Shown: in pieces, positions 1-64,000 of the stretch
How positions within the stretch are numbered: position 1 is the stretch's first letter
Layout of the letters: each line of letters starts with the position of its first letter
Assembly: GCA_046705025.1 (NCBI GenBank)
Contig: JBJKQU010000043.1
Coordinates: 22,611-86,610, forward strand
Length of the DNA: 64,000 bases
Reading direction: 5' to 3'
From: Candidatus Kryptoniota bacterium
Lineage (GTDB): Bacteria; Bacteroidota; Ignavibacteria; Kryptoniales; JAKASW01
Made by a program: the position numbers and the translations under genes
Notes under the pieces: generated by a model
Told to the model about the DNA's origin: nothing
The model's input: only the letters and a program-made list of their open reading frames with translations
Databases searched by the model: none

Positions 1-1
1 T

Positions 2-1012
2 CATGTCGACACTTTTCGGCAAATCGAGCGTGTACCCCGGCAGCATCAGCATCTCGGCCGAGATGACCGTCTTGCCGCGTGCGCTTGACCGCAGGACATC
101 GACCATCATCGGATCATCCATCTGGGTGATCCCGTGCATATCCCCGAAACGGGCCACATTCCACGGGTCATTCGCCGTCGAAACAACGGGGAATCCCTGG
201 ACGAACACGTGGTGACACATCAGCCTGTGTCTCCCCTGGTCCGCCTGTTCTGCCACCTCGAATCTGCGTCTGACATTCTCACCAAGCGTGTGGACAAAGA
301 ACATCCTCCAGTCGATGAGATCACTAAAAGTGTTTCTGGTTATAGGTAATTCGACATCATCGAACGAGGTATAATTTCTATTCCAGGAGAGATTAAGCTC
401 CGCTGTCTCACCGTATTTCTTTTGCAACCAGGCCTTGAATTTACTCTGACAATTCTCGCAATAGCATAGCATGTCGCGCATCCGGCTAGCATCGTCGGCA
501 TACAGCCGCAGCTCGCTCATACTGCTCGTCAGCTCAGGTTCGCTGCCGACATTCCAGATTTCAAGGGCTGGGTGGTCTTTGTATCGCTCGACGGTCTCCC
601 GCAAAAAAGTGAATATATGCTCCATTGCCTTTTCGTGATTGAAACAGAGGCCGAGCCCCCCGATCTGCCGGTGAGCCTGAGTCTGCGGGCCAACCTTCCG
701 CCCATCCAGTGTCACCATTGAGGCGTCAGGGTATTTCCTGTAAATCCAGGCCGGAGCGACGTCGAAGATCGTATTCAGCATGACGCGCAGATTGTGCTTG
801 TTTGCAAGATCCAAGAGCTTGTCGATATCGTCGAAATAGAATTCGTTCTCCCGTGGGTTATTCCATCGCCATTGGACCCAGAACTTAACCGTGTTGAATC
901 CCAGCCCTGACATTCGTGCGAGGTCCCGATCCCAGTCTCTCTCCACCGGAGACGGAGCCCGATAATACTGCGCACCGAAAATGAAATAGTCATTACGAGA
1001 CGTTTTCTTCAT
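2..1012 (-). CDS. Glycoside hydrolase family 42 beta-galactosidase, N-terminal 337 codons (C-terminus lies beyond the left window edge)
   Basis: Absent from the ORF track because no stop lies in the window. Manual reverse translation from ATG (1012-1010) gives MKKTSRNDYFIFGAQYYRAPSPVERDWDRDLARMSGLGFNTVKFWVQWRWNNPRENEFYFDDIDKLLDLANKHNLRVMLNT...HPALEIWNVGSEPE. This is the typical GH42 TIM-barrel N-terminus. The frame stays open to base 2. Confidence 0.75.
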   Translation of the reverse strand, partial: MKKTSRNDYFIFGAQYYRAPSPVERDWDRDLARMSGLGFNTVKFWVQWRWNNPRENEFYFDDIDKLLDLANKHNLRVMLNTIFDVAPAWIYRKYPDASMVTLDGRKVGPQTQAHRQIGGLGLCFNHEKAMEHIFTFLRETVERYKDHPALEIWNVGSEPELTSSMSELRLYADDASRMRDMLCYCENCQSKFKAWLQKKYGETAELNLSWNRNYTSFDDVELPITRNTFSDLIDWRMFFVHTLGENVRRRFEVAEQADQGRHRLMCHHVFVQGFPVVSTANDPWNVARFGDMHGITQMDDPMMVDVLRSSARGKTVISAEMLMLPGYTLDLPKSVDM

Positions 1013-1053
1013 AATCTCTCTGCTTTCAACGTTTTCCTTCGACTCCAGATAGC

Positions 1054-1980
1054 CTACACGACGAATTGAGACAGGTGGCGGAGCCCTGCCGCAAGCCCCC
1101 GCTTGACCTTTTCTTCAGTTCCTTCCCAGACCGGGTCCTCATGTTCTATCGACAGGACTCCCTCGTAACCGACTTCCTGGAGGGCCGCGATGAACTTCTG
1201 CCAGTCTATTTCTCCGAGTCCGGGCATCCTGTATCTCCACCATCCAGAGCTCCAGGGGGTCGGATTGAGCTGGCGGGAGAAAATGCCGTACCTCTGCTCC
1301 CCGTCCGCGAGTATCTCGGTATCCTTTGCGTGGGCATGAAAGATCTTTGGAGCATAGTCTTTGATGCACTGGATGTAGTCAATTCCAAGCCAGTACAGGT
1401 GAGACGGGTCGAGGTTCAGCCCGAAGTTCTCGCTCGGGACCTCATTGAACATGGCATCCCAAAGCTCAGGTGAATAGGCGTAATTGCCCGGCAGACCGAA
1501 CCTTTGCCAGTTTTCCATCGGACAATTCTCGATCATTATCTTTACACCTCTGTCGTCCGCGAACTTCACAATGTCTTTGAACACCTTCCCGAATTCTTTC
1601 AATATCTCGCCCGCTTCTCGGTCGGCCCGGCCGCCGACAAAGGTACCCACATACGGCACGCCGAGGAGAGATGCAGCGGTGATAACATGCTTCAGATGTT
1701 CCAGGTGATGCTCTCTCGTTTTCGGGTCGGGGTCGAGGTTGTTGTCATAGTAGGCCATAGCCGAGATTGCCAGCTTGTTGTTGGCAAACATTTCCTTGAC
1801 TCGCTCAGCCTCGTCCTTCGTGAAATGGGCTGCATCTATCTGGCGGGCTTGGTAGTCTCTGCTGGAATCGACCGGCCATGCTGCCAGCTCAAGCGCGTCG
1901 AAGCCCTGATCCGAAGCCCATTTGACAAGATCAGATAAGCCCACCTGCGGCAGGCAGGCTGTGAGAAACCCTAATTTCAT
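1054..1980 (-). CDS. Sugar phosphate isomerase/epimerase (xylose isomerase-like TIM barrel, AP_endonuc_2 fold)
   Basis: 308-aa ORF with family-typical motifs (FDALELAAW, KIMIENCP, HAHAKD, LSIEHED). No signal peptide. Lies 31 nt downstream of the oxidoreductase gene. Confidence 0.8.
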   Translation of the reverse strand: MKLGFLTACLPQVGLSDLVKWASDQGFDALELAAWPVDSSRDYQARQIDAAHFTKDEAERVKEMFANNKLAISAMAYYDNNLDPDPKTREHHLEHLKHVITAASLLGVPYVGTFVGGRADREAGEILKEFGKVFKDIVKFADDRGVKIMIENCPMENWQRFGLPGNYAYSPELWDAMFNEVPSENFGLNLDPSHLYWLGIDYIQCIKDYAPKIFHAHAKDTEILADGEQRYGIFSRQLNPTPWSSGWWRYRMPGLGEIDWQKFIAALQEVGYEGVLSIEHEDPVWEGTEEKVKRGLAAGLRHLSQFVV

Positions 1981-2011
1981 TTTGATCCCTCCATCGATTT
2001 TGAACCATACC

Positions 2012-3169
2012 TCATACTCGTACCCACCTTTTTTCCCTGTTGCTCCTTAGCACGGCTTCCACCAGCTTCATCTCAAAATGCCCCTCTGCAAACGTCGGGA
2101 AGTCTGGTTTCTCCCTGACGGGATCTCGCCTCTTTTGGATGAAATCATAAACGTTGGCAAAGAAGTTCTTCAGCCCGTCAGGGTATCCTTCCGGATGACC
2201 GCCCGGGTAGTGGGCGTACTTCCTCACTCCGGAAACCAGGAGAGATGGGTCTTTCAGAAGGATCTCGTTGGGCTTGTCCCTGTGCCCGATCCAGAGCTGA
2301 TTCGGCTCCTCTTGATTCCAGGCCAGTGACTTAACACTGCCGTCAATCTCAAAAGACTGGTAGTTCTTTCTTCCGGCGCTGACCTGCGAAACGGTGAAGA
2401 CACCACGTGCTCCATTCGCAAATTTTATTATGACGATTCCCGCATCCTCGGTCTTTATGGGAACAGATTCTACCCGCCGGCTCCTCTTCATCTCCTTCCC
2501 TTTGAATGTCTCAACAGCCCGGGCCGGCTTGTTTCTCTTCTTATGGATCGTGATGAGCTCGGCGAAGACACTTTCCACTTTGAGCCCTGTAACAAACTGC
2601 GTCAAGTCGCACCAATGGGACCCGATGTCGGCTACTGCTCGCGACGCGCCCCCGGCTTTCGTATCGAGACGCCAGTTCCAGTCCGACTCATAGAACAACC
2701 AATCCTGCAGGTAGTGTCCGTGGACTAGATAGAGTTTACCTAGTTCACCTCGGGCGACCATGTCTCTGGCCTGCTGGATCAGCGGATAAAACCTGTAGTT
2801 GAAGTCAATCGCGTTCACCACTTTTTTTGACTTCGCGAGCTTCACCAGCTCGGCCGACTCGCGAGAATTTATGGTAAGCGGCTTTTCAGAGATGATGTGC
2901 TTGCCAGCGAGAATTGCCGCCTTGTTCACGCGGAAATGGAGGTTGTTCGGAGTGCAGTTGTGGATGACCTGGACCTCCGGATCCGCGACTGCTTCCTCCC
3001 AGTCATTATAGACTCGTGGAATCGAGTAGCTATCGGCGAGATCTTCTGCCTTTTCAGGTTCTGCCGATGCTACCGCAAGCACATCCACTCCCCCGATTCT
3101 CTTTAAAGCCTCAATATGTGCCGGCCCGATGAATCCGGTTCCTATGACAGCGGCCTTAACCCTTTTCAA
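2012..3169 (-). CDS. Gfo/Idh/MocA family NAD(P)-dependent oxidoreductase
   Basis: 385 aa. N-terminal Rossmann motif VIGTGFIGPAHIEAL and an EKP motif (ISEKPL). Overlaps the upstream gene by 14 nt. Confidence 0.85.
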   Translation of the reverse strand: MKRVKAAVIGTGFIGPAHIEALKRIGGVDVLAVASAEPEKAEDLADSYSIPRVYNDWEEAVADPEVQVIHNCTPNNLHFRVNKAAILAGKHIISEKPLTINSRESAELVKLAKSKKVVNAIDFNYRFYPLIQQARDMVARGELGKLYLVHGHYLQDWLFYESDWNWRLDTKAGGASRAVADIGSHWCDLTQFVTGLKVESVFAELITIHKKRNKPARAVETFKGKEMKRSRRVESVPIKTEDAGIVIIKFANGARGVFTVSQVSAGRKNYQSFEIDGSVKSLAWNQEEPNQLWIGHRDKPNEILLKDPSLLVSGVRKYAHYPGGHPEGYPDGLKNFFANVYDFIQKRRDPVREKPDFPTFAEGHFEMKLVEAVLRSNREKRWVRV

Positions 3170-4862
3170 TACTCTTCACCTCACTTTCGTAGAATTCCAG
3201 CCTCCTGGCCCTCCGGATCATTTTGCGAACCTTGGTCGTATCCATCGGCTGGTCGTTGTCATAAAGGCACAAAGCAGGAATAACGCCGAGCCTTGCGTAA
3301 GCCTCTTCCTGCAAATCGAATATTGGATTCGATGGATGCTTTGTCAACAGGTGAGCCACGTATCTCGTGTATTTGCCGAAGAGGTATGTCGAGACCGGAT
3401 GGGCTTTTCTCCAACTCGATTTTTGTTCCAATCCATGCACTTCGGTTATACTGTCTATTCCGTGGATTTGAGCCATCGGCAGGACACCTGCTACCTGTTC
3501 GTGCATCCCTTCTCCGGCGAAAAGGATGTCTGGAAAGGTCCTCTGTAAACGCGCGATATGAGATCTCATTCCAGACACGAAGTTAGGCCCTTTTGAGACA
3601 TTGAAGGCGAGTAGAGTCTGATCCAAAAAGACGGCATCGACAGAGAATTCCCTGATCAATTTGCCGAGAGTCCCTTCCATGACATCTCCCCATGCCTTCG
3701 CACCGGGATTCATGTAGGCAAAATAGGGTTCGGTCAGCCAGTCACCATCCATATCAAGAGCCCACCCCTGGGGTCTGCCGAACACGTCCACCACCTGGTA
3801 TTCCTTAAGTGTAGGGTAGAGCCTGTGACTGTATGTCAGCGCGAGTGCATTTGTATGAATCATCACTCTGTACCCGAGTTCGTGTGCCAGATCGACCAGC
3901 CGCTTGAACTCCTTTTTGCCGCCAAGCAGGGGACTCGGGTTGTAGTCGGGAGCGTGGGAGTCGATCCCCCCTTCCGCGAAACCGGGGAAATACACCAGCG
4001 TGTGTCCGGGAGAATAGACCTTCCTCCAGGCTTTCAACCTTTCTTCCATCTGGCGAAACGTGTGGTGCGGCTGGGGACGGTCTTTCCTCATCCCCCATAG
4101 CTCAAGGACGAAGTTGACGGATTTTGCCCACTCCGGGAAGAAGAGGTTCCCTGACAGCGGCTGTAGGTGAAAGGCTTTCTCCATCCAGTCTCGATGTCGA
4201 TCCACAGCCGTCTTCCAGCTTCCTTGAAAACATTCGAGATGCCAATCTGCCTTCAGGCTTTTGCTTCGCAACGGGCCGGAGGCTTCGAAGCCGAGTGTCA
4301 GTGCAAAACCGTCGTTCGCCTTGGTTACCCGAAGCATCTTCAAATCCGGACCGGGGTCACGAGAGCCGAGCAGGATTGCCCCCTTCCCTGTTTGACCTAT
4401 TACGAACTGTGCACTCCACCAAAAGGGATATTTGTAGCTAACAGTTGCTCCGGCCGGCATCCTCTTATCCAAGACTTGTCCACCCAACGCAGGGACGATA
4501 ACGCTGTCTACCAGCAGCCCCGTTATTTTCCATTCAACCAGCCAGATGGCCTTCGGAGCTGTTACGTCGAGATGAAAGCCAAACCCGTAATCTGTTTGCG
4601 AGATTTTCAGAGCCCCTTTGAATTTCCCTGTTGGATCCGCCAGCCGGTAGCTTAATTCAGAACCAGAGCGGCCAGGATTCGCTGACACTTTTGACAGGAG
4701 GACCGGCTCAGAGAGCTCGTCCGGCGTGCGCACCATGACTTCCATCCCTGATGAATGTGAGATCACCTCGCCCGTAGCTGTGTTGACTATCCTCCTGACA
4801 AATCCCTTCAAGAGCTCGAGTCGGGTTTCACCGGACCGGATCTTCCTCATGGCACTCTTCAT
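3156..4862 (-). CDS. Uncharacterised cytoplasmic protein, possibly a glycosidase-like (beta/alpha)8 protein
   Basis: 568-aa ORF with no signal peptide. The central region (LVDLAHELGYRVMIHTN...VDAVFLDQT...FAGEG) resembles TIM-barrel glycosidase strand-end motifs. Family not recognised with certainty. ATGA start/stop overlap with the upstream cupin gene. Confidence 0.5.
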   Translation of the reverse strand: MKSAMRKIRSGETRLELLKGFVRRIVNTATGEVISHSSGMEVMVRTPDELSEPVLLSKVSANPGRSGSELSYRLADPTGKFKGALKISQTDYGFGFHLDVTAPKAIWLVEWKITGLLVDSVIVPALGGQVLDKRMPAGATVSYKYPFWWSAQFVIGQTGKGAILLGSRDPGPDLKMLRVTKANDGFALTLGFEASGPLRSKSLKADWHLECFQGSWKTAVDRHRDWMEKAFHLQPLSGNLFFPEWAKSVNFVLELWGMRKDRPQPHHTFRQMEERLKAWRKVYSPGHTLVYFPGFAEGGIDSHAPDYNPSPLLGGKKEFKRLVDLAHELGYRVMIHTNALALTYSHRLYPTLKEYQVVDVFGRPQGWALDMDGDWLTEPYFAYMNPGAKAWGDVMEGTLGKLIREFSVDAVFLDQTLLAFNVSKGPNFVSGMRSHIARLQRTFPDILFAGEGMHEQVAGVLPMAQIHGIDSITEVHGLEQKSSWRKAHPVSTYLFGKYTRYVAHLLTKHPSNPIFDLQEEAYARLGVIPALCLYDNDQPMDTTKVRKMIRRARRLEFYESEVKSIEKG

Positions 4863-5332
4863 TTCACCTCAACCGTAATCTTTCCGACTCCCTTTTTGGC
4901 GACGTCCTCACGCGGAGTATTTTTTCTGAATATTACAAAATATGAAGATTTCTCAGCCGCCACTGGAAGGCAGGCGGCATGCCACACCCCTTCATTTATA
5001 ATGACCACTTCCCCGGGGTCCACTGTGAAGGCTTCGGTCTCCTCGTCGGGGCTCCCGTCGAGAAGCAATGGCAACACGAATGGGCTGTCAATCGGGATCA
5101 GAATCTCAGGCGTTTTCTTATGCTGCTCGACACTTGTAACCGGGTTGCCTTCTTCCCTGTAGACCGTGCAAATCCCGATCTCCGTCTCTCCCCGAATGCT
5201 ATAGTTTGCGATGTCAGACCAGAACTTGTAGTTGCTCGCCTCTGAAGTCGCAGGGCCGTGGGGTGCCAGTACGACTTTCCCGTACTTTACGAAATTCTTC
5301 CCGGATAAATGCTTGCTGGTTATGCTTATCAT
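4859..5332 (-). CDS. Small cupin-fold protein, ureidoglycolate-lyase-like
   Basis: 157 aa. Size and pattern (KFWSD...EQHKKTPEILIPID...VVIINEGVWH) fit the ureidoglycolate lyase-like cupin family. The assignment is tentative. Confidence 0.5.
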   Translation of the reverse strand: MISITSKHLSGKNFVKYGKVVLAPHGPATSEASNYKFWSDIANYSIRGETEIGICTVYREEGNPVTSVEQHKKTPEILIPIDSPFVLPLLLDGSPDEETEAFTVDPGEVVIINEGVWHAACLPVAAEKSSYFVIFRKNTPREDVAKKGVGKITVEVK

Positions 5333-5345
5333 AGGCGTACTTCCC

Positions 5346-6782
5346 CTATTTCGAAATCCTGATGACGTATAAATACCCTCCTTTAATCGTAAGATCGGGA
5401 ATGACTGTGTGGTTTCCCTCTACTTCTAGTTTCGGACTCCGCTCTGACTCGCCGACCTCGTTAAAAGCCTCAGCATGTGAGGCGAGGTGTAAGGGAATGG
5501 AGATGCTGATGTTTTCCACGCGGTTGTCTTCAAGGTTGCCGTCTTTCGTCTTCACGTAAGTGCCGGGGACGTGAGTCTGAAGCCAGGCGACTATCGATAC
5601 ACTGCCGTCTTCATTCTCGAAGGTGTGGACAACGCTGTTCGAGCCGATCTTTCTCGTGATAGTCACGTCATCGTCTATGCACCTGTCTTTCCCCTTGAAG
5701 AATTTCACGAAGAAAGCCAGAGTCTTCTCGTCAGGCTTCGGCTGGAATTTCGTGTTTACCACGCCAAGGAAATCATTGTTTACATCTCCGATCACCGTGG
5801 TCCCGACCGGGAGGTCCTCGATCCTGTACCAGGCGGCTGCGGCAATCTTGCCCGTGGCTCTGATAAGCGTGAGCGTTCTGAAGAGATCGTCGGCCTGGTA
5901 TTCCGGAGTATGCTCGTAGGCGTACTTCGCCGTGTAACTGTAAGAGACGTAAGCGCCTCTCCGGAAGTCGCTGTAGCCTACTTCGGCGCACCAGATGGAC
6001 TGATGGTCCCCGTATTGCTTGACGATGTCGGCTATCCTCTGGATATGATTGTAAAGACGCTCCAGCGGCAATCCGCTCCAGGTCTCATTATAGCTGTGGA
6101 TATTGACGACGTTGACGTAGGGACTCACATGGTAATCGCGGAAAAGCTGATAAGTGAAATTCGTGTTCCATGCCAGCCCCGCGAGGACGACGATAGCATT
6201 CCGATCGGCCTTACGAACTGCATTCGAGCCGATCTTAAGCAGCCTGGCGTATTGGCCGACAGTCCCGGTCCAGAAGTCGGGTATGTCGGCTTCGTTCCAG
6301 ATTTCCCACGACTTGATCTTGTTCTTGTAACGACTCACTGCCTTGTAAACAAATCTACCGAACTCTTTGTAATCCTTGGGAGGATGATTCCAGTAATTCG
6401 AAGTGTCGCCGGTCGAATTCCACCTCGGAGTATAGCAGAAGTAAGGAATCAGTGTCATCCCGTATTCATCGACCGCGATCTTGACAAACTTATCCCAGAA
6501 CGACCAGTTGAACTTCCCTTTAGCCGTCTCGATGTGATCCCATCCCATTCCGAATCTCAGGAACTTGACCCCAACCTTCTTCATGACCTCCATGTCCTTC
6601 CTGATCTTGGTCGGGGTTGTGGTTTCAGGGGGATAGTCCTCGCAGATTCCGACTGCCATGTGGTAATAGGCGGCGTTCGGCTTTTTCAGAAGCTGATCGT
6701 AGACAAATTTTCCCGTTTGAGCTCTCGACCCAACCGTCATCATGAAGAACAGAAATACTGCTCCAAATACAGATTTTATCAT
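5346..6782 (-). CDS. Secreted clan GH-A (GH5/GH39-like) glycoside hydrolase
   Basis: 478 aa with an N-terminal signal peptide (MIKSVFGAVFLFFMMTVGSRAQ). Acid/base-type WEIWNE motif and a later nucleophile-type AEVGYS motif, typical of clan A TIM-barrel glycosidases. Exact family not resolved. Confidence 0.65.
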   Translation of the reverse strand: MIKSVFGAVFLFFMMTVGSRAQTGKFVYDQLLKKPNAAYYHMAVGICEDYPPETTTPTKIRKDMEVMKKVGVKFLRFGMGWDHIETAKGKFNWSFWDKFVKIAVDEYGMTLIPYFCYTPRWNSTGDTSNYWNHPPKDYKEFGRFVYKAVSRYKNKIKSWEIWNEADIPDFWTGTVGQYARLLKIGSNAVRKADRNAIVVLAGLAWNTNFTYQLFRDYHVSPYVNVVNIHSYNETWSGLPLERLYNHIQRIADIVKQYGDHQSIWCAEVGYSDFRRGAYVSYSYTAKYAYEHTPEYQADDLFRTLTLIRATGKIAAAAWYRIEDLPVGTTVIGDVNNDFLGVVNTKFQPKPDEKTLAFFVKFFKGKDRCIDDDVTITRKIGSNSVVHTFENEDGSVSIVAWLQTHVPGTYVKTKDGNLEDNRVENISISIPLHLASHAEAFNEVGESERSPKLEVEGNHTVIPDLTIKGGYLYVIRISK

Positions 6783-6820
6783 CTATCTCTCCTTTTCACT
6801 TCAGGGTTGTTCCCAATGGT

Positions 6821-7810
6821 TCATAGCTCTTCCTGTTGCCAAAAATCTTTGCGCCATGCAAACTGCTTCAGCCCGGCAATTTCGTCGGCGTCCAGTGGGC
6901 CGGACGACACCGCCATGACGTTCGCCTCCACCTGACCTACGTTCCTCATGCCCGGAATCACCGTCGTTACAATCGGCGAACTGACACAAAACTGCAACGC
7001 GTATTCTGCCATTCCCGCGCCGGAATGCCTGAAGTCCTTGAACCGCCGGATCTTTTCCACATGTTCCACAGCTCTCTTCAGGTTGTTGCCCCTGAAATAA
7101 TGCCGCCGTATGTCTCCTTCCGGAAAGGCCGTTGACTCCGAATACTTGCCGGTGAGGGCCCCTTCGTCAAACGGCACACGCGCGATCACAGCTACACCGA
7201 ACTTCGAACAGACCGGAAACAGGTTGTCTTCCGGAAATTGTTCAAAGATATTGTAAATGACCTGAACAGCGTCAATCCGGCCCAACGCCAGTGCGCCCAC
7301 AATACACTCCGGTGTAGCATCGGGGACTGAGACGCCGAAGGATCTGATCTTCCCTTCCTCTCTCAATTTCGTTACTGCTTCGAGCCATTCTGTCTGCCTG
7401 TTGAAACCCGGCGACCAGGTGTGGAATTGGTATAGGTCTATGTAATCCCTCCGGAGTCTCTTGAGAGATTTCTCGCATTCCTCGATGATATACCTTCGGG
7501 GGAAGATTTCCTCGGATTTGGCAGAAATCGGGAGCGGCCAGGGCGATCCCGGTTTCATCGGGACTTTGGTGGCGACAAAGACAGTTTCCTTCCGTTCCCT
7601 GAGGACATTTCCGATAATCTCCTCGCTGTGCCCCTTGCCGTAGCCCTGGGCGGTGTCGATGAAGTTTACTCCAAGATCGATAGCCCTGTTCAACGCCGTT
7701 AATGAGTCGGCATCATCCTGTCGGCCCCACATGTCGCCGCCGATCGCCCAGGCGCCGAAGCCGATTTCCGAGACTCTCCATCCGAGCTTTCCGAATACTC
7801 TGTAGTTCAT
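6821..7810 (-). CDS. Aldo/keto reductase
   Basis: 329 aa. Motifs GFGAWAIGG, NFIDTAQGYG and IPGMRN are typical of the AKR superfamily. Confidence 0.85.
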   Translation of the reverse strand: MNYRVFGKLGWRVSEIGFGAWAIGGDMWGRQDDADSLTALNRAIDLGVNFIDTAQGYGKGHSEEIIGNVLRERKETVFVATKVPMKPGSPWPLPISAKSEEIFPRRYIIEECEKSLKRLRRDYIDLYQFHTWSPGFNRQTEWLEAVTKLREEGKIRSFGVSVPDATPECIVGALALGRIDAVQVIYNIFEQFPEDNLFPVCSKFGVAVIARVPFDEGALTGKYSESTAFPEGDIRRHYFRGNNLKRAVEHVEKIRRFKDFRHSGAGMAEYALQFCVSSPIVTTVIPGMRNVGQVEANVMAVSSGPLDADEIAGLKQFAWRKDFWQQEEL

Positions 7811-7846
7811 CTACTTTAACCTTGTAGCCGAATGGGCGGCTCGTTA

Positions 7847-8248
7847 TCAGAACGAAACACCGCCGACGAGTATTACATTCGAATATGGGGTGACTTCGCC
7901 TGTTCTCACGAACGAGACACTCTTGCCGTCTTTTGTAAGCCGCTTGAATTCATTGTGAGAGACCTGGATTACCTCCACTCCCTTGAGAAGCTCCATGAGC
8001 TCGCGATAGACCTTCTTGTTCTTGTGTTGAAGTTCCTTTGCAATTATTGCCTTTTCAATTTGAAGCTCTTCAAGGACAACCCGGACCGTGTCCATGAATC
8101 TGGGGATGTTTTTCGTCAACGCAAGGTCGACCAGATCGCTCCCCTTCGGGATTGGCAACCCACTGTCGCATATAACCATCCTGTCTGTGTGCCCAATCTG
8201 GGCTATCATCAATGACAGCGAAGTATTCAACGTTCCGTTCTTCTTCAT
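7847..8248 (-). CDS. rbsD: D-ribose pyranase (RbsD/FucU mutarotase family)
   Basis: From the internal ATG at 8248 the product MKKNGTLNTSLSLMIAQIGHTDRMVICDSGLPIP...SNVILVGGVSF aligns end to end with RbsD. The ORF-track start at 8374 (TTG) adds 42 residues not seen in RbsD. An alternative ATG lies at 8266. Confidence 0.8.
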   Translation of the reverse strand: MKKNGTLNTSLSLMIAQIGHTDRMVICDSGLPIPKGSDLVDLALTKNIPRFMDTVRVVLEELQIEKAIIAKELQHKNKKVYRELMELLKGVEVIQVSHNEFKRLTKDGKSVSFVRTGEVTPYSNVILVGGVSF

Positions 8249-8370
8249 CTCGCCTTTGTTTTTCATTTTTTTTGGTAAACCTACCTCAGAACCACTTCTC
8301 GGAGCATGACATGATCTACCGGTAGCAATTGGTATTAAAAAGACGCACCTCCCTTTAACTGCAAGTTGTA

Positions 8371-9297
8371 TCAATCTTCTTCGACTTTCAGAAATTCCTC
8401 CAGTTCTTTCAAGGTAGGCATCGAAGCTTGGGCTCCCTTTCTGGTGACCGAGAAAGCGGCGACCGAGTTTGCGAAAGCAACTGCTTTCTCGAGAGAATTG
8501 CCGGCGCTCAGGGAAAACGCCAGTGACCCGTTGAAGGCATCGCCCGCACCGGTTGTGTCGATTGTCTTGACACTTATAGAGCCGTAGGACTGGTTTCCGG
8601 AACCGTTAACCAGTATCGCGCCTTTATCTCCTACGGTCACGATCACATTCCTGACTCCTTTCTCGAGCAGTTTAGCAGCTGCCTTCCCAAGGCTCTCATC
8701 GTCGACGATTTTGACACCGGACAGCATCTCGCATTCCGTCTCGTTAGGCGTGAGAATATCGACAAACCTGTAGATTGTATCGGGAAGCATTCTGGCCGGA
8801 GCAGGATTGAGAATAGTCATGGCCCCATTTTCCCTGGCAAGGCGCAACGCTGTAACGACCGTTTCCAGAGGGATTTCCAGCTGGAGAAGTACAACCTTAG
8901 CCCTCTTGAAAGTGTCTGAGAGAGCCGCCAGATCGTCCGGGAGTAGCTTCATGTTGCTGCCTGATACAACCGTAATCTCGTTTTGTCCGTTTTCATCTAC
9001 AAGAATCAGCGCCACCCCTGTAGAAGCCGATTGGTCCACGAGGACATGTTCGGTGTTCACCTCATCGCGCCTGAGACTCTGAAGAAGATTTTCCCGGTAA
9101 ACATCGCTTCCCATCTTTGCAATGAACTCGACCTTTCCACCGAGTTTAGCGCAGCAAACGGCCTGATTCGCTCCCTTCCCTCCCGGGTACATCGCAAAGT
9201 CATTACTCAGTACGGTCTCACCGGGCCTCGGAAAGCTTCCGATTCTTGCGACAAGATCCATATTTGCACTCCCGACAACAAGTACAGCCTCACTCAA
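8371..9297 (-). CDS. rbsK: Ribokinase (PfkB family)
   Basis: 308 aa with GGKGANQAV and TGAGDAFNG signature motifs plus the NETE motif. Confidence 0.85.
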   Translation of the reverse strand: MSEAVLVVGSANMDLVARIGSFPRPGETVLSNDFAMYPGGKGANQAVCCAKLGGKVEFIAKMGSDVYRENLLQSLRRDEVNTEHVLVDQSASTGVALILVDENGQNEITVVSGSNMKLLPDDLAALSDTFKRAKVVLLQLEIPLETVVTALRLARENGAMTILNPAPARMLPDTIYRFVDILTPNETECEMLSGVKIVDDESLGKAAAKLLEKGVRNVIVTVGDKGAILVNGSGNQSYGSISVKTIDTTGAGDAFNGSLAFSLSAGNSLEKAVAFANSVAAFSVTRKGAQASMPTLKELEEFLKVEED

Positions 9298-9309
9298 TTT
9301 TCTCTCTCC

Positions 9310-12300
9310 TCACTTCACATCAAGTCTGTAAACCGGTTCGAATACTATTCTTGGACAGGACAATAAGCCAGACGGACTCTTTACGCCCTCCAGGATATTG
9401 ATGAGTGTGTTTGTTACTCTCAGCTCTATGGTATTCCTGCCAGGCCTAACAAGGGAAGAAATCTCGAGCCTGTATGGATGCCACGGAATTGTGACAGGGC
9501 TAATGTCGTTTATGATGACTTCGAGCACGTCCTCCCCGCAATCTGCCTCCAGGAACAGTCGTCCCGCAAGATACTTTCCCGGTATCGTGACTTCGGTCTT
9601 GTAAATTCCGGTGCCTGAGAAAAATGGGAGTCCTTGCAGGGTCCAGTTCTTGTAAAAGATCGAGGTGGGAGGATTTGAGAGGTGAAATTGCCCCTCGCGC
9701 TCGGTAACACCGAATCTGCCGGCGATCTTGAGAAGATCCAGTATGCCGTCAGTCCTTTTCCGGACTATGAGATTCACGGCGACACTATTTTTGCCGGTCT
9801 GCAGGTAGCGCTGTATGTCCACTTCCTTGATCTCCGCATCCAGCCAGCTGCGCTTCCCGCTCTGCTTGACTTCACTTCCGTTGACGTACAGCTTGAATGA
9901 GCTCCCGCTGAATCCGTCAATCAGCAGCCTCGTGTTTTGGGGCATGTCGTCGGCCGCAAAAGACGTTCTGTACCACAGGCTGACAGGGTAAGTCTCCTTG
10001 TCTCGCTCCTGTGGCAGCTGCATTTCCCATGCACCGTTCGTGACTGATAGCCACCCGGTATCGTCAAAATTAGGCTGAGCGAAAGTCTCCGCCCCTCCAT
10101 CTGTCGTGTTCAGAGACATCCTCCAATGTCCGATCACCAACACGTTGTCCTGCTCGGTTGTGAAAGCAGCGCCCTTCCCCATGGAGATCGGTTTCAACTG
10201 CTTGATCGGCGGCAACCTCTTTTTGACGACCGATTTGCCGTTTGTATATTCAACCGAAACCGGGGCCTTCGAAGCCGAGGAGCCGACGATACCCGAACCA
10301 TCGAATGCGGTAATATCCAGGTCCGTTTTGACAAGGTGGCGTTTGTTGATCTCCCCCTTGAGGACAATCACCTTCGACTCGGAAGAAGCAAAGCTGAGTG
10401 TCACATACATTCGCTCGTTCTTCACATCGAAGACGGTCAGCGGGATCGTTTCACCGGTAGCGGCGTCCCACAATTCCGGTTGCGCCACCGTCTCGAACGA
10501 GATTTCGACTTTACTTCTCGCCGTCTTGCTTGTATTCACAAGGAAATAGACATTGTGCCCGTCTTTTCTTCTGTGAAGGTAGAATACGTTTTCATCCGAT
10601 ATAGTCACGTCTGGAGTGATGCATTTCGAGATGGCTTTCTTCAACCCATCGCGAGAGTCGTAACTATGAAGGCCGGCTCCTTTGAAGAGGAAGGCCTTGC
10701 CGCGCGAATTCTTGTAAACCGTTCCCTTCCCGGAATTCCCGTGCTTTCCAAAGTCGGCAAGGAGCTTCACAGGGTCAGCGGCAAAGAGCTTACCCACCTG
10801 CTTCGCGTCGCCGTCCGCCGGGCTGTCCACAAATTCTGCCGGAAGAATGGTATCGGCGATAATATTTCCGCCCGACTTGAGAAAGCTGTCAAGAACTCCA
10901 TACGTAGACCTGCGGATGTGCGTGATAGGAGGCAAAATCAGCAGCGAGTATTCTTCATCGGCAATCCTTATCTTCCCCTTCTCAATCCTTGCCTGCGACA
11001 GCCTTTCCTCGTCAATGAAGTCGAAATCATAATGAAGCCTCAGCAGGGTGTCTGTTAGATAGTCGAAGTCCGACTCGATGACGTTCCCGACGGCTGTCCT
11101 TTCCTGCGGGACGTAGTTCGTCCATATACTCGTAAGAGGGTACAAAATGAGGATTTTGGCGACATGTGTTCCGCCGGTCAACAGATGGCTTAATCTGGCG
11201 GAATAGTCCGTAAAGCGGTCGTAATATTTCCACCATGTATGATGATAAAACTGCGAGGGCGGCCAGTCGCGCTTCCGCTCGCCTTCGATGGAGTAGTGAT
11301 ATCCGTGGTTATTGAAGAGATTCACCCCAAGGACATATTCCCAGTTCAAAATCCATTTCATCCTTTCCAGCGAGCAGTCCCAGTACGTGCCGCCCATCGA
11401 TTCGCAAAGGAGCCTCTTGCTGCCGAATAGGTGAGCCGCAGAGCTTGCCAGCTTAAGCGCTACGTGCTGGTCCGGCTCCTTCTCGGTGCCGATCTTCGGG
11501 TAGAGGTGATCGACTCCGACAATGTGCATGTGCTTCAAATGCTCGAACAGGTTTCCTTCACATCTGGCGTGCAATCTGATCCATTCTTCGAAGAGTAGGT
11601 GACCGGTAAAGATCACGCCGTTGTCGTCGCACCATTTTCTTATCTTGCCGTAATAGCTTTCGGAGTACTGCTCCGTAAGGGTCGTCCAGAAATCATACCT
11701 GATCTTCGCAGTCTTCCCGCCCATGCTGGCAAACAACGCCGGAAGATACGGGCGCAAGTCATAACCTCGCCTTTCTCTGAACACTTTGAACATCTTGCCC
11801 GTCCAGGGTATGACGTAATTGTCAAGCCCCACGTGGTAATAGTGCATGGCGGGTTCATCCGTATAAAAGCCGGGGACGGTTTTCCCAAACTCCTGGCCCA
11901 CCGCTGATTTGTACTTCTCATGCGTGAGCTCGATGAATTTCTCCGTGGACTCGGGGTCCAAAGCATCGATGTAGTAAGGCACCTCCTTTTGCAGGAAGTA
12001 GAGCAAACGCCACTTTCCGGGAGGGGCCTCCCACGGAATGATCTTTTCGAACGAAAGGTTCTGTGTCAGATCTATAGGGTTCAGTATCCCATTCTGAAAC
12101 TCCTCCTCGGTGCATCCGAATGCCGCGATGGGGTATGAATCTCCGGTGTTGACGTACCTGTTGTCGGTAGCCTCGAGGAAATTGAAAAGCGGGCCGTCCA
12201 CTCGAAGCGCCACAAGCTCGAGATACTTCTGTCTCAGGTGCGGGAATTTCGTGGGGACCTGTCGCTCTGCCGTGCCGCTCGGCCAGTTCATCTCGTCGTA

Positions 12301-12579
12301 CACCCAGGCGTCAATCCCGATTTCTTTTGCCTTGCTGACGGCGAATTTGACCTTCTTAAACCACGCCTCGGAAAGATAAGGGACCTTCAACCCGAATCTC
12401 CCGTGGATAAAAATCCCGGGAACCCCTTTGCTATGATACTCTCTCAGCTGCCACTCCATCTCTTCCTCGTCCATCTCCCCGTTCCAGAACCAGAATGGCA
12501 GAATACCGAGTTCGCGCGGCGGCTTTTTGAATGTCTCTCTTCCTAACTCTGCACCTTCAAGCAGTTTGTTTATATCCAT
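9310..12579 (-). CDS. Large cytoplasmic glycoside hydrolase, tentatively GH106-like (alpha-L-rhamnosidase-type) with C-terminal galactose-binding-like domains
   Basis: 1089 aa with no signal peptide. The N-terminal motif LGILPFWFWNGEMDEEEMEWQLREYHSKGVPGIFIH is typical of the GH106-type family as I recall it. The beta-rich C-terminal third resembles sugar-binding jelly rolls. Family call is from memory only. Confidence 0.6.
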   Translation of the reverse strand: MDINKLLEGAELGRETFKKPPRELGILPFWFWNGEMDEEEMEWQLREYHSKGVPGIFIHGRFGLKVPYLSEAWFKKVKFAVSKAKEIGIDAWVYDEMNWPSGTAERQVPTKFPHLRQKYLELVALRVDGPLFNFLEATDNRYVNTGDSYPIAAFGCTEEEFQNGILNPIDLTQNLSFEKIIPWEAPPGKWRLLYFLQKEVPYYIDALDPESTEKFIELTHEKYKSAVGQEFGKTVPGFYTDEPAMHYYHVGLDNYVIPWTGKMFKVFRERRGYDLRPYLPALFASMGGKTAKIRYDFWTTLTEQYSESYYGKIRKWCDDNGVIFTGHLLFEEWIRLHARCEGNLFEHLKHMHIVGVDHLYPKIGTEKEPDQHVALKLASSAAHLFGSKRLLCESMGGTYWDCSLERMKWILNWEYVLGVNLFNNHGYHYSIEGERKRDWPPSQFYHHTWWKYYDRFTDYSARLSHLLTGGTHVAKILILYPLTSIWTNYVPQERTAVGNVIESDFDYLTDTLLRLHYDFDFIDEERLSQARIEKGKIRIADEEYSLLILPPITHIRRSTYGVLDSFLKSGGNIIADTILPAEFVDSPADGDAKQVGKLFAADPVKLLADFGKHGNSGKGTVYKNSRGKAFLFKGAGLHSYDSRDGLKKAISKCITPDVTISDENVFYLHRRKDGHNVYFLVNTSKTARSKVEISFETVAQPELWDAATGETIPLTVFDVKNERMYVTLSFASSESKVIVLKGEINKRHLVKTDLDITAFDGSGIVGSSASKAPVSVEYTNGKSVVKKRLPPIKQLKPISMGKGAAFTTEQDNVLVIGHWRMSLNTTDGGAETFAQPNFDDTGWLSVTNGAWEMQLPQERDKETYPVSLWYRTSFAADDMPQNTRLLIDGFSGSSFKLYVNGSEVKQSGKRSWLDAEIKEVDIQRYLQTGKNSVAVNLIVRKRTDGILDLLKIAGRFGVTEREGQFHLSNPPTSIFYKNWTLQGLPFFSGTGIYKTEVTIPGKYLAGRLFLEADCGEDVLEVIINDISPVTIPWHPYRLEISSLVRPGRNTIELRVTNTLINILEGVKSPSGLLSCPRIVFEPVYRLDVK

Positions 12580-12650
12580 TAAATTTCCTCCTAATAAGGA
12601 CTCTGAAGTTCTATCTTCCGTACAAATTTATCTTCCCGGAACCCCTTTCG

Positions 12651-13640
12651 TCAAAAGTTCACCATTACCGTTATCCGATTCGGCGACTCCAGATAAGTAT
12701 ATTGTGTATATGCATAATCCAGTTCGAGATGCAGTCCCGATACTCTTGTCTTTAGGCCGAGACCGAGGGACAGATTTCCCTCGGTATAGTTGAATCGGTA
12801 TCCTGCCCTAAGAGAGAGAAAATTGTCGAAGACATATTCTCCACCCAAGTCGAGCCTTTCCGTGTAGTCGTTTGTATGCAGCGCTTCCGCACTTATTGTT
12901 ACTCTGTTGACCTTACCGAAATTCAGGAAGGCATTATTGCTTCCCACGAGACCGAACGATGCCCCGATGCGGAAGACCAGCGGAATCTCATATCCCGCCG
13001 GATTGTTGCTGTTTGACATAAACTTTACGGTGCCGGCAAAATTCTGGGCACTCATTGCTACGTGAATCCCTTTGTAGCCGACATTGTAAAGGGTACCGAC
13101 GTCAAAAGCCAGCGTGCTTGTGCCGTAAGTGAAAAGTGTCTCCTTCAGGTACTTTGCGCCGACCCCGATAGACAACTGATCGGTGAAGTCGTGTGAGTAA
13201 GCCAGGCCAAGCTGTACATCCCCGCCTGTAAATGTGTTGCCGGTTCGAGTATCGTTTGAACCACCGGGGATCGTAGTAAGTGCCTCGGGGATGTTTCCGT
13301 ATCCAAGTGACGCATAATCTATCGCAAATACGCCGATCTCGTCGACCCTGAAGCCGGCAGCACCGGCAAAGTAGTTCATCCCGGCAAACCAGGACGCAAA
13401 ATCGAACGAAGCCTGCGCTCCGGAAACCCCAGTCAGACCTGCCGGATCCCAGAAAACGGAATTGATATCGTGGACAGAGGCTATACTTGCTTCACCGATT
13501 GCAGCCTGTCTGGCTCCGATTCCGATCTTAACGAACTGGAACGCCGTTCTGCCGCCTCTGTTGAAACTCTGGGCGTGGGCCGATGCACAAGCAAAAACGA
13601 CGGCGGAAGTTAAAATGGCGAAAACAAAATTCTTGTTCAT
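12651..13640 (-). CDS. PorV/PorQ-like outer-membrane beta-barrel protein
   Basis: Start taken at the internal ATG 13640, giving the signal peptide MNKNFVFAILTSAVVFACASAHAQ. The N-terminal signature TAFQFVKIGIGARQAAIGEASIA...VFWDPAGL matches the PorV/PorQ family pattern. The rest shows alternating beta-strand composition. Confidence 0.55.
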   Translation of the reverse strand: MNKNFVFAILTSAVVFACASAHAQSFNRGGRTAFQFVKIGIGARQAAIGEASIASVHDINSVFWDPAGLTGVSGAQASFDFASWFAGMNYFAGAAGFRVDEIGVFAIDYASLGYGNIPEALTTIPGGSNDTRTGNTFTGGDVQLGLAYSHDFTDQLSIGVGAKYLKETLFTYGTSTLAFDVGTLYNVGYKGIHVAMSAQNFAGTVKFMSNSNNPAGYEIPLVFRIGASFGLVGSNNAFLNFGKVNRVTISAEALHTNDYTERLDLGGEYVFDNFLSLRAGYRFNYTEGNLSLGLGLKTRVSGLHLELDYAYTQYTYLESPNRITVMVNF

Positions 13641-13732
13641 AATCCACCTTGCACTTCTGATTCTCCCTACTGTCATAGGCTAGTTAAGTGTCTTCGCCCT
13701 CAACGGGCAGCACACAATATTGGTCGTCTCAT

Positions 13733-15982
13733 TCATCGAATTATCATCAATTTTCCGGTGAAGGATTTGTTCAACCCCGGTGTCGTCGATTGGACGTTGT
13801 AAATGTACAGACCCGGTGCCACCAACAGCCCTGAATCGCTCTTCTGATCCCAGTCCTCGGTTCCGTATTCATTGCCCTGGGCATCCGGGCCATGAACGAG
13901 CGTACGGATCAGGTCTCCCATCACAGTGTATATCCTGATAACACAATTTGCAGGGAGATTTCTGAACTGGACCTGAAACGGACTATTTATGCCGAAGCTT
14001 CTGGTTGCACTGCCATATACATATGGATTGGGGACGACATAAATATCAAAGGAAGTCACGGGCCCGGCAGCCGGAGAAGCTGGAGCGACGTAATTGTAGT
14101 CGCCGTTCTGCAGTTCAGGCAGACTGTCGACAACCGTACCGTTGGCAGAGGTCCAGGGCGACGGATGATTCCAATAAGCAGCAACGTAATAGCCGTACTT
14201 CGCGCCGAACTGCACGGTCGTGTCGCGGTATTCATACAAGCTGAGCGAGGGATTCCAGTATTGGCTGAACTGAGACTTGGGGATATCGGCTATCAAGTTC
14301 CAGGCGGCCCCGCGGAAAGTCGAAGGCTGCGTGTCGCTGACATACTGGAAGTCGGTCGACCTGTAGACTTTGTACCCGTCCACATCATCCGCTCCGTTGA
14401 ACCACGCATGTCCGGCACCGTCCTTTATGGACGTGTTCTCTGCAAGCTTGTCCCATGTAACCGCTATTGCTGCTCTCTGAGTGCCGACAGAAGCGTTCAC
14501 AGCGTTGACATGTGGGCCCGGTGGCGGAGACGGTACATTGGCTGCGAGGGGTATCCCGTCCACTGTCGCGCCCAATCCCCATGAGATGGCTTTTCTGGCA
14601 TTTGCCGCGTTCCGTTCGCTCGCGGCTATCGTGCTGTCGGGGAACCAGTGATTCGGGTCCCCGACAATGACCTCATGATAATCCATCACACCTGCTATCT
14701 CTGCCCAGATTATACGGACGGAGTCTCCGGGCGCAAGTGTATAGGGGCCATAGCTCATTACATAGAAATTCAACCTGTTGCCTTTGTTCCCAAGCGCGGC
14801 TTGAGTGTCTGGTGTGGTTGCGTATTGATAGAACGTCTGTTTGCTCACTCCGCTGGATAGCCGGAAAAATTCCAGGTCTAAGTCCTTCCCCTGGAAAGTG
14901 CCTCCCTTGTGCGAGTCTATTCTCCAGAAATCCGGGGTCATGACTTTCCTGGGCGTACCTCCTGTCGGACTGGCATACAGGCATTGCCACCCGAAAGCGG
15001 CCGGACTCTCGAGTTCATTTCCGAACTTCTGTTGCCAGGCATCATTCGGCTTGAGCGGAAATGGATCCCACCAGTAAAGCGGGGCCGCCCCGCCATTGTA
15101 GTTAGTAGAGAAGAAGAGAGTATTGTCGTCGGTGTGATGATAGTAATCGTGATAAGAGCCGGGCTGCCAGCCGAACCCTCCCGCCTGAATTGCCGTGAGC
15201 TCGGAATGGAAGTTTATCTGACTCTTGGTAGATACCGATATACCCGAACTGAGTGTGAAAACCACACCCTTAAGCGTCTGCGGCAGGAAATTCGGCACCA
15301 CTTCCTGTGTAGCGTTAGAAACAATTTGTCCGGTGTTCTTGAACGTGCAGTCGTAGATGATGAAGTCTCTATACCCCGGGAAACTCCAGTCGTAGGTTCT
15401 TCTGGTTATAGTTATCCCGACGTCTGTGTTCCAGGTGGCAGTGCTCATCTCTTCAGGCAAATCGGGGTTGTAATTTGCAGTATCTACGGCGTTTTCCGTC
15501 AGGACTATGGGAGGCCTGACCGATGCAACGCCGTAAGTGTTATCCTGAAGTCCGGACAAATAGTCCTCGTATGCGACGTGAGTCGGGGTATAAGAGGGCG
15601 GCAGGCCCGGTTCTTCCATCCCCGGCACGCAGATCCAAAGTCCGCTCCTGAAGTTGTGGAAGTTACAGTTTTCGTAAGTGTCGACGGCGTCTTCTTCGTT
15701 TCCAACAGGCTGGTTATATCCTGGAAATCCGGGGAACATCCCCAGCGGTGCCGGTGTAAGAAAGTCCCATGCGCCAAGGTTCCCTATCCAGCCGTCATTA
15801 AACACGTCTTCCCATAATTGTCCTCTCTCAAGCCAGACTTCTTGCGTTAACTGGCCGTACGCCAAGTTCGACAGGCCCAATACAACCGCCAAGATCAGGA
15901 AGTATACAAAGCGTGATGGAGGTGCCGCCAAACGCGTTCTTGCGCTCGATTCTTTCCCTCTGTTGATACGTCTTACCTTCAT
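13733..15982 (-). CDS. Secreted 749-aa beta-rich protein with a C-terminal T9SS/FlgD-Ig-like sorting domain
   Basis: Signal peptide (FVYFLILAVVLGLSNLAYGQ). C-terminal about 95 aa: YVVPNPYVYG...FRNLPANCVIRIYTVMGDLIRTLV...WDQKSDSGLLVAPGLYIYNV...GKLMIIR. No recognisable catalytic motif. Confidence 0.6.
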   Translation of the reverse strand: MKVRRINRGKESSARTRLAAPPSRFVYFLILAVVLGLSNLAYGQLTQEVWLERGQLWEDVFNDGWIGNLGAWDFLTPAPLGMFPGFPGYNQPVGNEEDAVDTYENCNFHNFRSGLWICVPGMEEPGLPPSYTPTHVAYEDYLSGLQDNTYGVASVRPPIVLTENAVDTANYNPDLPEEMSTATWNTDVGITITRRTYDWSFPGYRDFIIYDCTFKNTGQIVSNATQEVVPNFLPQTLKGVVFTLSSGISVSTKSQINFHSELTAIQAGGFGWQPGSYHDYYHHTDDNTLFFSTNYNGGAAPLYWWDPFPLKPNDAWQQKFGNELESPAAFGWQCLYASPTGGTPRKVMTPDFWRIDSHKGGTFQGKDLDLEFFRLSSGVSKQTFYQYATTPDTQAALGNKGNRLNFYVMSYGPYTLAPGDSVRIIWAEIAGVMDYHEVIVGDPNHWFPDSTIAASERNAANARKAISWGLGATVDGIPLAANVPSPPPGPHVNAVNASVGTQRAAIAVTWDKLAENTSIKDGAGHAWFNGADDVDGYKVYRSTDFQYVSDTQPSTFRGAAWNLIADIPKSQFSQYWNPSLSLYEYRDTTVQFGAKYGYYVAAYWNHPSPWTSANGTVVDSLPELQNGDYNYVAPASPAAGPVTSFDIYVVPNPYVYGSATRSFGINSPFQVQFRNLPANCVIRIYTVMGDLIRTLVHGPDAQGNEYGTEDWDQKSDSGLLVAPGLYIYNVQSTTPGLNKSFTGKLMIIR

Positions 15983-16003
15983 ATCGCAACCTCTATCTTT
16001 TAC

Positions 16004-18826
16004 CTAAAGTTGAATGAACGCCCCGAGCACTATGGAGCGGGGTAAATTTTCATACATTGCCAGGGGTGATATAGGTGAACCATTGGCATTCATTGTCGGT
16101 ATGTACTTAAAGCCGCTTTCCGCGAACTTAGCCTGTTCGGCAAGAGGTGCCTGCTCGAAAGTGGAAAGATCGAGCCACTTGTCATTGAACACGTTGTCAA
16201 CTTCCAGGTAGACTCCCACCTTATCGCTGTTGCTGAACAGTGTGAAATCTTTTTCGATACGCATGTCACCGTTCTTGTACGCGGGTCTGACGTACTTGTG
16301 GCCGTTGTATACAAAGTAATCCTGAAGCAATTCCGGGTTGGCGAAAATAGCCTTCCATTGAAATGACAGGCTGAGATCGCTCAGCAATCCGTCGAAGATA
16401 TGTAGACCTTTCGGCGTCTTGTAGTAGAGTCCGAATTTGAGGATCGGATCGCTATACTCGATGAAATCTCCGCTCGGCGAGTATTTGTCACCGGTCGGAC
16501 TTATGACGCTTGGCGCTCCACTGAGTCCATTGATTGCCAAGTCGGTTGTATAATTCACGTAGCCCCAGGTTGTTCCCCAGGATTCATCGGAATAGAGTTT
16601 ATTCAGCGATATCTCAACTCCACGTACATCCGCGTAGTCTCCATTGCCGTTGGTGGCGTAGACTCCCAACGGGGTGGAGACGGTTACTATCCTGATCGTG
16701 TTGGAAATATCTTTGTAGTAACCGGTTACGTCCAGGTCGATCAAATTCGCAAAGTTGCGCTCAATGCCGACTTCGATATCGATCGTTTTCGATGGCTTCA
16801 ACAGCCTGTTGCCGAGAACCCACGGGTAGGTCGTTCCGTTGATAATGAACGTCGTCAGGCTTCCCTGCTGCTCAGACGGGCTGCTCCCTTCCCCGTAGTC
16901 TCCAAAGGGCCCGCGCTCAAAGAACCAACCATATGAGAAGTGCAGCACTGTCCACTCATCTATGGGATGGGAAATTCCGAGCCGGGGGCTCAACTGCGAG
17001 AACAGGGGTGCTTTGCTGGTCGGTCCCACCAGAGGATCGAAGAGGCTGTCGTAGACCGGGGTGTTCGGATCGTAGAAATCCCACCTCAATCCTGCGTTCA
17101 TAATCATGCCTCCGAGTTCTAGTTTAGTCTCCAGGTAAGCGGCACCTTGAAAGGGGTTGTATATGTGTTGGTCCGTTCTATCCGGCAATTTGGAAATATC
17201 ATCGTGATTCAGGTTGTAATAGTCGAAATGAATCCCCGTTTTGAAATTCCACTTGGTGTTGATTTGGCTGGCGAAATAGGCATTCAGCGTCCAGTTGGTA
17301 TTGCTGTCGTTGTAACGGTAGTAATAGCCGGTGGTGTGGTATCCAATGTTGTCCTCATAGGCACCGATAATGGGGTTGCCGAGGGAATCAACCGCTCTCA
17401 GATTGTCGGTAGTGGGACCCGTTGCCGCGAACCCGATCGGGTCTCCCGGGAACGTGTTCACCTCCCTGACAGCATGCACCTTGGAAATCTGCACCTCATA
17501 CATCGTGGACGAGTTGAGGACTTGAGAGAACTTCAGCTGTTCATAATCATCCAGATTTTTAGGCAACCCTGGAAAATCGTAGTAAGCATATCTCGAATTG
17601 ACCCCGTAATTCAGGGCATAGAAATTGTCGGTTATTCCTCCGAATCCCCATCCGGTCAGATTGGTGGCATACATGCCGGAAAACAGAAGCTTCATATTGT
17701 GACCGAATTCATAAGATACATTGCCGGTGAAGTTTGTAATAATGCCAACCTTCCTGAATGCGTTGCCGTAGGTCGGGGCTTCTGAGAGGTACTTCCCCGT
17801 CAGAAAGAAATGCATTCCTTTAACGAGCGGAACAGGTCCGCCAAAGCTGCTCTCGATCTGGTAAGTGGGTGTCTGTGTATAGTTCGTAAGAGGTTGGTGA
17901 GTCTGCAGGTAGTTCTGATAAGCCTGCTCCGGCGTCCAGATGCAAAGCGGACTCGTACCGGGGTTTCCGTTAGGGTCCACCCATTGATCCGGATACTGTA
18001 CCCACCACTGGAGATGGCGTGCATGAGTGTTATCCCAGTATAAAGGACTGCTGAGATCGTATAATGACGGCCCCCAGTTAGGGTTATGCGGCGGAGTGAG
18101 TCGGGCCTCTGTATAGAACGTATACTTACTCCCGCCTTCCCTGGTAATGATATTGACGATGCCGGACTCAGCCTGCCCATATTCTGCGTTGAACGGCCCC
18201 GTAATAACCTGGACTTCCTTTATTGAACTTAGGTTTATGTCGGTATAGGGGTTTTGGTTGAGCGGATTTCTGAGCCTCGCTCCGTCTACCATGAAAGAAA
18301 CCTCGGAAATCGGCCTGCCCCTCATCGTCATCACTCCGTTCATCTCGTCAATGCTTGGCAGCGAAGATAGCACCTGATTGAAGGTTGACACCGGTCTTGT
18401 TTGGATCTCTTTTGCGGGGACTGTCAGCTGTGTGGCGGTGATGTCCTTCTGTACGGGCGGTCTGGTAGCTTCAACGACAACCTCATGGACATTCACGTTG
18501 CTCGCTTGCAGACTGAAATTGACGTTCGTCGTCAAATCCGGAAGTACTCTGGCGTTCTTAACAAGCTCAGGTGTGTAACCGACCAGACTTGCTCTGAGAG
18601 AATACGTACCCGTAGGTATATTGGCGATAAAATAATTTCCATTAAGATCGGTGGATGCGCCGATAGTTGTTCCGACCAGGAGAACGTTTACACCAACCAG
18701 CGGCTCTTTCGTCTTCGCGTCAATGACCTTGCCCGAAATCTTCCCTGTACTTCCGGCGAGCGCCTGGCCGAAGGACAGCAGCAGTACCACGATGGAAATG
18801 AGAAGCGGGAAGCCTGCAAGGCTCAT
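16004..18826 (-). CDS. TonB-dependent receptor with N-terminal carboxypeptidase-regulatory-like domain (SusC-like layout)
   Basis: CarboxypepD_reg motif GKISGKVIDAKTKEPLVGVNVLLVGTTIGASTDLNGNYFIANIPTGTYSLRASLVGY, then a plug domain (MRGRPISEVSFMVDGARLRNP...FNAEYGQAESGIVNIITR) and a long barrel. Start set at ATG 18826, which is followed by a signal peptide. The ORF-track start at 18961 would add 45 aa and overlap the ADH stop as ATGA. Confidence 0.8.
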   Translation of the reverse strand: MSLAGFPLLISIVVLLLSFGQALAGSTGKISGKVIDAKTKEPLVGVNVLLVGTTIGASTDLNGNYFIANIPTGTYSLRASLVGYTPELVKNARVLPDLTTNVNFSLQASNVNVHEVVVEATRPPVQKDITATQLTVPAKEIQTRPVSTFNQVLSSLPSIDEMNGVMTMRGRPISEVSFMVDGARLRNPLNQNPYTDINLSSIKEVQVITGPFNAEYGQAESGIVNIITREGGSKYTFYTEARLTPPHNPNWGPSLYDLSSPLYWDNTHARHLQWWVQYPDQWVDPNGNPGTSPLCIWTPEQAYQNYLQTHQPLTNYTQTPTYQIESSFGGPVPLVKGMHFFLTGKYLSEAPTYGNAFRKVGIITNFTGNVSYEFGHNMKLLFSGMYATNLTGWGFGGITDNFYALNYGVNSRYAYYDFPGLPKNLDDYEQLKFSQVLNSSTMYEVQISKVHAVREVNTFPGDPIGFAATGPTTDNLRAVDSLGNPIIGAYEDNIGYHTTGYYYRYNDSNTNWTLNAYFASQINTKWNFKTGIHFDYYNLNHDDISKLPDRTDQHIYNPFQGAAYLETKLELGGMIMNAGLRWDFYDPNTPVYDSLFDPLVGPTSKAPLFSQLSPRLGISHPIDEWTVLHFSYGWFFERGPFGDYGEGSSPSEQQGSLTTFIINGTTYPWVLGNRLLKPSKTIDIEVGIERNFANLIDLDVTGYYKDISNTIRIVTVSTPLGVYATNGNGDYADVRGVEISLNKLYSDESWGTTWGYVNYTTDLAINGLSGAPSVISPTGDKYSPSGDFIEYSDPILKFGLYYKTPKGLHIFDGLLSDLSLSFQWKAIFANPELLQDYFVYNGHKYVRPAYKNGDMRIEKDFTLFSNSDKVGVYLEVDNVFNDKWLDLSTFEQAPLAEQAKFAESGFKYIPTMNANGSPISPLAMYENLPRSIVLGAFIQL

Positions 18827-18957
18827 ATGAAAAATACGTTGGCGACCCGAGCCGGAAAATGGGTCAGAACCCTTATGTGCAAACATAGAATTACCTCCTT
18901 TGAACACCGCACCGCAAACGGCTTCGTCGGAAAAACTGATTTCGGTACAAACAGTTT

Positions 18958-19908
18958 TCATATCGCAATCACACCCTTCACAAAACCTTCATTCTTTTTG
19001 GAGGCCGTCTCGAAACCGTGATTGATTTCATCGAGTGAAAACTTATCGGTGACGAGCTGTTCCATCCTGAGTTTTCCGTCTTCCATGAGTCTCAACCCAA
19101 TATTCATCCCCTCAACGTAGATCCTGGGGCTCCTCACATGTCCGTTTATGATTGTGAAGGCCATCCAGTTCCAGTACCCCCAATTCACGCTTCTCGGCTT
19201 GCCCTGGTGGAAACCGAACACCTCCAGCTTTCCCTCCATCTTCACGAGGTCGGTTACGAGATCGAGCGTGGCCTGCCTGCCTGCCGCTTCGACACCGATG
19301 TCCACGCCGTTTCCGTTCGTCAACTCGTGAACTGCAGACTTTACATCTGCCTCTTTAGGGTTCACGACGTGCGTGGCGCCCAGCCCGGCAGCGAGGTCGA
19401 GAGAGCTTTTCCTTGTATCGATGGCAATAAGCCTTCCCACCCCACGGGCTTTAAAAATCTGCAACATGATCAGCCCCATGAAGCCGCACCCCACGATTGC
19501 GACGGCATCGTTCAATTGTGGGTCAGCTTTGCGCACACCATTGGTAGAGCAGGCTATCGGTTCACCGAGCGCATATTCGAACGGGGTGTCCTGCTTCAGC
19601 TTGTAGGCATATTCCGCCTTGATAGCCAGGTACTCTGCATAACCCTTGCCGTCTGCCCAGACTGCTACATGATCGCCAGGAGCAAGGCCTTTTACTCCCG
19701 CTCCCACGGCTTCCACAATTCCAGCAACCTCATGCCCGATGAATCGAGGAAATTCCAGACCGACGGCTTTGCCTTCCCACATGTCCAATTCCGAAGTGCA
19801 GATTCCGCATGTCTTCGTCTTGATCAGTATCTCGTCAGCTTCATACGTCGGCATCGGAACGGACTGAATAGAGAAGTTTCCTGGTTTCTCAAGAATTGCA
19901 GCTTTCAT
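18958..19908 (-). CDS. Zinc-dependent alcohol/polyol dehydrogenase (MDR family)
   Basis: 316 aa. GHEVAGIVEAVG zinc-ligand motif, the CGICTSE region and a GxGxxG-like VGCGFMG. Confidence 0.85.
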   Translation of the reverse strand: MKAAILEKPGNFSIQSVPMPTYEADEILIKTKTCGICTSELDMWEGKAVGLEFPRFIGHEVAGIVEAVGAGVKGLAPGDHVAVWADGKGYAEYLAIKAEYAYKLKQDTPFEYALGEPIACSTNGVRKADPQLNDAVAIVGCGFMGLIMLQIFKARGVGRLIAIDTRKSSLDLAAGLGATHVVNPKEADVKSAVHELTNGNGVDIGVEAAGRQATLDLVTDLVKMEGKLEVFGFHQGKPRSVNWGYWNWMAFTIINGHVRSPRIYVEGMNIGLRLMEDGKLRMEQLVTDKFSLDEINHGFETASKKNEGFVKGVIAI

Positions 19909-19938
19909 TCAAATTCTCGCTTTGCTTTTTTTTTGCCC

Positions 19939-19979
19939 GGGGTCGCCTGCTCAGAACGAGGAAGCCGGCAGGCGGCCCC
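19939..19979. terminator. GC-rich hairpin between the T9SS cargo gene and the ADH gene
   Basis: Arms GGGGTCGCCTGC (19939-19950) and GCAGGCGGCCCC (19968-19979), 12 bp with one mismatch and a 17-nt loop. On the plus strand it is flanked by T9 (19926-19934) and ATTTTT (19980-19985). Confidence 0.4.
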
Positions 19980-20015
19980 ATTTTTCACGCGTTGATATTT
20001 ATCAGAGTATGATCC

Positions 20016-21815
20016 TCATTTCAGGAGAATCATCTTGTTCGTCGCAATGGTCGTCCCGTTTGCAGAGAGTCTGTACAAATAGACCCCGCTGCTCATATTG
20101 CCGGCATTCCACACGACCGAATACTGACCCGGTGTTCTCATCGCATTCACAAGCGTTGCGACCCTCTCACCGAGAACATTGTACACCGTGATCGACACAT
20201 GGGCATCTTTCGGCACCGAATAGTTTATCACGGTCGAAGGGTTGAACGGGTTTGGGTAGTTCTGACTGATCCGGAAACCTGTGGGTACCTTGTTGGTGCG
20301 AGGCGGCTCGTTGATTGCAGTAACAGCACCGTTCAGAGTCAGATGGATGAGACCGAAACTCATCGCGTTGTTCATCACATCTCCGCCTGCCGTTCCGGGA
20401 TTGCTGCTGTCCACGACGCTCCAGGAATAATACGCATAAGCGCCATCGCCGCCGTTTCCGCTCGCATAACTGGAATCAGCGGATCCTCCTCCTATATTGA
20501 ATCCGACCTCATTGTTCAGGACGGCCTGTGGCAGATAGATGGCACTTTCGGTTTTCCATATGTAGTTCACTGTGTCGATAGACTCTGCTATGTACGCAAA
20601 TCCCGTGTCCGAAGCATTGACACCCCAATTCAGCGTGATCCCGTCTTTCCAGATTTTGTAAGCCGTCGCTCCTTTGTCGGGGGCATTCTGCGGCCATCCG
20701 GCATAGCCGTTGTCAATATCCGTGTCGTCAGCGTGGGTACCATCGATGCCGACAAGAATCTGGTTACCCTGCCACGGATTGCCGGCGGTGCCCCAATAAA
20801 ACGGGAGGTATCCCTGGAAGTATGTGTAAACGAAGAGCGTATCCTGAGTCCACAGCACCTTTGCCGTGTGCGTGACATCGACAGTCGGGTGCCCGGAGTA
20901 TGAACCGTTCCAGTATTTGGTGAGGTTGAAACTCGGCGCGTTCTTCCATGCGGCCTCCGTTCCGAGATTGTTGAGGTTAATTGTCCCGGGAGCGACATAC
21001 GGAATGCTGGCGGTTGCTCCTTCAGCGGTTGCGCCGTAGGCGGGAGCGCCAGTCAGGGAAAGTGTTCCGAAGCTCATGGCGTTGTTCATGACGTCTCCGC
21101 CTGCTGTTCCAGGATTGCTTGTGTCTACAACTCCCCACGAGTAGTAGGCATATGAACCGTCACCGCCGTTTCCGCTGGCATAACCCGAGTCCGCAGATGC
21201 TCCGCCTATGTTGAATCCGATTTGATTGCCGGGAGCAGCCTGGGGGAGGTATATGGCGCTCTCGGTCTTCCATATGTAGTTTACCGTGTCGATCGATTCG
21301 GCTACATACGCAAAACCGGTATCGGACGCACTCACGCCCCAGTTAAGAGTAATTCCTCCCTTCCAGATCTTATACGTGGTCGCACCTTTGTCCGGCGCAT
21401 TCTGAGGCCATCCGGCATAGCCGTTGTCGATATCCGTGTCGTCAGAGTGTGTACCGTCGATGCCGATAAGCACCTGGTTACCCTCGTATGGCGCTCCCGA
21501 GTCTCCCCAATAGAAAGGCAGGTACCCCTGGAAGTACGTGTAAACATAGAGCGTGTCCTGAGTCCACAACACTTTTGCATTAGCGGTCACATCGACAGTG
21601 GGGTGACCCGAATAGGAACCGTTCCAGTATTGTGTCAGGTTGAAACTCGGAGCGTTCTTCCAGGCCGATTCCGTTCCGAGATTATTAATGTTGATTGTGC
21701 CCGGAGCAACATACGGTACGTTCACGTTGACCCCGTTGCCGTATGATGTCTGCGCTGAAGCTTGTCCTACACTGAAGAGCAACAAGCAAATGCTCAAGAC
21801 AATAGAGGTCTTCAT
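20016..21815 (-). CDS. Secreted protein with two tandem CBM9-like(?) domains and a type-A T9SS C-terminal sorting domain
   Basis: Signal peptide MKTSIVLSICLLLFSVGQASAQ. Two 238-aa-period repeats. C-terminus NYPNPFNPSTVINYSVPKDAHVSITVYNVLGERVATLV...SGVYLYRL...KMILLK is the classic Por_Secre_tail pattern. AGGAGG lies 6 nt upstream of the ATG. The CBM9-like call is tentative. Confidence 0.7.
   Translation of the reverse strand: MKTSIVLSICLLLFSVGQASAQTSYGNGVNVNVPYVAPGTININNLGTESAWKNAPSFNLTQYWNGSYSGHPTVDVTANAKVLWTQDTLYVYTYFQGYLPFYWGDSGAPYEGNQVLIGIDGTHSDDTDIDNGYAGWPQNAPDKGATTYKIWKGGITLNWGVSASDTGFAYVAESIDTVNYIWKTESAIYLPQAAPGNQIGFNIGGASADSGYASGNGGDGSYAYYSWGVVDTSNPGTAGGDVMNNAMSFGTLSLTGAPAYGATAEGATASIPYVAPGTINLNNLGTEAAWKNAPSFNLTKYWNGSYSGHPTVDVTHTAKVLWTQDTLFVYTYFQGYLPFYWGTAGNPWQGNQILVGIDGTHADDTDIDNGYAGWPQNAPDKGATAYKIWKDGITLNWGVNASDTGFAYIAESIDTVNYIWKTESAIYLPQAVLNNEVGFNIGGGSADSSYASGNGGDGAYAYYSWSVVDSSNPGTAGGDVMNNAMSFGLIHLTLNGAVTAINEPPRTNKVPTGFRISQNYPNPFNPSTVINYSVPKDAHVSITVYNVLGERVATLVNAMRTPGQYSVVWNAGNMSSGVYLYRLSANGTTIATNKMILLK
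20346..21719 (-). repeat. Intragenic tandem duplication (unit 714 nt / 238 aa, two copies)
   Basis: Copy 1 is aa 33-270 (21006-21719). Copy 2 is aa 271-490 (20346-21005). By-eye protein alignment is roughly 85 percent identical (VPYVAPGTININNLGTESAWKNAPSFNLTQYWNGSYSGHPTVDV... versus IPYVAPGTINLNNLGTEAAWKNAPSFNLTKYWNGSYSGHPTVDV...). Confidence 0.85.
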
Positions 21816-21928
21816 ACTTACTTCCTCCTAGGTTTTTGTTTTGTGTCACTGATTCGAATGACGCTTTTGCCTGTGAAAACGAAAAGCACTAAATCGTCCA
21901 TCTTACATTCCGTGTTGAATCCACTATA

Positions 21929-22762
21929 TCAATCCTTCAATCCTGAAAAGGTTATCCCTTTGATGAAATATTTCTGAGCAAAGAAGAAAATCGCCAGGAT
22001 TGGGACCGTGGCGGCGACGGAGGCTGCCATCAGTTTGTCCCATTCCGATGTGTAGCGATCTCGGAACACTGCGAGGCCCAGAGGCACAGTCCTCAGCGAC
22101 TGGGAATTGACCACTATTAGCGGCCACAGGAAGTCATTGAATGCCGCCATGAATGTGAAAACAGCGAGAGCTGCCAAAGCCGGCTTGGCCAGAGGAATGA
22201 TCACTCTCCACAGGACGCCCAACTTGCTGCATCCGTCGATATACGCAGCCTCCTCCAACTCCTTGGGTATCGTCATGAAAAACTGTCTCAGAAGAAACGT
22301 CCCAAAGGCGGAAGCCAGGCCGGGTATAATCAGGGCCTTGTAACTGTTTATCCAGCCCAGCCAATAGAGTATCATGAAGCTGGGAATCATTGTAACCTGA
22401 GGCGGAACCATCATCGTAGCCAGAAAAAGGAAGAAAAGCACATCGCGACCTTTGAACTTCAATCGAGCAAACGCAAATGCGGCAGTAGAACAAGTGATGA
22501 GCTGGCCCAGCGTTACGCAAACCGAGACGAAAATGCTGTTGAAGTAATACCTCCCAAACGGCGCCGCAGCGAAGGCGCGTATGTAATTGTCAAAGTGAAA
22601 CTTTGTCGGGAGAAAAGTCGGAGGCGTCTGGAGTATCTCACCCAGCGACTTGAATGAAGTGAGGATCATCCAAACGAAGGGTGCAACTGTAATCACCGCC
22701 GCAGCGTACACTACGACGTGCAGAAAACCGGACTTGACTATTTTTTTGGTCCTTGGCATCAC
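21929..22762 (-). CDS. Carbohydrate ABC transporter permease (MalG-like)
   Basis: 277 aa, six predicted TM segments, and the EAA-loop region ELEEAAYIDGCSKLGVLWRVIIPL. Confidence 0.9.
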   Translation of the reverse strand: MMPRTKKIVKSGFLHVVVYAAAVITVAPFVWMILTSFKSLGEILQTPPTFLPTKFHFDNYIRAFAAAPFGRYYFNSIFVSVCVTLGQLITCSTAAFAFARLKFKGRDVLFFLFLATMMVPPQVTMIPSFMILYWLGWINSYKALIIPGLASAFGTFLLRQFFMTIPKELEEAAYIDGCSKLGVLWRVIIPLAKPALAALAVFTFMAAFNDFLWPLIVVNSQSLRTVPLGLAVFRDRYTSEWDKLMAASVAATVPILAIFFFAQKYFIKGITFSGLKD

Positions 22763-22777
22763 AACTGTAGTTGTAGT

Positions 22778-23689
22778 TTAAGTGGCGAAATAAACGCGCT
22801 TCTTCATGAACCTGATTTGAATCAGAGTCAGAACGAATATCACAGCGAACAACACGTAGGCTATCGCTGATGCGTAACCCATGTCGAAAAACTTGAAAGC
22901 CTGTTCATAGATGTAGAACACAAGTACCTTGGTCGCACCCAGCGGGCCGCCCGAAGTCAGCACGTATACCAGATCGAAGACCTGGAAGGAACCGATCATG
23001 GACATTACCAGGATGAAGAAGGTCGTTGGAGCCAAGAGCGGGACGGTGATCTTCCAGAACTTGCGCCACGGGCCAGCGCCGTCGATCTGCGCCGCTTCGT
23101 AATATTGATCCGGTATCCCGTCGAGGCCCGCAGAGAAAAGAACCATGTTTATTCCCATCGTCTTCCACACTCCCATTACAATCAAGGCAACCATTGCGGA
23201 GGTGGGGTCATTCAGCCAGTTTATAGGCGGAACACCGAAAAAGTGGAGCACGTAGTTCAGGATTCCGAAATTTGGCTCGTAGATCCATCTCCAGATGACA
23301 GCCGCGGCGACGGGCGAGACGACTACTGGAGCGAAGAAAGCAGTGCGAAGGAACTTCTTTCCCACAAGCTTCTTACTGAGAAGCATTGCCGCACCGAGAG
23401 AGATGACCATATTTAGAGGCACTGTTCCAAGTGTGTATACGAAAGTGTTTTGCATTACCGACCAGAAATCGGCCGAAGTGAAGGCCCTGACGTAATTCTC
23501 AAGACCCACATAATGCATGCTCTGGCTGAACATGTTCCACTTCTGGAAGCTGAGAAAGAAAGAAAAAACGACCGGGAATAGGATGAACACGGAGAATAAG
23601 ATCATGGAGGGCGAAAGAAAGAAGAAGGCGCTCTTCCCGTCACCTTTTCTTCTGTTGCCTTTGACATTCCGCCCGATCCTCATTCGCAA
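22778..23689 (-). CDS. Carbohydrate ABC transporter permease (MalF-like)
   Basis: 303 aa with the EAA-loop region YYEAAQIDGAGPWRKFWKITVPL. Confidence 0.9.
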   Translation of the reverse strand: MRMRIGRNVKGNRRKGDGKSAFFFLSPSMILFSVFILFPVVFSFFLSFQKWNMFSQSMHYVGLENYVRAFTSADFWSVMQNTFVYTLGTVPLNMVISLGAAMLLSKKLVGKKFLRTAFFAPVVVSPVAAAVIWRWIYEPNFGILNYVLHFFGVPPINWLNDPTSAMVALIVMGVWKTMGINMVLFSAGLDGIPDQYYEAAQIDGAGPWRKFWKITVPLLAPTTFFILVMSMIGSFQVFDLVYVLTSGGPLGATKVLVFYIYEQAFKFFDMGYASAIAYVLFAVIFVLTLIQIRFMKKRVYFAT

Positions 23690-23741
23690 ATCTCACCTGC
23701 TGTCGATGATTGCCTTATCTCATCCCGATTTATATAGATGC

Positions 23742-25058
23742 TCAATTTGATTCTCGCTTTTGGAGGAGTTTGTTTGATTTTTCGGCCGCGACATCCAACA
23801 CGCTCTCCGGATTTGCCTTCCCGAGTGTAGCTTTCTCGATAGCTTCCGCTATATTCTGGGTGATCTCGAGTTCATTGTAATCTATAGGCCTGGGGCTACG
23901 CCCATACTTCAGCTCATTGACAAAGACGGCAAATTTCGGATGCGATTTGAGATAGTCCTGATAATTCTTGAGCTGCATGACAGATTTCCGCACCGGAAGG
24001 TAACCGGATTTCATGGACCACAGTGCCTGGATTTCAGGTTTCAGCAGCCACTTGACAAATGTCCAATCAGCTTGCGGATGTTTGCTCTGCTTGAATATTG
24101 CTAGATATTCTCCCCCAAGGATCGTGGCCCTGCCCGCGGGGCCAGCCGGAAGCGGCGCGACTCCCCATGAAAAGTGCGTGAGAATCCTGCGATACCTCGG
24201 CAGATCCCACGGACCGTCCAGTATCATAGCCACATGCTGCGAGACGAATGCCGCATCGTAATCGACTGTGAATCTGCTCTGGTCCTGGTAACTGTAGATT
24301 GATTTCCATAGGCTGAGAGAACTGACGCCGCCCGGGTCACTTACCAGTATCTTGGATTGAGTTGAATTCACCACGTCGCCGCCCCCCTGCCAGAGAAACG
24401 GCATCCATTGCCATTCCATCCACGCGCCCAACGGACCCGCTGCCGGATAGACTGGGACGAAGAAGCCAATCTGCGGACTGCCGTTAACCTTCCTGGTAAG
24501 CTTTTTTGCGTACTGCACAAGCTCTTGCCAATTCTGGGGTCCTTCGTCAGGGTTCAGGCCGGCGTCCTTGAAAAGGTCTTTGTTGTATATGATCGCGAGA
24601 TCCGTTGCTTCCATCGGCATGCTGTAGAGTGTTCCTCTCCAGGATGCGCCCTGAAGCAACGGGACGTAAATATCATTGAGCTCCTGTGAAGTCAGGCCAT
24701 CAGGCCCTTTTATGAAAGTCTTAATCGGGTAGATTGCTTTCGCCTGCACCAAATACTGCAGGAAATCGGAGTGGATCCACGATATGTCGGGGGCGGTTTT
24801 GCTTTGAACACTGGTAATGAGCTTCTGCACCAGTGCATCCCCCGTGGGAACATATTGAGCATCTATCACAATGTTGGGGTGTGATTTTTCGAACGTCGTG
24901 ATGAGAGTATCGAGTGCAGGCACCGTCGAAGAAACGAAGCTGTGCCAGAAGGTTATGGTCACCTTCCCCCCCTTCGCGGAAGTCTGTTTGCCCTTTCCTC
25001 CGCATCCGTAGAGCGCAATTGCGGAACCCAACAACAGCAGTAGAAAACTCTTCTTCAC
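23742..25058 (-). CDS. Extracellular sugar-binding lipoprotein of the ABC transporter
   Basis: 438 aa. Lipobox LLLLGSAIALYGC followed by family-1 solute-binding composition (TITFWHSF...). Confidence 0.85.
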   Translation of the reverse strand: MKKSFLLLLLGSAIALYGCGGKGKQTSAKGGKVTITFWHSFVSSTVPALDTLITTFEKSHPNIVIDAQYVPTGDALVQKLITSVQSKTAPDISWIHSDFLQYLVQAKAIYPIKTFIKGPDGLTSQELNDIYVPLLQGASWRGTLYSMPMEATDLAIIYNKDLFKDAGLNPDEGPQNWQELVQYAKKLTRKVNGSPQIGFFVPVYPAAGPLGAWMEWQWMPFLWQGGGDVVNSTQSKILVSDPGGVSSLSLWKSIYSYQDQSRFTVDYDAAFVSQHVAMILDGPWDLPRYRRILTHFSWGVAPLPAGPAGRATILGGEYLAIFKQSKHPQADWTFVKWLLKPEIQALWSMKSGYLPVRKSVMQLKNYQDYLKSHPKFAVFVNELKYGRSPRPIDYNELEITQNIAEAIEKATLGKANPESVLDVAAEKSNKLLQKRESN

Positions 25059-25082
25059 TGATTCTCCTTCTCGTGCTAGTCG

Positions 25083-25937
25083 CTAAAACTCAAAGATTCT
25101 GAACCAGACGTACCCCGTCGATGAGGGGGCAAAACTGCCGTTCCATGTACTGTCAACCATCCAAACCATGTACACCTGGTTGTGTTGGAATCCGGAGAAC
25201 GGCACTACTTCCGTAGTGTTTGGAGGAGGAACTCCGATGACAACGGGAGAGTGAATATTGTCCGCCAAAGAGTCCGGCGTAACGACATGCCATATCAGGT
25301 TTGTGAACGAACCGAACGACGCCGCGTTGATGCCGATTCTCCGGTACGCATGAGAAGTAGGAGTCCATTCGATTACATATTTGTCCTGGAGCAGTGTCTG
25401 TTCATGCAACACTTTAACGGTAGTGATGAGATTTCCCTCAGAGTCCATCTCCCCGCCGGATTGACCGCGGAGGTATAGCTGCATGGTGACACTTGTATCC
25501 GCGAAGTTATCTTTTGTAAGCGAGGTAGAGTCGAGATTTGAGTTGAAAGCATCGGTCGTTGCCACCCAGAAAGTATATATCTGATCATTTTTCAGGCTGT
25601 CCTGGAGAGTGCCTCCGTAGCTCTCAATCTTCTTCGTGTCTGCCGATGAGCCGTACGTAACGTAGGATGCACTCTTGTAGGTGATGCTGTCGACCGGAGC
25701 ATCCATAAGATAGACCAGCGTTGAATCCAACGCCGGTCTTGTTCCTTCGTTCACGCCGACGGCAGCGACTCTCCCGCCGAGCCATTGGATGTCCGGCGTG
25801 AAGTTTTGGGTAACGGTCACCATCTTCAGACCTCTGGGACCGGCATAGGGAGCCAGCGTGTTAGCCTGGTTGTTGCAGCTAATCGAGAATAGAGGCAGGA
25901 TGGCCGTGACAAGTAGTAATACGAACGATCTCCTCAT
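25083..25937 (-). CDS. Lipoprotein of unknown function with two internally related halves
   Basis: Start set at ATG 25937, giving MRRSFVLLLVTAILPLFSISC (lipobox). The halves share a pattern (IQWLGGRVAAVGVNEG...IYTFWV versus IEWTPTSHAYRRIGINAAS...VYMVWM). It is the first gene after the LacI-type operator and lies 24 nt upstream of the SBP gene. Confidence 0.55.
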   Translation of the reverse strand: MRRSFVLLLVTAILPLFSISCNNQANTLAPYAGPRGLKMVTVTQNFTPDIQWLGGRVAAVGVNEGTRPALDSTLVYLMDAPVDSITYKSASYVTYGSSADTKKIESYGGTLQDSLKNDQIYTFWVATTDAFNSNLDSTSLTKDNFADTSVTMQLYLRGQSGGEMDSEGNLITTVKVLHEQTLLQDKYVIEWTPTSHAYRRIGINAASFGSFTNLIWHVVTPDSLADNIHSPVVIGVPPPNTTEVVPFSGFQHNQVYMVWMVDSTWNGSFAPSSTGYVWFRIFEF

Positions 25938-26026
25938 GATGCATGTCCTTCGCAAATGCACAACTGGGCCGGAAGCACAAGCACAAGCGGGCAATATTAG
26001 CAATATTGGGCACTTCTCCGTCCAGC

Positions 26027-26070
26027 GACGCAAACGTTTGTGCTAACCGAGAAAACTGTTAGGATGTCAA
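26027..26070 (-). promoter_or_regulatory. Candidate promoter plus LacI-type operator for the lipoprotein/ABC operon
   Basis: Minus-strand TTGACA (26065-26070), a weak -10-like TTAGCA (26041-26046) and the pseudo-palindrome GACGCAAACGTTTGTGCT (26027-26044). Its core CAAACGTTTG (26031-26040) is a perfect CG-centred 10-bp palindrome. Confidence 0.5.
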
Positions 26071-26088
26071 AAAAACATGTAATTCAGG

Positions 26089-27135
26089 CTAAGACAAATT
26101 GATTTGAACTAAACGCGGTTTGTCTAGTGAGAGGACAGAATCACGTTCTATCAGCTTGGGGCTCAGCGTTATTCGTCTGATCTCGCCCCTGTTGTGGTTC
26201 TTGATCTTCTCAATAAGAAGCTTTACCGCTACTTCTCCTATTATTTCCTTGGGCTGAGAAATTGTAGTTATCGGAGTGGTGAAGAAATTTACGTGATCAA
26301 TGTCATCGAATGCTATCAGCGACATGTCATGAGGTATGCGCAACCCCTCTTCATTTATTGCCTCCAATGCCCCCAGCGTTATGAGATCACTGGTTGCAAA
26401 GATAGCCGTTGGTCTCTCTTCCAGGCTAAGAAGCATCTTCGCTTCTATGTACCCGCTTTCCTTCCTGAAATCGCGACCAACGATAAGCTTGGAGTCTATC
26501 GGGATCTTGTACGCCTGAAGTGCGTCGGTGTATCCCTTTAGTCGCCCTTTGTTGGTGTATGTGTTGGGCAGACCCTGAATGATTGCTATTCTTTCGTGTC
26601 CGTTCTTGATTAGGTATTCGATGGCCTCGTAAGCTCCCTTATAATTGTCGATTACGACGGCATCCGACAATATATTGTCGAATATTCGGTCCAGCACTAC
26701 TAACGGCATACCCTCCTTAACCACATGTTGAAGGTGAGCGTCGCTCTGGCCGACCGGCATTACGACCATCCCATCGACTCCCTTGCTCATCAGAACCTTC
26801 ATGTGGGCAATTTCCTGGAGCTCGTCTTCGTCGGTATCGCATACAACAAGGCTGTAGCCAAAATCATGAGCCGCACGCTGAATGGCGCGCGTGACCGCAG
26901 CAAAGAATGGGTTAGATATATCAGGTACGATAAGACCTATCGAGTGCGTCCTCTTGAGACGAAGTCCTCGCGCCAACTGGTTGGGGGTGTAGTTGAGATT
27001 CTTAGCCGTCTTCAATACGAGAGCTTCAGTTTTCGAACTGATCCTGTATTTCTTCGTCTTCTTGTTCAGGACTCTCGAGACTGTGGAAACCGAGACGCCG
27101 GCCTTCTCAGCAATATCATCTAAAGTAGCAGCCAT
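26089..27135 (-). CDS. LacI family transcriptional regulator
   Basis: 348 aa. N-terminal HTH ATLDDIAEKAGVSVSTVSRVLN and a periplasmic-binding-protein-like effector domain. Confidence 0.9.
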   Translation of the reverse strand: MAATLDDIAEKAGVSVSTVSRVLNKKTKKYRISSKTEALVLKTAKNLNYTPNQLARGLRLKRTHSIGLIVPDISNPFFAAVTRAIQRAAHDFGYSLVVCDTDEDELQEIAHMKVLMSKGVDGMVVMPVGQSDAHLQHVVKEGMPLVVLDRIFDNILSDAVVIDNYKGAYEAIEYLIKNGHERIAIIQGLPNTYTNKGRLKGYTDALQAYKIPIDSKLIVGRDFRKESGYIEAKMLLSLEERPTAIFATSDLITLGALEAINEEGLRIPHDMSLIAFDDIDHVNFFTTPITTISQPKEIIGEVAVKLLIEKIKNHNRGEIRRITLSPKLIERDSVLSLDKPRLVQINLS

Positions 27136-27171
27136 AAAATCTCATGTTTTGAAAAACGGTCAAAAACGTAC

Positions 27172-27220
27172 TGCGCAATCATTTGTGCAATAATATAATC
27201 CTGCGGTTTCCAGATGTCAA
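27172..27220 (-). promoter_or_regulatory. Near-consensus sigma70-type promoter of the LacI gene with an adjacent pseudo-palindrome (possible autoregulatory operator)
   Basis: On the minus strand: TTGACA (27215-27220), a 17-nt spacer, TATATT (27192-27197). Two nt later comes TGCACAAATGATTGCGCA (27172-27189). This site shares CGCAA..C..TTTGTGC with the 26027-26044 site. Confidence 0.5.
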
Positions 27221-27364
27221 GAGGCAATATGATTTTTTCCTTTCGACATTATTTAACATTGAGCGCGGAGAGGTCGCTGCGCCCGAAGCATCCTTTTCGG
27301 CATTTCCGCCAAAAGTGCTACGACCTCATCCGCCTCTAAACCGGACTACTCCACGGGGTTGGCT

Positions 27365-29695
27365 TCACTTGTAAGACGGAGGTGCATCGCTCCGCGCGCT
27401 TCCCCAGCTCTTGTCCGGATTTGCACTCAGCTCGTACACAAGAGATCCGCCGCGCTCGATATCGGTGAATCTGATCCACGACTTATTCCACTTTTTGCCG
27501 TTTACCGTAAGTCCATGTACATACGGGTCATTGTCGCTCGCTCCGTGGCCGACAATCGTCACGCTACCGTGAGGTAAATGCAGCACAGCTTTTCTGAACA
27601 ACGGGCTTCCTATCACGAGCACATCTGAACCGGGAAGCTCCGGATACATCCCAAGGGCGGCAAATATGTACCATGATGACATTTCACCGAGGTCATCGTT
27701 GCCGGGGAAACCGGTCGGCCTGCTGGAGAAAAGTGTCGTGATTGCCCGGCGAACTATTTCCTGTGTCCTGTATGGTCTGCTCCAGAAGTCGTAGATCCAG
27801 GGCGTCTCTAGACACGGCTCATTTCCGAGATAACAATACTTCGAACCGGTGCCGGCATTGAGCCTGGTGAAGAACGTATCAAGTCGGGCTGCGGCTACCT
27901 TTTCTCCACCCATCTTTTCTGCAATCCCCTTATAATTGAACGGCACTGCCCAGACATACTGTGCCCCCGTTCCTTCTACATAGGCATCGTCGTGATCGTA
28001 GCTTGTCCGGGAAGGCGAAAAACCGGGAGCCCACTGGCCATCTCTTCGCCTCATCTGGATATATCCCGTAGCGGGGTTGTAGAGGTTCATCCAGTTCTGA
28101 GCATGCTTCAGAAGCAGTGCCTCGTCGGATTTCCGACCGAGGCTCTTTGCCATGCTCGACAACGCAAAATCGGCAGCATCGTACTCGAGTGTCATCGACA
28201 CGTTTCCGTAACCGCCTCTCTGATGCTCGGGGACATAACCCAATCTCAAGTAAGCCGCAAGGGCGTCTCTTTCGTATGTGTGTGCCCGCGGCGCATAAAC
28301 AGTCGTGTCCGTGGCAGCACGCATCAGTCCGTCGAAGGCATCCTTCACATCGAAATTTCTCGCACCGAAAGCGTAGAAGTCGGCGATGATCGGTGCTGCC
28401 GGATCGCCCATCATAACGCCGCTGTCCATGTTCGGAACAGGCCAGCGAGGAAATGTACCTCCCTGCCGGTAATCGAGGAGAAGCGACTCCGCCATGTCGC
28501 TCGCGTGCTTGGGAGCTATCATAGCAAGGAACTGTGCTTCACTTCGATATATATCCCAACCAGAGAAATTCGAGTATATCAAATGGCCTTTCTTCACTTC
28601 GTGCACATTGCCGTCGGCGCCCGGATATTGCCCGTTCACATCCGAGCAAATAGTCGGGCCAAGCAGCGTGTGGTACACCATAGAGTAGAAAGTCTTCAGC
28701 TCCTGTATCGTACCGCCTGATACCTGAACACGGTTCAGCCAGGAATTCCAGATCTTCCCCGCTCTAAGAACCGCAGCTTCAAAATCTTTCGAAGAGAAGT
28801 GTGAGACAGCGTTTTCGGCTTCCAGATTTGCCTTGGCATTAGCGACATTTACGTAAGAAATGCCGATCTTGACAAGAACGGTGCGGCCTTTTGACAGATC
28901 GAATGTGACATATGCGCCGGCAGTCTTCCCTTCACCGTTAGTGTTGTTCTTAAGGAGTGTTGAATCGCCCCACGTCCCGTAACTTGCAAAAGGCCTGTTA
29001 AAGTCTGCGTAGAAATAGATCGGCTGCGTATCGTATCTAGTTCCGCAGAAATGCCCGCCGATCGCACTGCCGCTGATCGAGTGAGCAGTGGGATCGATGC
29101 GTACCGATGCCTCGGAAGTGCCCATCTTGAAATGGTTCATGATATTACTTCCGGCGTTGATCACCATCGTCGGGGTGCTTCCCGAAGGATAGACGAACCT
29201 CCCGAAACCCGTCCTTGCCGTCGCTGAAAGCTCCACGGTCACCCCATTGTCCAGTTTTACCGAATAGTAGCCGGGATGAACCGATTCATTCGCATGAGAG
29301 AAAGGTTCAGGGAATGAAAAGCGTTTGATCGGCGGCGTTATCCGGCTTGTACTTAGCAGCGGAGAGAAGGCAAAATCGCCCCCGTAAAGACAGCCGGCTC
29401 CGCTCAAATGGTCTACGCTGAAGCCGCAGATCATTGAGTCAGCGTAGTTGTAGCCTGCAAGCCGCAGATGAGGTCCCGTGTCTGGGCTCCATTGAATCAT
29501 CCCGAAGGGCATGGCCGCTCCTGGATATTCGTCCCCATCCCCGGCTGTACCCGAAAATGGGTTCACATATTTGATAAGGTCTTTTTCCCCGTTCCCAGGT
29601 TTCATGCCGGACTCTTTTGCGCTGGACCATGACGGGACAGAAACGAATGCGAGGAATGCAAGTATCAGGAATAATAATGGTCTCCGGTTATCCAT
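27365..29695 (-). CDS. GH92 alpha-mannosidase, secreted
   Basis: 776 aa with a signal peptide. Motifs YVNPFSGTAGDG, PGAAMPFGMIQWSPDT and GNEPCLETPWIYDF are characteristic of GH92. Confidence 0.85.
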   Translation of the reverse strand: MDNRRPLLFLILAFLAFVSVPSWSSAKESGMKPGNGEKDLIKYVNPFSGTAGDGDEYPGAAMPFGMIQWSPDTGPHLRLAGYNYADSMICGFSVDHLSGAGCLYGGDFAFSPLLSTSRITPPIKRFSFPEPFSHANESVHPGYYSVKLDNGVTVELSATARTGFGRFVYPSGSTPTMVINAGSNIMNHFKMGTSEASVRIDPTAHSISGSAIGGHFCGTRYDTQPIYFYADFNRPFASYGTWGDSTLLKNNTNGEGKTAGAYVTFDLSKGRTVLVKIGISYVNVANAKANLEAENAVSHFSSKDFEAAVLRAGKIWNSWLNRVQVSGGTIQELKTFYSMVYHTLLGPTICSDVNGQYPGADGNVHEVKKGHLIYSNFSGWDIYRSEAQFLAMIAPKHASDMAESLLLDYRQGGTFPRWPVPNMDSGVMMGDPAAPIIADFYAFGARNFDVKDAFDGLMRAATDTTVYAPRAHTYERDALAAYLRLGYVPEHQRGGYGNVSMTLEYDAADFALSSMAKSLGRKSDEALLLKHAQNWMNLYNPATGYIQMRRRDGQWAPGFSPSRTSYDHDDAYVEGTGAQYVWAVPFNYKGIAEKMGGEKVAAARLDTFFTRLNAGTGSKYCYLGNEPCLETPWIYDFWSRPYRTQEIVRRAITTLFSSRPTGFPGNDDLGEMSSWYIFAALGMYPELPGSDVLVIGSPLFRKAVLHLPHGSVTIVGHGASDNDPYVHGLTVNGKKWNKSWIRFTDIERGGSLVYELSANPDKSWGSARSDAPPSYK

Positions 29696-29793
29696 TTTTC
29701 ATCGTCCTTTCAAGAAGGCAAACCACATAGAAACGCCGGTACACACATGCAATATCTGGATGCGGCCCGGGGTTGCCATATGGCTGAAGCCTT

Positions 29794-30314
29794 TCATTTA
29801 GTTTCACTTGGTGATCTTTGTAACACTAGCGTCCAACCTAGATTTCCCGGCTCGACAAATTCAGGCGTATCTGCATTCTCAGCCATGGAAACCTTTGCGC
29901 TGCTGGCATCGGCCAGCAAACCGACTTTCAAGGTTACTATCCCGGTGGTCCTGCCATGGGCAACCGCAGGCTCAACATCCATGAACCATGGCAGGTGACT
30001 CATGAAGTGTGACGGTTTTGCTGGAAAACGATCGTCGAGAAAAAGTATTGCACGGGGAGAACCGATTTGAGAAGACATAAAATCATAATTTTATCCTCCG
30101 CCTTGCTTACTACTTTCAGCACCATAAGCAATTTGTTCGGAGTCGTCGGGAAGCCGGAATTCATTTGGAGAGTATCGGCCGTCTGAAGCATGGCGTCCGA
30201 TGGATTCCGATATTCACTCTCGTGGCCAGAGTGAGCGTCCGTAACACGTTCTATCAAGTGCGACTCCATCACATCGAATTTCCGCAAGTTTGTCAGCCAT
30301 GGGCCGCTCTGCAA
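29794..30314 (-). other. Two overlapping unassigned minus-strand ORFs (30000-30314 and 29794-30078). Possibly a decayed or frameshifted gene, or part of a long leader.
   Basis: The ORFs overlap by 79 nt in different frames. GGAGGA at 30094-30099 precedes ATGs at 30085 and 30078. I recognise no family motif. Confidence 0.25.
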
Positions 30315-30479
30315 CCGGCACCATCCTTACTGCAACGTCCCGCGGCGGCGCCCATCGGCCCGGAAGCAAAACAGCTTCGCGCCTTCCAATCAGCGCCTTT
30401 TTCGAAATTCAACTTTGTATGAACCCTGCCGCAATAGGAACCGACAATTAATTGGCCAGGCTCTTGACTTCTGACAAAA

Positions 30480-30508
30480 ATATTAAGGACAGATTTAAGG
30501 AAAGTCAA
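30480..30508 (-). promoter_or_regulatory. Near-consensus sigma70-type promoter firing leftward into the unassigned region and GH92
   Basis: On the minus strand: TTGACT (30503-30508), a 17-nt spacer, TAATAT (30480-30485). A second TTGAC lies directly upstream (tandem GTCAA on the plus strand). Confidence 0.4.
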
Positions 30509-30635
30509 CAGTCAAATGTTAGATACCGTGAAGATTTAGAACGCTCTGATGTGCAATCGAATTGGCAAAATCCGTTAGTCATTTCTGATATCTCAGCCTC
30601 TTGATCCTCCTAACGAGGACTTCCGCTGTTCCCCT

Positions 30636-33038
30636 TTATTCGTAGCGAAGTGCTTCGACAGGATTCGCCGTCGCCGCTCTCATCGCATGGAAGCCCACCG
30701 TCAGCTCGGCTACAACAAGCGCCAGGACGCCCGAGAGAACAAACGTCCAGAGCGACATCTCTATACGGTAAGCGAAATCCTTCAGCCAGTTATTCATTAA
30801 ATAGTAAGCCACAGGCCAGGCAATGACATTCGCGATCAACACCCATTTCGTGAATTCCTTCGAAAGGAGGAAAATGATTCCCGCTATCGATGAGCCGAGA
30901 GTTTTTCTTATCCCGATTTCTTTCGTCCTGCGTTCGGCGGTAAACGCCGCGAGACCGAACAAACCGAGACACGCTATGAATATCGCCAGGAGGGAAAATG
31001 TCGTAAACACCTCCCCTGTCTTCTGCTCTGCCTGGTACAGACGGTCTATGTCCTGGTCGAGAAAGTAATATTCAAACGGTTTCCCGGGAACGAACTTTTT
31101 CCACTCGCTTTTGATGTATCCAAGAAGGCCGCTTATATCCGAAGTCTTGAACCGGATCGGAAGATACGGAGTCTGTCCCAGGCCGAGAGTTATGACCAGC
31201 GGCCTTATCCTCTCATGCAGCGATTCATAATGAAAGTCTTTCACTACCCCGATAATCTTCAGCGGTTTGTCGCTGCCGACGAAGAAGATCCTCTTTCCCA
31301 CCGGACCGGTCAGGCCGAACATCCTGACGGCGCTTTCGTTCAGGACAACGGCAAGCGAGTCTGACGGAAACTGTCTGGAAAAATATCTTCCCTCCTCCAC
31401 CTCTAGACCCATCGCCTTTGCAAAATTATAGTCGCTCGACATCAACGACATAAGATACTGCTGCGTATCGGGCGAATTCTCAGCCCTAAACACGTTTTGG
31501 CCAAATGCCGCACCCGGCACATCAGTAGAATTGGAAGCGTCGATGATATCCCTGTTTTTCATCAGTAGTTGTTTAAAAGCCTCCGCATGATTTTCGAGCG
31601 CCCAGGCCCGCTGGACGACCAGTATGTGATCTTTGTCGAAACCAAGCTTTGCGTTCTGAATATATTTCAACTGGCTGTAAACAACGAAGGTGCTGATGAA
31701 GAGGACGATCGAAATCGCAAATTGAAAAACCACGAGACCGCTTCTCAAAAGATTACCTTTGTTCCCTGCGGCGTTGCCTTTGAGAACCTTTGCAGGCTGG
31801 AACGATGAGAGGAAGAACGAAGGGTAACTTCCCGCAATCAATCCGACTATTATTATCGTGGCAAGCAGAGCCGGAAGTGCAAGCCAGTTGTTGAAATAAC
31901 CGGTCTGAAGGTGTTTACCGGAGAGGCCGTTGAACGCCGGAAGGATCAATTCCACCAATGCTGCCGCGACAAGAATTGAGATGAATGTCAGCAAAAAGGA
32001 TTCTGCCAGGAATTGCGTCACCAGCTGAGTCTTATTCGAGCCGAGAACCTTTCTAACGCCGACCTCCCTGGAACGCACGGACGATCTCGCGGTGGACAGG
32101 TTCATGAAATTGATGCAGGCGATCAGGAGGATAAAGAGCGCTATGACCGAGAATATGTAGGTATATTTGATGTCGCTGTTCGGGCCAAGTTCATTATTCA
32201 GATGCGAATGAAGATGAATCGAAGCAAGCGGTTTCAGATGGAATTTGTATGAATTCCCTTTCTTCTCCCAATCGCTGTAAGTCACTCCAAGCGCTTGATA
32301 TAACTGAGGTCCCGCATACTTTCTGATGAGCGCAGGAAATTTATCCTGAAGGCTCACAGCCGATGCGTTCTTTCTCAGGAGGATATAGGTGTAAAAGCCT
32401 CCGCCGAGCCATGAATTGTTCCTGACGAAATCCGCGCTCGACATCGACGCAAACATCTCATATCGGAAATGTGAATTGGGAGGACAGTCCTTTATCACGC
32501 CCGTAACGGTGTACGGAGTGCCGTCCTCAAAGTTCATTACCTTGCCCATCGGATCCTCGCTGCCGAAATATTTTCTCGCGAGAGACTCGGTCAGCACGAC
32601 GGAATGGTGATGAACCAGGGCCGTTTTGGGATTACCCTCTATGAACGGCATCGTAAATACATCGAACAAGGTAGAATCGGCCCAGAAGAACCGGGTTTCG
32701 TTGAATACGTTGTTCTTGTAGCGGATCAGCATATTCGCTGTCGGCGATACCCTGGTATACTGGATTACTTCCGGGAATTCCCTGACGAGCGTGGCGCCCA
32801 CTGGCGCCGGAGAGACAGCCATGTTGAGCTCCCTCCCTTGCATCTTCAGATCCGCTTCGACCCGATATATCCGGTCGTAGCTGCGATTGAACGTGTCGTA
32901 GCTCAGTTCATCCATGACGTATAGCGAAATCAAGATGACGCATGCGATGCCTACAGCTAGGCCGATAATGTTGATAAGCGAATATGCCTTATGATCCCTG
33001 AGATTTCTAAGCGCGACCGTCAGATAATTCTTCAGCAT
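30636..33038 (-). CDS. Duplicated FtsX/MacB-type ABC permease (about 800 aa, two FtsX domains), with no adjacent ATPase
   Basis: From ATG 33038 the product starts MLKNYLTVALRNLRDHKAYSLINIIGLAVG, the canonical N-terminus of this family. A second FtsX module sits at the C-terminus (RRTKEIGIRKTLGSS). The ORF-track start at 33065 is a TTG 9 codons upstream. Confidence 0.8.
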   Translation of the reverse strand: MLKNYLTVALRNLRDHKAYSLINIIGLAVGIACVILISLYVMDELSYDTFNRSYDRIYRVEADLKMQGRELNMAVSPAPVGATLVREFPEVIQYTRVSPTANMLIRYKNNVFNETRFFWADSTLFDVFTMPFIEGNPKTALVHHHSVVLTESLARKYFGSEDPMGKVMNFEDGTPYTVTGVIKDCPPNSHFRYEMFASMSSADFVRNNSWLGGGFYTYILLRKNASAVSLQDKFPALIRKYAGPQLYQALGVTYSDWEKKGNSYKFHLKPLASIHLHSHLNNELGPNSDIKYTYIFSVIALFILLIACINFMNLSTARSSVRSREVGVRKVLGSNKTQLVTQFLAESFLLTFISILVAAALVELILPAFNGLSGKHLQTGYFNNWLALPALLATIIIVGLIAGSYPSFFLSSFQPAKVLKGNAAGNKGNLLRSGLVVFQFAISIVLFISTFVVYSQLKYIQNAKLGFDKDHILVVQRAWALENHAEAFKQLLMKNRDIIDASNSTDVPGAAFGQNVFRAENSPDTQQYLMSLMSSDYNFAKAMGLEVEEGRYFSRQFPSDSLAVVLNESAVRMFGLTGPVGKRIFFVGSDKPLKIIGVVKDFHYESLHERIRPLVITLGLGQTPYLPIRFKTSDISGLLGYIKSEWKKFVPGKPFEYYFLDQDIDRLYQAEQKTGEVFTTFSLLAIFIACLGLFGLAAFTAERRTKEIGIRKTLGSSIAGIIFLLSKEFTKWVLIANVIAWPVAYYLMNNWLKDFAYRIEMSLWTFVLSGVLALVVAELTVGFHAMRAATANPVEALRYE

Positions 33039-33071
33039 GCCCTTTCTCCGAATATCAATTGTCAATAACTA

Positions 33072-33113
33072 TTGATCAATGATCATTGATAGTTGATAGT
33101 TGATAATTGAAAA
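33072..33113. repeat. Heptanucleotide tandem array (six units, consensus TTGATNA) containing a perfect 16-bp palindrome
   Basis: Units are TTGATCA ATGATCA TTGATAG TTGATAG TTGATAA TTGAAAA, starting at 33072, 33079, 33086, 33093, 33100 and 33107. ATCAATGATCATTGAT (33075-33090) is a perfect palindrome. The array lies 34-75 nt upstream of ATG 33038. Confidence 0.6.
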
Positions 33114-33233
33114 CTTGTCATCGTTCTCCTGACACTACTCAAGACTTCTACAATGATCATGCCACAGGAACGCTCTGAAAACGGGCGGTGCTGAGGCTTA
33201 TTTGGGGGGCAGGTGTCCGCTTTAGGACGGTGG

Positions 33234-33249
33234 TGTCCGAATTCGGACA
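33234..33249 (-). terminator. Perfect 16-bp palindrome downstream of the 266-aa gene (weak terminator candidate)
   Basis: TGTCCGAATTCGGACA. The motif GGTGTCCG also occurs 20 nt upstream (33212-33219). There is no U tract. Confidence 0.3.
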
Positions 33250-33390
33250 GTGAGGGATCACCGGAGCAGAACGAGATTCACTCGCAAAGGTGACACGGGG
33301 CCGTCACTTACCGATCGATCCATTGCAACCTGGGGAGCCTGAGATTCAGGCAGTCGCTCCTCCTACTGTCCTCCTGGAATTGGCTCTGCA

Positions 33391-34191
33391 TTATTGCGCC
33401 ACTCCCTCTTCCCGGCTGGTTCCGAAGACGACTCCCGCATCAATCGAAAAGGAGCTGCCTCTGCCGGAGCTGGTGAAGGCAGGCTCGACAAGAAACGTTT
33501 CAGCACCCGGCGCTACAACGACAAACGATACTCCTGTCGTAACTGACCGAACATAGTCGTTCCCAACCTGCGGGCGATCATATGGCTCTACGACAGCCCC
33601 GAACCCTTCCGAATAAAAGTATCCCACGGCCGGCTGTATGTAGAAGCTCGGAGAGAGAGGAAAATCCCTGTAGATCATGCCGCCGTAAAACATATATCCG
33701 TTTTCGACACGCATCTCCAGCATATTCCGTTCTTTGGGAGAATAGAATGATCCCATATAACAGCCGGACGACAGGTCAACCGAGAAGGGGTCCCAACGGC
33801 TGTCTTGCTTCACTACGTCAGTCGTGAACATCATCAGGAAAGCGGTCCCGGTCACTCTCCGGTTGGGTGGGACGAAATCGAGCGTATACGGGTTTGGAAA
33901 AGTGAGATGTGAGACCGAAACGACGGCATCGACAATTCCTTCGCTGGAGTATCCGACGGCGAGGCCGCCCGATTCAAGTCCGTGCCCCGATGCAAATTCT
34001 CCGGAAGTCTCCCATCCGCTGTTTCCCTTGGGAAGGTAGGCGCTTTGTGCGCGGGCTCCGGCCGCTACAACTGAGCACATAAAAAGGGTCAACAATAAGA
34101 TCCAAATTGAGAAAGAGGACGCTGTAAGTATCCCGCGCACCCTGATCTTGGCGTCTGTAAGTCGGCTTGATCGTCTAATCGACGCGACCAT
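33391..34191 (-). CDS. Secreted hypothetical protein, possibly a small outer-membrane beta-barrel
   Basis: 266 aa. ATG preceded by GGGAGG. Hydrophobic signal region ending AAGARAQS, then G/S/Y-rich alternating composition. No family recognised. Confidence 0.45.
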   Translation of the reverse strand: MVASIRRSSRLTDAKIRVRGILTASSFSIWILLLTLFMCSVVAAGARAQSAYLPKGNSGWETSGEFASGHGLESGGLAVGYSSEGIVDAVVSVSHLTFPNPYTLDFVPPNRRVTGTAFLMMFTTDVVKQDSRWDPFSVDLSSGCYMGSFYSPKERNMLEMRVENGYMFYGGMIYRDFPLSPSFYIQPAVGYFYSEGFGAVVEPYDRPQVGNDYVRSVTTGVSFVVVAPGAETFLVEPAFTSSGRGSSFSIDAGVVFGTSREEGVAQ

Positions 34192-34436
34192 GGAGCCTCC
34201 CTTGCTTTTTGATCTAAGTATTCTTCAGGACCTGATTAAGTCAGGACCGGCATTAACAAGGAGTATCTACGCTTCTCTTAGATTGGATTTGTTGTTGAAT
34301 TTCATACCCGACATGCGAAACGTTAAGGCCGAGGCGGGTCAAAATCAAGGTGCCTGGGAAAGTCCGCGAAGAATTGAAAGGCCGCTACGGGGCGACAGAT
34401 ACGGGTATTGCCGCGCGACCTATGCGGGATCAGACA

Positions 34437-34463
34437 ACGGGGCGACGCATGCGTCGCACCCGT
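34437..34463 (-). terminator. GC-rich hairpin about 56 nt downstream of the GH38 stop
   Basis: Perfect palindrome GCGACGCATGCGTCGC (34442-34457), extended by ACGGG/CCCGT with one bulged A. The downstream U tract is poor. Confidence 0.4.
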
Positions 34464-34518
34464 AATCATTCCGTTACAGTCCGTCTCCTGAAGAATTCCG
34501 TTGATCAGTAAGCCATCC

Positions 34519-37500
34519 TCACTTCGCATACCCTGAAGCTGGCGATGCCTGCGACATCGCTGCAGGCAGGAACCGGCTGTAGCCGTGTTTGTAGTTCAGT
34601 GTGTCGAACAGGGCCTGAGCCGGAACAGTGTTGTCGTTCACGTCGTAAGCCGCACTAATCGCGAACACCTTTATGTTTTTGTTCGAGGGGAGAACAATTT
34701 CTCTGGCTCCCTTCGGCAGATCGATCATGTATTTATACATGTACGCGTATGCGTAAGCGTCGTCCTTCCCATCCTGAAGATGCCGGAACTGGGTGAAGTA
34801 GCCGACGTTTGCCTTTCGAGTGTAACCGGGCTTCAGTCCCATGTAATGTATTCCGGTCCAGTCATAGTTCTTCTCCAGAGTGTCCGGCTTGTCCCATAAC
34901 CTCTTGTCCCACTGTCCGATGAATCCCGACCAGACCTGCACCGGAACGTCAACAGATTCGTTTCCCACTTTGAATCTCCCGTCCCGGAGCGTGTCAGTTG
35001 AGGCGGCGAGCAAATACAGCCGGTTAAACTTGCCTTCGGGAAGTTCGATTCTCTGGTTATCGCATGCAACGGCGTTGTCTTCTCCCTCTTTCCTCGGTCC
35101 CATCACGAAGTTGATGTCCTCGCTCCTCACGGCATTGGGAATTACCTCCAAAGGATACGATCTTCCGTGTCCGTCGAAATTCCCTGTCGACATGTCGTTT
35201 CGGTTTGTCATCGCGATGACATTGTAAGGGAGATGTACGGGAACCGATGTCGGTGGTGAAAGCCGCTCTTTCGGTGGTCCCAACTTGATTTCAAAAGTCA
35301 TTATGTGGTAGGGCGTCTCATCGAAGATAAGCCTGCCGCCCTTTATCTTTGCAGGTCCGACGTACCGCTCCTGTCCATCGACTTGCTTCGCAGACAAGAC
35401 CGGCCCTGCAAAAGAAACCTCGACATTCTTCCACGACTTTCCTTTCCCTTCCACTACCCGGAGGATTATGCCATTCCCGTCCTCCGCTTTCTTGAGCGCC
35501 ATCACATGGATGTTCGCGTTGCTGATCTTCATAAACGAAAAAGTCTTCCCGACATATCCGCCGTGAGACACCGTCTGAAAAGTAATCAAAGGTTGATTGA
35601 GCCGATATCCAGCCAGGTCGGAGTTGCCTTCCTTCCAGCTGCCTTCGTGGCCGTAGACTGCATAGAGCATCTGATTCTTTCCTATATCCTGGTATGCCTG
35701 GTCGAGAAACCCGAAATTCTTACGGACTCCGGGAGTGTACAGCAAAGTCAGCCTCACCACGTTGTCGGCAGGTTTGTCGGAGCCGTTCTTGCAGTCTTCC
35801 AAAATTGAGACTCCATAATCGCCCGATTTGTCCGTCAAATCGAACCACTGATGTGAAGGGACCTCGAACTTCTTCGGGTTATTATTGCCGCGTTCCACCG
35901 TTCCGACTTCCTCATTGTAAGTTGCCATCGGGTTTGAGACGGTCAGCGGGAACGTCGCATCGAGTGCAACTCCCTGTGTGGCCCAATCGATAAACGTTTT
36001 GAACTCGACCCTGTCGCCGGCTTCGCCCGCTGCTAGACGAATCTCCTGGATGAACTTAGAATGCCTTGCCTCGCGGACTACCTGTATTCCGACTCTTGCC
36101 GGTCCGTCTTCCACGATTTTCATTTTAACCGGCCCATCTACGTATCCTTCGGGCGGCTTCTTCTGGTCCGACCAATCCATGTTCCAGGCCGGATAGTATT
36201 CCGGCTTTTCGTGCATGAAAGCAAGCCTTATCGGCGCTTTAAGAAGCTCTTTGCATGCAGTCTTGTCATATATGCTCGAAACATTTCCGTTCTCGTCGAT
36301 CCTGACGATATATCTTGAATTCTCCAGGGTCGAATCCGTCACCTTCAGTCCGGCATTCATCGAACATGGAGTTTCCGATTCCTTTACATCGTATACCGAA
36401 TAACCTGCCGACGGAGTTTCGGCGAGAAAGATGACGGTCACTTTATTCCCATCGACCTTCTCTATCTGGGAGGGTACTTCCTTTCCATTCGGGCCGAACA
36501 CTCTAACTGCCAGCGGCGTTGGGCCCGCAAACGTAACCGTTGCCTTCGCGATGTCCTGTCTCTCGAAAGGAAGTGAATTGTAGACGACGACCGGAACTCC
36601 GCTCACGCGGGTATCGAGTGCCCTTATCGTCGCGCCCGATGCATCCGCGAGGATGTGGCTGAACTGGTTGGCGGCAAGGAGCTGGTCGTTCCATATATAG
36701 TCGAACGCCTCAGGTTCGCATGTCCCCGCAAGCATATCATGAAACTGAGCGGCAAGCGTCAGCCACCATGCCTCGTCCATTTTCTTCGTCGGGTACCTCA
36801 TTCCTCCCAGCCATGTTCCCATAACCGACGCTGCTTCCGAGTTGTATGCCAGAAATTCCAGCTTCCTGTTCCAGCGTTTGAGGTAGGCAGCCGAATTTAT
36901 GGAGCCTGCCGAATGGTTGGTAAGGAGAAGATCGCCCGTGTACGACGGCAGTTTCGCCTTTTCCGAAGGGGTAATGTCCTTGAACATCTGATCCGCCCTC
37001 GACGAGACAACCCGTATATTAGATCTGTCTTTCAGGCTTTTTTCAAGCCACCAGACGGAGCTGTCGGTCGGTGAGCCCCCGACATCGCCGGTGCCGTAAT
37101 ACATGTAATCGGTATATACTCCGGATTCTTTCCCGAGTTTGTTGATCCGGTCGATCCATACCGTGTCTTTGCCGAGATCGCCGGTTATGCTTCCGGCATA
37201 ATCTCCCGGGTTGAGCGCGGCGACAATCGAGCGGCCGTCAGGCCCGATCCACCTCCCGACGTTGAACGGTATTCCAACGGCGGAGCCCCACGTCAGCTTC
37301 TGAGTCGAAAAGCCTTTAATTCCGCAGCTTGCGAGTATCGACGGAAGCGACCATGCGAAGCCGAAACAATCCGGCAGCATGTACTCGTCGCTTGCAACGC
37401 CGAACTCCTTTCTGAAATATTCGTTGCCGTACAGCACCTGTCTCACGATCGATTCCGCCGAAGGATTGAGCTCATCGTTTTCCTCAATCGAAGAGCCGGC

Positions 37501-37821
37501 AGGAAACCATCTTCCCTCCTTTATGTACATCTTCACCGAATCGAACTGCGCGGGATAATATTCCTGCATGAACCTGAAGCGGTTAGCCCCGGTGAAATTG
37601 AATATGTAGTTCGGATACTTCTTGAAGAGTGCGAAGTTTTCCTCCATCGTGTTCCAGATATACTTGTCGATCGTCGTCGGGTAATCCCACCGCCATTGAG
37701 TATCGAGATGCGCGTAGCCGATAGTGTAGAGTACTTTCTGTTTGGAGAGATTGGAATGCTGGGCGAACGCCGGAGCAGACAAGATTGTAGTCAGAAACAA
37801 TGCAGCGGCAAAATTTTTCAT
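34519..37821 (-). CDS. GH38 alpha-mannosidase, secreted
   Basis: 1100 aa with a signal peptide. YTIGYAHLDTQWRWDY and QFHDMLAGT motifs are typical of GH38. Confidence 0.85.
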   Translation of the reverse strand: MKNFAAALFLTTILSAPAFAQHSNLSKQKVLYTIGYAHLDTQWRWDYPTTIDKYIWNTMEENFALFKKYPNYIFNFTGANRFRFMQEYYPAQFDSVKMYIKEGRWFPAGSSIEENDELNPSAESIVRQVLYGNEYFRKEFGVASDEYMLPDCFGFAWSLPSILASCGIKGFSTQKLTWGSAVGIPFNVGRWIGPDGRSIVAALNPGDYAGSITGDLGKDTVWIDRINKLGKESGVYTDYMYYGTGDVGGSPTDSSVWWLEKSLKDRSNIRVVSSRADQMFKDITPSEKAKLPSYTGDLLLTNHSAGSINSAAYLKRWNRKLEFLAYNSEAASVMGTWLGGMRYPTKKMDEAWWLTLAAQFHDMLAGTCEPEAFDYIWNDQLLAANQFSHILADASGATIRALDTRVSGVPVVVYNSLPFERQDIAKATVTFAGPTPLAVRVFGPNGKEVPSQIEKVDGNKVTVIFLAETPSAGYSVYDVKESETPCSMNAGLKVTDSTLENSRYIVRIDENGNVSSIYDKTACKELLKAPIRLAFMHEKPEYYPAWNMDWSDQKKPPEGYVDGPVKMKIVEDGPARVGIQVVREARHSKFIQEIRLAAGEAGDRVEFKTFIDWATQGVALDATFPLTVSNPMATYNEEVGTVERGNNNPKKFEVPSHQWFDLTDKSGDYGVSILEDCKNGSDKPADNVVRLTLLYTPGVRKNFGFLDQAYQDIGKNQMLYAVYGHEGSWKEGNSDLAGYRLNQPLITFQTVSHGGYVGKTFSFMKISNANIHVMALKKAEDGNGIILRVVEGKGKSWKNVEVSFAGPVLSAKQVDGQERYVGPAKIKGGRLIFDETPYHIMTFEIKLGPPKERLSPPTSVPVHLPYNVIAMTNRNDMSTGNFDGHGRSYPLEVIPNAVRSEDINFVMGPRKEGEDNAVACDNQRIELPEGKFNRLYLLAASTDTLRDGRFKVGNESVDVPVQVWSGFIGQWDKRLWDKPDTLEKNYDWTGIHYMGLKPGYTRKANVGYFTQFRHLQDGKDDAYAYAYMYKYMIDLPKGAREIVLPSNKNIKVFAISAAYDVNDNTVPAQALFDTLNYKHGYSRFLPAAMSQASPASGYAK

Positions 37822-37832
37822 GGAATATTCCC

Positions 37833-39161
37833 TTATCCTTCCTGGACGACTATTTTTTCGAGTTCCTCAAGTGATTTCCCCTTCGTCTCGGGCATAACCT
37901 TCCACACGAAGAAGAAGAACGGAATCATCATGACGGCGAAGAACATGAAGACGTTTCCGCCGCCGAAGCCGGCAAGCGTAATCGGGAAGAGCAGCCCGAT
38001 AATCGCATTCATGATCCAGTGTGTAAAAGACCCGAGCGCCTGTCCTTTCGATCTCACACGGTTCGGGAATATCTCCGACAGGAACACCCAGATGACCGCC
38101 CCCTGCGAGAAGGCAAAGAAAGCTATAAAGGCGATTATGAAAGCGGCGACTCCCGTGCTTCCGAACAGCGTCTCGTCGTAATAATGCATCGCCGCTCCCG
38201 CTAGTGCCAGGAACATCCCGACTGCTCCTATCAGCAGAAGCGTCTTTCGGCCCAACTTGTCGATGAAGAACATTGCGATGATTGTGAAAATCATGTTCGT
38301 CACCCCCACCGCGACGGCCTCCAACATCGCCGAATTTGTGCTTGCGCCCGCCTTCTCGAATATCATCGGAGCGTAATACATTATTACGTTTATTCCTGAC
38401 AACTGGTTGAACATCGCCAGGAGAATCGCGCACATTATCACGAAGCCGTACTTTTTCTGTAGAAGCTTCGTCGTACCGCTGCCGGCTTCTTCCTTCAGCG
38501 AGCTCACGATATCGGAAATCTCCCCTTCCACGTTTTCGGCACCCACAAGACTCAGAACTCCCTTTGCCTCTTCGACGCGGGACTTCTTGACAAGCCACCG
38601 GGGACTTTCAGGAACTGTGAAGAGCAATCCGAAGAATATCGCCGCAGGCACTGCCATCACTCCGAACATCCATCTCCAACTGTCGGGACCGATTCCGACA
38701 AGCAGATAATTGGAGAAGAATGCCACGAGGATCCCGAGCACTATATTGAACTGAGCCACTGCGACGAGCCTTCCCCTCAGCCTTCCCGGAGAGATTTCAG
38801 CTATATACATCGGTGCCATGACGGAAGCCGCACCGATGGCAAGTCCCCCGACGAACCGCGAGATGAGGAGGGTATGCCATCCTGTTGCGAAGGCGCAACC
38901 GAGTGCAGACACGAAGTACAACGCTCCACAAATCGACAGCACCGGCCGCCTGCCGAGTATGTCGCCCGGTTTACCTACCGCTATCGCGCCGACTACTGTT
39001 CCCCAGAGTGCGATGGACACAGTGACGCCGAGTGTCGCGTTAGTAAGATTGAAATATTGAGAAATGAAAGATGTTGTCCCGGATATCACAGCCGTGTCGA
39101 AGCCGAAAAGAAGGCTTCCCAGGGAAGACACGATCGTTGCAAACAATAGTCTCTTATTCAA
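37833..39161 (-). CDS. MFS sugar porter (sugar:H+ symporter)
   Basis: 442 aa. Motifs LFGFDTAVISG, GRRPVL and PESPRWL. The start codon is TTG, preceded by GGGAG. Confidence 0.9.
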   Translation of the reverse strand: MNKRLLFATIVSSLGSLLFGFDTAVISGTTSFISQYFNLTNATLGVTVSIALWGTVVGAIAVGKPGDILGRRPVLSICGALYFVSALGCAFATGWHTLLISRFVGGLAIGAASVMAPMYIAEISPGRLRGRLVAVAQFNIVLGILVAFFSNYLLVGIGPDSWRWMFGVMAVPAAIFFGLLFTVPESPRWLVKKSRVEEAKGVLSLVGAENVEGEISDIVSSLKEEAGSGTTKLLQKKYGFVIMCAILLAMFNQLSGINVIMYYAPMIFEKAGASTNSAMLEAVAVGVTNMIFTIIAMFFIDKLGRKTLLLIGAVGMFLALAGAAMHYYDETLFGSTGVAAFIIAFIAFFAFSQGAVIWVFLSEIFPNRVRSKGQALGSFTHWIMNAIIGLLFPITLAGFGGGNVFMFFAVMMIPFFFFVWKVMPETKGKSLEELEKIVVQEG

Positions 39162-39626
39162 GGTGCTCCCGCTTCAGTTCTTGAATGCAAATTTAGAAGG
39201 CTGAGAGCAATTATGCCAATAAGATTTTCGAATAGCCGCAATAAATTTCTGCCAATGAAATCGGCAGCGACAGCGGCGAGAGCTCCTTTGAAGCTCGGGC
39301 AAACACGCCCCCGGGAGCAGCACAGTGCTTGCACGTAATGCTACTGATCTGCTATATTTTTGTTAGACGACGGGATGCTGAGTGGTCGGGGAAGAAGGGG
39401 GATTCTCGCGAACGACACTTCCGATCACATGGAAAAAGACGGGTCACAATTGTCAGAGGGCTCCCTGCCTGTAATTGAATCACACGAGGACGGGTGAGGC
39501 GGCTTCACGCAAGATCTGGATCGCGCCCGTGGTGGCCCGGCCGGATTAAATAGGCAGATTGCATCCCTGCATCGCCCAGTCTTACGGGAATTGTCTTTCA
39601 CGTGCCTCAAAACGAAGGAGTATCAA

Positions 39627-41168
39627 ATGCGAAAGTCATTTATGGTGATCTTCGTTGTTTTCTTCTGCGCGCTAAGAGGAATGGCGCAGCAGGGCCGCCG
39701 GAAACAGGATTCCGCTCAAACCGTGACGCCGAAACCCGTTCAGGTTGTCACACATCATGCCATCACTATCGACGGCAAACAGATCCGCTACGCCGCCACC
39801 ACAGGAACGCTTCTTTTGAAGAGCGAAACGGACTCCGCGATCGCACTGTTCGGATTCACCGCCTACACAAAAGACGGGGTGACCCCAGCAGACGACCATC
39901 CGATCACCTTCGCCTACAACGGCGGGCCGGGCTCATCATCGATCTGGCTTCACATGGGTGTTCTCGGACCGAGGAGAGTCGTGATCGACGATCCCAGGGT
40001 CACACCTCCCCCGCCTTACAAGCTCGTGGACAACAATTATTCGATCCTTGATATGACGGACCTCGTGATGGTCGACCCTGTCGGTACCGGACTCAGCAGA
40101 CCCGTCGGACACGCGAAGGGATCCGATTTCTGGGGCGTCGACCAGGATATCAAAACGGTGAGCCGGTTCATCTTTCAATACATAAGAGCGAACAACAGGT
40201 GGAACTCCCCGAAATTTCTGCTCGGCGAGAGCTACGGGACAGCGAGATCGGCCGGCGTGGCGGACTACCTCTTTGAAAATCTCGGGATCGCTGTAAACGG
40301 CATCCTCCTCGTCTCGACGTTCATAAATATGGAAGCGTACAACTTCATCCCTGGCAACGACCTTCCCTACATATTGTACCTGCCGACGTACGCGGCCATA
40401 GCATGGCATCATCATGCCATTCCTGAACAGACATCGAATCTCGACTCTCTTCTGAAGGAAGTGAAGACATTTGCCATTGGTGAATATTCCGACGCGCTCT
40501 TCAAGGGGAGCGGAATCGACAGTGCGGAGTACAACGACGCAGTTAAGAAACTACATGAGTATACCGGCATATCGGAGTCGTACTGGAAGAAGGCGGATCT
40601 GAGAGTGAAGGATGCGCAGTTTATGCAGGAGCTACTCCGCGGGCGAGGCAGGACGGTAGGGATGCTGGATTCCAGGTACGAGAGCCCGACGCGCGACCTG
40701 CTCGGCGAATACGCGGACTACGACCCGCAAAGCACGGCGATAAGTCCGGTGTTTATAACAGACTTTCTGAATTACTTCCACACCGAGCTGAATTATCCTA
40801 CCGATCAAAATTACGCGATTGGCGCCTCCAGCAGCAAGGATTTCAAGGGGGACTGGAAGCCTGAGGGAGCGGGTATGTGGTGGATGGGTTACCCGGACGT
40901 GACCGGCAAGCTTGCGGATGTGATGCAGAAAGATCCCTACATGAATGTGCTTGTGCTCAGCGGATATTTCGATCTTACAACGCCGTTTTTCGCGACCGAA
41001 TACACGATGGAGCATCTCGGGAACAACATCCCCGGCTTGAAAGAGCGGATCCGCGTGAAATATTTCGACGCGGGGCACATGATGTATATCCACTCGGAAT
41101 CGCTCCCGTTATTCAAGTCCACGGTGGCGGAGTTCATCGAGGAGATGTCGCACCTGCAGGAGAAGTAG
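39627..41168 (+). CDS. Peptidase S10 (serine carboxypeptidase-like), secreted
   Basis: Start at ATG 39627, preceded by AAGGAG. Signal peptide MRKSFMVIFVVFFCALRGMAQQ. Motifs NGGPGSSS and GESYG (catalytic Ser). C-terminal AGHMMY contains the catalytic His region. Confidence 0.8.
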   Translation: MRKSFMVIFVVFFCALRGMAQQGRRKQDSAQTVTPKPVQVVTHHAITIDGKQIRYAATTGTLLLKSETDSAIALFGFTAYTKDGVTPADDHPITFAYNGGPGSSSIWLHMGVLGPRRVVIDDPRVTPPPPYKLVDNNYSILDMTDLVMVDPVGTGLSRPVGHAKGSDFWGVDQDIKTVSRFIFQYIRANNRWNSPKFLLGESYGTARSAGVADYLFENLGIAVNGILLVSTFINMEAYNFIPGNDLPYILYLPTYAAIAWHHHAIPEQTSNLDSLLKEVKTFAIGEYSDALFKGSGIDSAEYNDAVKKLHEYTGISESYWKKADLRVKDAQFMQELLRGRGRTVGMLDSRYESPTRDLLGEYADYDPQSTAISPVFITDFLNYFHTELNYPTDQNYAIGASSSKDFKGDWKPEGAGMWWMGYPDVTGKLADVMQKDPYMNVLVLSGYFDLTTPFFATEYTMEHLGNNIPGLKERIRVKYFDAGHMMYIHSESLPLFKSTVAEFIEEMSHLQEK

Positions 41169-41195
41169 TTTTGGCGTGCTGTTGTCGTTACTGAT

Positions 41196-41420
41196 GACCG
41201 TCTCCTTGCCGTTGCCGCCTGGCGCGACGCACTTGCGCTTACCGAGGCTGCGGCCCGGCTGAGCGACAGATCGGACCCGGTTTCCGACGACCTTTGAGAT
41301 GAAGCGGCGAAGTATTACAACGAGGAGGCACTCGCGCACCTGATCGTCCATATTGGCAGTATAAGCGTCTGGAACCGGCTCAGCGTCGCAACGAGGCAGG
41401 TTGCGTTGTCAGAATCGTAG
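41196..41420 (+). pseudogene. C-terminal remnant of a carboxymuconolactone decarboxylase/AhpD-like gene with an in-frame TGA
   Basis: Translation gives DDRLLAVAAWRDALALTEAAARLSDRSDPVSDDL*DEAAKYYNEEALAHLIVHIGSISVWNRLSVATRQV. This matches the C-terminal helix pattern of the CMD family (W.eAlT...vsDe...f.eeel..L...I...n.wNRl). There is no N-terminal half and no start codon. The stop is at 41295-41297. Confidence 0.5.
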
Positions 41421-41602
41421 AGCTGACTGGGGATTTGTGAAGATAGTTCGAAGCCTTCCGCTATATGTGCAGGAGTTGTCCGTCCGAAGGACCACTGTGG
41501 GAGGGTCCGCCGATACAAAATGTCATGGGCGGAAACGGATGCCGTCGAATCCCCTCCGTCATCTGTTGAATGCGCGAAACGCACCTTCGAGAATAGAACC
41601 AC

Positions 41603-41661
41603 GGGAGACACCGAGACACAGAGAGAATATTTGTTCTTCATCAGGGTCTCGTGTGTCTCCC
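41603..41661 (-). terminator. Long hairpin downstream of the rubrerythrin gene
   Basis: GGGAGACACCGAGAC (41603-41617) pairs with GTCTCGTGTGTCTCCC (41646-41661): 15 bp with one bulged T and a 28-nt loop. On the minus strand it is followed by GUGGUUCUAUUCUC. Confidence 0.45.
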
Positions 41662-41737
41662 GCAGGTGCCCTGAGAACCTGTGGCTTGATTCAGCCCAGT
41701 CCAAACCCTATCAGGGCTCCGCACTCGGTCCGAGATG

Positions 41738-42409
41738 TTACTTCTTAAGGAGCGATCCCGAGTGCTGGCTTCCGCCTGCAGGCTGCAAATTGACGGTGAA
41801 ACCTCTGCTCATGCTTGTCATGCAGATGCCGCAGCGCTCCGGCCCCTGACCGGGGTAAGTATTGCCGCAGGTACTGCAAACCTCGTATGACGACGCGAGG
41901 GAAGCCACGTTATTGCTCTCCAAATCGTTCAGCGCGTTTTGGAAGAATGCTTTGTGCTTCAATCCGGTCTCGTAGGCGTAGTTGAACGAAATCTGCGCCA
42001 TCGCCACCTTTGCCTCGCTGGCATCCTCGATAAAGCCGGGATACAACTTCAATTCGTTCGTTTCCCCCTTGACCGCGTCCTCAAGATTCTCCTTCGTCGA
42101 GTTCACCTTGAAGTCCGGCATAACCGTAGGCGTCGGCTCCTCAAGCTGCTTAAGAGCTGCCGCGTGATTGGCAGCGTGAATCTTGTCGGCTTTCGAGACC
42201 GCCTCGAACAACACCGCAATCTTCTGCAACCCTTCCTCTTTCGCTTTCTCTGCGTACGCGGCATACTTCACACTGGCTACCGTCTCATTTGTGAATGCCG
42301 ATCTCAAGTCTTCCGCAACTTTCTGCTCGTCGGCCTTCTGTGCCGACCACGCGGGAACGACTATAGCCGCAAGGAGGACTATCACAATTGTGACCAGGTA
42401 TTTTTTCAT
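41738..42409 (-). CDS. Rubrerythrin/ferritin-like di-iron protein with an N-terminal signal or anchor sequence and a C-terminal 4-Cys motif
   Basis: 223 aa. MKKYLVTIVIVLLAAIVVPAWSAQ. Di-iron helix motifs NETVASVKYAAYA, FEAVSKADKIHAANH, GETNELKLYPGF and AYETGLKHKAFF. C-terminal CSTCG...CGIC. Confidence 0.7.
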   Translation of the reverse strand: MKKYLVTIVIVLLAAIVVPAWSAQKADEQKVAEDLRSAFTNETVASVKYAAYAEKAKEEGLQKIAVLFEAVSKADKIHAANHAAALKQLEEPTPTVMPDFKVNSTKENLEDAVKGETNELKLYPGFIEDASEAKVAMAQISFNYAYETGLKHKAFFQNALNDLESNNVASLASSYEVCSTCGNTYPGQGPERCGICMTSMSRGFTVNLQPAGGSQHSGSLLKK

Positions 42410-42536
42410 GGCTTCCCTCTCTTTGTATGGTGGAGTTCAACAGAACATCTTCAATAAGAGACTTCCCGTCAGGCTGGAGTCCGCTTTGCCTGAGTGATGT
42501 CTTTTATTCGATACGACATTGCGAGAAGAAAGTTAC

Positions 42537-42589
42537 CCCCGAAGTGCATGCATCCATGGTTGGAAGCAATGAAGCAGCCACCTTCGGGG
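42537..42589 (-). terminator. Stem-loop downstream of the response-regulator gene (weak terminator candidate)
   Basis: CCCCGAAG (42537-42544) pairs with CTTCGGGG (42582-42589). The loop is large (about 37 nt). On the minus strand it is followed by GUAACUUUCUUCUC. Confidence 0.3.
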
Positions 42590-42642
42590 CGATGACGTGA
42601 AATTATGGTAGGTACCTGCGGAGTTGCTGCTGATGCCGAATC

Positions 42643-43389
42643 CTACAGCCTGTGTATCCTGTCCACGTAACTGCGGCTTACAACGAGCTCGGTCCTGTCC
42701 TTGTCCCTGAGCTTCACCTTGTACTTTCCGCCGAACCATTTCACCAGCTCCAGCATGTGCCTCATGTTCACGATCGCCGAGCGGTGGATTCGTACAAAGT
42801 CCGTAGAGTCCAGTTTAGATTCCAGCTCCGTGAGTGTGAGATCGACTATATACTTCTGGTCAGCGGTGTGGAGGTAGGTATATTTGTCTTCCGAATCGAA
42901 ATAGACGATGTCGGCACAGTCGACAAGGACAATCCTGTCGCCGACCTTTACCTGAAGCCTTTTCAAGGGAGCCGTGGCGAGGCGTGAAAGAAGCCGCTCG
43001 ACGTTCTCGTCGAACCTGAGCGCCTGATGCTCGAAGAGCTGACGCAGCTTGTCTACGGCCTTATCCAGCCGCCGCTGTTCGATGGGTTTCAGAAGATAAT
43101 CGACTGTGTTCTCTTCGAACGCTTTCAGGGCATACTCGTCGTATGCCGTCGCAAACACGATGTGCGGTTTCGATTTCAGCCGGCGCACTACCTCGAACCC
43201 GTCGAACCCAGGCATCTGGACATCGAGAAAGATAACATCCGGATTTGCTGCGTCGATCCGCTCGACCGCCTCCCCGCCGTTCTCAGCCTCACCGACGATC
43301 TCGAGCTCCGGCTCGTACTTCTTCAGCATCCTGCGGAGACGCTTCCGCGCAAGTTCCTCGTCGTCGACGATGATGACCCGCAGATGCAT
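42643..43389 (-). CDS. LytTR-family response regulator
   Basis: 248 aa. Receiver domain (IIVDDEELAR...DVIFLDVQMPGFDG) and C-terminal LytTR DNA-binding domain (FVRIHRSAIVNMRHM). Confidence 0.9.
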   Translation of the reverse strand: MHLRVIIVDDEELARKRLRRMLKKYEPELEIVGEAENGGEAVERIDAANPDVIFLDVQMPGFDGFEVVRRLKSKPHIVFATAYDEYALKAFEENTVDYLLKPIEQRRLDKAVDKLRQLFEHQALRFDENVERLLSRLATAPLKRLQVKVGDRIVLVDCADIVYFDSEDKYTYLHTADQKYIVDLTLTELESKLDSTDFVRIHRSAIVNMRHMLELVKWFGGKYKVKLRDKDRTELVVSRSYVDRIHRL

Positions 43390-43398
43390 TCCGGTCCT

Positions 43399-44433
43399 TT
43401 ACTTCAGTGGAAGACTGATGACAATTTCACAATGGCCGTTCCGGACGATCTCCAGCGAGGCCTCATCCCCATAAAGGAGCCTGAGCCGCTCCTGAATGCT
43501 TCTCAGGCCGAACCCGCCGGGCTCGCCGTTTTCCTGAAATCCTCTGCCGCTGTCAAGCACCTTGATGACGCACATTCCGTTTATCTCCTTCGCCTCGACG
43601 AGAATCTCCCCGCCGTCGACAGCCGGGGCAATGCCGTGCTTGATGCTGTTCTCGACAAGCGGCTGGATGAGCATCGCGGGAACCTCGACTTCCCGCATGC
43701 GGTCGTCGCATATAACGTCATACCGGAGCCTGGCGCCGAGCCTCACTTTCTCGATTTCCAGATATGTGCGAATGAGATCGAGCTCTTCAGCTAAACTCAC
43801 AGTGTTCTTCTCAGTGTGCCTGAGCGAATGCCGGAAGAGATCGGAAAGTTTTTCCACGGTTTCCTCTGCAGCTTTCGGATTCTCGGAGATGAGGCTTGCA
43901 ATTGAATTCAGCGTGTTGAACAGGAAATGAGGATTGACCTTGGTCTGTAGCGCCTCGAGCTCGGCCTTGGTTTTGAGTCTGGTCAGACGCTCCTCGTTCA
44001 GCTCTTTTTCCTTCAACTCTGCCCCCAGCCGCTCAGCGTGATCCCGAAGCGAGAAGTAAAGAACGGCCACGCTGCCGAATATCACGGCGAGAACCAGATT
44101 GAACTGAAGCATGCGAATGTGTCCCAGCCCGCTGAAGGTAGTTCCGAAAAACACGTGGAGCAATCCGATCGCTACTTCGGTGCCTATTATGCCGCCGCCT
44201 ACAAAAAGGACGACCATGACGCCGATTCGCGGGATGACACTCATCCGTTCACATCTCGGATAGAAGAAATGCACGAGCCCGGAAATGCTGAAGCCGATGC
44301 AGTTCGCAAATATGAAGGCGTTGTAAAGGTACTCCCACCAATGCTGCGGATCGTTAAAGGCCAGCCCGACCGTTATTACAATCGTTATTATCGTGTTGAC
44401 GACGAGCGTGAGCAGAAAGTGCGTCTTCCTCAT
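43399..44433 (-). CDS. LytS/YehU-type sensor histidine kinase (multi-TM N-terminus, His_kinase + HATPase)
   Basis: Start set at ATG 44433 (MRKTHFLLTLVVNTIITIV...), which overlaps the upstream stop as ATGA. Contains the NPHFLFNTLNSI H-box of the PF06580 type and a GxGxG ATP lid (DSGRGF...GGFGL). The ORF-track start at 44625 would overlap the upstream gene by 196 nt. Confidence 0.85.
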   Translation of the reverse strand: MRKTHFLLTLVVNTIITIVITVGLAFNDPQHWWEYLYNAFIFANCIGFSISGLVHFFYPRCERMSVIPRIGVMVVLFVGGGIIGTEVAIGLLHVFFGTTFSGLGHIRMLQFNLVLAVIFGSVAVLYFSLRDHAERLGAELKEKELNEERLTRLKTKAELEALQTKVNPHFLFNTLNSIASLISENPKAAEETVEKLSDLFRHSLRHTEKNTVSLAEELDLIRTYLEIEKVRLGARLRYDVICDDRMREVEVPAMLIQPLVENSIKHGIAPAVDGGEILVEAKEINGMCVIKVLDSGRGFQENGEPGGFGLRSIQERLRLLYGDEASLEIVRNGHCEIVISLPLK

Positions 44434-45707
44434 AGCTGCACCTGCGCGCCGATGTTGAGAGTCTCCTTGTAGAAGAGTGCACCGAACTCCGACTCGCTCC
44501 TGCCGGTAAATACAGAAAAGCGCCCGTATGTCGAAAGATTCTTCGAAATCCTGAATGAAACTGTCGGAATGAGTACCGCACTCAAATCCTGGGCATTCAT
44601 GAACTGGATCAGCTCGATCCCCCACGGCCCGGCTCCCCAGTACTCGCGCCCGAAGAGGTAATTTCTCATCGCGCCCCGCGGCGAAAGTGTATACAGAGCC
44701 CAGAGGAGATTATTTCTTGACGCGCCGACAAGTTCGGGAGACATTTGTATAAGCCCACGCTGAATGTCACTCTGAAACTTAACATAGTTCACCCATCTTT
44801 TCCATTGTCCGGTGGACAAACCCTCCGTGTTGCGGTAGAACTCGACGGCGATGTTGATGCCGTTGCCGAACGTATATTGTGCCCCTATCAGAAGCTTGTA
44901 AAATATCTGACTGGAATAGTCATACATCGCCACGTAGGGGTATGAAGAGAAGATCTGTTGAATGTCGTTCGTCTCAACGATCCGGTTGTACAAGTTCGAA
45001 GACCCCTGCTTCCCGAGAAATTCGCCGTGGAGCTCAAGGTTGTCACCCACCACGTAAGACCAGTTCCCTCCGAGCTCGAGCCGGTCCCCTTCCCTGTAGT
45101 GACCGACGAACGAGAGATCCAAACCGGACAGGAATGTATACGCGCGCAGCGCGATCTGCTGTGCTCCCCAATGCCACTTCCGGGATCCGATCCCGCTTTC
45201 GTTCACATAGACCAGTGTCAGCGAACTCTTTCCGGTGAAGAAGTCGACGGACGCGAGGTCCAGCCCCTCGTTTTCCCCGAGCCTGTCCGACGGGTCTGAC
45301 GGCGACCGCTGCGGCTCGACTACTCCCGTCGGATTAAAGGCATAACCGGTTCCCCACTTCAGGATTTTCTTCCCTATGGTGATATCCCAGGCGTCAGACA
45401 GCGAATAATTGAACGAAAATTCGCGAAGAGAATACGCGTAATCGGGAGACGATAGATTGTCCGTGTTGGTCGAAAGGTTTAGGAGCACGGAGAGTCCGCC
45501 GACGCCCAAATAGAGGTTTGAAGTGGCGACATTCCCCCGGTAAGGTTGAGGAAGGATGCTGTTCCGGTAATTGAGCGGTGTATCTTTGTTGAGAACGCTC
45601 AGCGTCCCCTCGTCGACAACCGAAAGCCTGTAATCCAGGTCCTGCGACCGGAGCTCCCACGGAGCGGCGAGAAGTGCGGTGAGAACGAGAAGTGCGCGGC
45701 CGGTCAT
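44430..45707 (-). CDS. Predicted outer-membrane beta-barrel protein of unknown family
   Basis: 425 aa. Signal peptide MTGRALLVLTALLAAPWELRSQ, then alternating amphipathic strands and aromatic girdles (KILKWGTGYAFNPTG...). ATGA overlap with the LolA-like gene. Confidence 0.5.
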   Translation of the reverse strand: MTGRALLVLTALLAAPWELRSQDLDYRLSVVDEGTLSVLNKDTPLNYRNSILPQPYRGNVATSNLYLGVGGLSVLLNLSTNTDNLSSPDYAYSLREFSFNYSLSDAWDITIGKKILKWGTGYAFNPTGVVEPQRSPSDPSDRLGENEGLDLASVDFFTGKSSLTLVYVNESGIGSRKWHWGAQQIALRAYTFLSGLDLSFVGHYREGDRLELGGNWSYVVGDNLELHGEFLGKQGSSNLYNRIVETNDIQQIFSSYPYVAMYDYSSQIFYKLLIGAQYTFGNGINIAVEFYRNTEGLSTGQWKRWVNYVKFQSDIQRGLIQMSPELVGASRNNLLWALYTLSPRGAMRNYLFGREYWGAGPWGIELIQFMNAQDLSAVLIPTVSFRISKNLSTYGRFSVFTGRSESEFGALFYKETLNIGAQVQL

Positions 45708-46456
45708 CTCAACTTGTCCAGGTAATCCTTATTGAAGTACTTATCGGGAAGCTCTCGGGGGCCGTATGAGTCGTAAAGCATGATCGTGGTGCGCCCCGGG
45801 CGCAGCCTGTCGGTGATCGTCGTTTGGGTCAGCAGTACTCTCCCGTTTATCTCTTCGTACTTGTCGAAGCTTATGCTCTTGTAATGCTTTCCGGAGGTAA
45901 GGTAGATTTCTGCCCGCTTCGGTCTATCGGTCCCTTTGGCAACCCAGTACACAATATGGTTGTAGGTCGCGCCGTCCCGCTTGGCCTTCAGGTCCAGCAC
46001 GTAGCACGGCGTACCGTCGAGGACTTCTTCACGCAGCAGCTTAGCCGAATAGTCCTGTGCATACCGGGTGCGGGCAACATCGCCGTTCGACGCGTCTCCC
46101 ATCAGTCGCTGGAGCGGCGTGATCCGGATCGGCCTTCTCGTGTCGGGCATGTAGAGCCACATGTCGTCGCCCACCATGAGAAGGTACTCCCCCTTCACGT
46201 CGGCGTTCAGGAATTTCACCAGGGTTTTGTCCGCGCCTTTAATTGTCACATCGAAGCGGCCTGTGTCCTTCAGCTTCCCGTCCTCGAAGTTCTTGATCGT
46301 GGTATGAACGGCGTAGGAGTCCCAGCCGTTGCGGCTCACATCCGACAACTGTAGGATCTTATCGGCCGGGAGCTTTTCCGGTGAGCTCTGGGCATGTGCG
46401 CAGGCGGTTGCAATGAACAGGCTGAATACGAGTAAGATGGTTAGTTTGCGATTCAT
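45704..46456 (-). CDS. Outer-membrane lipoprotein-sorting protein (LolA-like fold)
   Basis: Start set at ATG 46456 (MNRKLTILLVFSLFIATACAHAQ). The pattern KTLVKFLNADVKGEYLLMVGDDMWLYMPDTRRPIRITPLQRLMGD...DGTPCYVLDLKAK matches the LolA_like family. Confidence 0.65.
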   Translation of the reverse strand: MNRKLTILLVFSLFIATACAHAQSSPEKLPADKILQLSDVSRNGWDSYAVHTTIKNFEDGKLKDTGRFDVTIKGADKTLVKFLNADVKGEYLLMVGDDMWLYMPDTRRPIRITPLQRLMGDASNGDVARTRYAQDYSAKLLREEVLDGTPCYVLDLKAKRDGATYNHIVYWVAKGTDRPKRAEIYLTSGKHYKSISFDKYEEINGRVLLTQTTITDRLRPGRTTIMLYDSYGPRELPDKYFNKDYLDKLR

Positions 46457-46606
46457 GACAGTCCTTTCAAGGTTTGAGGATAGAACACGGATATTACGGA
46501 CGATGCGGAATCCCACGGATTTGAAATGTAATTTGGCCATGGATCCGCGAGAATCCGCTCGTTACGTTTCGTCCGTGTTCCGTATTTTTGTATTCTCTTC
46601 TCCCGG

Positions 46607-47833
46607 CTAGATGTGGCCTAACGCATCTACGATCTTCAGCCTCGACGCCCTGTACGCCGGTACCACTGTCGAAACGACGGTCGTCATCGACATCAGCACG
46701 AACACTCCGGCGAAAAGCATCGGCACCGTATCTATCAGAAGCGGGTAACCGCTCGTCCTACCCGGAGCAGGGGGCATCATGATATGGGATCCGTTTATCA
46801 GCTCCGCAAGACCATAAGCGATCAGGAGCCCAAGCACGGATCCGAGAACTCCGATGATCAGCCCTTCGTAAAGGAAATTCAGCATCAGGCGCAGGCGCGA
46901 TGTTCCCACAGCCAGCTGAGTTCCTATCTCCTTTGTCCGCTCGAAGATTGACATCATCATCGTGTTCGAGCTGCTCAGAACGACGATTATGAAAATGATG
47001 ACTCCGAGGAATCCGAAGATAGCATTGTACAGGCGCACGACGGCATTATAGAAAGTCGCAAGATCGAACCAGCGCTTTGCCGTGATGTTCGGAAACATGT
47101 TCTCCAGCTCCGCCGCGACGGCCGTAGTCTTGTCGGTCTGATCGAGGACGACGACCAGCTTCGTGACCTTGTCCGAGTTGAGCAGATGCTGTGCAGTATT
47201 GAGGTCGACCATTAGCGCGCGCTCGTCGTACTCCGGGATCCCTGTCGAATAGGTGCCGACGACTTTGACATCTATCGCATTCAATGCGCCCTTCGAAGTT
47301 GTCGTCATGAGGGTCAGGTATTCGCCGGGTTTGGCCTTCATCGTCTTCGCCAGCCCGCTCGCCAGGACTACCTCATTGTCTTTTGTGTCGGCGGGATCCT
47401 GGTCGAGGAACCGTCCAGTATCGATGTCGAGGCCGAGGTCGGATAGCTTGAGCTCTTTGTCCGGCTCGACGCCGCGTCCGAGGAACGCCTCCGACTTGTC
47501 GCCGTTGGAGATCAGTCCCATGAACTCGATGCGCGCCATCGTAAACCGTACATGATCGAGCGTGATGATTTTCTTCTTCATCGCGTCGACGCTGTCGAGC
47601 CCGAGTTGCAGCGGATGGTCCTCTTCACGCTCGAGGTATTCTTTGTTGAACAGCTGGATATGGCCCAGCTGTCCGTGGATCGTCGACTCGCTCAGTCCCC
47701 TGAACGTAAAAACGATGAACCCGCCGGCGAGGATGAGCGCTGTCGCGCCGAACACCAGCACGAGGCCGGTGATCGCCGTGCGGCGGCGGTTGCGAAACAC
47801 ATTTTTGAAAGCAAGCTTCATGAAATTAGACAT
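46607..47833 (-). CDS. ABC transporter permease, FtsX/LolC-like (single module with periplasmic domain)
   Basis: Start set at ATG 47833, preceded by GGAG (MSNFMKLAFKNVFRNRRRTAITGL...). C-terminal FtsX motif ERTKEIGTQLAVGTS. Confidence 0.85.
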   Translation of the reverse strand: MSNFMKLAFKNVFRNRRRTAITGLVLVFGATALILAGGFIVFTFRGLSESTIHGQLGHIQLFNKEYLEREEDHPLQLGLDSVDAMKKKIITLDHVRFTMARIEFMGLISNGDKSEAFLGRGVEPDKELKLSDLGLDIDTGRFLDQDPADTKDNEVVLASGLAKTMKAKPGEYLTLMTTTSKGALNAIDVKVVGTYSTGIPEYDERALMVDLNTAQHLLNSDKVTKLVVVLDQTDKTTAVAAELENMFPNITAKRWFDLATFYNAVVRLYNAIFGFLGVIIFIIVVLSSSNTMMMSIFERTKEIGTQLAVGTSRLRLMLNFLYEGLIIGVLGSVLGLLIAYGLAELINGSHIMMPPAPGRTSGYPLLIDTVPMLFAGVFVLMSMTTVVSTVVPAYRASRLKIVDALGHI

Positions 47834-47853
47834 TGGTTTCTCCTCGCCTTGAA

Positions 47854-48546
47854 TTATGCCTGAACCTGTTGACCGTTCACGATGATGCCGTCGTGCAGCT
47901 TCACGATCCGCCTGGCATGCTGCATGACAAGCTGGTCGTGCGTGCAAAAGAGGAATGTCACCTTGTCTTCCTCGTTGAGCGTGTGCATGAGGTCGAGTAT
48001 CTCAGAGGCCGTGGCCGAATCGATATTTGCCGTCGGCTCGTCTGCCAGGATGAGCTTCGGCCTGTTGACGAGTGCGCGGGCGATGGCGACGCGCTGCCGC
48101 TGGCCGCCGGAGAGCTCGTTCGGCTTGTGCTTCCGGAATTCCCAGAGCTTCACTTCTCTTAGAGCCCTCTCCACCATCTCCCGACGCTGCGCGCCGCTCT
48201 TCTTAGTGAGGAGAAGCGGGTACTCGACGTTTTCATACGCCGTGAGCACGGGAATAAGGTTGAACGTCTGAAAGATGAAGCCGATCTTTTCCAGCCTGAT
48301 AGAGTGGAGCTTTGTCAGGCCGTTGTACTTCACCCGGGCTCCTTCTAGGAAGACGGTCCCGGCAGTCGGCGAATCGATAAGGCCGAGGAGGTTCAGCAGT
48401 GTCGTCTTGCCGCTGCCCGAAGGCCCTGAGATTGCCGTGAATTCTCCCGGCTCGATATCGAGGGTCAGGCCGCGGAGTGCGTGCACTTCCGTCCTGCCGA
48501 GCACGTAGGTTTTCGTGATCGCCTGTGTTTGAACCAGTAAGTCCAT
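47854..48546 (-). CDS. ABC transporter ATP-binding protein (LolD/MacB-type)
   Basis: 230 aa. Walker A GPSGSGKTT, signature LSGGQRQRVAIARAL and Walker B ILADEPT. Confidence 0.95.
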   Translation of the reverse strand: MDLLVQTQAITKTYVLGRTEVHALRGLTLDIEPGEFTAISGPSGSGKTTLLNLLGLIDSPTAGTVFLEGARVKYNGLTKLHSIRLEKIGFIFQTFNLIPVLTAYENVEYPLLLTKKSGAQRREMVERALREVKLWEFRKHKPNELSGGQRQRVAIARALVNRPKLILADEPTANIDSATASEILDLMHTLNEEDKVTFLFCTHDQLVMQHARRIVKLHDGIIVNGQQVQA

Positions 48547-48565
48547 TGCTTCTCCTCCGAGCGTT

Positions 48566-49219
48566 TTAATTTAAATCTTTCAGTTCCCGGCCGGCGTCCT
48601 GTGCGGTTTTGGACCCGGGAGCGGAATCGATCGCCTTCTGCAGGAGTTCCTTCGCTTTCTCAGGATTGTTGTCCTGCTTGTAAGCGTAACCCGCCCAGTA
48701 GTAGATTGTCGATTTGAGCTGCGGGTCGAAATGCGGGAACGCGGGCGAGTTCATTAGGTACGAGAAATCTTTCAATGCGGTTCCAATCCGCTTGAACATC
48801 GAGGGCAGCCTGGCACTGTTGATGCCGCGGGTAAGGCGAACCGCCACGTTGTCGGGAGCAAGGTCGACCGCTTTGTCCATCTCGTCGATGCCCTTCTCGA
48901 CATCGTTCTTTTTCGTGAACGGCCACCACGCGTCGCGTCCGCGAAGCGTCCAGAGGCTTCCCCTGTATGCCAGCGCCACCGCGTTCGTCGGGTCCAGGGC
49001 GAGGACGGTATCGAAGCAGGTGAAACCTTTCTCGACCGCATCCTTGTTGCCGGCCACTCCCTCGTTATGGTACGCGATGCCGAGCTCCAGGAGAGCTTTG
49101 ACGTCGTGGGGCGAATGAGCTACCTGTGCCTGAAGGTCTTTGATCGAACCCTGCGGGGAGCACACCGCTGTGGACATGAGAACCGCAAATGCTGTAATGA
49201 CGAAGCGTCGGTAATCCAT
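48566..49219 (-). CDS. Secreted TPR-like repeat protein
   Basis: 217 aa with a signal peptide. Helical repeats with A/L/Y/G spacing (ALLELGIAYHNEG..., YYWAGYAYKQDNNPEKAKELLQKAI). Confidence 0.6.
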   Translation of the reverse strand: MDYRRFVITAFAVLMSTAVCSPQGSIKDLQAQVAHSPHDVKALLELGIAYHNEGVAGNKDAVEKGFTCFDTVLALDPTNAVALAYRGSLWTLRGRDAWWPFTKKNDVEKGIDEMDKAVDLAPDNVAVRLTRGINSARLPSMFKRIGTALKDFSYLMNSPAFPHFDPQLKSTIYYWAGYAYKQDNNPEKAKELLQKAIDSAPGSKTAQDAGRELKDLN

Positions 49220-49490
49220 GACAATTCTCCTTTATTTTCGTGTGAAACTATCTTGTTGACGTGCACAAGATGGCCGGTGCGGTCGTGAAAGAGGAGGAGA
49301 TTCCGACGAAACGACAAAAGAGAGGGATGAAATGATATCAGGATGGACGAATCGCCTACGGCTGAGATCCTCATACAAAGAAATGGAGGCGCTTGAGAAG
49401 TAACTCAAATAACAGGTAAATTTATACGTGTTCACACCCGGGTTGGAGAAAGTGCCTTATAATCACCATTTAGAATGGAGCGAAACGAAG

Positions 49491-50867
49491 ATGTCGCCAG
49501 GGATGACGCGCCCGCGGAGCATACCGACTCCGCACGGTGTTGTACTTGCCCTTCTACTGACGTCAATGATCATCGCTCAATGGGGCTGTGGAGATCAAAA
49601 CGCCGCAGGAGTATCCTCACGATACTCGATCATCAAAGGAACGGTCACGGATGATTCGGGGGGCTACTCTTTCGATCGTGTTGCCGGATTCCGAACAGTG
49701 TCGATGGCCGGGTCGGCTGTTCAGGGCGCGAAAGTGGTTGCGATGTGGGCTCCGTCCGGAGGCACACTTGGCCCAATCTCGGACACCGCCATAACGGATG
49801 CAGCGGGAGGATTTTCGCTCACATGTGGAACGACCGGGATAAACAATGTCAAAGTGGTTGCAACCAAGGACGGGAGAACGTGGGAGGCCATCGTCGGGTC
49901 GAGACTGAGTTTGGGCGGGATAGCACATTGCCAGCCTTTGACGGATCAAAGTACGGTCGAAGCGCGGGTGTATTCAATGCTGGCCGGCGGCAGCGGCTCA
50001 GGCTCTGTAGCCCTTGCCGACATAGTCGAGGTAGTGAGCTCTCCGGTTGCTGCCGCGGCGAAAAATACCGACGCCGGCATCGAACAGCTGGCCGCCTCCA
50101 TTAAAGCAGGAGAAGAAACATGGATCCTCGCACTGCAAAACTCCTCGATAGGAAATGCCTCATTGCCGACGGTAAACGTCGTGCAGCTCATACGGAGCAC
50201 CGCGGAGCAGGCCCTGGAGCTGGGGCTAAACAAGGCGGGCGAGAACCGAGCACTCTCCGAAAACGCGTTTACCGTCTTCTTGCAGGAAGACCAGGAGGCT
50301 TACCTGACCGAAGGTGTCGGCACGCAGGCGGTTGCTCAGATCGCTGCTATCTGTTCGCGAGCTGAAACGAACGCCCTGACGGGCGCGGACTCTACTCTCA
50401 AGTTAGAAGTGACTCGACAAACAAACCTGATTACGGCCTTTATGGTCAAAGATGCAATAGATTCAAGCATGCGAGCCCTCCTGGCTTCTCAGCTAAAGCT
50501 CGACTCGGCGAATGCCGCCGGAGAAGCGCTCATGGAAGAAATTCAGGGTAGCTATACATCTGCGGAGATTGGTTCGGCACTGAGTACTTATCACGACACC
50601 ATCCTTCGACTGACAGCAAATGCGGTAGGAGGCGAGCAGGCATCTCAGGTTACGGCGGCCGACAGCCTGATAAACGCCGTTATCGGGTTGAAACCCAATT
50701 TCCTGCGGGTAATATCGCTGCAATTGTCGGCCGGCGATCTGGTGCAGATTTACGCATCCTTCTTTCAAGGCGTCGAATCGGAAACGAAGAAGGTCGTTAG
50801 CCCCCTTCCCGCGTACGAGGTAAATGCTATTGCAAGCATATTGATGCTGACAAACATGACGAACTGA
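49491..50867 (+). CDS. Lipoprotein of unknown function (N-terminal CarboxypepD_reg-like beta domain plus a long Ala-rich helical region)
   Basis: Start at ATG 49491, preceded by GGAG. Lipobox LLLTSMIIAQWGC. The motif IIKGTVTDDSGG...AAGGFSL resembles carboxypeptidase-regulatory domains. The remaining roughly 300 aa are A/L/E/Q-rich. Confidence 0.5.
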   Translation: MSPGMTRPRSIPTPHGVVLALLLTSMIIAQWGCGDQNAAGVSSRYSIIKGTVTDDSGGYSFDRVAGFRTVSMAGSAVQGAKVVAMWAPSGGTLGPISDTAITDAAGGFSLTCGTTGINNVKVVATKDGRTWEAIVGSRLSLGGIAHCQPLTDQSTVEARVYSMLAGGSGSGSVALADIVEVVSSPVAAAAKNTDAGIEQLAASIKAGEETWILALQNSSIGNASLPTVNVVQLIRSTAEQALELGLNKAGENRALSENAFTVFLQEDQEAYLTEGVGTQAVAQIAAICSRAETNALTGADSTLKLEVTRQTNLITAFMVKDAIDSSMRALLASQLKLDSANAAGEALMEEIQGSYTSAEIGSALSTYHDTILRLTANAVGGEQASQVTAADSLINAVIGLKPNFLRVISLQLSAGDLVQIYASFFQGVESETKKVVSPLPAYEVNAIASILMLTNMTN

Positions 50868-51052
50868 ACCGGCGAAAGCGCGACGGGTGGACCCGGAGAC
50901 GGGAGACGATACAACAGGATTACGAATGCATTAGTGTTATAAACTATGCCTGAACTCAGTAAACCGCTGGAGACAGAGAGAAATTAGGAAGCAGTAATCA
51001 ATGCGATGAGAAGCCTGTAGAAGGTGATCAGCCATTTCCCTCCGAGTTCCTC

Positions 51053-51070
51053 CCCAACGGGCCCGTTGGG
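51053..51070 (+). terminator. Perfect 18-bp palindrome downstream of the lipoprotein gene
   Basis: CCCAACGGGCCCGTTGGG followed by CCTTGCCTCTTGTGTC. Lies about 185 nt after the stop at 50867. Confidence 0.4.
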
Positions 51071-51151
51071 CCTTGCCTCTTGTGTCATAGTGCCTTTCGA
51101 CCTTTGTTCCTCTTCACCCCTTACCCTCTTTACCTCTTAGCCGCCTCACCC

Positions 51152-51190
51152 GGCAACCGGTTTGCCAATTCCTGAACCGATAGCTAACTT
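51152..51190 (+). promoter_or_regulatory. Candidate GH78 promoter with an overlapping CG-centred pseudo-palindrome
   Basis: GGCAACCGGTTTGCCAATT (51152-51170) contains the perfect palindrome AACCGGTT. TTGCCA (51162-51167), a 17-nt spacer, TAACTT (51185-51190). A 19-mer with 15/19 identity occurs at the RhaT promoter. Confidence 0.45.
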
Positions 51191-51246
51191 AGCATCGGCA
51201 CAGAAGCCGGGGCGTTCAACCAAACGGGCATGCAAGGAGAAATGAG

Positions 51247-54105
51247 ATGCAGCTGAACGCAATAACATTAACCGTCTTGTTCCTGTTTCCAATGACCACG
51301 TTTGCGGGGCTCTCTACAACGAAAGAAGACGGGGCTTTGCACCCGCAGCATCTGAGATGCGAGTATCTGGTCAATCCTCTCGGCATCGACGTGCTCAATC
51401 CCCGGTTATCCTGGTATTCAACATCGAAGCAAAGAGAAGAGAAGCAGTCAGCTTACAGGATACTGGCAGCAAGCTCACTCAGAAAACTGAACGCCGATCA
51501 GGGCGACTTGTGGGATACTGAAAAAGTCGATTCAGACCAGAGCCTCAATGTAATCTACAAAGGCAAGAAATTGCACTCCGGCGAATACTGTTTTTGGAAG
51601 GTGCGAGTATGGGACAAAAATGGTGATGAGTCGCAATGGAGCAAGCCAGCGAGGTGGAGCATGGGGCTGCTCAACAAGGACAACTGGCAGGGATATTGGA
51701 TCGGACTCGACAGCGATTCAGGGCGCGGCAATCAGGATGCGGAGTACGCTGGACTGGTCCCTCCTCCAAACAACGGGTATTCCGAGTCGCACGGATTTCC
51801 CGAGTCAGAGTACACTCACCTGTCGGCGCGTTACCTTCGCAAAGAATTCGATGCACCTCGAAAGGTTGAACGTGCGACCGCATACATCTGCGGTCTGGGA
51901 TACTTCGAACTGTATTTCAACGGGAAGAAAATTGGGAATCAGGTACTTGCGCCGGCGCTCTCACAATACCCAAAGAGATCTTTCTACATGACCTTTGACG
52001 TCACCAAGGATGTTAACGAAGGTGAGAACGCCATAGGAGTAACACTGGGCAACGGCCGATTCTTCGCCCCGCGTCACAACTTCCCTACAAAGACCAATAC
52101 TTACGGCTTTCCAAAAATGATCTTTCAGCTTAACATGGAGTACTCCGACGGCAGCCAGCAAAGCATCGTCAGCGACACGACCTGGAGAATTACCGCGAAC
52201 GGTCCGATCGTTTCAGACAATAGTTATGACGGGGAAATATATGATGCCAGAAAGGAGATGCCCGGATGGAACAAGGTCGGTTTCGATGCTACCGGCTGGA
52301 TGAGGGCGGAGAGAGTCGCGGACCCCTCCGACGTGTTGAGCGCGCAGATGATCAAGCCGATCAAGATAATGCAGACTTTGAAACCCCGGGCAGTGAAAGA
52401 GCTCAAACCGGGCGTTTATATCTATGACATGGGACAAAACATGGTGGGGTGGGCTTCCCTGAAGATACGGGCGAAAAGAGGGACGAAGATCAGCTTAAGG
52501 TTTGCCGAGACTTTGCTGCCGGACGGAGAATTGAGTACAGCAAATCTCCGCTCGGCGGAACAAACGGATGTCTTTGTAGCCAATGGCGAGGGACTGGAAG
52601 AATGGCAGCCGGAATTTGTTTATCATGGGTTCAGGTTTGTAGAGTTGACCGGCTATCCCGGCAAGCCAAATTTGAATACGATCACAGGTAAAGTCGTTTA
52701 CGATGATCTCAGAACGACAGGTCATTTTACCTGTTCCGATAAAATCGTCAACAAGGTTTATCAAGCGGCGTACTGGGGGATTCGTGGAAACTATCACAGC
52801 ATTCCGACGGACTGTCCGCAGCGGGACGAGCGTCAGGGATGGGAGGGTGATCGCTCCACGAATTCCTACGGGGAGAGTTATGTCTTCGACAACAATGCCC
52901 TTTACTCAAACTGGATGACAGACATCGCAGACGCTCAGAAACCGTCCGGAAGCCTTCCCGACCTGTCTCCGGATTACTGGCCGGTTTTCACCGACAACAT
53001 GACCTGGCCGTCTACCCTCCTGATAGTCCCCGACCATCTCTACCGACAGTTCGGAAATCTCAAGGTAATTGCCGATCATTACCCCGCAATGAAGAAGTGG
53101 TTGTTCTACATGCGCGACAAATACATGAAGAATCATCTCCTTCCGAAAGACACGTACGGCGACTGGTGCATGCCGCCGAGAAACCCGACGAGGATTCATT
53201 CGCAGGATCCGAGCAGAATAACTCCCGGGGACTTCATAGGATCGTCGTACTTTTACTATTGCCTGAAGCTGATGGGAAACTACGCGCACCTTCTCGGGAA
53301 AACCGAAGACGCGCAGAAGTTCACTTCATTGGCAGGCAAGGTCAGAGACGCGATCAACAAGACATACCTCAACAAGGACAGCCTTTACTACGCGAACAAC
53401 ACAGTAACCGCGAACGCTATCGCGCTGTCCTTCGGGATACCTCCAAACGGGATCAGGGAGAAAGTGTTTGAGCACATTGCATATAAGATAGCTCAAGTCT
53501 ACAACGACCATACAAGTTGCGGTTTGGTCGGTGAGCAATGGCTTATGCGCACCCTTACGAATTACGGCCGGTCCGACCTGGCACTCAGGATTGCCGAAGA
53601 GACGACTTACCCGAGCTGGGGGTACATGATAAAGGAGGGCGCTACCACGATATGGGAACTGTGGGACGGTAATACGGCCAACCCCGCTATGAACTCCCAT
53701 AATCATGTAATGCTGCTGGGCGATTTCGTCGTCTGGCTCTACCAGGACCTTGCCGGAATCAAGGCCAATCCCGCTTACTCGGGATACAAAAACATCATCA
53801 TGGAGCCGTATCCTGCCGGCAATCTGCGATATGTCAGGGCTTCTTATCTGTCTCCTTACGGACCCGTCGGAAGCGACTGGCACCTGAAAGGAAAAGTGTT
53901 CACATGGGACATAAGCGTTCCGGTCAATACCACCGCGACGATCTACGTTCCCGCCCGGAAGGAAAGCGACGTGACGTTAAGCGGTAAGAAACCCTCAAGC
54001 GTACCGGGCGTCAGTTTCTTGAGGTATGAAGGCGACAGAGCCGTTTATGAAATCGGATCCGGAGATTACCGGTTCACTTCCGCGGATGGAAGGATAACCG
54101 AATAG
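51247..54105 (+). CDS. GH78 alpha-L-rhamnosidase, secreted
   Basis: 952 aa. AGGAG RBS and a signal peptide. N-terminal LRCEYLVNPLGIDVLNPRLSWY and catalytic-domain PTDCPQRDERQGWEGD motifs are typical of GH78. Confidence 0.85.
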   Translation: MQLNAITLTVLFLFPMTTFAGLSTTKEDGALHPQHLRCEYLVNPLGIDVLNPRLSWYSTSKQREEKQSAYRILAASSLRKLNADQGDLWDTEKVDSDQSLNVIYKGKKLHSGEYCFWKVRVWDKNGDESQWSKPARWSMGLLNKDNWQGYWIGLDSDSGRGNQDAEYAGLVPPPNNGYSESHGFPESEYTHLSARYLRKEFDAPRKVERATAYICGLGYFELYFNGKKIGNQVLAPALSQYPKRSFYMTFDVTKDVNEGENAIGVTLGNGRFFAPRHNFPTKTNTYGFPKMIFQLNMEYSDGSQQSIVSDTTWRITANGPIVSDNSYDGEIYDARKEMPGWNKVGFDATGWMRAERVADPSDVLSAQMIKPIKIMQTLKPRAVKELKPGVYIYDMGQNMVGWASLKIRAKRGTKISLRFAETLLPDGELSTANLRSAEQTDVFVANGEGLEEWQPEFVYHGFRFVELTGYPGKPNLNTITGKVVYDDLRTTGHFTCSDKIVNKVYQAAYWGIRGNYHSIPTDCPQRDERQGWEGDRSTNSYGESYVFDNNALYSNWMTDIADAQKPSGSLPDLSPDYWPVFTDNMTWPSTLLIVPDHLYRQFGNLKVIADHYPAMKKWLFYMRDKYMKNHLLPKDTYGDWCMPPRNPTRIHSQDPSRITPGDFIGSSYFYYCLKLMGNYAHLLGKTEDAQKFTSLAGKVRDAINKTYLNKDSLYYANNTVTANAIALSFGIPPNGIREKVFEHIAYKIAQVYNDHTSCGLVGEQWLMRTLTNYGRSDLALRIAEETTYPSWGYMIKEGATTIWELWDGNTANPAMNSHNHVMLLGDFVVWLYQDLAGIKANPAYSGYKNIIMEPYPAGNLRYVRASYLSPYGPVGSDWHLKGKVFTWDISVPVNTTATIYVPARKESDVTLSGKKPSSVPGVSFLRYEGDRAVYEIGSGDYRFTSADGRITE

Positions 54106-54326
54106 CCGAATCTAGCTGTCCCGATAAGTCATACTCGAGGAAGCATCCGGGCCATCGGCTGAAGGTTGCCGGAGCAGCAGCCGGTCTTCAAGGGTCTGCA
54201 ACAAATTTATAAGACAGATCTCGAATTTGGTTGTATTGGGGAGTCTCTGAATGCCAGTGAGCGGACAGATCTGAGCAATCCGATAATCCGTTCTATTGAT
54301 TTAGATGTACTCACCCCTCCTGTAAT

Positions 54327-54396
54327 CCTCCCCCACGAGGGGAGGATGTTTAAGCCCGAACGCATGGGATGTGTTCCTTCCCCTCGTAGGGGAAGG
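54327..54396. terminator. Pair of related short GC hairpins between convergent GH78 and GH3 genes (bidirectional terminator or REP-like elements)
   Basis: Hairpin 1 is CCTCCCC-CACGA-GGGGAGG (54327-54345). Hairpin 2 is CCTTCCCC-TCGTA-GGGGAAGG (54376-54396). Both share the design CC(T)TCCCC N5 GGGGA(A)GG and lie 30 nt apart. Confidence 0.5.
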
Positions 54397-54478
54397 TCAG
54401 GATGGGGTGGGCCTGGAGCTACTCAATAATGAGATTGGATCCGATTTCGGCGTTACATTTTTGTCGTACACCCGGCCT

Positions 54479-57148
54479 TCAGTTGGTGATCTCTACAAGC
54501 TTCCGGATGTGAATTTCGGCTGACGAAGAGCCGACTTCCAACTCGTACTTTCCGGGTCGGACTACATATTCGTTCTTGCGCACCGAATAGTCTTTAAGAG
54601 ACCGCACAGGGAGCACAAATGTGACGGTCCTGGATTCCCCGTGCGGCACGCTCACACGTTTGAATCCTTCAAGTGATTTGATGGGCTTATCCGGCTCGGA
54701 TGTCAGACTTCTCGCGTAAAGCTGAGCAACCTCATCGCCGTCTCTTTCTCCGGTGTTCCTCACATTTACTGAAACTCTTATCGTATCGCCTTGGCCAACT
54801 ATATCTTTGTTCACATGCATGCCTGAGTACGTGAACGTGGTATAGCTAAGGCCGTATCCAAATGGATAGAGAGGTTTCCCTGTGAAATAGCGGTATGTTC
54901 TCCCTTCCATGCTGTAGTCCGTGAACGGCGGGAGCTGTTTCACGGATTTGTAGAATGTTACGGGCAGCCTTCCAGCCGGGTCGTAATCCCCGAAAAGAAC
55001 GTCCGCGACGGCATTTCCGCCCTGTTCGCCCGGGTACCACGCATCGATGATTGCGGGTATATTTATCTCCGCCCAGTTTACGGCGAGTGCGCTTCCCCCG
55101 ACCAGCACCAGAATTACCGGTTTGCCGGTCTTGTGCAGAGCCTTCAGTAAGGCTTCTTCACCGGAGGGAGGTCCCAGCCTTGTCCGGTCGCCACCTCTGA
55201 ATCCCGGCAGCCTGAGGTTGCTGTTTTCCTCGCTCTCCAGGTTGGCGGAAATACCGGCGACGGCTATGACAACGTCCGACTTGCGCGCCGCTCTCAATGC
55301 CTTCTTGATCAGGATCTGCGGGCTCGCCAGTTTCTTGGGCCTGTACCACTCAAACCTGATACCGGCGAACCTGCCGCTGTCCGCGTACTCGATTTTTACT
55401 CTGTACTTCCCTCCCTTCTCGAGATGGACCAGCTTCGACTTAAACACGTTGAGTCTGCTGGGCCTAAGGTCGTTCACGATCAGCCTGCCATCGAAGAAAA
55501 GCCGGCCTCCCTCGTTGGTCGTTATGCCCAGCTCGTAGTCTCCGGTTTCCGGAGGCGTTATCGTTCCAGTCCACCTCACCGAGAAGTACATCGCCGGGAC
55601 ACCCTTTACAGGCGGGACGAAGCCCCAGCCGAAATACGGATCCAGCACGCTGTCCACCCGCGTGACCACGGGCTTGCCCCGGAAATGCGGGTTGTCGAAA
55701 TATTCACCATATAGACCGCGCTCCTCGAGTCCTTTTCCCGGACCAAGATACTGTGGAGCAATCACGACTGGACTAATTACTTTGTCGTCCAGCGGGTTAT
55801 ATCCGGCGGCGAAACGGACTGTCGCTTGCGGCCCGAGCTTGTTCTTTATTCCCTGAAGAATTGTAACGACATTCGAGGGCGTACCGTGATAGTTTCCGAG
55901 AAGGACGTTGGCGTCGTCGGCGTAGGCTCCTATCACGGCGACGGATTTCACATCATTGTTCAGCGGGAGGAGCCGATCAGCGTTTTTCAGCAATACCATG
56001 CTCTCATCCGCGACTTTGCGGGCGAGCATCCTGTGAGCCGGTGTGTTGTTGTCCGCCATGGTAATTGTATCGTACGGAACGGCAGACGGCGGATCGAAGA
56101 GTCCCAGCTTCATCCTGGCGAGCATTAACCTGGTGACTGCCGTGTCGATGGCAGCTTCGGAAATGAGCCTTTCTTTGAAAGCCTTCCCCAGAACCGAGTA
56201 CTGGTTGCCGTAACAATTCAGGTCGCATCCCGCTTTCACGGCATCAGCCGCGGCCGCGTTCATGCTCGGTGTGTAGTTGTGTCCCCGATATATGTACCAG
56301 ATGGCGCCGCAGTCCGACACGACGTAACCTTTGAAACCCCATCGGTTCCTGAGAATGTCCGTCAGGAGGTATTTGTTCGCGCAATCGGGCACACCGTTGA
56401 GCGCCGGGTATGCGGCCATGACGGAGAAAGCGCCGCCCTTCCTCACGGCCGCCTCGAACGCGGGAAGGTATGTTTCAAACAGATCGCGCTTGCCGACCAC
56501 GGCGCTGAACCTGTGTCGTCCCGGTTCCGGACCGCTATATGCATCGAAATGCTTCGGAGTGGCAATCACCTTGAAGTATCTCGGATTGTTCTCCTGAAGG
56601 CCGGTGACAAACGCGACCGCCATCGTCGAGGTCAGGTACGGATCTTCGCCGTAAGTCTCCTGGCCTCTCCCCCATCGCGGGTCCCTGTCTATGTTGATGT
56701 TGGGGGCGAAGAAATCCAGCCCCGGATTTCCTGCACGTTTCACTCCCCCCCCGGAATAGTTGAATTGTGCCCGGGCCTCGGTGGAGACGCATTCAGCCTC
56801 GCGGTGGATCAGTTCCGGATCAAAGGTCGCCGCCATCCCGATGACCTGAGGGAACACGGTCGAATATTCATTTCCGATAACGCCATGCAGGCATTCGTTT
56901 CCCCAGTTGTAGGCGGGAATCCCGAGATCTGGTATCGCGGGAGCGTCGCTCTCCATTTGAGATATTTTTTCTTTAAGCGTCATTCGTGAGACCAGGTCCG
57001 CAGCACGCTGCTCGAAAGTGAGGCTGCTGTCGAGGTAAGCCGGTCGATCCTTTGGAGACTGATCTTCCGTAACCTGCGCGGGAACCGCCGGTGTCATGCA
57101 CAAGACTACGAGAACCGAAGCTGTAACCATGCCGAAGATCAATTTCAT
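54479..57148 (-). CDS. GH3 beta-glucosidase/beta-xylosidase with inserted PA14 domain, secreted
   Basis: 889 aa with a signal peptide. GH3 motifs (KHFDAYSG, GYVVSDCGAI). The PA14 segment GLYGEYFDNPHFRGKPV...FSVRWTGTITPPETGDYELG...GGRLFFDG. Confidence 0.9.
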   Translation of the reverse strand: MKLIFGMVTASVLVVLCMTPAVPAQVTEDQSPKDRPAYLDSSLTFEQRAADLVSRMTLKEKISQMESDAPAIPDLGIPAYNWGNECLHGVIGNEYSTVFPQVIGMAATFDPELIHREAECVSTEARAQFNYSGGGVKRAGNPGLDFFAPNINIDRDPRWGRGQETYGEDPYLTSTMAVAFVTGLQENNPRYFKVIATPKHFDAYSGPEPGRHRFSAVVGKRDLFETYLPAFEAAVRKGGAFSVMAAYPALNGVPDCANKYLLTDILRNRWGFKGYVVSDCGAIWYIYRGHNYTPSMNAAAADAVKAGCDLNCYGNQYSVLGKAFKERLISEAAIDTAVTRLMLARMKLGLFDPPSAVPYDTITMADNNTPAHRMLARKVADESMVLLKNADRLLPLNNDVKSVAVIGAYADDANVLLGNYHGTPSNVVTILQGIKNKLGPQATVRFAAGYNPLDDKVISPVVIAPQYLGPGKGLEERGLYGEYFDNPHFRGKPVVTRVDSVLDPYFGWGFVPPVKGVPAMYFSVRWTGTITPPETGDYELGITTNEGGRLFFDGRLIVNDLRPSRLNVFKSKLVHLEKGGKYRVKIEYADSGRFAGIRFEWYRPKKLASPQILIKKALRAARKSDVVIAVAGISANLESEENSNLRLPGFRGGDRTRLGPPSGEEALLKALHKTGKPVILVLVGGSALAVNWAEINIPAIIDAWYPGEQGGNAVADVLFGDYDPAGRLPVTFYKSVKQLPPFTDYSMEGRTYRYFTGKPLYPFGYGLSYTTFTYSGMHVNKDIVGQGDTIRVSVNVRNTGERDGDEVAQLYARSLTSEPDKPIKSLEGFKRVSVPHGESRTVTFVLPVRSLKDYSVRKNEYVVRPGKYELEVGSSSAEIHIRKLVEITN

Positions 57149-57224
57149 CGTGATGCCTCTGTCTTCTTACGTCCACATAACTCCAAACGATGTCCGCCAG
57201 CTATAAGTCTCGCTTTGTTTCTTT

Positions 57225-58394
57225 CTAATGTCCTCCGAGCTGTACGCCGAGCAGATTGCCGTAACCGATTATCAGCGTCGATCCGATAAGTGTAAAAAGC
57301 GCCATCCCCAACAGGAACTTTGAAAGTCCGCTTGTGTCTTTCCATTCCTTCAGGAATATTCCCCAAAGGGAGCCGAAGATGATTATGCTCGCCATGTGTA
57401 TTGTCCAGCTCGAGAACTTATAATTCCCCATTTGTGAAGCTCCCATCGTGTAGAAGAAGAACTGGAAATACCAAGTCACTCCGGCAAGCGCGCTGAACAG
57501 GTAATTTGTCAGGAGTGGGACACCCGCGGCGTGGGCAGCTGGGGAATCGAGTGCAGCCACCGAATTTCCGCTCACGTCGGACTGAGGCTCCGGAGCTGAA
57601 GCGGAAATAGTATTGCCCGCCCGAGCCGTTGCTCGAAGGCCGAAGTATTCGCCGAACGTCCGGTTTTTCCTCAACAGGTAGGCACACCAAACGAAGTTCG
57701 TGACAAACCCGCCTGCCGTAATCACGATAATTTCCGGCAAACCCGTCCAGATTGGTTCGGCACCCATGTGCAGTGCAGTGACAGATATCGGCGTCGCAGA
57801 GTCTAGACCAAACGCGAAACAAGAGCTCATAACGCCTGAAAATATAGCTACTAAGATACCCCTCTTTAGATTGAATTCCTCTATCGCTTCATGCTTTTCC
57901 CTCTCATTCATTTCTCGCTCTTTGGACAGACCTGCTGCGGCTGTCAGAACGATCCCCATCACAGCGAACACCGAACCGATAAGAATTATCTGCCCGGGAA
58001 TCGTGTGCAGTTTTGTTCCAAGTGTCCCGTCAAACAACGGCGGAATGTAGGTGCCGAAAACCGCGGTGAGTCCCAGGATTATCCCCGTACCTAACGAAAG
58101 CCCGAGGTATCTCATGGTAAGGCCGTAAGTCAGTCCTCCGAATCCCCACATCATCCCCCAGAAGAAAGTCCAGCCGAGGACTGCGAAAGGTTGGCTTGCC
58201 AGCACCTGGGTCAAGTGCGGCACGATAATCAAGGCAAGTACCCATGGAGCGATTATCCAGCTGAATATGCCACCCAGCAACCAGTACACTTCCCACGACC
58301 ATCTTTTGACAGCCTTGAATGGGACGTAGAAGCTTCCGGAGGCAAAGCCACCCAGCCAATGGTAGAAGACACCGAGAATGGGATTGGGATTCAT
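57225..58394 (-). CDS. rhaT: L-rhamnose/H+ symporter family protein
   Basis: 389 aa. N-terminus MNPNPILGVFYHWLGGFASGSFYVPFKAVKRWSWEVYWL matches the RhaT-family pattern as I recall it. About 10 TM segments. Confidence 0.75.
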   Translation of the reverse strand: MNPNPILGVFYHWLGGFASGSFYVPFKAVKRWSWEVYWLLGGIFSWIIAPWVLALIIVPHLTQVLASQPFAVLGWTFFWGMMWGFGGLTYGLTMRYLGLSLGTGIILGLTAVFGTYIPPLFDGTLGTKLHTIPGQIILIGSVFAVMGIVLTAAAGLSKEREMNEREKHEAIEEFNLKRGILVAIFSGVMSSCFAFGLDSATPISVTALHMGAEPIWTGLPEIIVITAGGFVTNFVWCAYLLRKNRTFGEYFGLRATARAGNTISASAPEPQSDVSGNSVAALDSPAAHAAGVPLLTNYLFSALAGVTWYFQFFFYTMGASQMGNYKFSSWTIHMASIIIFGSLWGIFLKEWKDTSGLSKFLLGMALFTLIGSTLIIGYGNLLGVQLGGH

Positions 58395-58421
58395 CTGCTG
58401 TTTCCTTAGCTAAGGTTCTTT

Positions 58422-58465
58422 CGCAATCGATTTGCCAATCTAGCTATGGTGCAACGGCTAGTCAA
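58422..58465 (-). promoter_or_regulatory. Candidate RhaT promoter with an overlapping CG-centred pseudo-palindrome
   Basis: On the minus strand: TTGACT (58460-58465), a 17-nt spacer, TAGATT (58437-58442). The plus-strand motif CGCAATCGATTTGCCAATC (58422-58440) contains the perfect palindrome AATCGATT. Confidence 0.45.
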
Positions 58466-58504
58466 GTGGTTGTGAGGTATGATCTCTATTTCACCAATGT
58501 TCAG

Positions 58505-59713
58505 CTACAAAATTCTTGAAATGGCTGCTTCGACTTCTGCCAGTTCTACCTCTTGAACATTTGCGCTATGGTATTTCAAGACATCGAAGTCCTTCAATCC
58601 TGAACCGGTCAATATCATCACAACCGAAGCATGTTTTGCAATTTTGGCTGATTCTTTCAGTTTCCTGATGGCAAACAGGCTCGTCGCTGAAGCCGGTTCA
58701 ACGAAGAAGCCTGAATGTGCCAACCTCCTCTGTGATTCGATGATCTCCTTTTCGGTAACTTCTTCGGCGAGCCAGTTATATTCATATGCCTTGGCGATGA
58801 TCTCGTCTCCCCCCATTGGATTTCCCGTGGTGATAGCCTCAGCTATTGTATGAAAATTCGAAAACGGAACGACATGCTTCTTCCCCTGCTTGACGGCAGC
58901 GACGATAGGGCTGTTATTACGAGCCTGGACAACTATCATCTTGGGAAGTTTGTTGATTAGGCCCGCATCTCTCAACTCCCGGTACCCCTTGAAAATCCCG
59001 CGCACATGCCCGCATGCCGACGTCGGGACGGCAATGTAGTCGGGGACTGATTTGCCCATCTGCTCGAACATCTCGAAGGAAGTGAGCTTGTAACCTTCAA
59101 CACGAATCGGCCCGTTCCCGGATACTATTCTGATAGCCAACTTCGTGGCCAAACTCAACACTTTTTTCTTCATTTCGGAATAGTCAGGGGCGCTGATTTT
59201 CATGACCGTCGCTCCGTGAATTCCCATCGCCATGATCTTCTCTTTTGGCGTGAAGCCGGGAACAAAAACAATCGCCCTTATCCCGGATTTAGCAGCGTAC
59301 GCCGAGATTGAGTTCCCCATGTTTCCGGTGGAGATGGTGGCAGTTATAGTCTCCTGCATTTCTCTTGCCATCGCGATGCACGCCAGTGATCCGCGGTCCT
59401 TGAAGCTCCAGGTGGGATTTTGAGTCTCGTTCTTGAGGTAGAGATTGTCGAGTCCGACGAAATCGATGAGCTTCTTGTCTGCCCTTACAAGTGCCGTGTT
59501 TCCTTCTCCCAATGAGATTGATTCGTCGAGCCTCGAAAAAGGAAGGAAGTCGGCATACCTTTCCCACAGATATTTCCCTTCTCTGACCTTAGCCTTCTCA
59601 ATTCCTTCGATTCTCACTTCGAGGGATTCTCCGTTGCCGGCGAATTCCTCGATCCGTTCGATAGGGTATTCTTGATTGGTGAGTGTTGAAACCAGGCTCG
59701 CTCTTTTCTTCAC
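58505..59713 (-). CDS. Threonine synthase-like PLP-dependent enzyme
   Basis: 402 aa. PLP-lysine motif NPTWSFKDRGS, a glycine-rich loop STGNMGNS, and the overall PALP fold pattern. Confidence 0.75.
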   Translation of the reverse strand: MKKRASLVSTLTNQEYPIERIEEFAGNGESLEVRIEGIEKAKVREGKYLWERYADFLPFSRLDESISLGEGNTALVRADKKLIDFVGLDNLYLKNETQNPTWSFKDRGSLACIAMAREMQETITATISTGNMGNSISAYAAKSGIRAIVFVPGFTPKEKIMAMGIHGATVMKISAPDYSEMKKKVLSLATKLAIRIVSGNGPIRVEGYKLTSFEMFEQMGKSVPDYIAVPTSACGHVRGIFKGYRELRDAGLINKLPKMIVVQARNNSPIVAAVKQGKKHVVPFSNFHTIAEAITTGNPMGGDEIIAKAYEYNWLAEEVTEKEIIESQRRLAHSGFFVEPASATSLFAIRKLKESAKIAKHASVVMILTGSGLKDFDVLKYHSANVQEVELAEVEAAISRIL

Positions 59714-59825
59714 GAGTCCACTCGGCGGTTAGTTGTTTCTATGCGGGCTCGCCGCCCATGTCCGCAGGTTACTCTCTCCGTTGCAAATAGGAGAGACTGA
59801 GGTTGCGCAGTCTGAGCCGCATTCA

Positions 59826-62000
59826 TCAATGACTTTCTCCATTGACCCCTATTTTGATGCTCCCGCCCTTGAATTCAGTCGGGACTACGATTGCCCCGTC
59901 CCTGTCGGGCTTTACGAAGGTGCCGTTGATCAACGCACCCTTAACTCGTCCCGCTCCCTGGACTTCCAGTCTGATCCTGCTCTCGCGAAATCTCAAATTC
60001 GCAGTGACTCCCTTGCTATTGGGATAGAGGTTCGGTTTTATGACGAGATGGCCGTTGATGAACCTTATTCCGAGCCAGTGTTTGACAACAAAAGTTGATA
60101 TCTCCGCGGAGCACCACGGGAGAAGCCCTGCCGTGAATTCCTGGTCCCTGATAACAGGAATCTCTTCGAAATAGGCACCCGTATGGCCTCCCTGGACGCT
60201 GCTCAGCCACTCGAGCGATCTGCGGCTGAGATCATACATCTCCGCCTCCTGTTCCGCGTTAAGCATGAACTCAGTCGCGAAGATCCAGGCACCGGGCTGG
60301 TCGGGCTCCGAGCTGGTGTTGTAGCGGTCGTATCCTCCGGTTGACCAACGTGAGCTCCATAGCTGCTGAAGTTCTTCAAGAGTGTTCCTGGCGAGCTTGG
60401 ATTTCGGATTGACAATTCCCATTGAGATCGGCAAAGCCATCGAAGCATCAGGAAGCAGGCGCTGGAGGGACTCCGTGAGCCCGGGAGAGCCGGGGATGTA
60501 ACCTCTGTATCTCACGGTGTCCGCAATTTCTCCGTTTACATTGCGGCGCTTGATCAATCGTCCGTTGCTTACGAGACCCATCTTCGGATCATGGAGCATG
60601 GCATGAAGCATCTTGCCCGCAATCCCTTTCCACCGAGTCACATACTTTTCCGCGCCAATCATTGGAGCAAACTCGACCGCGTCACGCAGCCCCTGTATCA
60701 CGAACACCTGGTAAGCAAGCTCATAAGCGTCAGAAAGCGACCTTTCCCAATATTCGCGCTTGTCATGGACCATTCCGGTTGAGTCGAGATACATCGGCTG
60801 AATAGGACGGTCTGTCATCGCGATAAGTTTTTGAGCGTTTTCCTTCAGAAGTGATGAATCTCCCGTCCAGTAATAATAGCTTTTCATGGCCTGCCAGAGC
60901 TCACCCATCTGATCAAGCTCTTCGTATTCCGGCCTATCGAATGCGCTCCCGATCATGGTGGCACCCTGCTTCGTGATCATGCTGTCGAGCATGTGCTCGA
61001 GGAGTGCATGCGCCAGCTCGAAATCCCCTATCCGCAGGAGACCCAAGGTAGTGTTCGAACCGTCACGGATCCATTGTCCCCCGTACTCGAACACGCCCGC
61101 ATCCAATATACCCACGTCTGAAACGTAACCGGGCAGAGTGAACCGGGCGTTATTATAAAGATTCTCAGTTGTTCTCTCGGGTGTTGAGATAGCGGAAAGA
61201 TTTTTCCATTTCTCCCGGGTCACCGGGAGAAAGTCATTTGTTGAAGTAACAGAATCGATACGTGAAATCATGGCCGGCATTCCGCCATCAGGTATTTGAG
61301 TAACAATGAACGAATCAAATTGTTTTTCCGAGCCGGGAGCAATGTGTATGTCAGCAATCTCCAGGTAATTGCTGTCTACTTTTACGTTTTCCTCAGTACG
61401 AGGCACTGCGACGGCAATCCGCCCCTTTGGACCGGAGTAGATTAGAGAATTGCCGACCCCTTGGTCTTTTTCCCCCGGTATGCCGAGCCGCAGAGCAACC
61501 TTTTCCGGGCCGACGATCTTTGTTCCATCAAGGGTAATGGTTCGCTCAAATGCATTAGCGCCGGCCAGAGCAAACAACTTTTCAGTTACTCTGATCCCGC
61601 CGGCCCACCAAACGGCTTCGACCTTCGGTATGCCGTCTTCATACAGCCACTTCGTTTCAAGATTCTGACCGACGGCAGTGAATGGAAACCCACCCATCAC
61701 TACCTGGAGTGCACTGGTGGTAAAGCCCGACTCCCTCGCATAATTGCAGGCGTTCACCTTGCGTGCACTCTGCGCCGCATTTTGCGCATCGAACAAGAGG
61801 TAAGTGAATGAGGGTCCAAGGTCGACCTTATCGGTCTGGATGAACATCTGTGCTCTTCCGCTGCGAAGCACGTAGTACTGCCGCCCGTAGAAGTACGAAT
61901 AATTATAGAGATGCAATATAGCCGGATTAGTCTGCGCCGATCCCGGCCTTGTCGACATCCAACAAACTGCCAGCGTGAAGATCAGAAGACTCTTTTTCAT
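59826..62000 (-). CDS. Secreted six-hairpin (alpha/alpha)6 glycosidase, GH15-like
   Basis: 724 aa with a signal peptide. Motifs GGQWIRDGS, LPDASMALPISMGIV and GGYDRYNTSSEPDQPGAWIFATEF resemble the glucoamylase/glucodextranase family signatures. Confidence 0.55.
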   Translation of the reverse strand: MKKSLLIFTLAVCWMSTRPGSAQTNPAILHLYNYSYFYGRQYYVLRSGRAQMFIQTDKVDLGPSFTYLLFDAQNAAQSARKVNACNYARESGFTTSALQVVMGGFPFTAVGQNLETKWLYEDGIPKVEAVWWAGGIRVTEKLFALAGANAFERTITLDGTKIVGPEKVALRLGIPGEKDQGVGNSLIYSGPKGRIAVAVPRTEENVKVDSNYLEIADIHIAPGSEKQFDSFIVTQIPDGGMPAMISRIDSVTSTNDFLPVTREKWKNLSAISTPERTTENLYNNARFTLPGYVSDVGILDAGVFEYGGQWIRDGSNTTLGLLRIGDFELAHALLEHMLDSMITKQGATMIGSAFDRPEYEELDQMGELWQAMKSYYYWTGDSSLLKENAQKLIAMTDRPIQPMYLDSTGMVHDKREYWERSLSDAYELAYQVFVIQGLRDAVEFAPMIGAEKYVTRWKGIAGKMLHAMLHDPKMGLVSNGRLIKRRNVNGEIADTVRYRGYIPGSPGLTESLQRLLPDASMALPISMGIVNPKSKLARNTLEELQQLWSSRWSTGGYDRYNTSSEPDQPGAWIFATEFMLNAEQEAEMYDLSRRSLEWLSSVQGGHTGAYFEEIPVIRDQEFTAGLLPWCSAEISTFVVKHWLGIRFINGHLVIKPNLYPNSKGVTANLRFRESRIRLEVQGAGRVKGALINGTFVKPDRDGAIVVPTEFKGGSIKIGVNGESH

Positions 62001-62136
62001 TCGACAACCTGCCTTTCTATTCAGTTGCTGGGACGACGGAGCAAGAGGCGGCGTGCGTACTGCCTTCCCCTTTCAGACTATGCCGTTGGAAAAGCAGGCC
62101 GGAAATACTTCCCGGCTTGCATTGCTTCCTTTCCGG

Positions 62137-64000
62137 CTAATGTGGACCAGCATCCGAGGAAACTGCCCGAAAATGAAGCGTGATAATTTTGTTATGATCG
62201 ACCGGCAAGGTAACAGAGTTGCCTCGCATTGTGATTTCCTGTTTAGGCAATGGACGTTCCAGAATGTCGGTTTCTTCCACCTTGACAGGCTGATCAAAAT
62301 TGACTTGCGCCTTCGTATTTCGTCCGTCAGCTTCGTAGAAACGGAGTATGAATCCATGTCCATCTTCGGAGTGCTTGAGCGCGGTCACGATGAGATCACC
62401 CTTCTCATCAATATTATTAAGTGAAAGGGTCGGTATTGGGCCTACCGCAGGATGAGGTTTCGTGACCATGGACAGCAAAGGGATGTTTAAATCGAGTGCT
62501 TCTTCATCTGTGTGACCCACCCTCCAGCTGCCGGCGTGAGGATAAATACTGTAAGTGAACTTTTGTATCCCCTGATCCGGATGAGGATCAGGACTGGTCG
62601 AGGAACGCAATGCTGTCAGACGAAGCAGGTTGTTCTGAACATCAAATCCATATTTGCAGTTGTTGAGTACACTCAGCCCATAAAGTGTCCGCACCGGAGG
62701 CTTGGTTGCAACCGTTGCCGCAAAAATGTGGACTCTTGGGTCATGCGGCAGGATCAGTTCTGTTGCACCCTTCGGCAGAGGGATTTGCACTATCCACATC
62801 TTGGGAGCAGCAGCGGTATCTCGATTCCCTGCCGATAATCGATAAGCGAATCTCAACCCGAGCGCATTGTCCGGATAAGTGCCGAACACCCAGTCGTTCA
62901 AGTCAAAAGCTCTGAACTCGGTCCTACCATCAGCGAGATGAAAACCGATGTCGGTCCAACGACCGCCATTGACACAGTTTGCCAACAGGAAGAGAGTATT
63001 GCCTTTGTCATCCGCCGGGAGTTCGAGATGCTGCCCCGATGCGACAACATTGTCGGGCTGACTCGGACTGTTCCCCGCCAATTTGAACGGCACTTTATCA
63101 GCTCCCAGGCGGTGAATACCGGCAGCAGGCAGAAGTTCGGCCGGAAATGCATTTCTATCGCCGTCAAAGTTGCTCGTGCAGTTCTCGTCAAACAGTCCTG
63201 ACAGTTCAAGGGGCGTCCCGCCTTCCACAGTTTCAGGGACAACCTGGCTTACGTCCATCCATTTCTGACCAGGACATTCCTGTCCGTTCGTCGGTCGGTT
63301 GACGCTCCCAAACGGAATCTGGGCACATGCAGTGGGGTGATCGGCATTGACTGGGAATCTGACTTTAAGCAGCTCATGCACTTCCTGCCAGTTTACAGTG
63401 GTCGGAACGTCGATTCGAGGGAGAGCTCCATAGACGGTCACGTCCTGCGTATAGGATGATTTCCCCGTGGTATGAGTCACGCCCACACGAACAAAAACCG
63501 GCCCCTGGTCCAGCACCGAGACTTTCGCACCTTCCGCGGTCAATATTTCACTCTTGCCGGTGTAGTTGATGTCCCACGCATCGCCGGTATCACCCAACAG
63601 TTGTAATGCGTTCGCATCCCCGGCAGTGTCAAGGACGTTCCAGCCTGCAGTCCTTGAATAAAGACGGGAGATTGTGCCGGTCGCTTTGTCGATCCGAACA
63701 TCGAGCAGAGGAGTCTCGATATCACAGGTATTTCCGGCATCGTGCAACACTATTCCATCCGATCGGGAAGATTCGGTCTCTGGAAAATAGACCGCATGCC
63801 CGAAAGCCGGGACATCGCGTGCGACAAATATCAGCGTGTCTCTACCCATCGCTTGAGCTGCAAATCGGTTGCCTTGTTCGTCAACAACGGAGTGGTACCG
63901 AGCAGCATCTGTCACACGTGCCTTGACAACGTCGTTACGCGGAAAGGAAAGGGTGTTCCAAACTACTATCGCTGTCTTTGCAGGCCCACGTGTGTCGACG
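62137..64000 (-). CDS. GH38 alpha-mannosidase, C-terminal about 621 codons (N-terminus beyond the right window edge)
   Basis: The ORF-track start at 63915 is a GTG. The frame stays open upstream to base 64000 (…GPAKTAIVVWNTLSFPRNDVVKARVTDAARYHSVVDEQGNRF…). This is typical of the GH38 central/C-terminal beta-domains. Confidence 0.7.
   Translation of the reverse strand, partial: VDTRGPAKTAIVVWNTLSFPRNDVVKARVTDAARYHSVVDEQGNRFAAQAMGRDTLIFVARDVPAFGHAVYFPETESSRSDGIVLHDAGNTCDIETPLLDVRIDKATGTISRLYSRTAGWNVLDTAGDANALQLLGDTGDAWDINYTGKSEILTAEGAKVSVLDQGPVFVRVGVTHTTGKSSYTQDVTVYGALPRIDVPTTVNWQEVHELLKVRFPVNADHPTACAQIPFGSVNRPTNGQECPGQKWMDVSQVVPETVEGGTPLELSGLFDENCTSNFDGDRNAFPAELLPAAGIHRLGADKVPFKLAGNSPSQPDNVVASGQHLELPADDKGNTLFLLANCVNGGRWTDIGFHLADGRTEFRAFDLNDWVFGTYPDNALGLRFAYRLSAGNRDTAAAPKMWIVQIPLPKGATELILPHDPRVHIFAATVATKPPVRTLYGLSVLNNCKYGFDVQNNLLRLTALRSSTSPDPHPDQGIQKFTYSIYPHAGSWRVGHTDEEALDLNIPLLSMVTKPHPAVGPIPTLSLNNIDEKGDLIVTALKHSEDGHGFILRFYEADGRNTKAQVNFDQPVKVEETDILERPLPKQEITMRGNSVTLPVDHNKIITLHFRAVSSDAGPH

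Follow-up and report, generated by a model that had tools for sequence, protein, structure and literature searches.

How does a TonB-dependent transporter obtain a surface partner where no SusD gene stands beside it? SusC/SusD is the textbook system of polymer uptake in Bacteroidota, and PUL prediction relies on SusD. To our knowledge, many lineages of the FCB group degrade polymers and have a T9SS, yet carry few or no SusD genes. The question is raised here by three adjacent genes in a 64,000-nucleotide stretch of Candidatus Kryptoniota DNA (the window), which encode a predicted TonB-dependent transporter, a 749-aa secreted protein (X) and a barrel of the PorV/PorQ family. The cassette formed by these genes appears to be an alternative, so far undescribed, to nutrient capture by the SusC/SusD pair.

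Organization of the locus

The trio is enclosed by a LacI-headed sugar-catabolic array, a minus-strand block of approximately 26 kb (1054..27135), whose features are given in Table 1. The first-pass annotation had described three consecutive minus-strand genes in a sugar gene array, separated by 21 and about 92 nt, and the open reading frames, once their starts are corrected, agree with it. The longest-ORF starts of the transporter and the barrel are probably too far upstream. For the transporter, the start codon 18824..18826 corresponds to M46, where by sequence reading the signal peptide MSLAGFPLLISIVVLLLSFGQALA begins; for the barrel, M13 (13640) is the start used in the public protein P0121 (329 aa, 100% identical). 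With these starts, the spacing is 21 nt between transporter and X and 92 nt between X and barrel. A promoter and terminator scan returned counts at or below the shuffled expectation, with no intergenic terminator within the trio.

Table 1. Features of the locus (all on the minus strand; residue numbers of the transporter follow its longest ORF).
Feature	Coordinates	Strand	Basis
TonB-dependent transporter gene	16004..18961	-	Longest ORF, 985 aa; 940 aa from the probable start M46 (18826)
Transporter, CarboxypepD_reg-like N-terminal domain, residues 75-163	18473..18739	-	Pfam PF13715 (CarbopepD_reg_2) 7.5e-22, PF13620 1.7e-16
Transporter, TonB-box-like motif EVVVEA, residues 160-165	18467..18484	-	Direct sequence reading
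Transporter, Plug domain, residues 172-267	18161..18448	-	Pfam PF07715 1.9e-11, 44.8 bits (cut-off 23.9)
Transporter, presumed 22-strand barrel region, ~residues 290-985	16007..18094	-	Length; orthologues with PF00593
Protein X gene	13733..15982	-	ORF, 749 aa
X, signal peptide region, residues 1-43 (...LGLSNLAYG, then QL)	15854..15982	-	Sequence; no lipobox Cys
X, conserved N-terminal segment, residues 46-110	15653..15847	-	Column identity 0.65-0.75
X, large beta-sandwich body, residues 111-470	14573..15652	-	AF2 secondary structure, nearly all strands
X, FN3-like domain, ~residues 490-610, preceded by a PPPP linker	14153..14515	-	AF2 model; many Foldseek FN3 matches
X, C-terminal T9SS-CTD-like domain, residues 646-749	13736..14047	-	Profile matches below cut-off; Foldseek
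PorV/PorQ-family barrel gene	12651..13640	-	329 aa from M13; longest ORF 12651..13676, 341 aa
GH106-like glycoside hydrolase, 1089 aa	9310..12579	-	PF17132 2.2e-40; directly downstream of barrel in orthologous loci
Zn-dependent dehydrogenase	18958..19908	-	ADH_N, ADH_zinc_N; directly upstream of transporter in orthologous loci
Secreted protein, two CBM9-like repeats and bona fide type-A T9SS CTD	20016..21815	-	Profiles
LacI-family regulator, 316-aa unknown protein, ABC sugar importer (binding protein, two permeases)	21929..27135	-	Head of the array

The array also encodes ribokinase/RbsD and several oxidoreductases. In the PDB sequence search the GH106-like protein matches 6q2f, entered as a 'glycoside hydrolase family protein', as well as 5mqm/5mwk; the latter bear the title glycoside hydrolase family 2, sugar-binding, and represent the GH106 enzyme BT0986. 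In the window array, the combination of GH106-like enzyme, ribokinase/RbsD and several oxidoreductases indicates no single substrate. The CBM9-like protein matches CBM9_1 and exceeds the cut-offs of both type-A tail models (Por_Secre_tail 33.5 bits, cut-off 27; TIGR04183 37.6 bits, cut-off 23), and its position two genes upstream is kept across orthologous loci. The source genome presumably has a T9SS, as judged from this type-A cargo of the window alone. Indirectly, the type-A protein in the operon and the FCB-group affiliation of the host lineages favour X as a putative T9SS substrate. The conserved unit of the orthologous group is larger than the trio, adding the CBM9-like type-A CTD protein, the Zn-dehydrogenase and the GH106-like enzyme.

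Conservation and co-divergence of the cassette

Gene order around X was followed in approximately 50 orthologous loci, where the transporter lies upstream in 50 of 51 cases and the barrel downstream in 48 of 49. The orthologous trio occurs in Kryptoniota, KSB1, Ignavibacteriota, Rhodothermales, Calditrichota and Marinimicrobia (at least six phylum-level lineages), a synteny that bears out the trio as a conserved unit, on which the first-pass proposal depended. Among cultured organisms, Melioribacter roseus and Rosettibacter primus, both Ignavibacteriota, have the orthologous cassette (loci L039 and L038, respectively). The genome papers of Caldithrix and Melioribacter do not mention it, and no description of a transporter–X–barrel cassette was found in the published literature.

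X also has distant paralogues, forming at least 14 groups with 1221 cluster representatives at E<=1e-10; these score 70-180 bits on the orthologue HMM, compared with 830-1260 for orthologues. The receptor–X–barrel order is kept in approximately 45 paralogous loci, at median spacings of 18 and 15 nt, and nearly all exceptions are additional X genes that lie some 3 kb downstream of an intact trio. These many distant cassettes at other catabolic loci make the case stronger than first annotated. Pairwise-distance matrices of the three proteins across 65 non-redundant cassettes correlate closely (Mantel r 0.98, 0.96 and 0.97; reached by none of 2000 permutations). Duplication and divergence therefore involve the cassette as a whole, and its partners are not exchanged. 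Chance adjacency of the three genes is excluded by this co-divergence together with the same order in the orthologous and paralogous loci. The paralogous cassettes adjoin unrelated catabolic genes, including GDPD, ceramidase-like, SSF symporter, GH63-like, GH2 and LacI genes, which is the behaviour expected of a portable uptake module.

The TonB-dependent transporter

The receptor is assigned to the TonB-dependent transporters from its sequence, which places a Plug domain and a TonB-box-like motif N-terminal to a large predicted barrel. Judged by the consensus, EVVVEA is a putative TonB box. The CarboxypepD_reg-like domain aligns with the N-terminus of RagA (6sli). In the barrel region the direct profile match is weak (TIGR01782, E 0.0013, residues 607-788); PF00593 (TonB_dep_Rec_b-barrel) is found in the orthologue at locus L003, one of the orthologues at 42-84% identity in 44 or more loci.

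A SusC-type layout had been assigned to this receptor. The assignment holds for the N-terminal arrangement of CarboxypepD_reg and Plug but does not extend to family membership: on the SusC/RagA model TIGR04056 the receptor scores 79.6 bits against a cut-off of 368.25, with the match confined to the N-terminal 200 positions, and it was rejected as a SusC/RagA member. The gene downstream is X, which has no SusD-family match in Pfam, and no SusD-like family occurs among the neighbour clusters annotated around the paralogous cassettes.

Structural features of protein X

More than 230 homologues of X were found at 53-94% identity, and those named by their sources are mostly called 'hypothetical protein'. 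One paralogue is named 'fibronectin type III domain-containing protein' by its source. In Pfam and NCBIfam no family exceeds its cut-off for X, and the PDB sequence search gave nothing useful; judged by sequence, X is the founder of an unnamed protein family. SusD/RagB was tried as an identity and rejected, in line with the first-pass view that X is not SusD-like. There is no SusD/RagB match at E<=0.1 in Pfam, and the lipobox is lacking, with cysteines only at positions 106, 118, 212, 334 and 680 and none before residue 106. The AF2 model (pLDDT 75, pTM 0.75) is almost entirely beta rather than helical or TPR-like.

Foldseek returns weak matches for the body (TM ~0.2), to N-terminal beta-sandwich parts of GH94/GH149 phosphorylases and of dextran dextrinase, and for X overall (TM ~0.2), to beta-sandwich and FN3 regions and the C-terminus of PorU, none of them catalytic. 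Conservation is strong over residues 69-110, although AF2 models them at pLDDT of only 33-39, and the N-terminal segment (46-110) is a candidate for partner binding. Across paralogues, residues 176-225 and 401-425 form conserved cores, whereas residues 76-175, 226-325 and 351-400 vary and contain many indels. This conserved chassis, which includes the tail, combined with variable segments, agrees with a shared docking frame that carries substrate-specific surfaces.

Cross-phylum identity of X (53-65%) is comparable to that of the neighbouring enzymes; surface proteins that bind ligands are not usually so conserved, and the level could indicate catalysis. X has many invariant residues with charged or polar side chains, among them R53, H109, E177, E178, K253, D351, R354, D356 and E371, which are in keeping with such a role, as is the origin of the closest folds in carbohydrate-active enzymes. 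X might then represent a new enzyme family, secreted or displayed on the surface and acting for instance on the polymer of the locus, with the barrel as merely a dedicated T9SS shuttle and the transporter importing the products without any lid or hand-over function of X. We regard this as unlikely, since the weak fold matches show no catalytic domain and, to judge from where they lie and how long they are, probably cover accessory beta-sandwich parts. Searches of Pfam, NCBIfam and PDB sequences place X in no known enzyme family, as they place it in no SusD/RagB family, and a known enzyme was accordingly rejected as its identity. Moreover, the paralogues adjoin chemically unrelated pathways, phosphodiesterase or ceramidase-like in some and glycosidases in others, and what they share is scaffold and tail rather than one pocket-like segment.

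The PorV/PorQ-family barrel

The PorV/PorQ signature noted at first pass is confirmed by the NCBIfam family model NF033709, which the barrel matches at 155.5 bits (cut-off 90) over residues 44-341, spanning model positions 2-326 of 326. The equivalog cut-offs are not reached for PorQ (NF033711, 102.5 vs 220), PorV (NF033710, 51.4 vs 250) or PorV2 (53.9 vs 325), and by these profile scores the barrel is a distinct PorV/PorQ subfamily, neither housekeeping PorV nor PorQ. No PorP/SprF profile matches at E<=0.1 in Pfam or NCBIfam. The top PDB sequence match is PorV (6h3i_F). The AF2 model contains 14 strands (pLDDT 84), and its closest Foldseek match is Flavobacterium johnsoniae PorV (8gl6_F, TM 0.71, E 5e-14), with 6h3i_F at TM 0.70. 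The protein ends in ...VMVNF. The Foldseek list also contains 8blw, a generic barrel match only.

The fold belongs to the FadL superfamily (TodX TM 0.6, FadL ~0.5), a weak Pfam match to Toluene_X is present, and marine paralogue cassettes adjoin lipid-related genes (GDPD, ceramidase-like). With the scores below the PorV and PorQ equivalog cut-offs, these observations would suit a FadL/TodX-type channel or general accessory porin without a T9SS link; X would then be an ordinary type-A cargo of housekeeping PorV, attached to LPS or released, and the genes would be co-regulated without forming a complex. Such an arrangement seems distinctly improbable, given that the barrel lies above the PorV/PorQ family cut-off and is clearly nearer PorV than FadL or TodX in both sequence and fold. 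Its strict pairing with a CTD-bearing X, the gaps of a few nucleotides and the co-divergence at r = 0.96 are also as in cognate cargo/shuttle pairs (PMC12618676).

BamG structures (9hiv_F, 9n2d_B, 9hjm_F) are among the structural neighbours as well, at TM 0.47, with a weak NCBIfam BamG match (E 0.009), and in the Bacteroidota BAM complex a FadL-like barrel binds a large barrel and a surface protein (PMC12578637). By analogy, the barrel could be an assembly or stabilizing partner of the transporter barrel, as BamG is for BamA; its loops would recruit X as a cap at the surface, and the T9SS-like tail of X would be purely structural. Exploratory rate covariation gave partial r of 0.3-0.7, and the transporter–barrel residual correlation, which would favour this arrangement, is the highest of all pairs (0.68). 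The covariation signal could reflect shared outer-membrane constraints, and in the domain-wise analysis, likewise exploratory, the tail–barrel pair is not singled out. We consider a BamG-like role very improbable, because the similarity to BamG is far below that to PorV (TM 0.47 vs 0.71), and because X, lacking a lipid anchor, still needs an export route, for which the CTD-like tail is the sole candidate.

The C-terminal domain of protein X

X had been described as a beta-rich protein ending in a FlgD-Ig-like T9SS sorting domain. The AF2 model bears out the beta-rich character and the tail profiles point to a T9SS-CTD-like domain, although all profile matches of X tails, whether to type-A, type-B, PorZ or PorU models, fall below the curated cut-offs. 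The tail of the window protein gives weak matches to FlgD_ig in Pfam (E 0.0083, 16.5 bits, residues 676-735) and to the C-termini of PorU (6.4e-6) and PorZ (3.9e-4) in NCBIfam; no match to TIGR04183/PF18962 at E<=0.1 and none to CHU_C was obtained. It is also related to the type-A CTD of the neighbouring CBM9 protein (BLASTP E 3e-4), has a Foldseek match to PorU (6za2), and closes with the motifs PNP...G.Y...K....-end. When 20 X paralogues were searched, tails matched PorZ in 14, TIGR04183 in nine (E<=0.01, best 3.2e-8) and PorU in three. On the type-B model CHU_C (PF13585; cut-off 27), ten relatives of the X family score 14.1-26.6 bits, six of them at 24.6-26.6. Overall, the tail appears to be no less similar to the retained tails of PorZ and PorU than to the generic type-A model.

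Conservation is higher in the X tail than in the body (0.64 vs 0.54). The argument that a conserved tail implies a retained tail was dropped, since bona fide type-A cargo from the same 28 loci shows an equal excess (0.49 vs 0.40), which makes tail conservation non-discriminating.

Proposed mechanism and comparison with known systems

The part identities, order, tight spacing, co-inheritance and co-divergence observed for the trio point to one outer-membrane nutrient-uptake cassette, in which the transporter would bring in the substrate. Our preferred reading, towards which we lean slightly, is that the T9SS exports X, which then stays on its cognate barrel through an uncleaved tail, like PorZ on PorQ, and captures substrate for the transporter. 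X would be synthesized with a Sec signal peptide and without a lipid anchor; its C-terminal domain would escape PorU cleavage and lipopolysaccharide attachment, and the protein would be held non-covalently by its own PorV/PorQ-family barrel, encoded next door. Such retention would be analogous to PorZ on PorQ, PorU on PorV, and type-B cargo on adjacent PorP/SprF barrels. Positioned beside the transporter, the beta-sandwich/FN3 body may bind substrate and pass it on, thereby doing the job of SusD-like or other surface lipoproteins in Bacteroidota. The window cassette would serve the LacI-controlled glycoside-catabolic operon with its GH106-like enzyme, ABC importer, ribokinase/RbsD and several oxidoreductases. 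Surface tethering, substrate hand-over and replacement of SusD, all suggested by the first-pass annotation, are proposals, as are T9SS export, tail retention, contact of X with barrel and transporter, and substrate binding. Retained tails on cognate PorV-like barrels, with linked cargo and shuttle genes, are established (PMC10202324; PMC12618676).

SusC/SusD (RagA/RagB) likewise has a CarboxypepD_reg-like TonB-dependent transporter encoded directly upstream of a surface partner (predicted in the case of X), within regulated catabolic loci and in many paralogous copies with differing neighbours. It differs in that the cassette transporter fails the SusC/RagA model, X is all-beta without a lipobox or SusD match, and a PorV/PorQ-family barrel is a third obligatory gene. 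Anchoring in the cassette would use a secretion tail and barrel instead of lipidation.

In PorZ–PorQ and PorU–PorV, a T9SS-exported protein retains its C-terminal domain and sits on a PorV/PorQ-family barrel (PMC10202324). The cassette shares the match of the X tail and of 14 of 20 paralogue tails to the PorZ C-terminus, with some to PorU, and the highest equivalog-model score of its barrel is to PorQ, above PorV. In contrast, barrel and X fail the PorQ, PorV, PorZ and PorU equivalog cut-offs, the X body is unrelated to PorZ or PorU, and the genes, with their many paralogues, adjoin a TonB-dependent transporter in catabolic loci rather than secretion machinery.

Type-B CTD cargo paired with a PorP/SprF barrel (SprB/SprF; PG1035/PorP) involves adjacent genes, specific pairing, a probably uncleaved tail and a barrel serving as surface anchor (PMC10202324, PMC12618676, PMC9143113). 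Similarly, the X gene adjoins a dedicated PorV-like barrel gene, and paralogue tails reach 25-26.6 bits on CHU_C, under its cut-off of 27. However, the cassette barrel is of the PorV/PorQ family with no PorP/SprF match at E<=0.1, X proteins differ from adhesins, a TonB-dependent transporter invariably accompanies the pair, and the cassette lies mainly outside Bacteroidia and Flavobacteriia.

BamA–BamG–BamH sets a 14-strand FadL/PorV-like barrel against a large barrel, its extracellular loops holding a surface protein (PMC12578637), and sets a precedent in structural terms for joint action of a large barrel, a small one and a surface protein. It differs in that BamH is a lipoprotein, the complex assembles outer-membrane proteins, and the cassette barrel is much nearer PorV than BamG. 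In BtuB–BtuG of Bacteroides and TbpA–TbpB of Neisseria, a surface-exposed beta-rich binding protein captures ligand for the adjacent transporter. Those partners, unlike X, are lipid-anchored and use neither a third barrel nor the T9SS.

Extended beyond this locus, the cassette might be a phylum-spanning functional alternative to SusC/SusD in non-Bacteroidia FCB lineages, with non-lipidated T9SS-exported capture proteins docked by an uncleaved tail on a private PorQ-like barrel against the transporter. We advance this only tentatively, for Ignavibacteriota, Kryptoniota, Calditrichota, KSB1, Rhodothermales and the abundant ocean clade Marinimicrobia/SAR406. If true, the T9SS would be a builder of nutrient-import machines beyond its role as a secretion route. 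Were the coupling true, the cassette would mark uptake loci in the genomes of these phyla, SAR406 included, and the principle of a cognate shuttle or anchor barrel, known from adhesins and the attachment complex, would cover nutrient import as well. The cassette would also define a large X family (the 1221 cluster representatives at E<=1e-10) for which neither Pfam nor NCBIfam has a model. Within it, one SAR406 paralogue group contains clusters of 500+ member sequences.

Organisation of the locus

The cassette consists of recognisable parts in a fixed order and with tight spacing; its members co-diverge, and it is portable between catabolic contexts. In the window, protein X is encoded between a TonB-dependent transporter and a PorV/PorQ-family barrel. 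The true starts of the transporter and barrel genes are likely to lie downstream of their longest-ORF starts: the transporter signal peptide begins at M46 (18826), and the barrel starts at M13 (13640), as in P0121, a public protein of 329 aa with identical sequence. Given these starts, the intergenic distances of 21 and 92 nt reported in the first-pass annotation are correct.

The trio is enclosed by a minus-strand block of ~26 kb (1054..27135). Within this block, a ribokinase (TIGR02152, above cut-off) and RbsD adjoin the GH106-like enzyme, and a levoglucosan-dehydrogenase-like GFO/IDH/MocA enzyme with a TIM barrel hints at an oxidative 3-keto-glycoside route. The whole ~26-kb locus, which opens with the LacI regulator and closes with the xylose-isomerase-like TIM barrel, is collinear with its counterparts in a Marinimicrobia genome and in most orthologous loci.

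Features of the trio, the surrounding block, protein X and the mannoside-type cluster
Feature	Position	Strand	Description
Transporter ORF	16004..18961	minus	985 aa, longest ORF
X ORF	13733..15982	minus	749 aa
Barrel ORF	12651..13676	minus	341 aa, longest ORF
Block head		minus	LacI regulator and 316-aa uncharacterised protein, then ABC sugar importer
Block, after ABC importer		minus	Secreted protein: two CBM9-like repeats, genuine type-A T9SS tail
Block, next		minus	Zn-dehydrogenase, then trio, then GH106-like enzyme
Block, after GH106-like enzyme		minus	Ribokinase, RbsD, aldo-keto reductase
Block, next		minus	Clan GH-A-like TIM barrel and ureidoglycolate-lyase-like protein
Block end		minus	DUF6259, GFO/IDH/MocA dehydrogenase, xylose-isomerase-like TIM barrel
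X, N-terminal segment	residues 69-110		Conserved, poorly modelled (AlphaFold)
X, large beta-sandwich	residues ~111-470		AlphaFold; followed by a proline linker
X, FN3-like domain	residues ~490-610		AlphaFold
X, C-terminal beta-sandwich	residues 646-749		AlphaFold
GH92	27365..29695		Mannoside-type cluster
MacB/FtsX-type permease	30636..33065		Inside mannoside-type cluster
GH38 alpha-mannosidase	34519..37821		Mannoside-type cluster
MFS sugar transporter	37833..39161		Mannoside-type cluster

Transporter and barrel

In the transporter, a CarboxypepD_reg-like domain (7.5e-22) precedes a Plug domain (1.9e-11), and a TonB-box-like motif, EVVVEA, separates the two. About 700 residues lie C-terminal to the Plug, and the Pfam TonB barrel domain is present in orthologues. 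The SusC-type layout proposed earlier stands as a domain order but does not extend to SusC/RagA membership, with a score of 79.6 bits against a cut-off of 368.

The assignment of the third gene to a PorV/PorQ-like barrel is borne out by sequence and fold. Its product scores 155.5 where the NCBIfam PorV/PorQ family model requires 90, and lies under all equivalog cut-offs tested (PorV, PorQ, and PorV2), with a higher score for the PorQ model than for the PorV model. The best PDB match by sequence is F. johnsoniae PorV. The predicted structure (14 strands, pLDDT 84) most resembles PorV as seen in the substrate-bound T9SS complex (8gl6_F, TM 0.71, E 5e-14), with TodX, FadL, and BamG clearly behind.

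Architecture of protein X

Protein X has a Sec signal peptide and no lipobox cysteine. No family in Pfam or NCBIfam matched it above its own cut-off, and no relative was found in the PDB by sequence. The AlphaFold model (pLDDT 75, pTM 0.75) is nearly all beta, and X matched no SusD/RagB profile at E<=0.1, in agreement with the earlier description of X as beta-rich and not SusD-like. A Foldseek search of the model returned weak per-domain matches to GH94/GH149 phosphorylases with a beta-sandwich, to FN3 modules, and to the PorU C-terminal part, and no match to a catalytic domain. As a less likely alternative, X may have a catalytic role, given its enzyme-like degree of conservation.

Across paralogues, conservation of X is highest in its tail and in two regions of core strands (176-225 and 401-425); residues 76-175, 226-325, and 351-400 are variable and indel-rich. 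Residues 69-110 (window 15653..15778) are among the best conserved, with a column identity of 0.75 and the motif NANFHNFRSG, and are modelled at pLDDT 33-39. This segment may fold only upon contact with a partner.

C-terminal domain of protein X

The tail of X matches FlgD_ig weakly, as well as the C-termini of PorU (6.4e-6) and PorZ (3.9e-4), and aligns with its type-A counterpart in the nearby CBM9 protein (E 3e-4). The T9SS/FlgD-Ig-like sorting domain first attributed to X is thus recovered in weak matches, all of them under every curated cut-off. Among 20 paralogues tested, 14 matched the PorZ model, nine the type-A model TIGR04183 (best 3.2e-8), and three the PorU model. Against the type-B model CHU_C (cut-off 27), ten X-family relatives scored 14-26.6 bits, six of them 24.6-26.6. 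Since these tails match PorZ, PorU, and type-A models and come near the type-B model, the tail of X is, judged from such profile matches, probably a T9SS-type C-terminal domain (CTD) fitting neither type A nor type B cleanly.

Tail conservation was abandoned as an argument for tail retention. Conservation is 0.64 in the tail versus 0.54 in the body of X, and 0.49 versus 0.40 in ordinary type-A cargo of the same loci; because this cargo shows an equal tail-over-body excess, tail conservation is uninformative on retention.

Conservation of the trio in orthologous loci

Close homologues of X number more than 230 (~735 aa, 53-94% identity), and those bearing a source name are mostly annotated as "hypothetical protein". 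Scanning one genome per species yielded 52 orthologous loci. The nearest belongs to a Candidatus Kryptoniota MAG (85%), which makes this lineage the probable origin of the window, with the remainder in KSB1, Ignavibacteriota, Rhodothermales/Rubrivirga, Calditrichota, Marinimicrobia, and unclassified Bacteroidota MAGs. Cultured Ignavibacteriota with such a locus are Melioribacter roseus and Rosettibacter primus (~44% identity).

Where the flanks could be tested, the transporter lies upstream of X in 50/51 orthologous loci and the barrel downstream in 48/49. The trio is accordingly syntenic in several phyla, as well as among paralogues, as the first-pass annotation would predict. The conserved unit in the orthologue group exceeds the trio, comprising the CBM9-like CTD protein, Zn-dehydrogenase, transporter, X, barrel, and GH106-like enzyme, all collinear and on one strand; one genome (L003) retains just the transporter, X, barrel, and GH106-like enzyme. 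One exception, L011:10010-12235, is an X orthologue whose flanks (10 kb upstream, 3 kb downstream) contain neither transporter nor barrel. In an Ignavibacteria MAG (L051:7148-13287), the orthologous cassette is split into several overlapping ORFs, most likely reflecting frameshift errors of long-read assembly rather than decay.

Residual distances were compared across 33 orthologous loci after correction for how far the flanking GH106-like enzyme and dehydrogenase have diverged. Correlations were 0.48-0.62 between X domains and transporter, 0.31-0.39 between X domains and barrel, and 0.68 between transporter and barrel; these exploratory values are suggestive only.

Paralogous cassettes

A profile search over 1.84 billion cluster representatives, where the X orthologues fall into two clusters, returned 1221 remoter relatives at E<=1e-10, mostly of 600-820 aa and with the same architecture. 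Metagenome contigs were scanned with the paralogue alignment, and adjoining ORFs were scored by orthologue-built HMMs. Nearly all paralogues with enough flank are preceded by a CarboxypepD/Plug transporter and followed by a PorV-like barrel, the three genes sharing a strand and having median gaps of 18 and 15 nt. The transporter was present in 32/45 cases and the barrel in 44/59, nearly all exceptions being a second X gene ~3 kb 3' of a complete trio or tandem X pairs. Two loci with tandem X genes, L065:3-4218 and L131:3232-8454, have no barrel.

The paralogues form at least 14 groups under 45% identity. Pairwise-distance matrices of the three proteins from 65 non-redundant cassettes correlate at r 0.98, 0.96, and 0.97, with 0/2000 permutations as high; the cassette therefore duplicates and diverges as one unit. 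Neighbours vary by group, including glycerophosphodiesterase, a ceramidase-like protein, and a sodium:solute symporter in the marine group; elsewhere the neighbours are GH63-like and GH2 enzymes together with LacI, or DUF6785/6784, or TPR proteins. The marine group, assigned to Marinimicrobia/Fidelibacterota and KSB1, includes clusters of 480-650 member sequences.

In Marinimicrobia-type marine loci (L058-L074 and L085; for example L066:1-10262), a complete trio is followed by a glycerophosphodiesterase or sodium:solute symporter and, further on, by a ceramidase-like protein and a second X-family gene without its own transporter or barrel. At 15 paralogous loci from several groups, a ~240-aa small outer-membrane beta-barrel lies directly 5' of the transporter (L089:169-891, OMP_b-brl, 34.6 bits; L078:1189-1896; L063:2549-3268; and 12 more); it may be a fourth cassette component. 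Some marine loci have a 330-aa type-A CTD protein between the small beta-barrel and the transporter.

Proposed mechanism and comparison with known systems

In the best mechanistic model, X would leave the cell via the T9SS, retain its tail, and be held by its cognate barrel; so placed, it would capture substrate for the transporter, the role played by SusD and other surface lipoproteins in Bacteroidota. This model is given a little better than an even chance. The source genome presumably has a T9SS, given the type-A cargo in the operon. The earlier interpretation, a dedicated surface-tethering or substrate hand-over complex possibly replacing SusD, is supported as far as computation can go.

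There are precedents for tail-held cargo: PorQ holds PorZ, PorV holds PorU, and adjacent PorP/SprF barrels hold type-B cargo (PMC10202324, PMC12618676). A structural precedent is BamA–BamG–BamH, in which a FadL/PorV-like barrel connects a surface protein with a large barrel (PMC12578637). The cassette would resemble SusC/SusD in its working, yet it is no such pair: the transporter falls short of the SusC/RagA cut-off and X matches no SusD profile. Likewise, the X–barrel pair would work like PorZ–PorQ, and like type-B cargo with an SprF-like shuttle, while apparently standing outside both families. Full-text searches of literature outside subscription journals turned up no account of a cassette of transporter, CTD protein, and PorV/PorQ-family barrel; among the sources covered were a 2023 review of T9SS effectors, a 2025 study of shuttle proteins, and a 2026 bacterial glycoside transporter review.

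Other features of the window

The mannoside-type cluster (27365..39161) also encodes a 266-aa protein with no Pfam match. No Pfam family was matched at E<=0.001 by the ORFs at 59826..62000 (724 aa), 49428..50867 (479 aa), 44430..45707 (425 aa), and 25083..26033 (316 aa), the last flanked by the genes for the LacI regulator and the ABC binding protein; none of these four window ORFs matched the X, barrel, or transporter HMMs. A rhamnose-related region (51247..58394) contains a GH78 alpha-L-rhamnosidase (plus strand), a GH3 enzyme with a PA14 insert, and a RhaT-type rhamnose symporter. At 42643..49219, a LytTR two-component system lies beside a LolA-like protein, a MacB/FtsX permease, an ABC ATPase, and a TPR protein, a group that may form a lipoprotein or peptide export unit.

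Follow-up and report, generated by a model that had tools for sequence, protein, structure and literature searches.

The minus strand of the window (the whole 64,000-nucleotide stretch of Candidatus Kryptoniota DNA analyzed here) carries seven open reading frames between positions 42643 and 49219, which encode, from 5' to 3', a TPR protein, an ABC ATPase, an FtsX permease, a LolA_like protein, an outer-membrane barrel, a histidine kinase and a LytTR regulator. The set and its order agree with an earlier sequence-only reading in all ORFs, coordinates and domain labels. The junctions, read from the sequence, display the ATGA overlaps described before between the LolA_like and barrel genes (45704-45707) and between the barrel and kinase genes (44430-44433), with the regulator ATG located 9 nt past the kinase stop codon; translational coupling of the overlapping genes is plausible. 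The TPR-to-ABC and ABC-to-FtsX gaps span 19 and 20 nt, respectively, each with a GGAG-type ribosome-binding site. The LolA_like start was placed at ATG 46456, where the signal peptide of its orthologs begins, leaving a 150-nt gap behind FtsX, and the tight packing noted for the last four genes is therefore limited to them. This gap could harbor an internal promoter; the same junction spans just 12-28 nt in most related loci. Terminator and promoter calls did not exceed background in either direction.

The first gene (48566..49219) encodes a 217-aa secreted TPR protein with a signal-like N-terminal segment, multiple TPR Pfam matches and an all-helical AF2 model of generic TPR fold. It is followed by a 230-aa ABC ATPase of the LolD/DevA/MacB type (47854..48546; PF00005, E = 1e-35), for which LolD, DevA and MacB are the best NCBIfam matches and which scores 220.7 bits against the TIGR02211 LolD model, under the equivalog cut-off of 307.75. 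The 408-aa type VII (MacB-fold) permease (46607..47833) combines MacB_PCD and FtsX domains, and its four hydrophobic segments are arranged as TM1, a large periplasmic domain and three more TM segments. Among solved structures it comes closest to chains of LolE, YtrF, MacB and LolF, with weak E-values (1e-8 to 1e-12). As it is encoded by one gene, the permease is presumably homodimeric. The 250-aa periplasmic LolA_like protein (45704..46456) matches PF17131 (164 bits, E = 4e-48), is homologous to PDB 3BUU (NE2245, LolA superfamily; E = 6e-41) and starts with a signal peptidase I-type signal peptide. Its orthologs present cleavable signal peptides and no conserved Cys, and its matches to LolA1 and LolA3 are weak and sub-threshold.

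The outer-membrane barrel that had been predicted downstream (44430..45707, 425 aa) was recovered as an 18-stranded barrel in an AF2 model (pLDDT 83.5, pTM 0.78), the strand and turn parity of which fits this strand number. The protein belongs to an unannotated family of 1457 clusters at 50% identity, and it could be assigned to no known porin family: Pfam and NCBIfam returned no match for the window barrel, no Pfam family was found for any of 13 relatives tested, and a profile search of PDB sequences identified no relative. Foldseek matches to the 18-strand channels chitoporin, AlgE and OprD (TM ~0.55, 10% identity) reflect the generic 18-strand fold only. The family shares an invariant motif, WGTGYAFNPTGVVEP..SPSDPSDRL, within the long loop L3 (residues 115-148), part of which (residues 119-145) is modeled at low confidence (pLDDT ~30-50), and L7 (299-340) is modeled as a helical hairpin.

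Kinase, regulator and candidate operator

The last two genes encode a 344-aa intramembrane-sensing histidine kinase (43399..44433; PF06580 and HATPase_c) and a 248-aa response regulator (42643..43389; REC, PF00072, and LytTR, PF04397). The kinase had been described as LytS-type. Its assignment as a PF06580 histidine kinase holds, but hydropathy analysis places four TM segments with short loops ahead of PF06580, and the domain search found neither 5TMR-LYT nor GAF, which rules out LytS proper; from its sequence, it is a small four-TM kinase resembling AlgZ and FimS. It is 30% identical to the kinase occupying the same position in a Plesiomonas cassette. The regulator scores 188 bits against BtsR and 180 bits against LytR, both under the equivalog cut-offs.

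LytTR-type direct repeats had been suggested as a feature to seek in 49220-49430. An alignment of 16 orthologous promoters, combined with a PWM search, located a candidate operator at 49296..49353 on the minus strand, which is a conserved block among these promoters and comprises three direct repeats: GATTCGTCC (49353-49345), ATTTCATCC (49333-49325) and GTTTCGTCGG (49312-49303), at a spacing of 20-21 nt. LytTR sites show this layout, their repeats being 9-11 nt long and separated by 11-13 nt. At this position the PWM score is 56.7 bits, versus 0.3 for the runner-up in the window, where the operator is the single site; after excluding the window and its four closest relatives from the model, the operator still reaches 45.4 bits, with a runner-up of 1.9. 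In 16 independent loci encoding the kinase and regulator, the operator is the top-scoring site and lies directly before the first gene of the operon, whereas loci without this pair stay under 10 bits and lack an operon-proximal operator. The operon is thus probably autoregulated through its own kinase and regulator acting on this candidate site. Invariant or near-invariant columns of the promoter alignment also include a CATCTTG element (consensus TAyCTTG; 49266..49272, minus strand), 30 nt downstream of the proximal operator repeat, which may represent a core promoter element; a sigma-70 scan yielded nothing above shuffled background.

The closest parallels to this regulatory arrangement are AlgZ/AlgR and YpdA/YpdB. 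AlgZ shares the four N-terminal TM helices and PF06580 with the cassette kinase (PMC4064291), AlgR and YpdB share the REC and LytTR layout of the regulator, and the cassette operator is, as in these systems, an array of direct repeats recurring every 21 nt. The YpdB half-site GGCATTTCAT contains the CATTTCAT that is also present in the first cassette repeat (PMC4847170), the proximal repeat GTTTCGTCG resembles the AlgR core CCGTTCGTC, and the Plesiomonas site equals that core (PMC4064291). The cassette pair, however, is not orthologous to either system, given its sub-cut-off BtsR and LytR scores, and it sits inside a transporter operon to which it is apparently dedicated.

Conservation and genomic contexts

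Among 51 related loci with both flanks available, 29 encode ABC, FtsX, kinase and regulator genes around the barrel, 23 of them with a recognizable TPR gene as well. These 29 loci represent Kryptoniota, Ignavibacteriota, KSB1 and Aminicenantales, and the clustering of the seven genes is far beyond chance, so that the proposal of a single functional set is borne out at the level of co-conservation. The full seven-gene order is kept in these four groups and in unclassified MAGs, recurring in dozens of species-level genomes of several phyla, and the gene order holds across at least 5 phyla with differing flanks. No flanking gene of the cassette loci is conserved; the cassette is therefore self-contained. 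A six-gene core is annotated on Plesiomonas and Vibrio replicons. The TPR gene is recognizable in 26 of 37 ABC-type loci, mostly as the first gene (in L049 and L051 it lies between ABC and FtsX), and the E. coli cassettes encode a counterpart of 218-220 aa; on this sequence evidence, the TPR protein is a conserved accessory of ABC-type cassettes. The search returned 86 matches in 185,579 species genomes, using patterns that reach part of the family only. The family occurs in a patchy, accessory fashion, on plasmids and secondary replicons among others, and we infer that most genomes of its host phyla lack it.

The LolA_like gene adjoins the barrel gene in essentially all loci, and different motors are swapped around this pair. 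In Fibrobacterota and Delongbacteria the pair lies behind an MMPL/RND pump (COG1033), to which it is fused in L069 and L070. The module also occurs next to biosynthetic genes, abutting a 1794-aa type I PKS in a Terriglobia genome (L044). In E. coli its neighbors are KS and MCAT genes on an O157 island and ACP, KS and FeeM-like N-acyl-amino-acid synthase genes on a plasmid (G8). No biosynthetic genes were found near cassettes coupled to the kinase and regulator.

Relation to known transport systems

The closest known systems are the proteobacterial clusters of DUF1302 (PF06980), DUF1329 (PF07044), BNR (COG4447) and RND (COG1033) genes, such as AmeABCD, Pseudomonas putida PP_0765/0766 with PP_2018/2019 and Shewanella Sama_1588-1591. 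DUF1302/DUF1329 pairs sit with RND pumps (10.1101/072470; PMC6394551), the four genes are cofit and have been proposed to form an export system (10.1101/072470), and AmeABCD of Castellaniella defragrans has been characterized as a monoterpene efflux system (PMC6394551). Like the cassette, these clusters combine an outer-membrane barrel gene beside a LolA-superfamily periplasmic protein with an inner-membrane pump, and both are associated with hydrophobic substrates and a partly understood function (10.1101/072470; PMC6394551; 10.1101/2020.07.04.188060). The comparison, already drawn from the sequence alone, is reinforced by the pairing and fusion with COG1033/MMPL pumps and by LolA_like relatives that match DUF1329, both in Delongbacteria (34.7 bits, cut-off 23.1) and, at the sequence level, in the fused L069 protein (30.2 bits). 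The cassette differs in several respects: its barrel is ~425 rather than ~600 aa and, together with the 13 relatives, does not match PF06980; it has no BNR/Ycf48-like gene; its motor is a MacB-type ABC transporter rather than an RND pump; it adds a TPR protein; and it encodes an AlgZ/AlgR-like pair within the operon instead of a LuxR-type regulator.

The Lol system (LolCDE/LolDF, LolA, LolB) follows the logic proposed for the cassette, from a type VII ABC extractor via a periplasmic LolA-fold carrier to an acceptor in the outer membrane, and the cassette ATPase and permease are closest, among named families, to LolD and LolC/E/F. All Lol equivalog cut-offs are nevertheless missed, the carrier is PF17131 rather than canonical LolA, the acceptor is modeled as an integral 18-strand barrel and not a lipoprotein like LolB, and, judged by genomic context, lipids or polyketides are more likely cargo than lipoproteins. 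The cassette is, moreover, accessory and apparently inducible, and it coexists with the canonical Lol pathway present in E. coli, Vibrio and Plesiomonas. MacAB-TolC and DevBCA-HgdD, which carry amphipathic or lipidic cargo out through both membranes, have the same permease fold (MacB_PCD and FtsX, four TM) and ATPase family, but the cassette has no gene for a membrane-fusion protein or TolC-type duct; a soluble carrier would instead cross the periplasm, and a porin-like barrel the outer membrane. Bce-type modules of Firmicutes (BceAB-BceRS) pair a type VII-related ABC transporter with an intramembrane-sensing kinase devoid of an extracytoplasmic domain. The cassette likewise joins both in one module, which by analogy suggests that its kinase senses transporter flux or substrate. 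Its permease, in contrast, has four TM segments and MacB_PCD where BceB has ten TM segments, the kinase and regulator families differ, and the cassette, with its periplasmic carrier and outer-membrane barrel, is specific to diderms.

Proposed function and alternatives

Taken together, these comparisons favor, with a probability of roughly 0.55, the reading that the cassette exports a hydrophobic or amphipathic cargo, a small molecule or a lipid, across the envelope and induces its own expression. In this scheme, ATP-driven movement of the periplasmic domains of the MacB-fold transporter (ATPase and homodimeric permease) would pull cargo out of the periplasm or of the inner membrane's outer leaflet. 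The soluble LolA_like protein would take it from the transporter, shield it across the periplasm and deliver it to the dedicated 18-stranded barrel, where the invariant L3 loop may gate or line the way into the outer membrane or across it. The secreted TPR protein, whose role is the least certain, might act as a scaffold or docking factor. The four-TM kinase, having no periplasmic domain, would respond to a signal within the membrane, be it the cargo or, as in Bce-type flux sensing, the load on the transporter, and pass a phosphoryl group to the LytTR regulator, which would bind the three repeats upstream of the first gene and activate the whole operon, including its own genes.

A trans-envelope conduit had been put forward from the parts list, and the in-silico tests all favor it, although we infer transport, direction and cargo. 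Export is suggested by the direction in which MacB-type and MMPL transporters are known to work and by the placement of the module within biosynthetic clusters elsewhere. A small hydrophobic cargo, rather than a lipoprotein, is suggested by the MMPL pairing and fusion, by the PKS, KS and FeeM-like neighbors and by Thalassolituus, where an MMPL-LolA-like fusion and an adjacent 'no-domain' porin are induced on the n-C28 alkane (PMC6304351). Since the kinase/regulator-coupled cassettes have no biosynthetic neighbors, their cargo could be exogenous or an envelope lipid.

The phenotypes of the analogous systems (Tween, fatty esters, monoterpenes, n-C28) fit uptake equally well. The best-placed alternative, albeit an unlikely one, is the uptake of strongly hydrophobic nutrients (for instance terpenes, fatty esters or long-chain alkanes), with the barrel as entry channel, LolA_like as periplasmic shuttle to the inner membrane and the substrate as inducer through the kinase and regulator. 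Besides the n-C28 induction of the Thalassolituus fusion and porin (PMC6304351), P. putida DUF1302/DUF1329 mutants show defects on both Tween 20 and butyl stearate (10.1101/2020.07.04.188060), and an ameB insertion reduces growth on monoterpenes (PMC6394551). The window is also rich in catabolic genes (rhamnosidase, MFS transporter, peptidase), but no catabolic gene is conserved in the neighborhood of the cassette. To our knowledge, moreover, MacB-fold ABC transporters and MMPL/RND pumps are exporters or extractors; the cassette has no importer-type substrate-binding protein or type I/II permease, and in other genomes the module lies inside PKS, FAS and N-acyl-amino-acid clusters.

Somewhat less probable again is a specialized Lol-like pathway conveying one class of lipoprotein or lipidated protein to the outer membrane or cell surface, in which the barrel and TPR protein would form a Slam-type surface translocon. 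The affinity of the ATPase to LolD and of the permease to LolC/E, the presence of LolE and LolF among its nearest solved structures, the LolA superfamily carrier with its NCBI label of 'outer membrane lipoprotein-sorting protein' and a faint, below-cut-off TPR_Slam match in the E. coli plasmid TPR protein (E = 0.0075) all point in this direction. Against it, the scores lie far under the equivalog cut-offs (for LolCE, 105 versus 362, besides the LolD shortfall), the PF17131 carrier matches LolA1 and LolA3 at sub-threshold level, and neither the cassette nor its surroundings contain a conserved gene that is a candidate for a lipoprotein cargo. In addition, the same carrier and barrel occur elsewhere embedded in PKS/FAS clusters and driven by or fused to MMPL pumps, which are known to move lipids but not proteins, and the E. 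coli, Vibrio and Plesiomonas hosts already possess canonical Lol.

Still less favored is envelope lipid homeostasis, with bulk phospholipid or another structural outer-membrane lipid, and not a dedicated metabolite, moved between membranes under membrane stress. A kinase that senses within the membrane hints at a signal reflecting membrane state, biosynthetic genes are missing near cassettes coupled to the kinase and regulator, and Price et al. proposed that DUF1302/DUF1329/RND systems export a cell-wall or envelope component (10.1101/072470), yet a patchy, accessory distribution including plasmids and secondary replicons, the probable absence from most genomes of its phyla and a predicted inducible, autoregulated mode of expression do not resemble a housekeeping system. 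Mere adjacency of an ABC transporter, a porin and a two-component system without shared function, for which the 150-nt gap in the window and the background-level terminator and promoter calls could be adduced, is very improbable and contradicted by synteny, as the order is kept in at least 5 phyla with variable flanks, the FtsX/LolA_like junction is short in most loci, the last four genes overlap or nearly so, and the operator co-varies with the presence of kinase and regulator.

Relatives of the cassette occur in culturable Vibrio, Plesiomonas and E. coli.

Composition and conservation of the cassette

ORF calls together with Pfam and NCBIfam scans bore out the seven minus-strand genes that the sequence-only reading had placed at 42643-49219, and direct reading of the sequence, from which all junctions were taken, confirmed both ATGA overlaps (carrier-barrel and barrel-kinase) and the 9-nt gap before the regulator. 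The first gene (48566-49219) encodes a protein with multiple Pfam TPR matches, for which structure prediction and Foldseek searching returned only generic TPR proteins (CTPR, MamA, OGT, NlpI, PilF) and yielded no functional clue. It is followed after 19 nt by an ABC ATPase (47854-48546; PF00005, 123.5 bits), whose top NCBIfam models (LolD, DevA, DarD, FtsE and MacB) all scored below their equivalog cut-offs, and after a further 20 nt by a permease (46607-47833), with a GGAG-type ribosome-binding site at each of the two junctions. The permease matches MacB_PCD (PF12704, 56.8 bits) and FtsX (PF02687, 62.5 bits), and its hydropathy profile, with hydrophobic segments at residues 24-42, 268-286, 316-343 and 365-391, reproduces the MacB topology of TM1, a 225-aa periplasmic domain and three more TM segments. 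The four TM segments, of which the first two are separated by MacB_PCD, the FtsX domain at the C-terminus and the accompanying ABC ATPase are the features of a type VII (MacB-fold) transporter. The fourth gene (45704-46456) encodes a LolA_like protein, hereafter the carrier, which matches PF17131 over profile positions 2-183 of 184 with 164.1 bits (gathering threshold 30 bits) and is homologous to 3BUU (E 6e-41). Its start was assigned to the ATG at 46456 rather than to 46540, because this is where orthologs start, their first residues forming a cleavable signal peptide; 150 nt are thereby left after the permease gene. The last three genes encode a 425-aa protein with neither a Pfam nor an NCBIfam match (44430-45707; the barrel), a histidine kinase (43399-44433; PF06580, 99.4 bits, and HATPase_c, which at 25.4 bits just misses its cut-off of 26.4) and a response regulator (42643-43389) combining REC (PF00072, 90 bits) and LytTR (PF04397, 99.5 bits) domains.

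The conservation of this arrangement was assessed by scanning one genome per GTDB species with barrel-derived patterns. Of the 86 loci confirmed in this way, 80 were retained, and all their ORFs were translated and then searched with the seven window proteins. The seven genes are co-conserved, with the full order TPR-ABC-FtsX-LolA_like-barrel-HK-RR present in Ignavibacteriota, KSB1, Aminicenantales, many unclassified MAGs and Candidatus Kryptoniota, the likely lineage of the window, where the barrel is 80% identical to its own. Sufficient sequence on either side was available for 51 loci; ABC and FtsX were both scored in 37 of them, and kinase and regulator were also scored in 29 of these and not in the other 8, one of which (L011) has the kinase fused in frame to the barrel ORF. 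The 14 loci in which ABC and FtsX were not both scored comprise one with kinase and regulator, where FtsX was missed by the window query, and 13 without. A TPR gene was recognizable in 23 of the 29 loci having ABC, FtsX, kinase and regulator. The carrier-barrel pair occurs without any ABC or FtsX gene in 10 of the 13, and those examined sit after an MMPL pump. Within this sample, which was selected on the barrel, the carrier gene lies directly upstream of the barrel gene in essentially every locus with sequence available. Outside it, a locus on the Haliovirga abyssi plasmid pHIC (Fusobacteriota; L085, 5020-9311) encodes TetR, MMPL and LolA_like proteins followed by a ferredoxin, with no adjacent barrel, so the carrier is not always accompanied by one.

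Related cassettes are also found in culturable Gammaproteobacteria. In replicons of Plesiomonas shigelloides and Vibrio sp. HDW18, genes for an ABC protein and a permease accompany one annotated as "outer membrane lipoprotein-sorting protein", one for a hypothetical protein, and those of a histidine kinase and of a LytTR regulator. In Plesiomonas, the hypothetical protein is homologous to the barrel (hhalign probability 94%, E 1.6e-7, 299 columns), and the kinase is 30% identical to that of the window. Vibrio campbellii has five of these six genes and a weak TPR gene, and its barrel, unscored by phmmer, was found beside the carrier by tblastn.

The genes flanking the cassette (rubrerythrin-like, S10 peptidase, divergent 479-aa ORF, rhamnosidase) have no counterpart in related loci, and the seven genes thus form a self-contained unit; the divergent 479-aa gene and the downstream rubrerythrin gene were considered as further members and rejected, neither being conserved in any related locus. 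A gap of 233 nt separates the regulator from the next gene downstream, the rubrerythrin/ferritin-like one (41738-42409, minus strand; PF02915), whose product has a hydrophobic signal or anchor at the N-terminus and a CxxC...CxxC motif at the C-terminus; an exported rubrerythrin would be unusual. The 479-aa ORF (49428-50867, plus strand) has no Pfam match and a lipoprotein-like N-terminus (..IAQWGCGD), and it could be co-regulated with the cassette, given that the operator lies in their common intergenic region. Inside the cassette, the spacer between FtsX and carrier genes is 12-28 nt in most loci and larger only in the close clade of the window, where it spans 150-380 nt (46457-46606 in the window, 8869-9248 in L001, 9068-9230 in L002, ~164 nt in L003 and L004). 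These inserts are not alignable, save for short ATCCGTGTTC-like strings common to the window and L002, and could represent either an internal promoter for basal expression of carrier, barrel, kinase and regulator or an inserted element.

The putative operator and the predicted sensor

Alignment of the 180 nt upstream of the first gene in 16 loci revealed a single conserved block among unconserved flanks, GCAyTTCATCC-N5-TTTTGTC-N3-TCGTCGGAAT, with a TAyCTTG element 30 nt downstream. The block lies at 49296-49335 (minus strand) in the window and includes a distal half-site ATTTCATCC (49333-49325) and a proximal half-site GTTTCGTCGG (49312-49303) at a distance of 21 nt, with a third, weaker repeat GATTCGTCC (49353-49345) 20 nt further upstream, all on the minus strand. 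Sites for LytTR regulators consist of 9-11-nt repeats separated by 11-13-nt spacers (PMC4847170), and the repeats at 49296-49353, with their 20-21-nt period, have the sequence pattern of a putative LytTR operator. The LytTR-type direct repeats sought in 49220-49430 are present and conserved at orthologous promoters. A PWM built from all 16 promoters scored 49296-49335 at 56.7 bits, the next best site in the 64-kb window reaching 0.3 bits; for a PWM of 11 loci, built without the window and its four closest relatives, the corresponding values were 45.4 and 1.9 bits. The PWM was also applied to loci that had not contributed to it, and in L004, L013-L017, L020, L022, L024, L029, L035, L039, L043, L045, L046 and L048 the highest score anywhere in the 10-21-kb locus, 9.5-53 bits, fell a short way upstream of the operon's first gene. 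Loci without kinase and regulator (L049-L081, L083) presented no operon-proximal site and PWM scores below 10 bits.

The window half-sites can be compared with those of characterized regulators. CATTTCAT is common to the distal half-site and the YpdB site GGCATTTCAT (PMC4847170). AlgR sites offer two further likenesses, of the core CCGTTCGTC to the proximal half-site and of algD-RB3 CCGTTTGTC to the middle element of the block (PMC4064291). An exact CCGTTCGTC occurs in the Plesiomonas promoter, and CGTTCGTTC in the corresponding position of the Vibrio HDW18 promoter, which suggests, from the two sequences compared, that the gammaproteobacterial cassettes may share the half-site specificity of the window. 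Upstream of their ABC genes, these two loci (L082, Plesiomonas, ~5810-5860; L087, Vibrio HDW18, ~4930-4975) have CGTTCGT..N14..CATAG..TGTCT in common.

The kinase has the layout of AlgZ/FimS, AlgZ being a protein with four N-terminal TM helices (PMC4064291): hydropathy analysis places four hydrophobic segments in its N-terminal 130 aa, connected by short loops and without a periplasmic domain. The absence of any 5TMR-LYT or GAF Pfam match indicates that the protein is devoid of a LytS/BtsS-type sensor module. We infer that it senses within the membrane, as a kinase of the AlgZ/FimS type. The earlier assignment of a LytS-type kinase and a LytTR regulator therefore stands for a PF06580/HATPase_c kinase paired with a REC-LytTR regulator, but not for LytS proper. 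The regulator would activate its own seven-gene operon. A scan for sigma-70 promoters and terminators over 41600-49600 returned counts at the level of shuffled sequence, probably because the lineage uses promoters that are not of the sigma-70 type.

The barrel family and its genomic contexts

A search of 5.8 billion proteins identified 139 relatives of the barrel, all annotated as hypothetical and none with a Pfam domain; searching 1.84 billion cluster representatives (50% identity) with a profile brought the family to 1457 clusters at E<=1e-3, of which 108 reached E<=1e-30. A second homolog search with a diverse 53-sequence profile (A3) led again to the same unannotated family and to no new named families. 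Ten diverse relatives matched no Pfam family even at E<=1, and profile searching of PDB sequences returned no relative even at E<=10. The AF2 model obtained from a 22-sequence alignment (pLDDT 83.5, pTM 0.78) has 18 long strands, connected at one end by turns of 2-5 residues and at the opposite end by long loops, a predicted parity in keeping with an outer-membrane barrel whose two termini face the periplasm. The top Foldseek matches of the model were 18-strand channels (chitoporin, AlgE, Occ/OprD and Campylobacter MOMP) at TM ~0.55 and ~10% identity, a likeness that, judging from the model, holds at the level of fold only. Membership in a known porin family, which would have spoken against a role in export, thus found no support in Pfam, NCBIfam or PDB sequences, and the barrel family is new to both libraries searched, Pfam and NCBIfam. 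An invariant block of the family, W118-G-x-G-Y-A-F-N-P-T-G-V-x-E-P ... P-S-D-P-x-D-R-L, maps exactly to the long third loop (115-148), the sole low-confidence segment of the model, and by analogy with porin L3 loops we infer that this loop may lie in or over the barrel lumen. Loop 7 of the model is filled by a helical hairpin (299-340).

Beyond the ABC-type cassettes, the carrier-barrel pair comes after an MMPL-family RND pump in Fibrobacterota and Delongbacteria. In L069 (5828-9511) and L070 (Chitinispirillaceae), one polypeptide combines the pump with LolA_like as an in-frame C-terminal domain, and the barrel gene comes next; separate MMPL, LolA_like and barrel genes follow one another in L055, L063 and L066, and TetR or SPFH/Band-7 genes lie upstream of the MMPL modules in L066 and L063. 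The fusion architecture of L069 recurs in Thalassolituus oleivorans, where proteomics revealed a 42-fold induction of the MMPL-LolA-like fusion TOL_3187 on n-C28, and where the predicted porin beside it, with "no conserved domain", was expressed only on n-C28 (PMC6304351). Other copies accompany biosynthetic genes. In a Terriglobia locus without kinase or regulator (L044, 7242-16533), ABC, FtsX, LolA_like and barrel genes immediately precede one for a 1794-aa type I PKS (KS-AT-DH-KR-ACP). In the island by ycdU of E. coli O157:H7 EDL933 (L083, NZ_CP124742.1, 554-12079), a module ordered as ABC, 218-aa protein, permease, carrier and 462-aa barrel (hhalign probability 80%, E 1.5e-5) lies among two KS genes and an ACP S-malonyltransferase (MCAT) gene. 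The E. coli plasmid G8 (L081, NZ_CP060058.1, IncK2/Z, 370-10756) combines the module with genes for an ACP, a KS, an SDR, a crotonase and a FeeM-like N-acyl-amino-acid synthase. These contexts together point to a hydrophobic small molecule or lipid as cargo, rather than lipoproteins, and suggest that carrier and barrel are a modular "outer half" that can run on an ABC motor as well as on an RND motor. The O157 and G8 modules, located in uncharacterized lipid- or polyketide-like clusters, are genetically tractable entry points. Two PLSDB records, NZ_CP124742.1 (212 kb, "EDL933 plasmid unnamed1") and NZ_CP134663.1 (a 4.9-Mb "plasmid"), hold chromosomal E. coli genes (ycdU and the neighboring island) and look like mislabeled chromosomal sequence, and the O157 copy cannot be assumed to be plasmid-borne.

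A candidate route across the envelope

As far as sequence analysis goes, these results support the original interpretation of an envelope operon for a hydrophobic or lipidated cargo, and the reading that we favor, with a probability of roughly 55%, is an inducible, positively autoregulated relay that moves hydrophobic cargo outward. A MacB-type extractor would take up the cargo and pass it to the LolA_like carrier, which would in turn hand it to the barrel for net outward movement; the TPR protein would be an accessory to the relay, and the regulator would positively autoregulate the system. An assignment of the same genes to the uptake of hydrophobic nutrients, that is, to inward movement, appears unlikely.

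The cassette works partly like each of three known systems, namely Lol, MacAB-TolC and the DUF1302/DUF1329 clusters. Resemblance to the Lol pathway lends its form to another unlikely alternative, a specialized lipoprotein or Slam-like route, and the MMPL, PKS and E. coli contexts argue against a triacylated lipoprotein as cargo. The ATPase scored 220.7 bits against the LolD equivalog TIGR02211 (cut-off 307.75) and the permease 105.3 bits against the LolC/E equivalog TIGR02212 (cut-off 362.45), with weak matches to solved LolE and LolF chains (E 1e-8 to 1e-12). Canonical LolA is absent here, the carrier belonging to PF17131 and reaching only 22 bits against LolA1_Flavo (cut-off 100), and whereas the Lol acceptor is the lipoprotein LolB, the downstream partner in the cassette is a predicted integral barrel. 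Since all Lol equivalog cut-offs were missed, the cassette is not a Lol system; a housekeeping Lol pathway was further rejected on the grounds that plasmids and accessory replicons carry the cassette and that, among its hosts, E. coli and Vibrio are known to possess canonical Lol. Nor is the cassette a MacAB-TolC-type pump, because the membrane-fusion protein is absent: Pfam scans detected no MFP/HlyD domain in the seven genes, and no such gene appears in the conserved order of related loci.

The third comparison concerns DUF1302, DUF1329, BNR and RND genes, which are cofit and have been proposed to form an exporter of an envelope component (10.1101/072470), and of which AmeABCD is a characterized monoterpene efflux system (PMC6394551). 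PF06980 (DUF1302) matched neither the window barrel (E<=0.01), nor 10 relatives (E<=1), nor the E. coli and Plesiomonas barrels (E<=0.01). The window carrier falls under PF17131 and has no PF07044 (DUF1329) match at E<=0.01; the tested relatives from MMPL-type loci do score on PF07044 (34.7 bits, and 30.2 bits at sequence level; cut-off 23.1), and the PF17131 and DUF1329 families are therefore related. The BNR/Ycf48-like protein and the COG1033 RND pump of those clusters are missing from the window cassette, an MMPL pump accompanying the carrier-barrel pair only in distant loci. By the available tests, then, lacking a PF06980 match and a BNR gene and having an ABC rather than an RND motor, the cassette is not a DUF1302/DUF1329 cluster. 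A locus of Cupriavidus CH34, found by tblastn of an MMPL pump against the plasmid collection, was discarded as a source of DUF1302, as it is a hopanoid HpnN cluster (radical SAM/DUF3463, LytB, MlaA) without DUF1302. Bulk envelope-lipid homeostasis is improbable as a role of the cassette, and chance adjacency of the genes can be dismissed almost entirely.

Literature on PF17131, and on LolA-like proteins with FtsX, with LytTR or with MacB and polyketides, yielded no description of the module. The logic of a motor, a LolA-fold carrier and an outer-membrane acceptor is already known; what is new is its combination with a dedicated porin-like barrel, a TPR accessory, interchangeable ABC and RND motors, an in-operon AlgZ/AlgR-like sensor and a defined operator. 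To our knowledge, LPS (Lpt), lipoproteins (Lol) and TolC-duct pumps are the only cases in which the passage of hydrophobic metabolites, surfactants and specialized lipids across the aqueous periplasm and the outer membrane is well understood. To these the cassette would add another solution, in which a soluble LolA-fold carrier works together with its own porin-like barrel; the two are conserved as a pair across many phyla, and their ABC and RND motors are interchangeable. Because the operator is clearly defined, the inducing signal, and hence the cargo, can be approached with a reporter, and the architectural relatives in culturable Vibrio, in Plesiomonas and on the E. coli O157 island and E. 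coli plasmid G8 make the question directly testable, with experiments on cargo, direction and signal feasible. As a tentative generalization, the LolA_like protein and the 18-stranded barrel may be the widespread modular outer half of an unrecognized envelope-crossing route for hydrophobic metabolites and lipids, which takes a MacB-type ABC or an MMPL/RND motor and serves natural-product clusters, including that of E. coli O157, and whose version with kinase and regulator might be, by analogy, the diderm counterpart of Bce-type flux-sensing detoxification modules. If true, this would explain in general how greasy small molecules get through periplasm and outer membrane when no TolC duct is involved.
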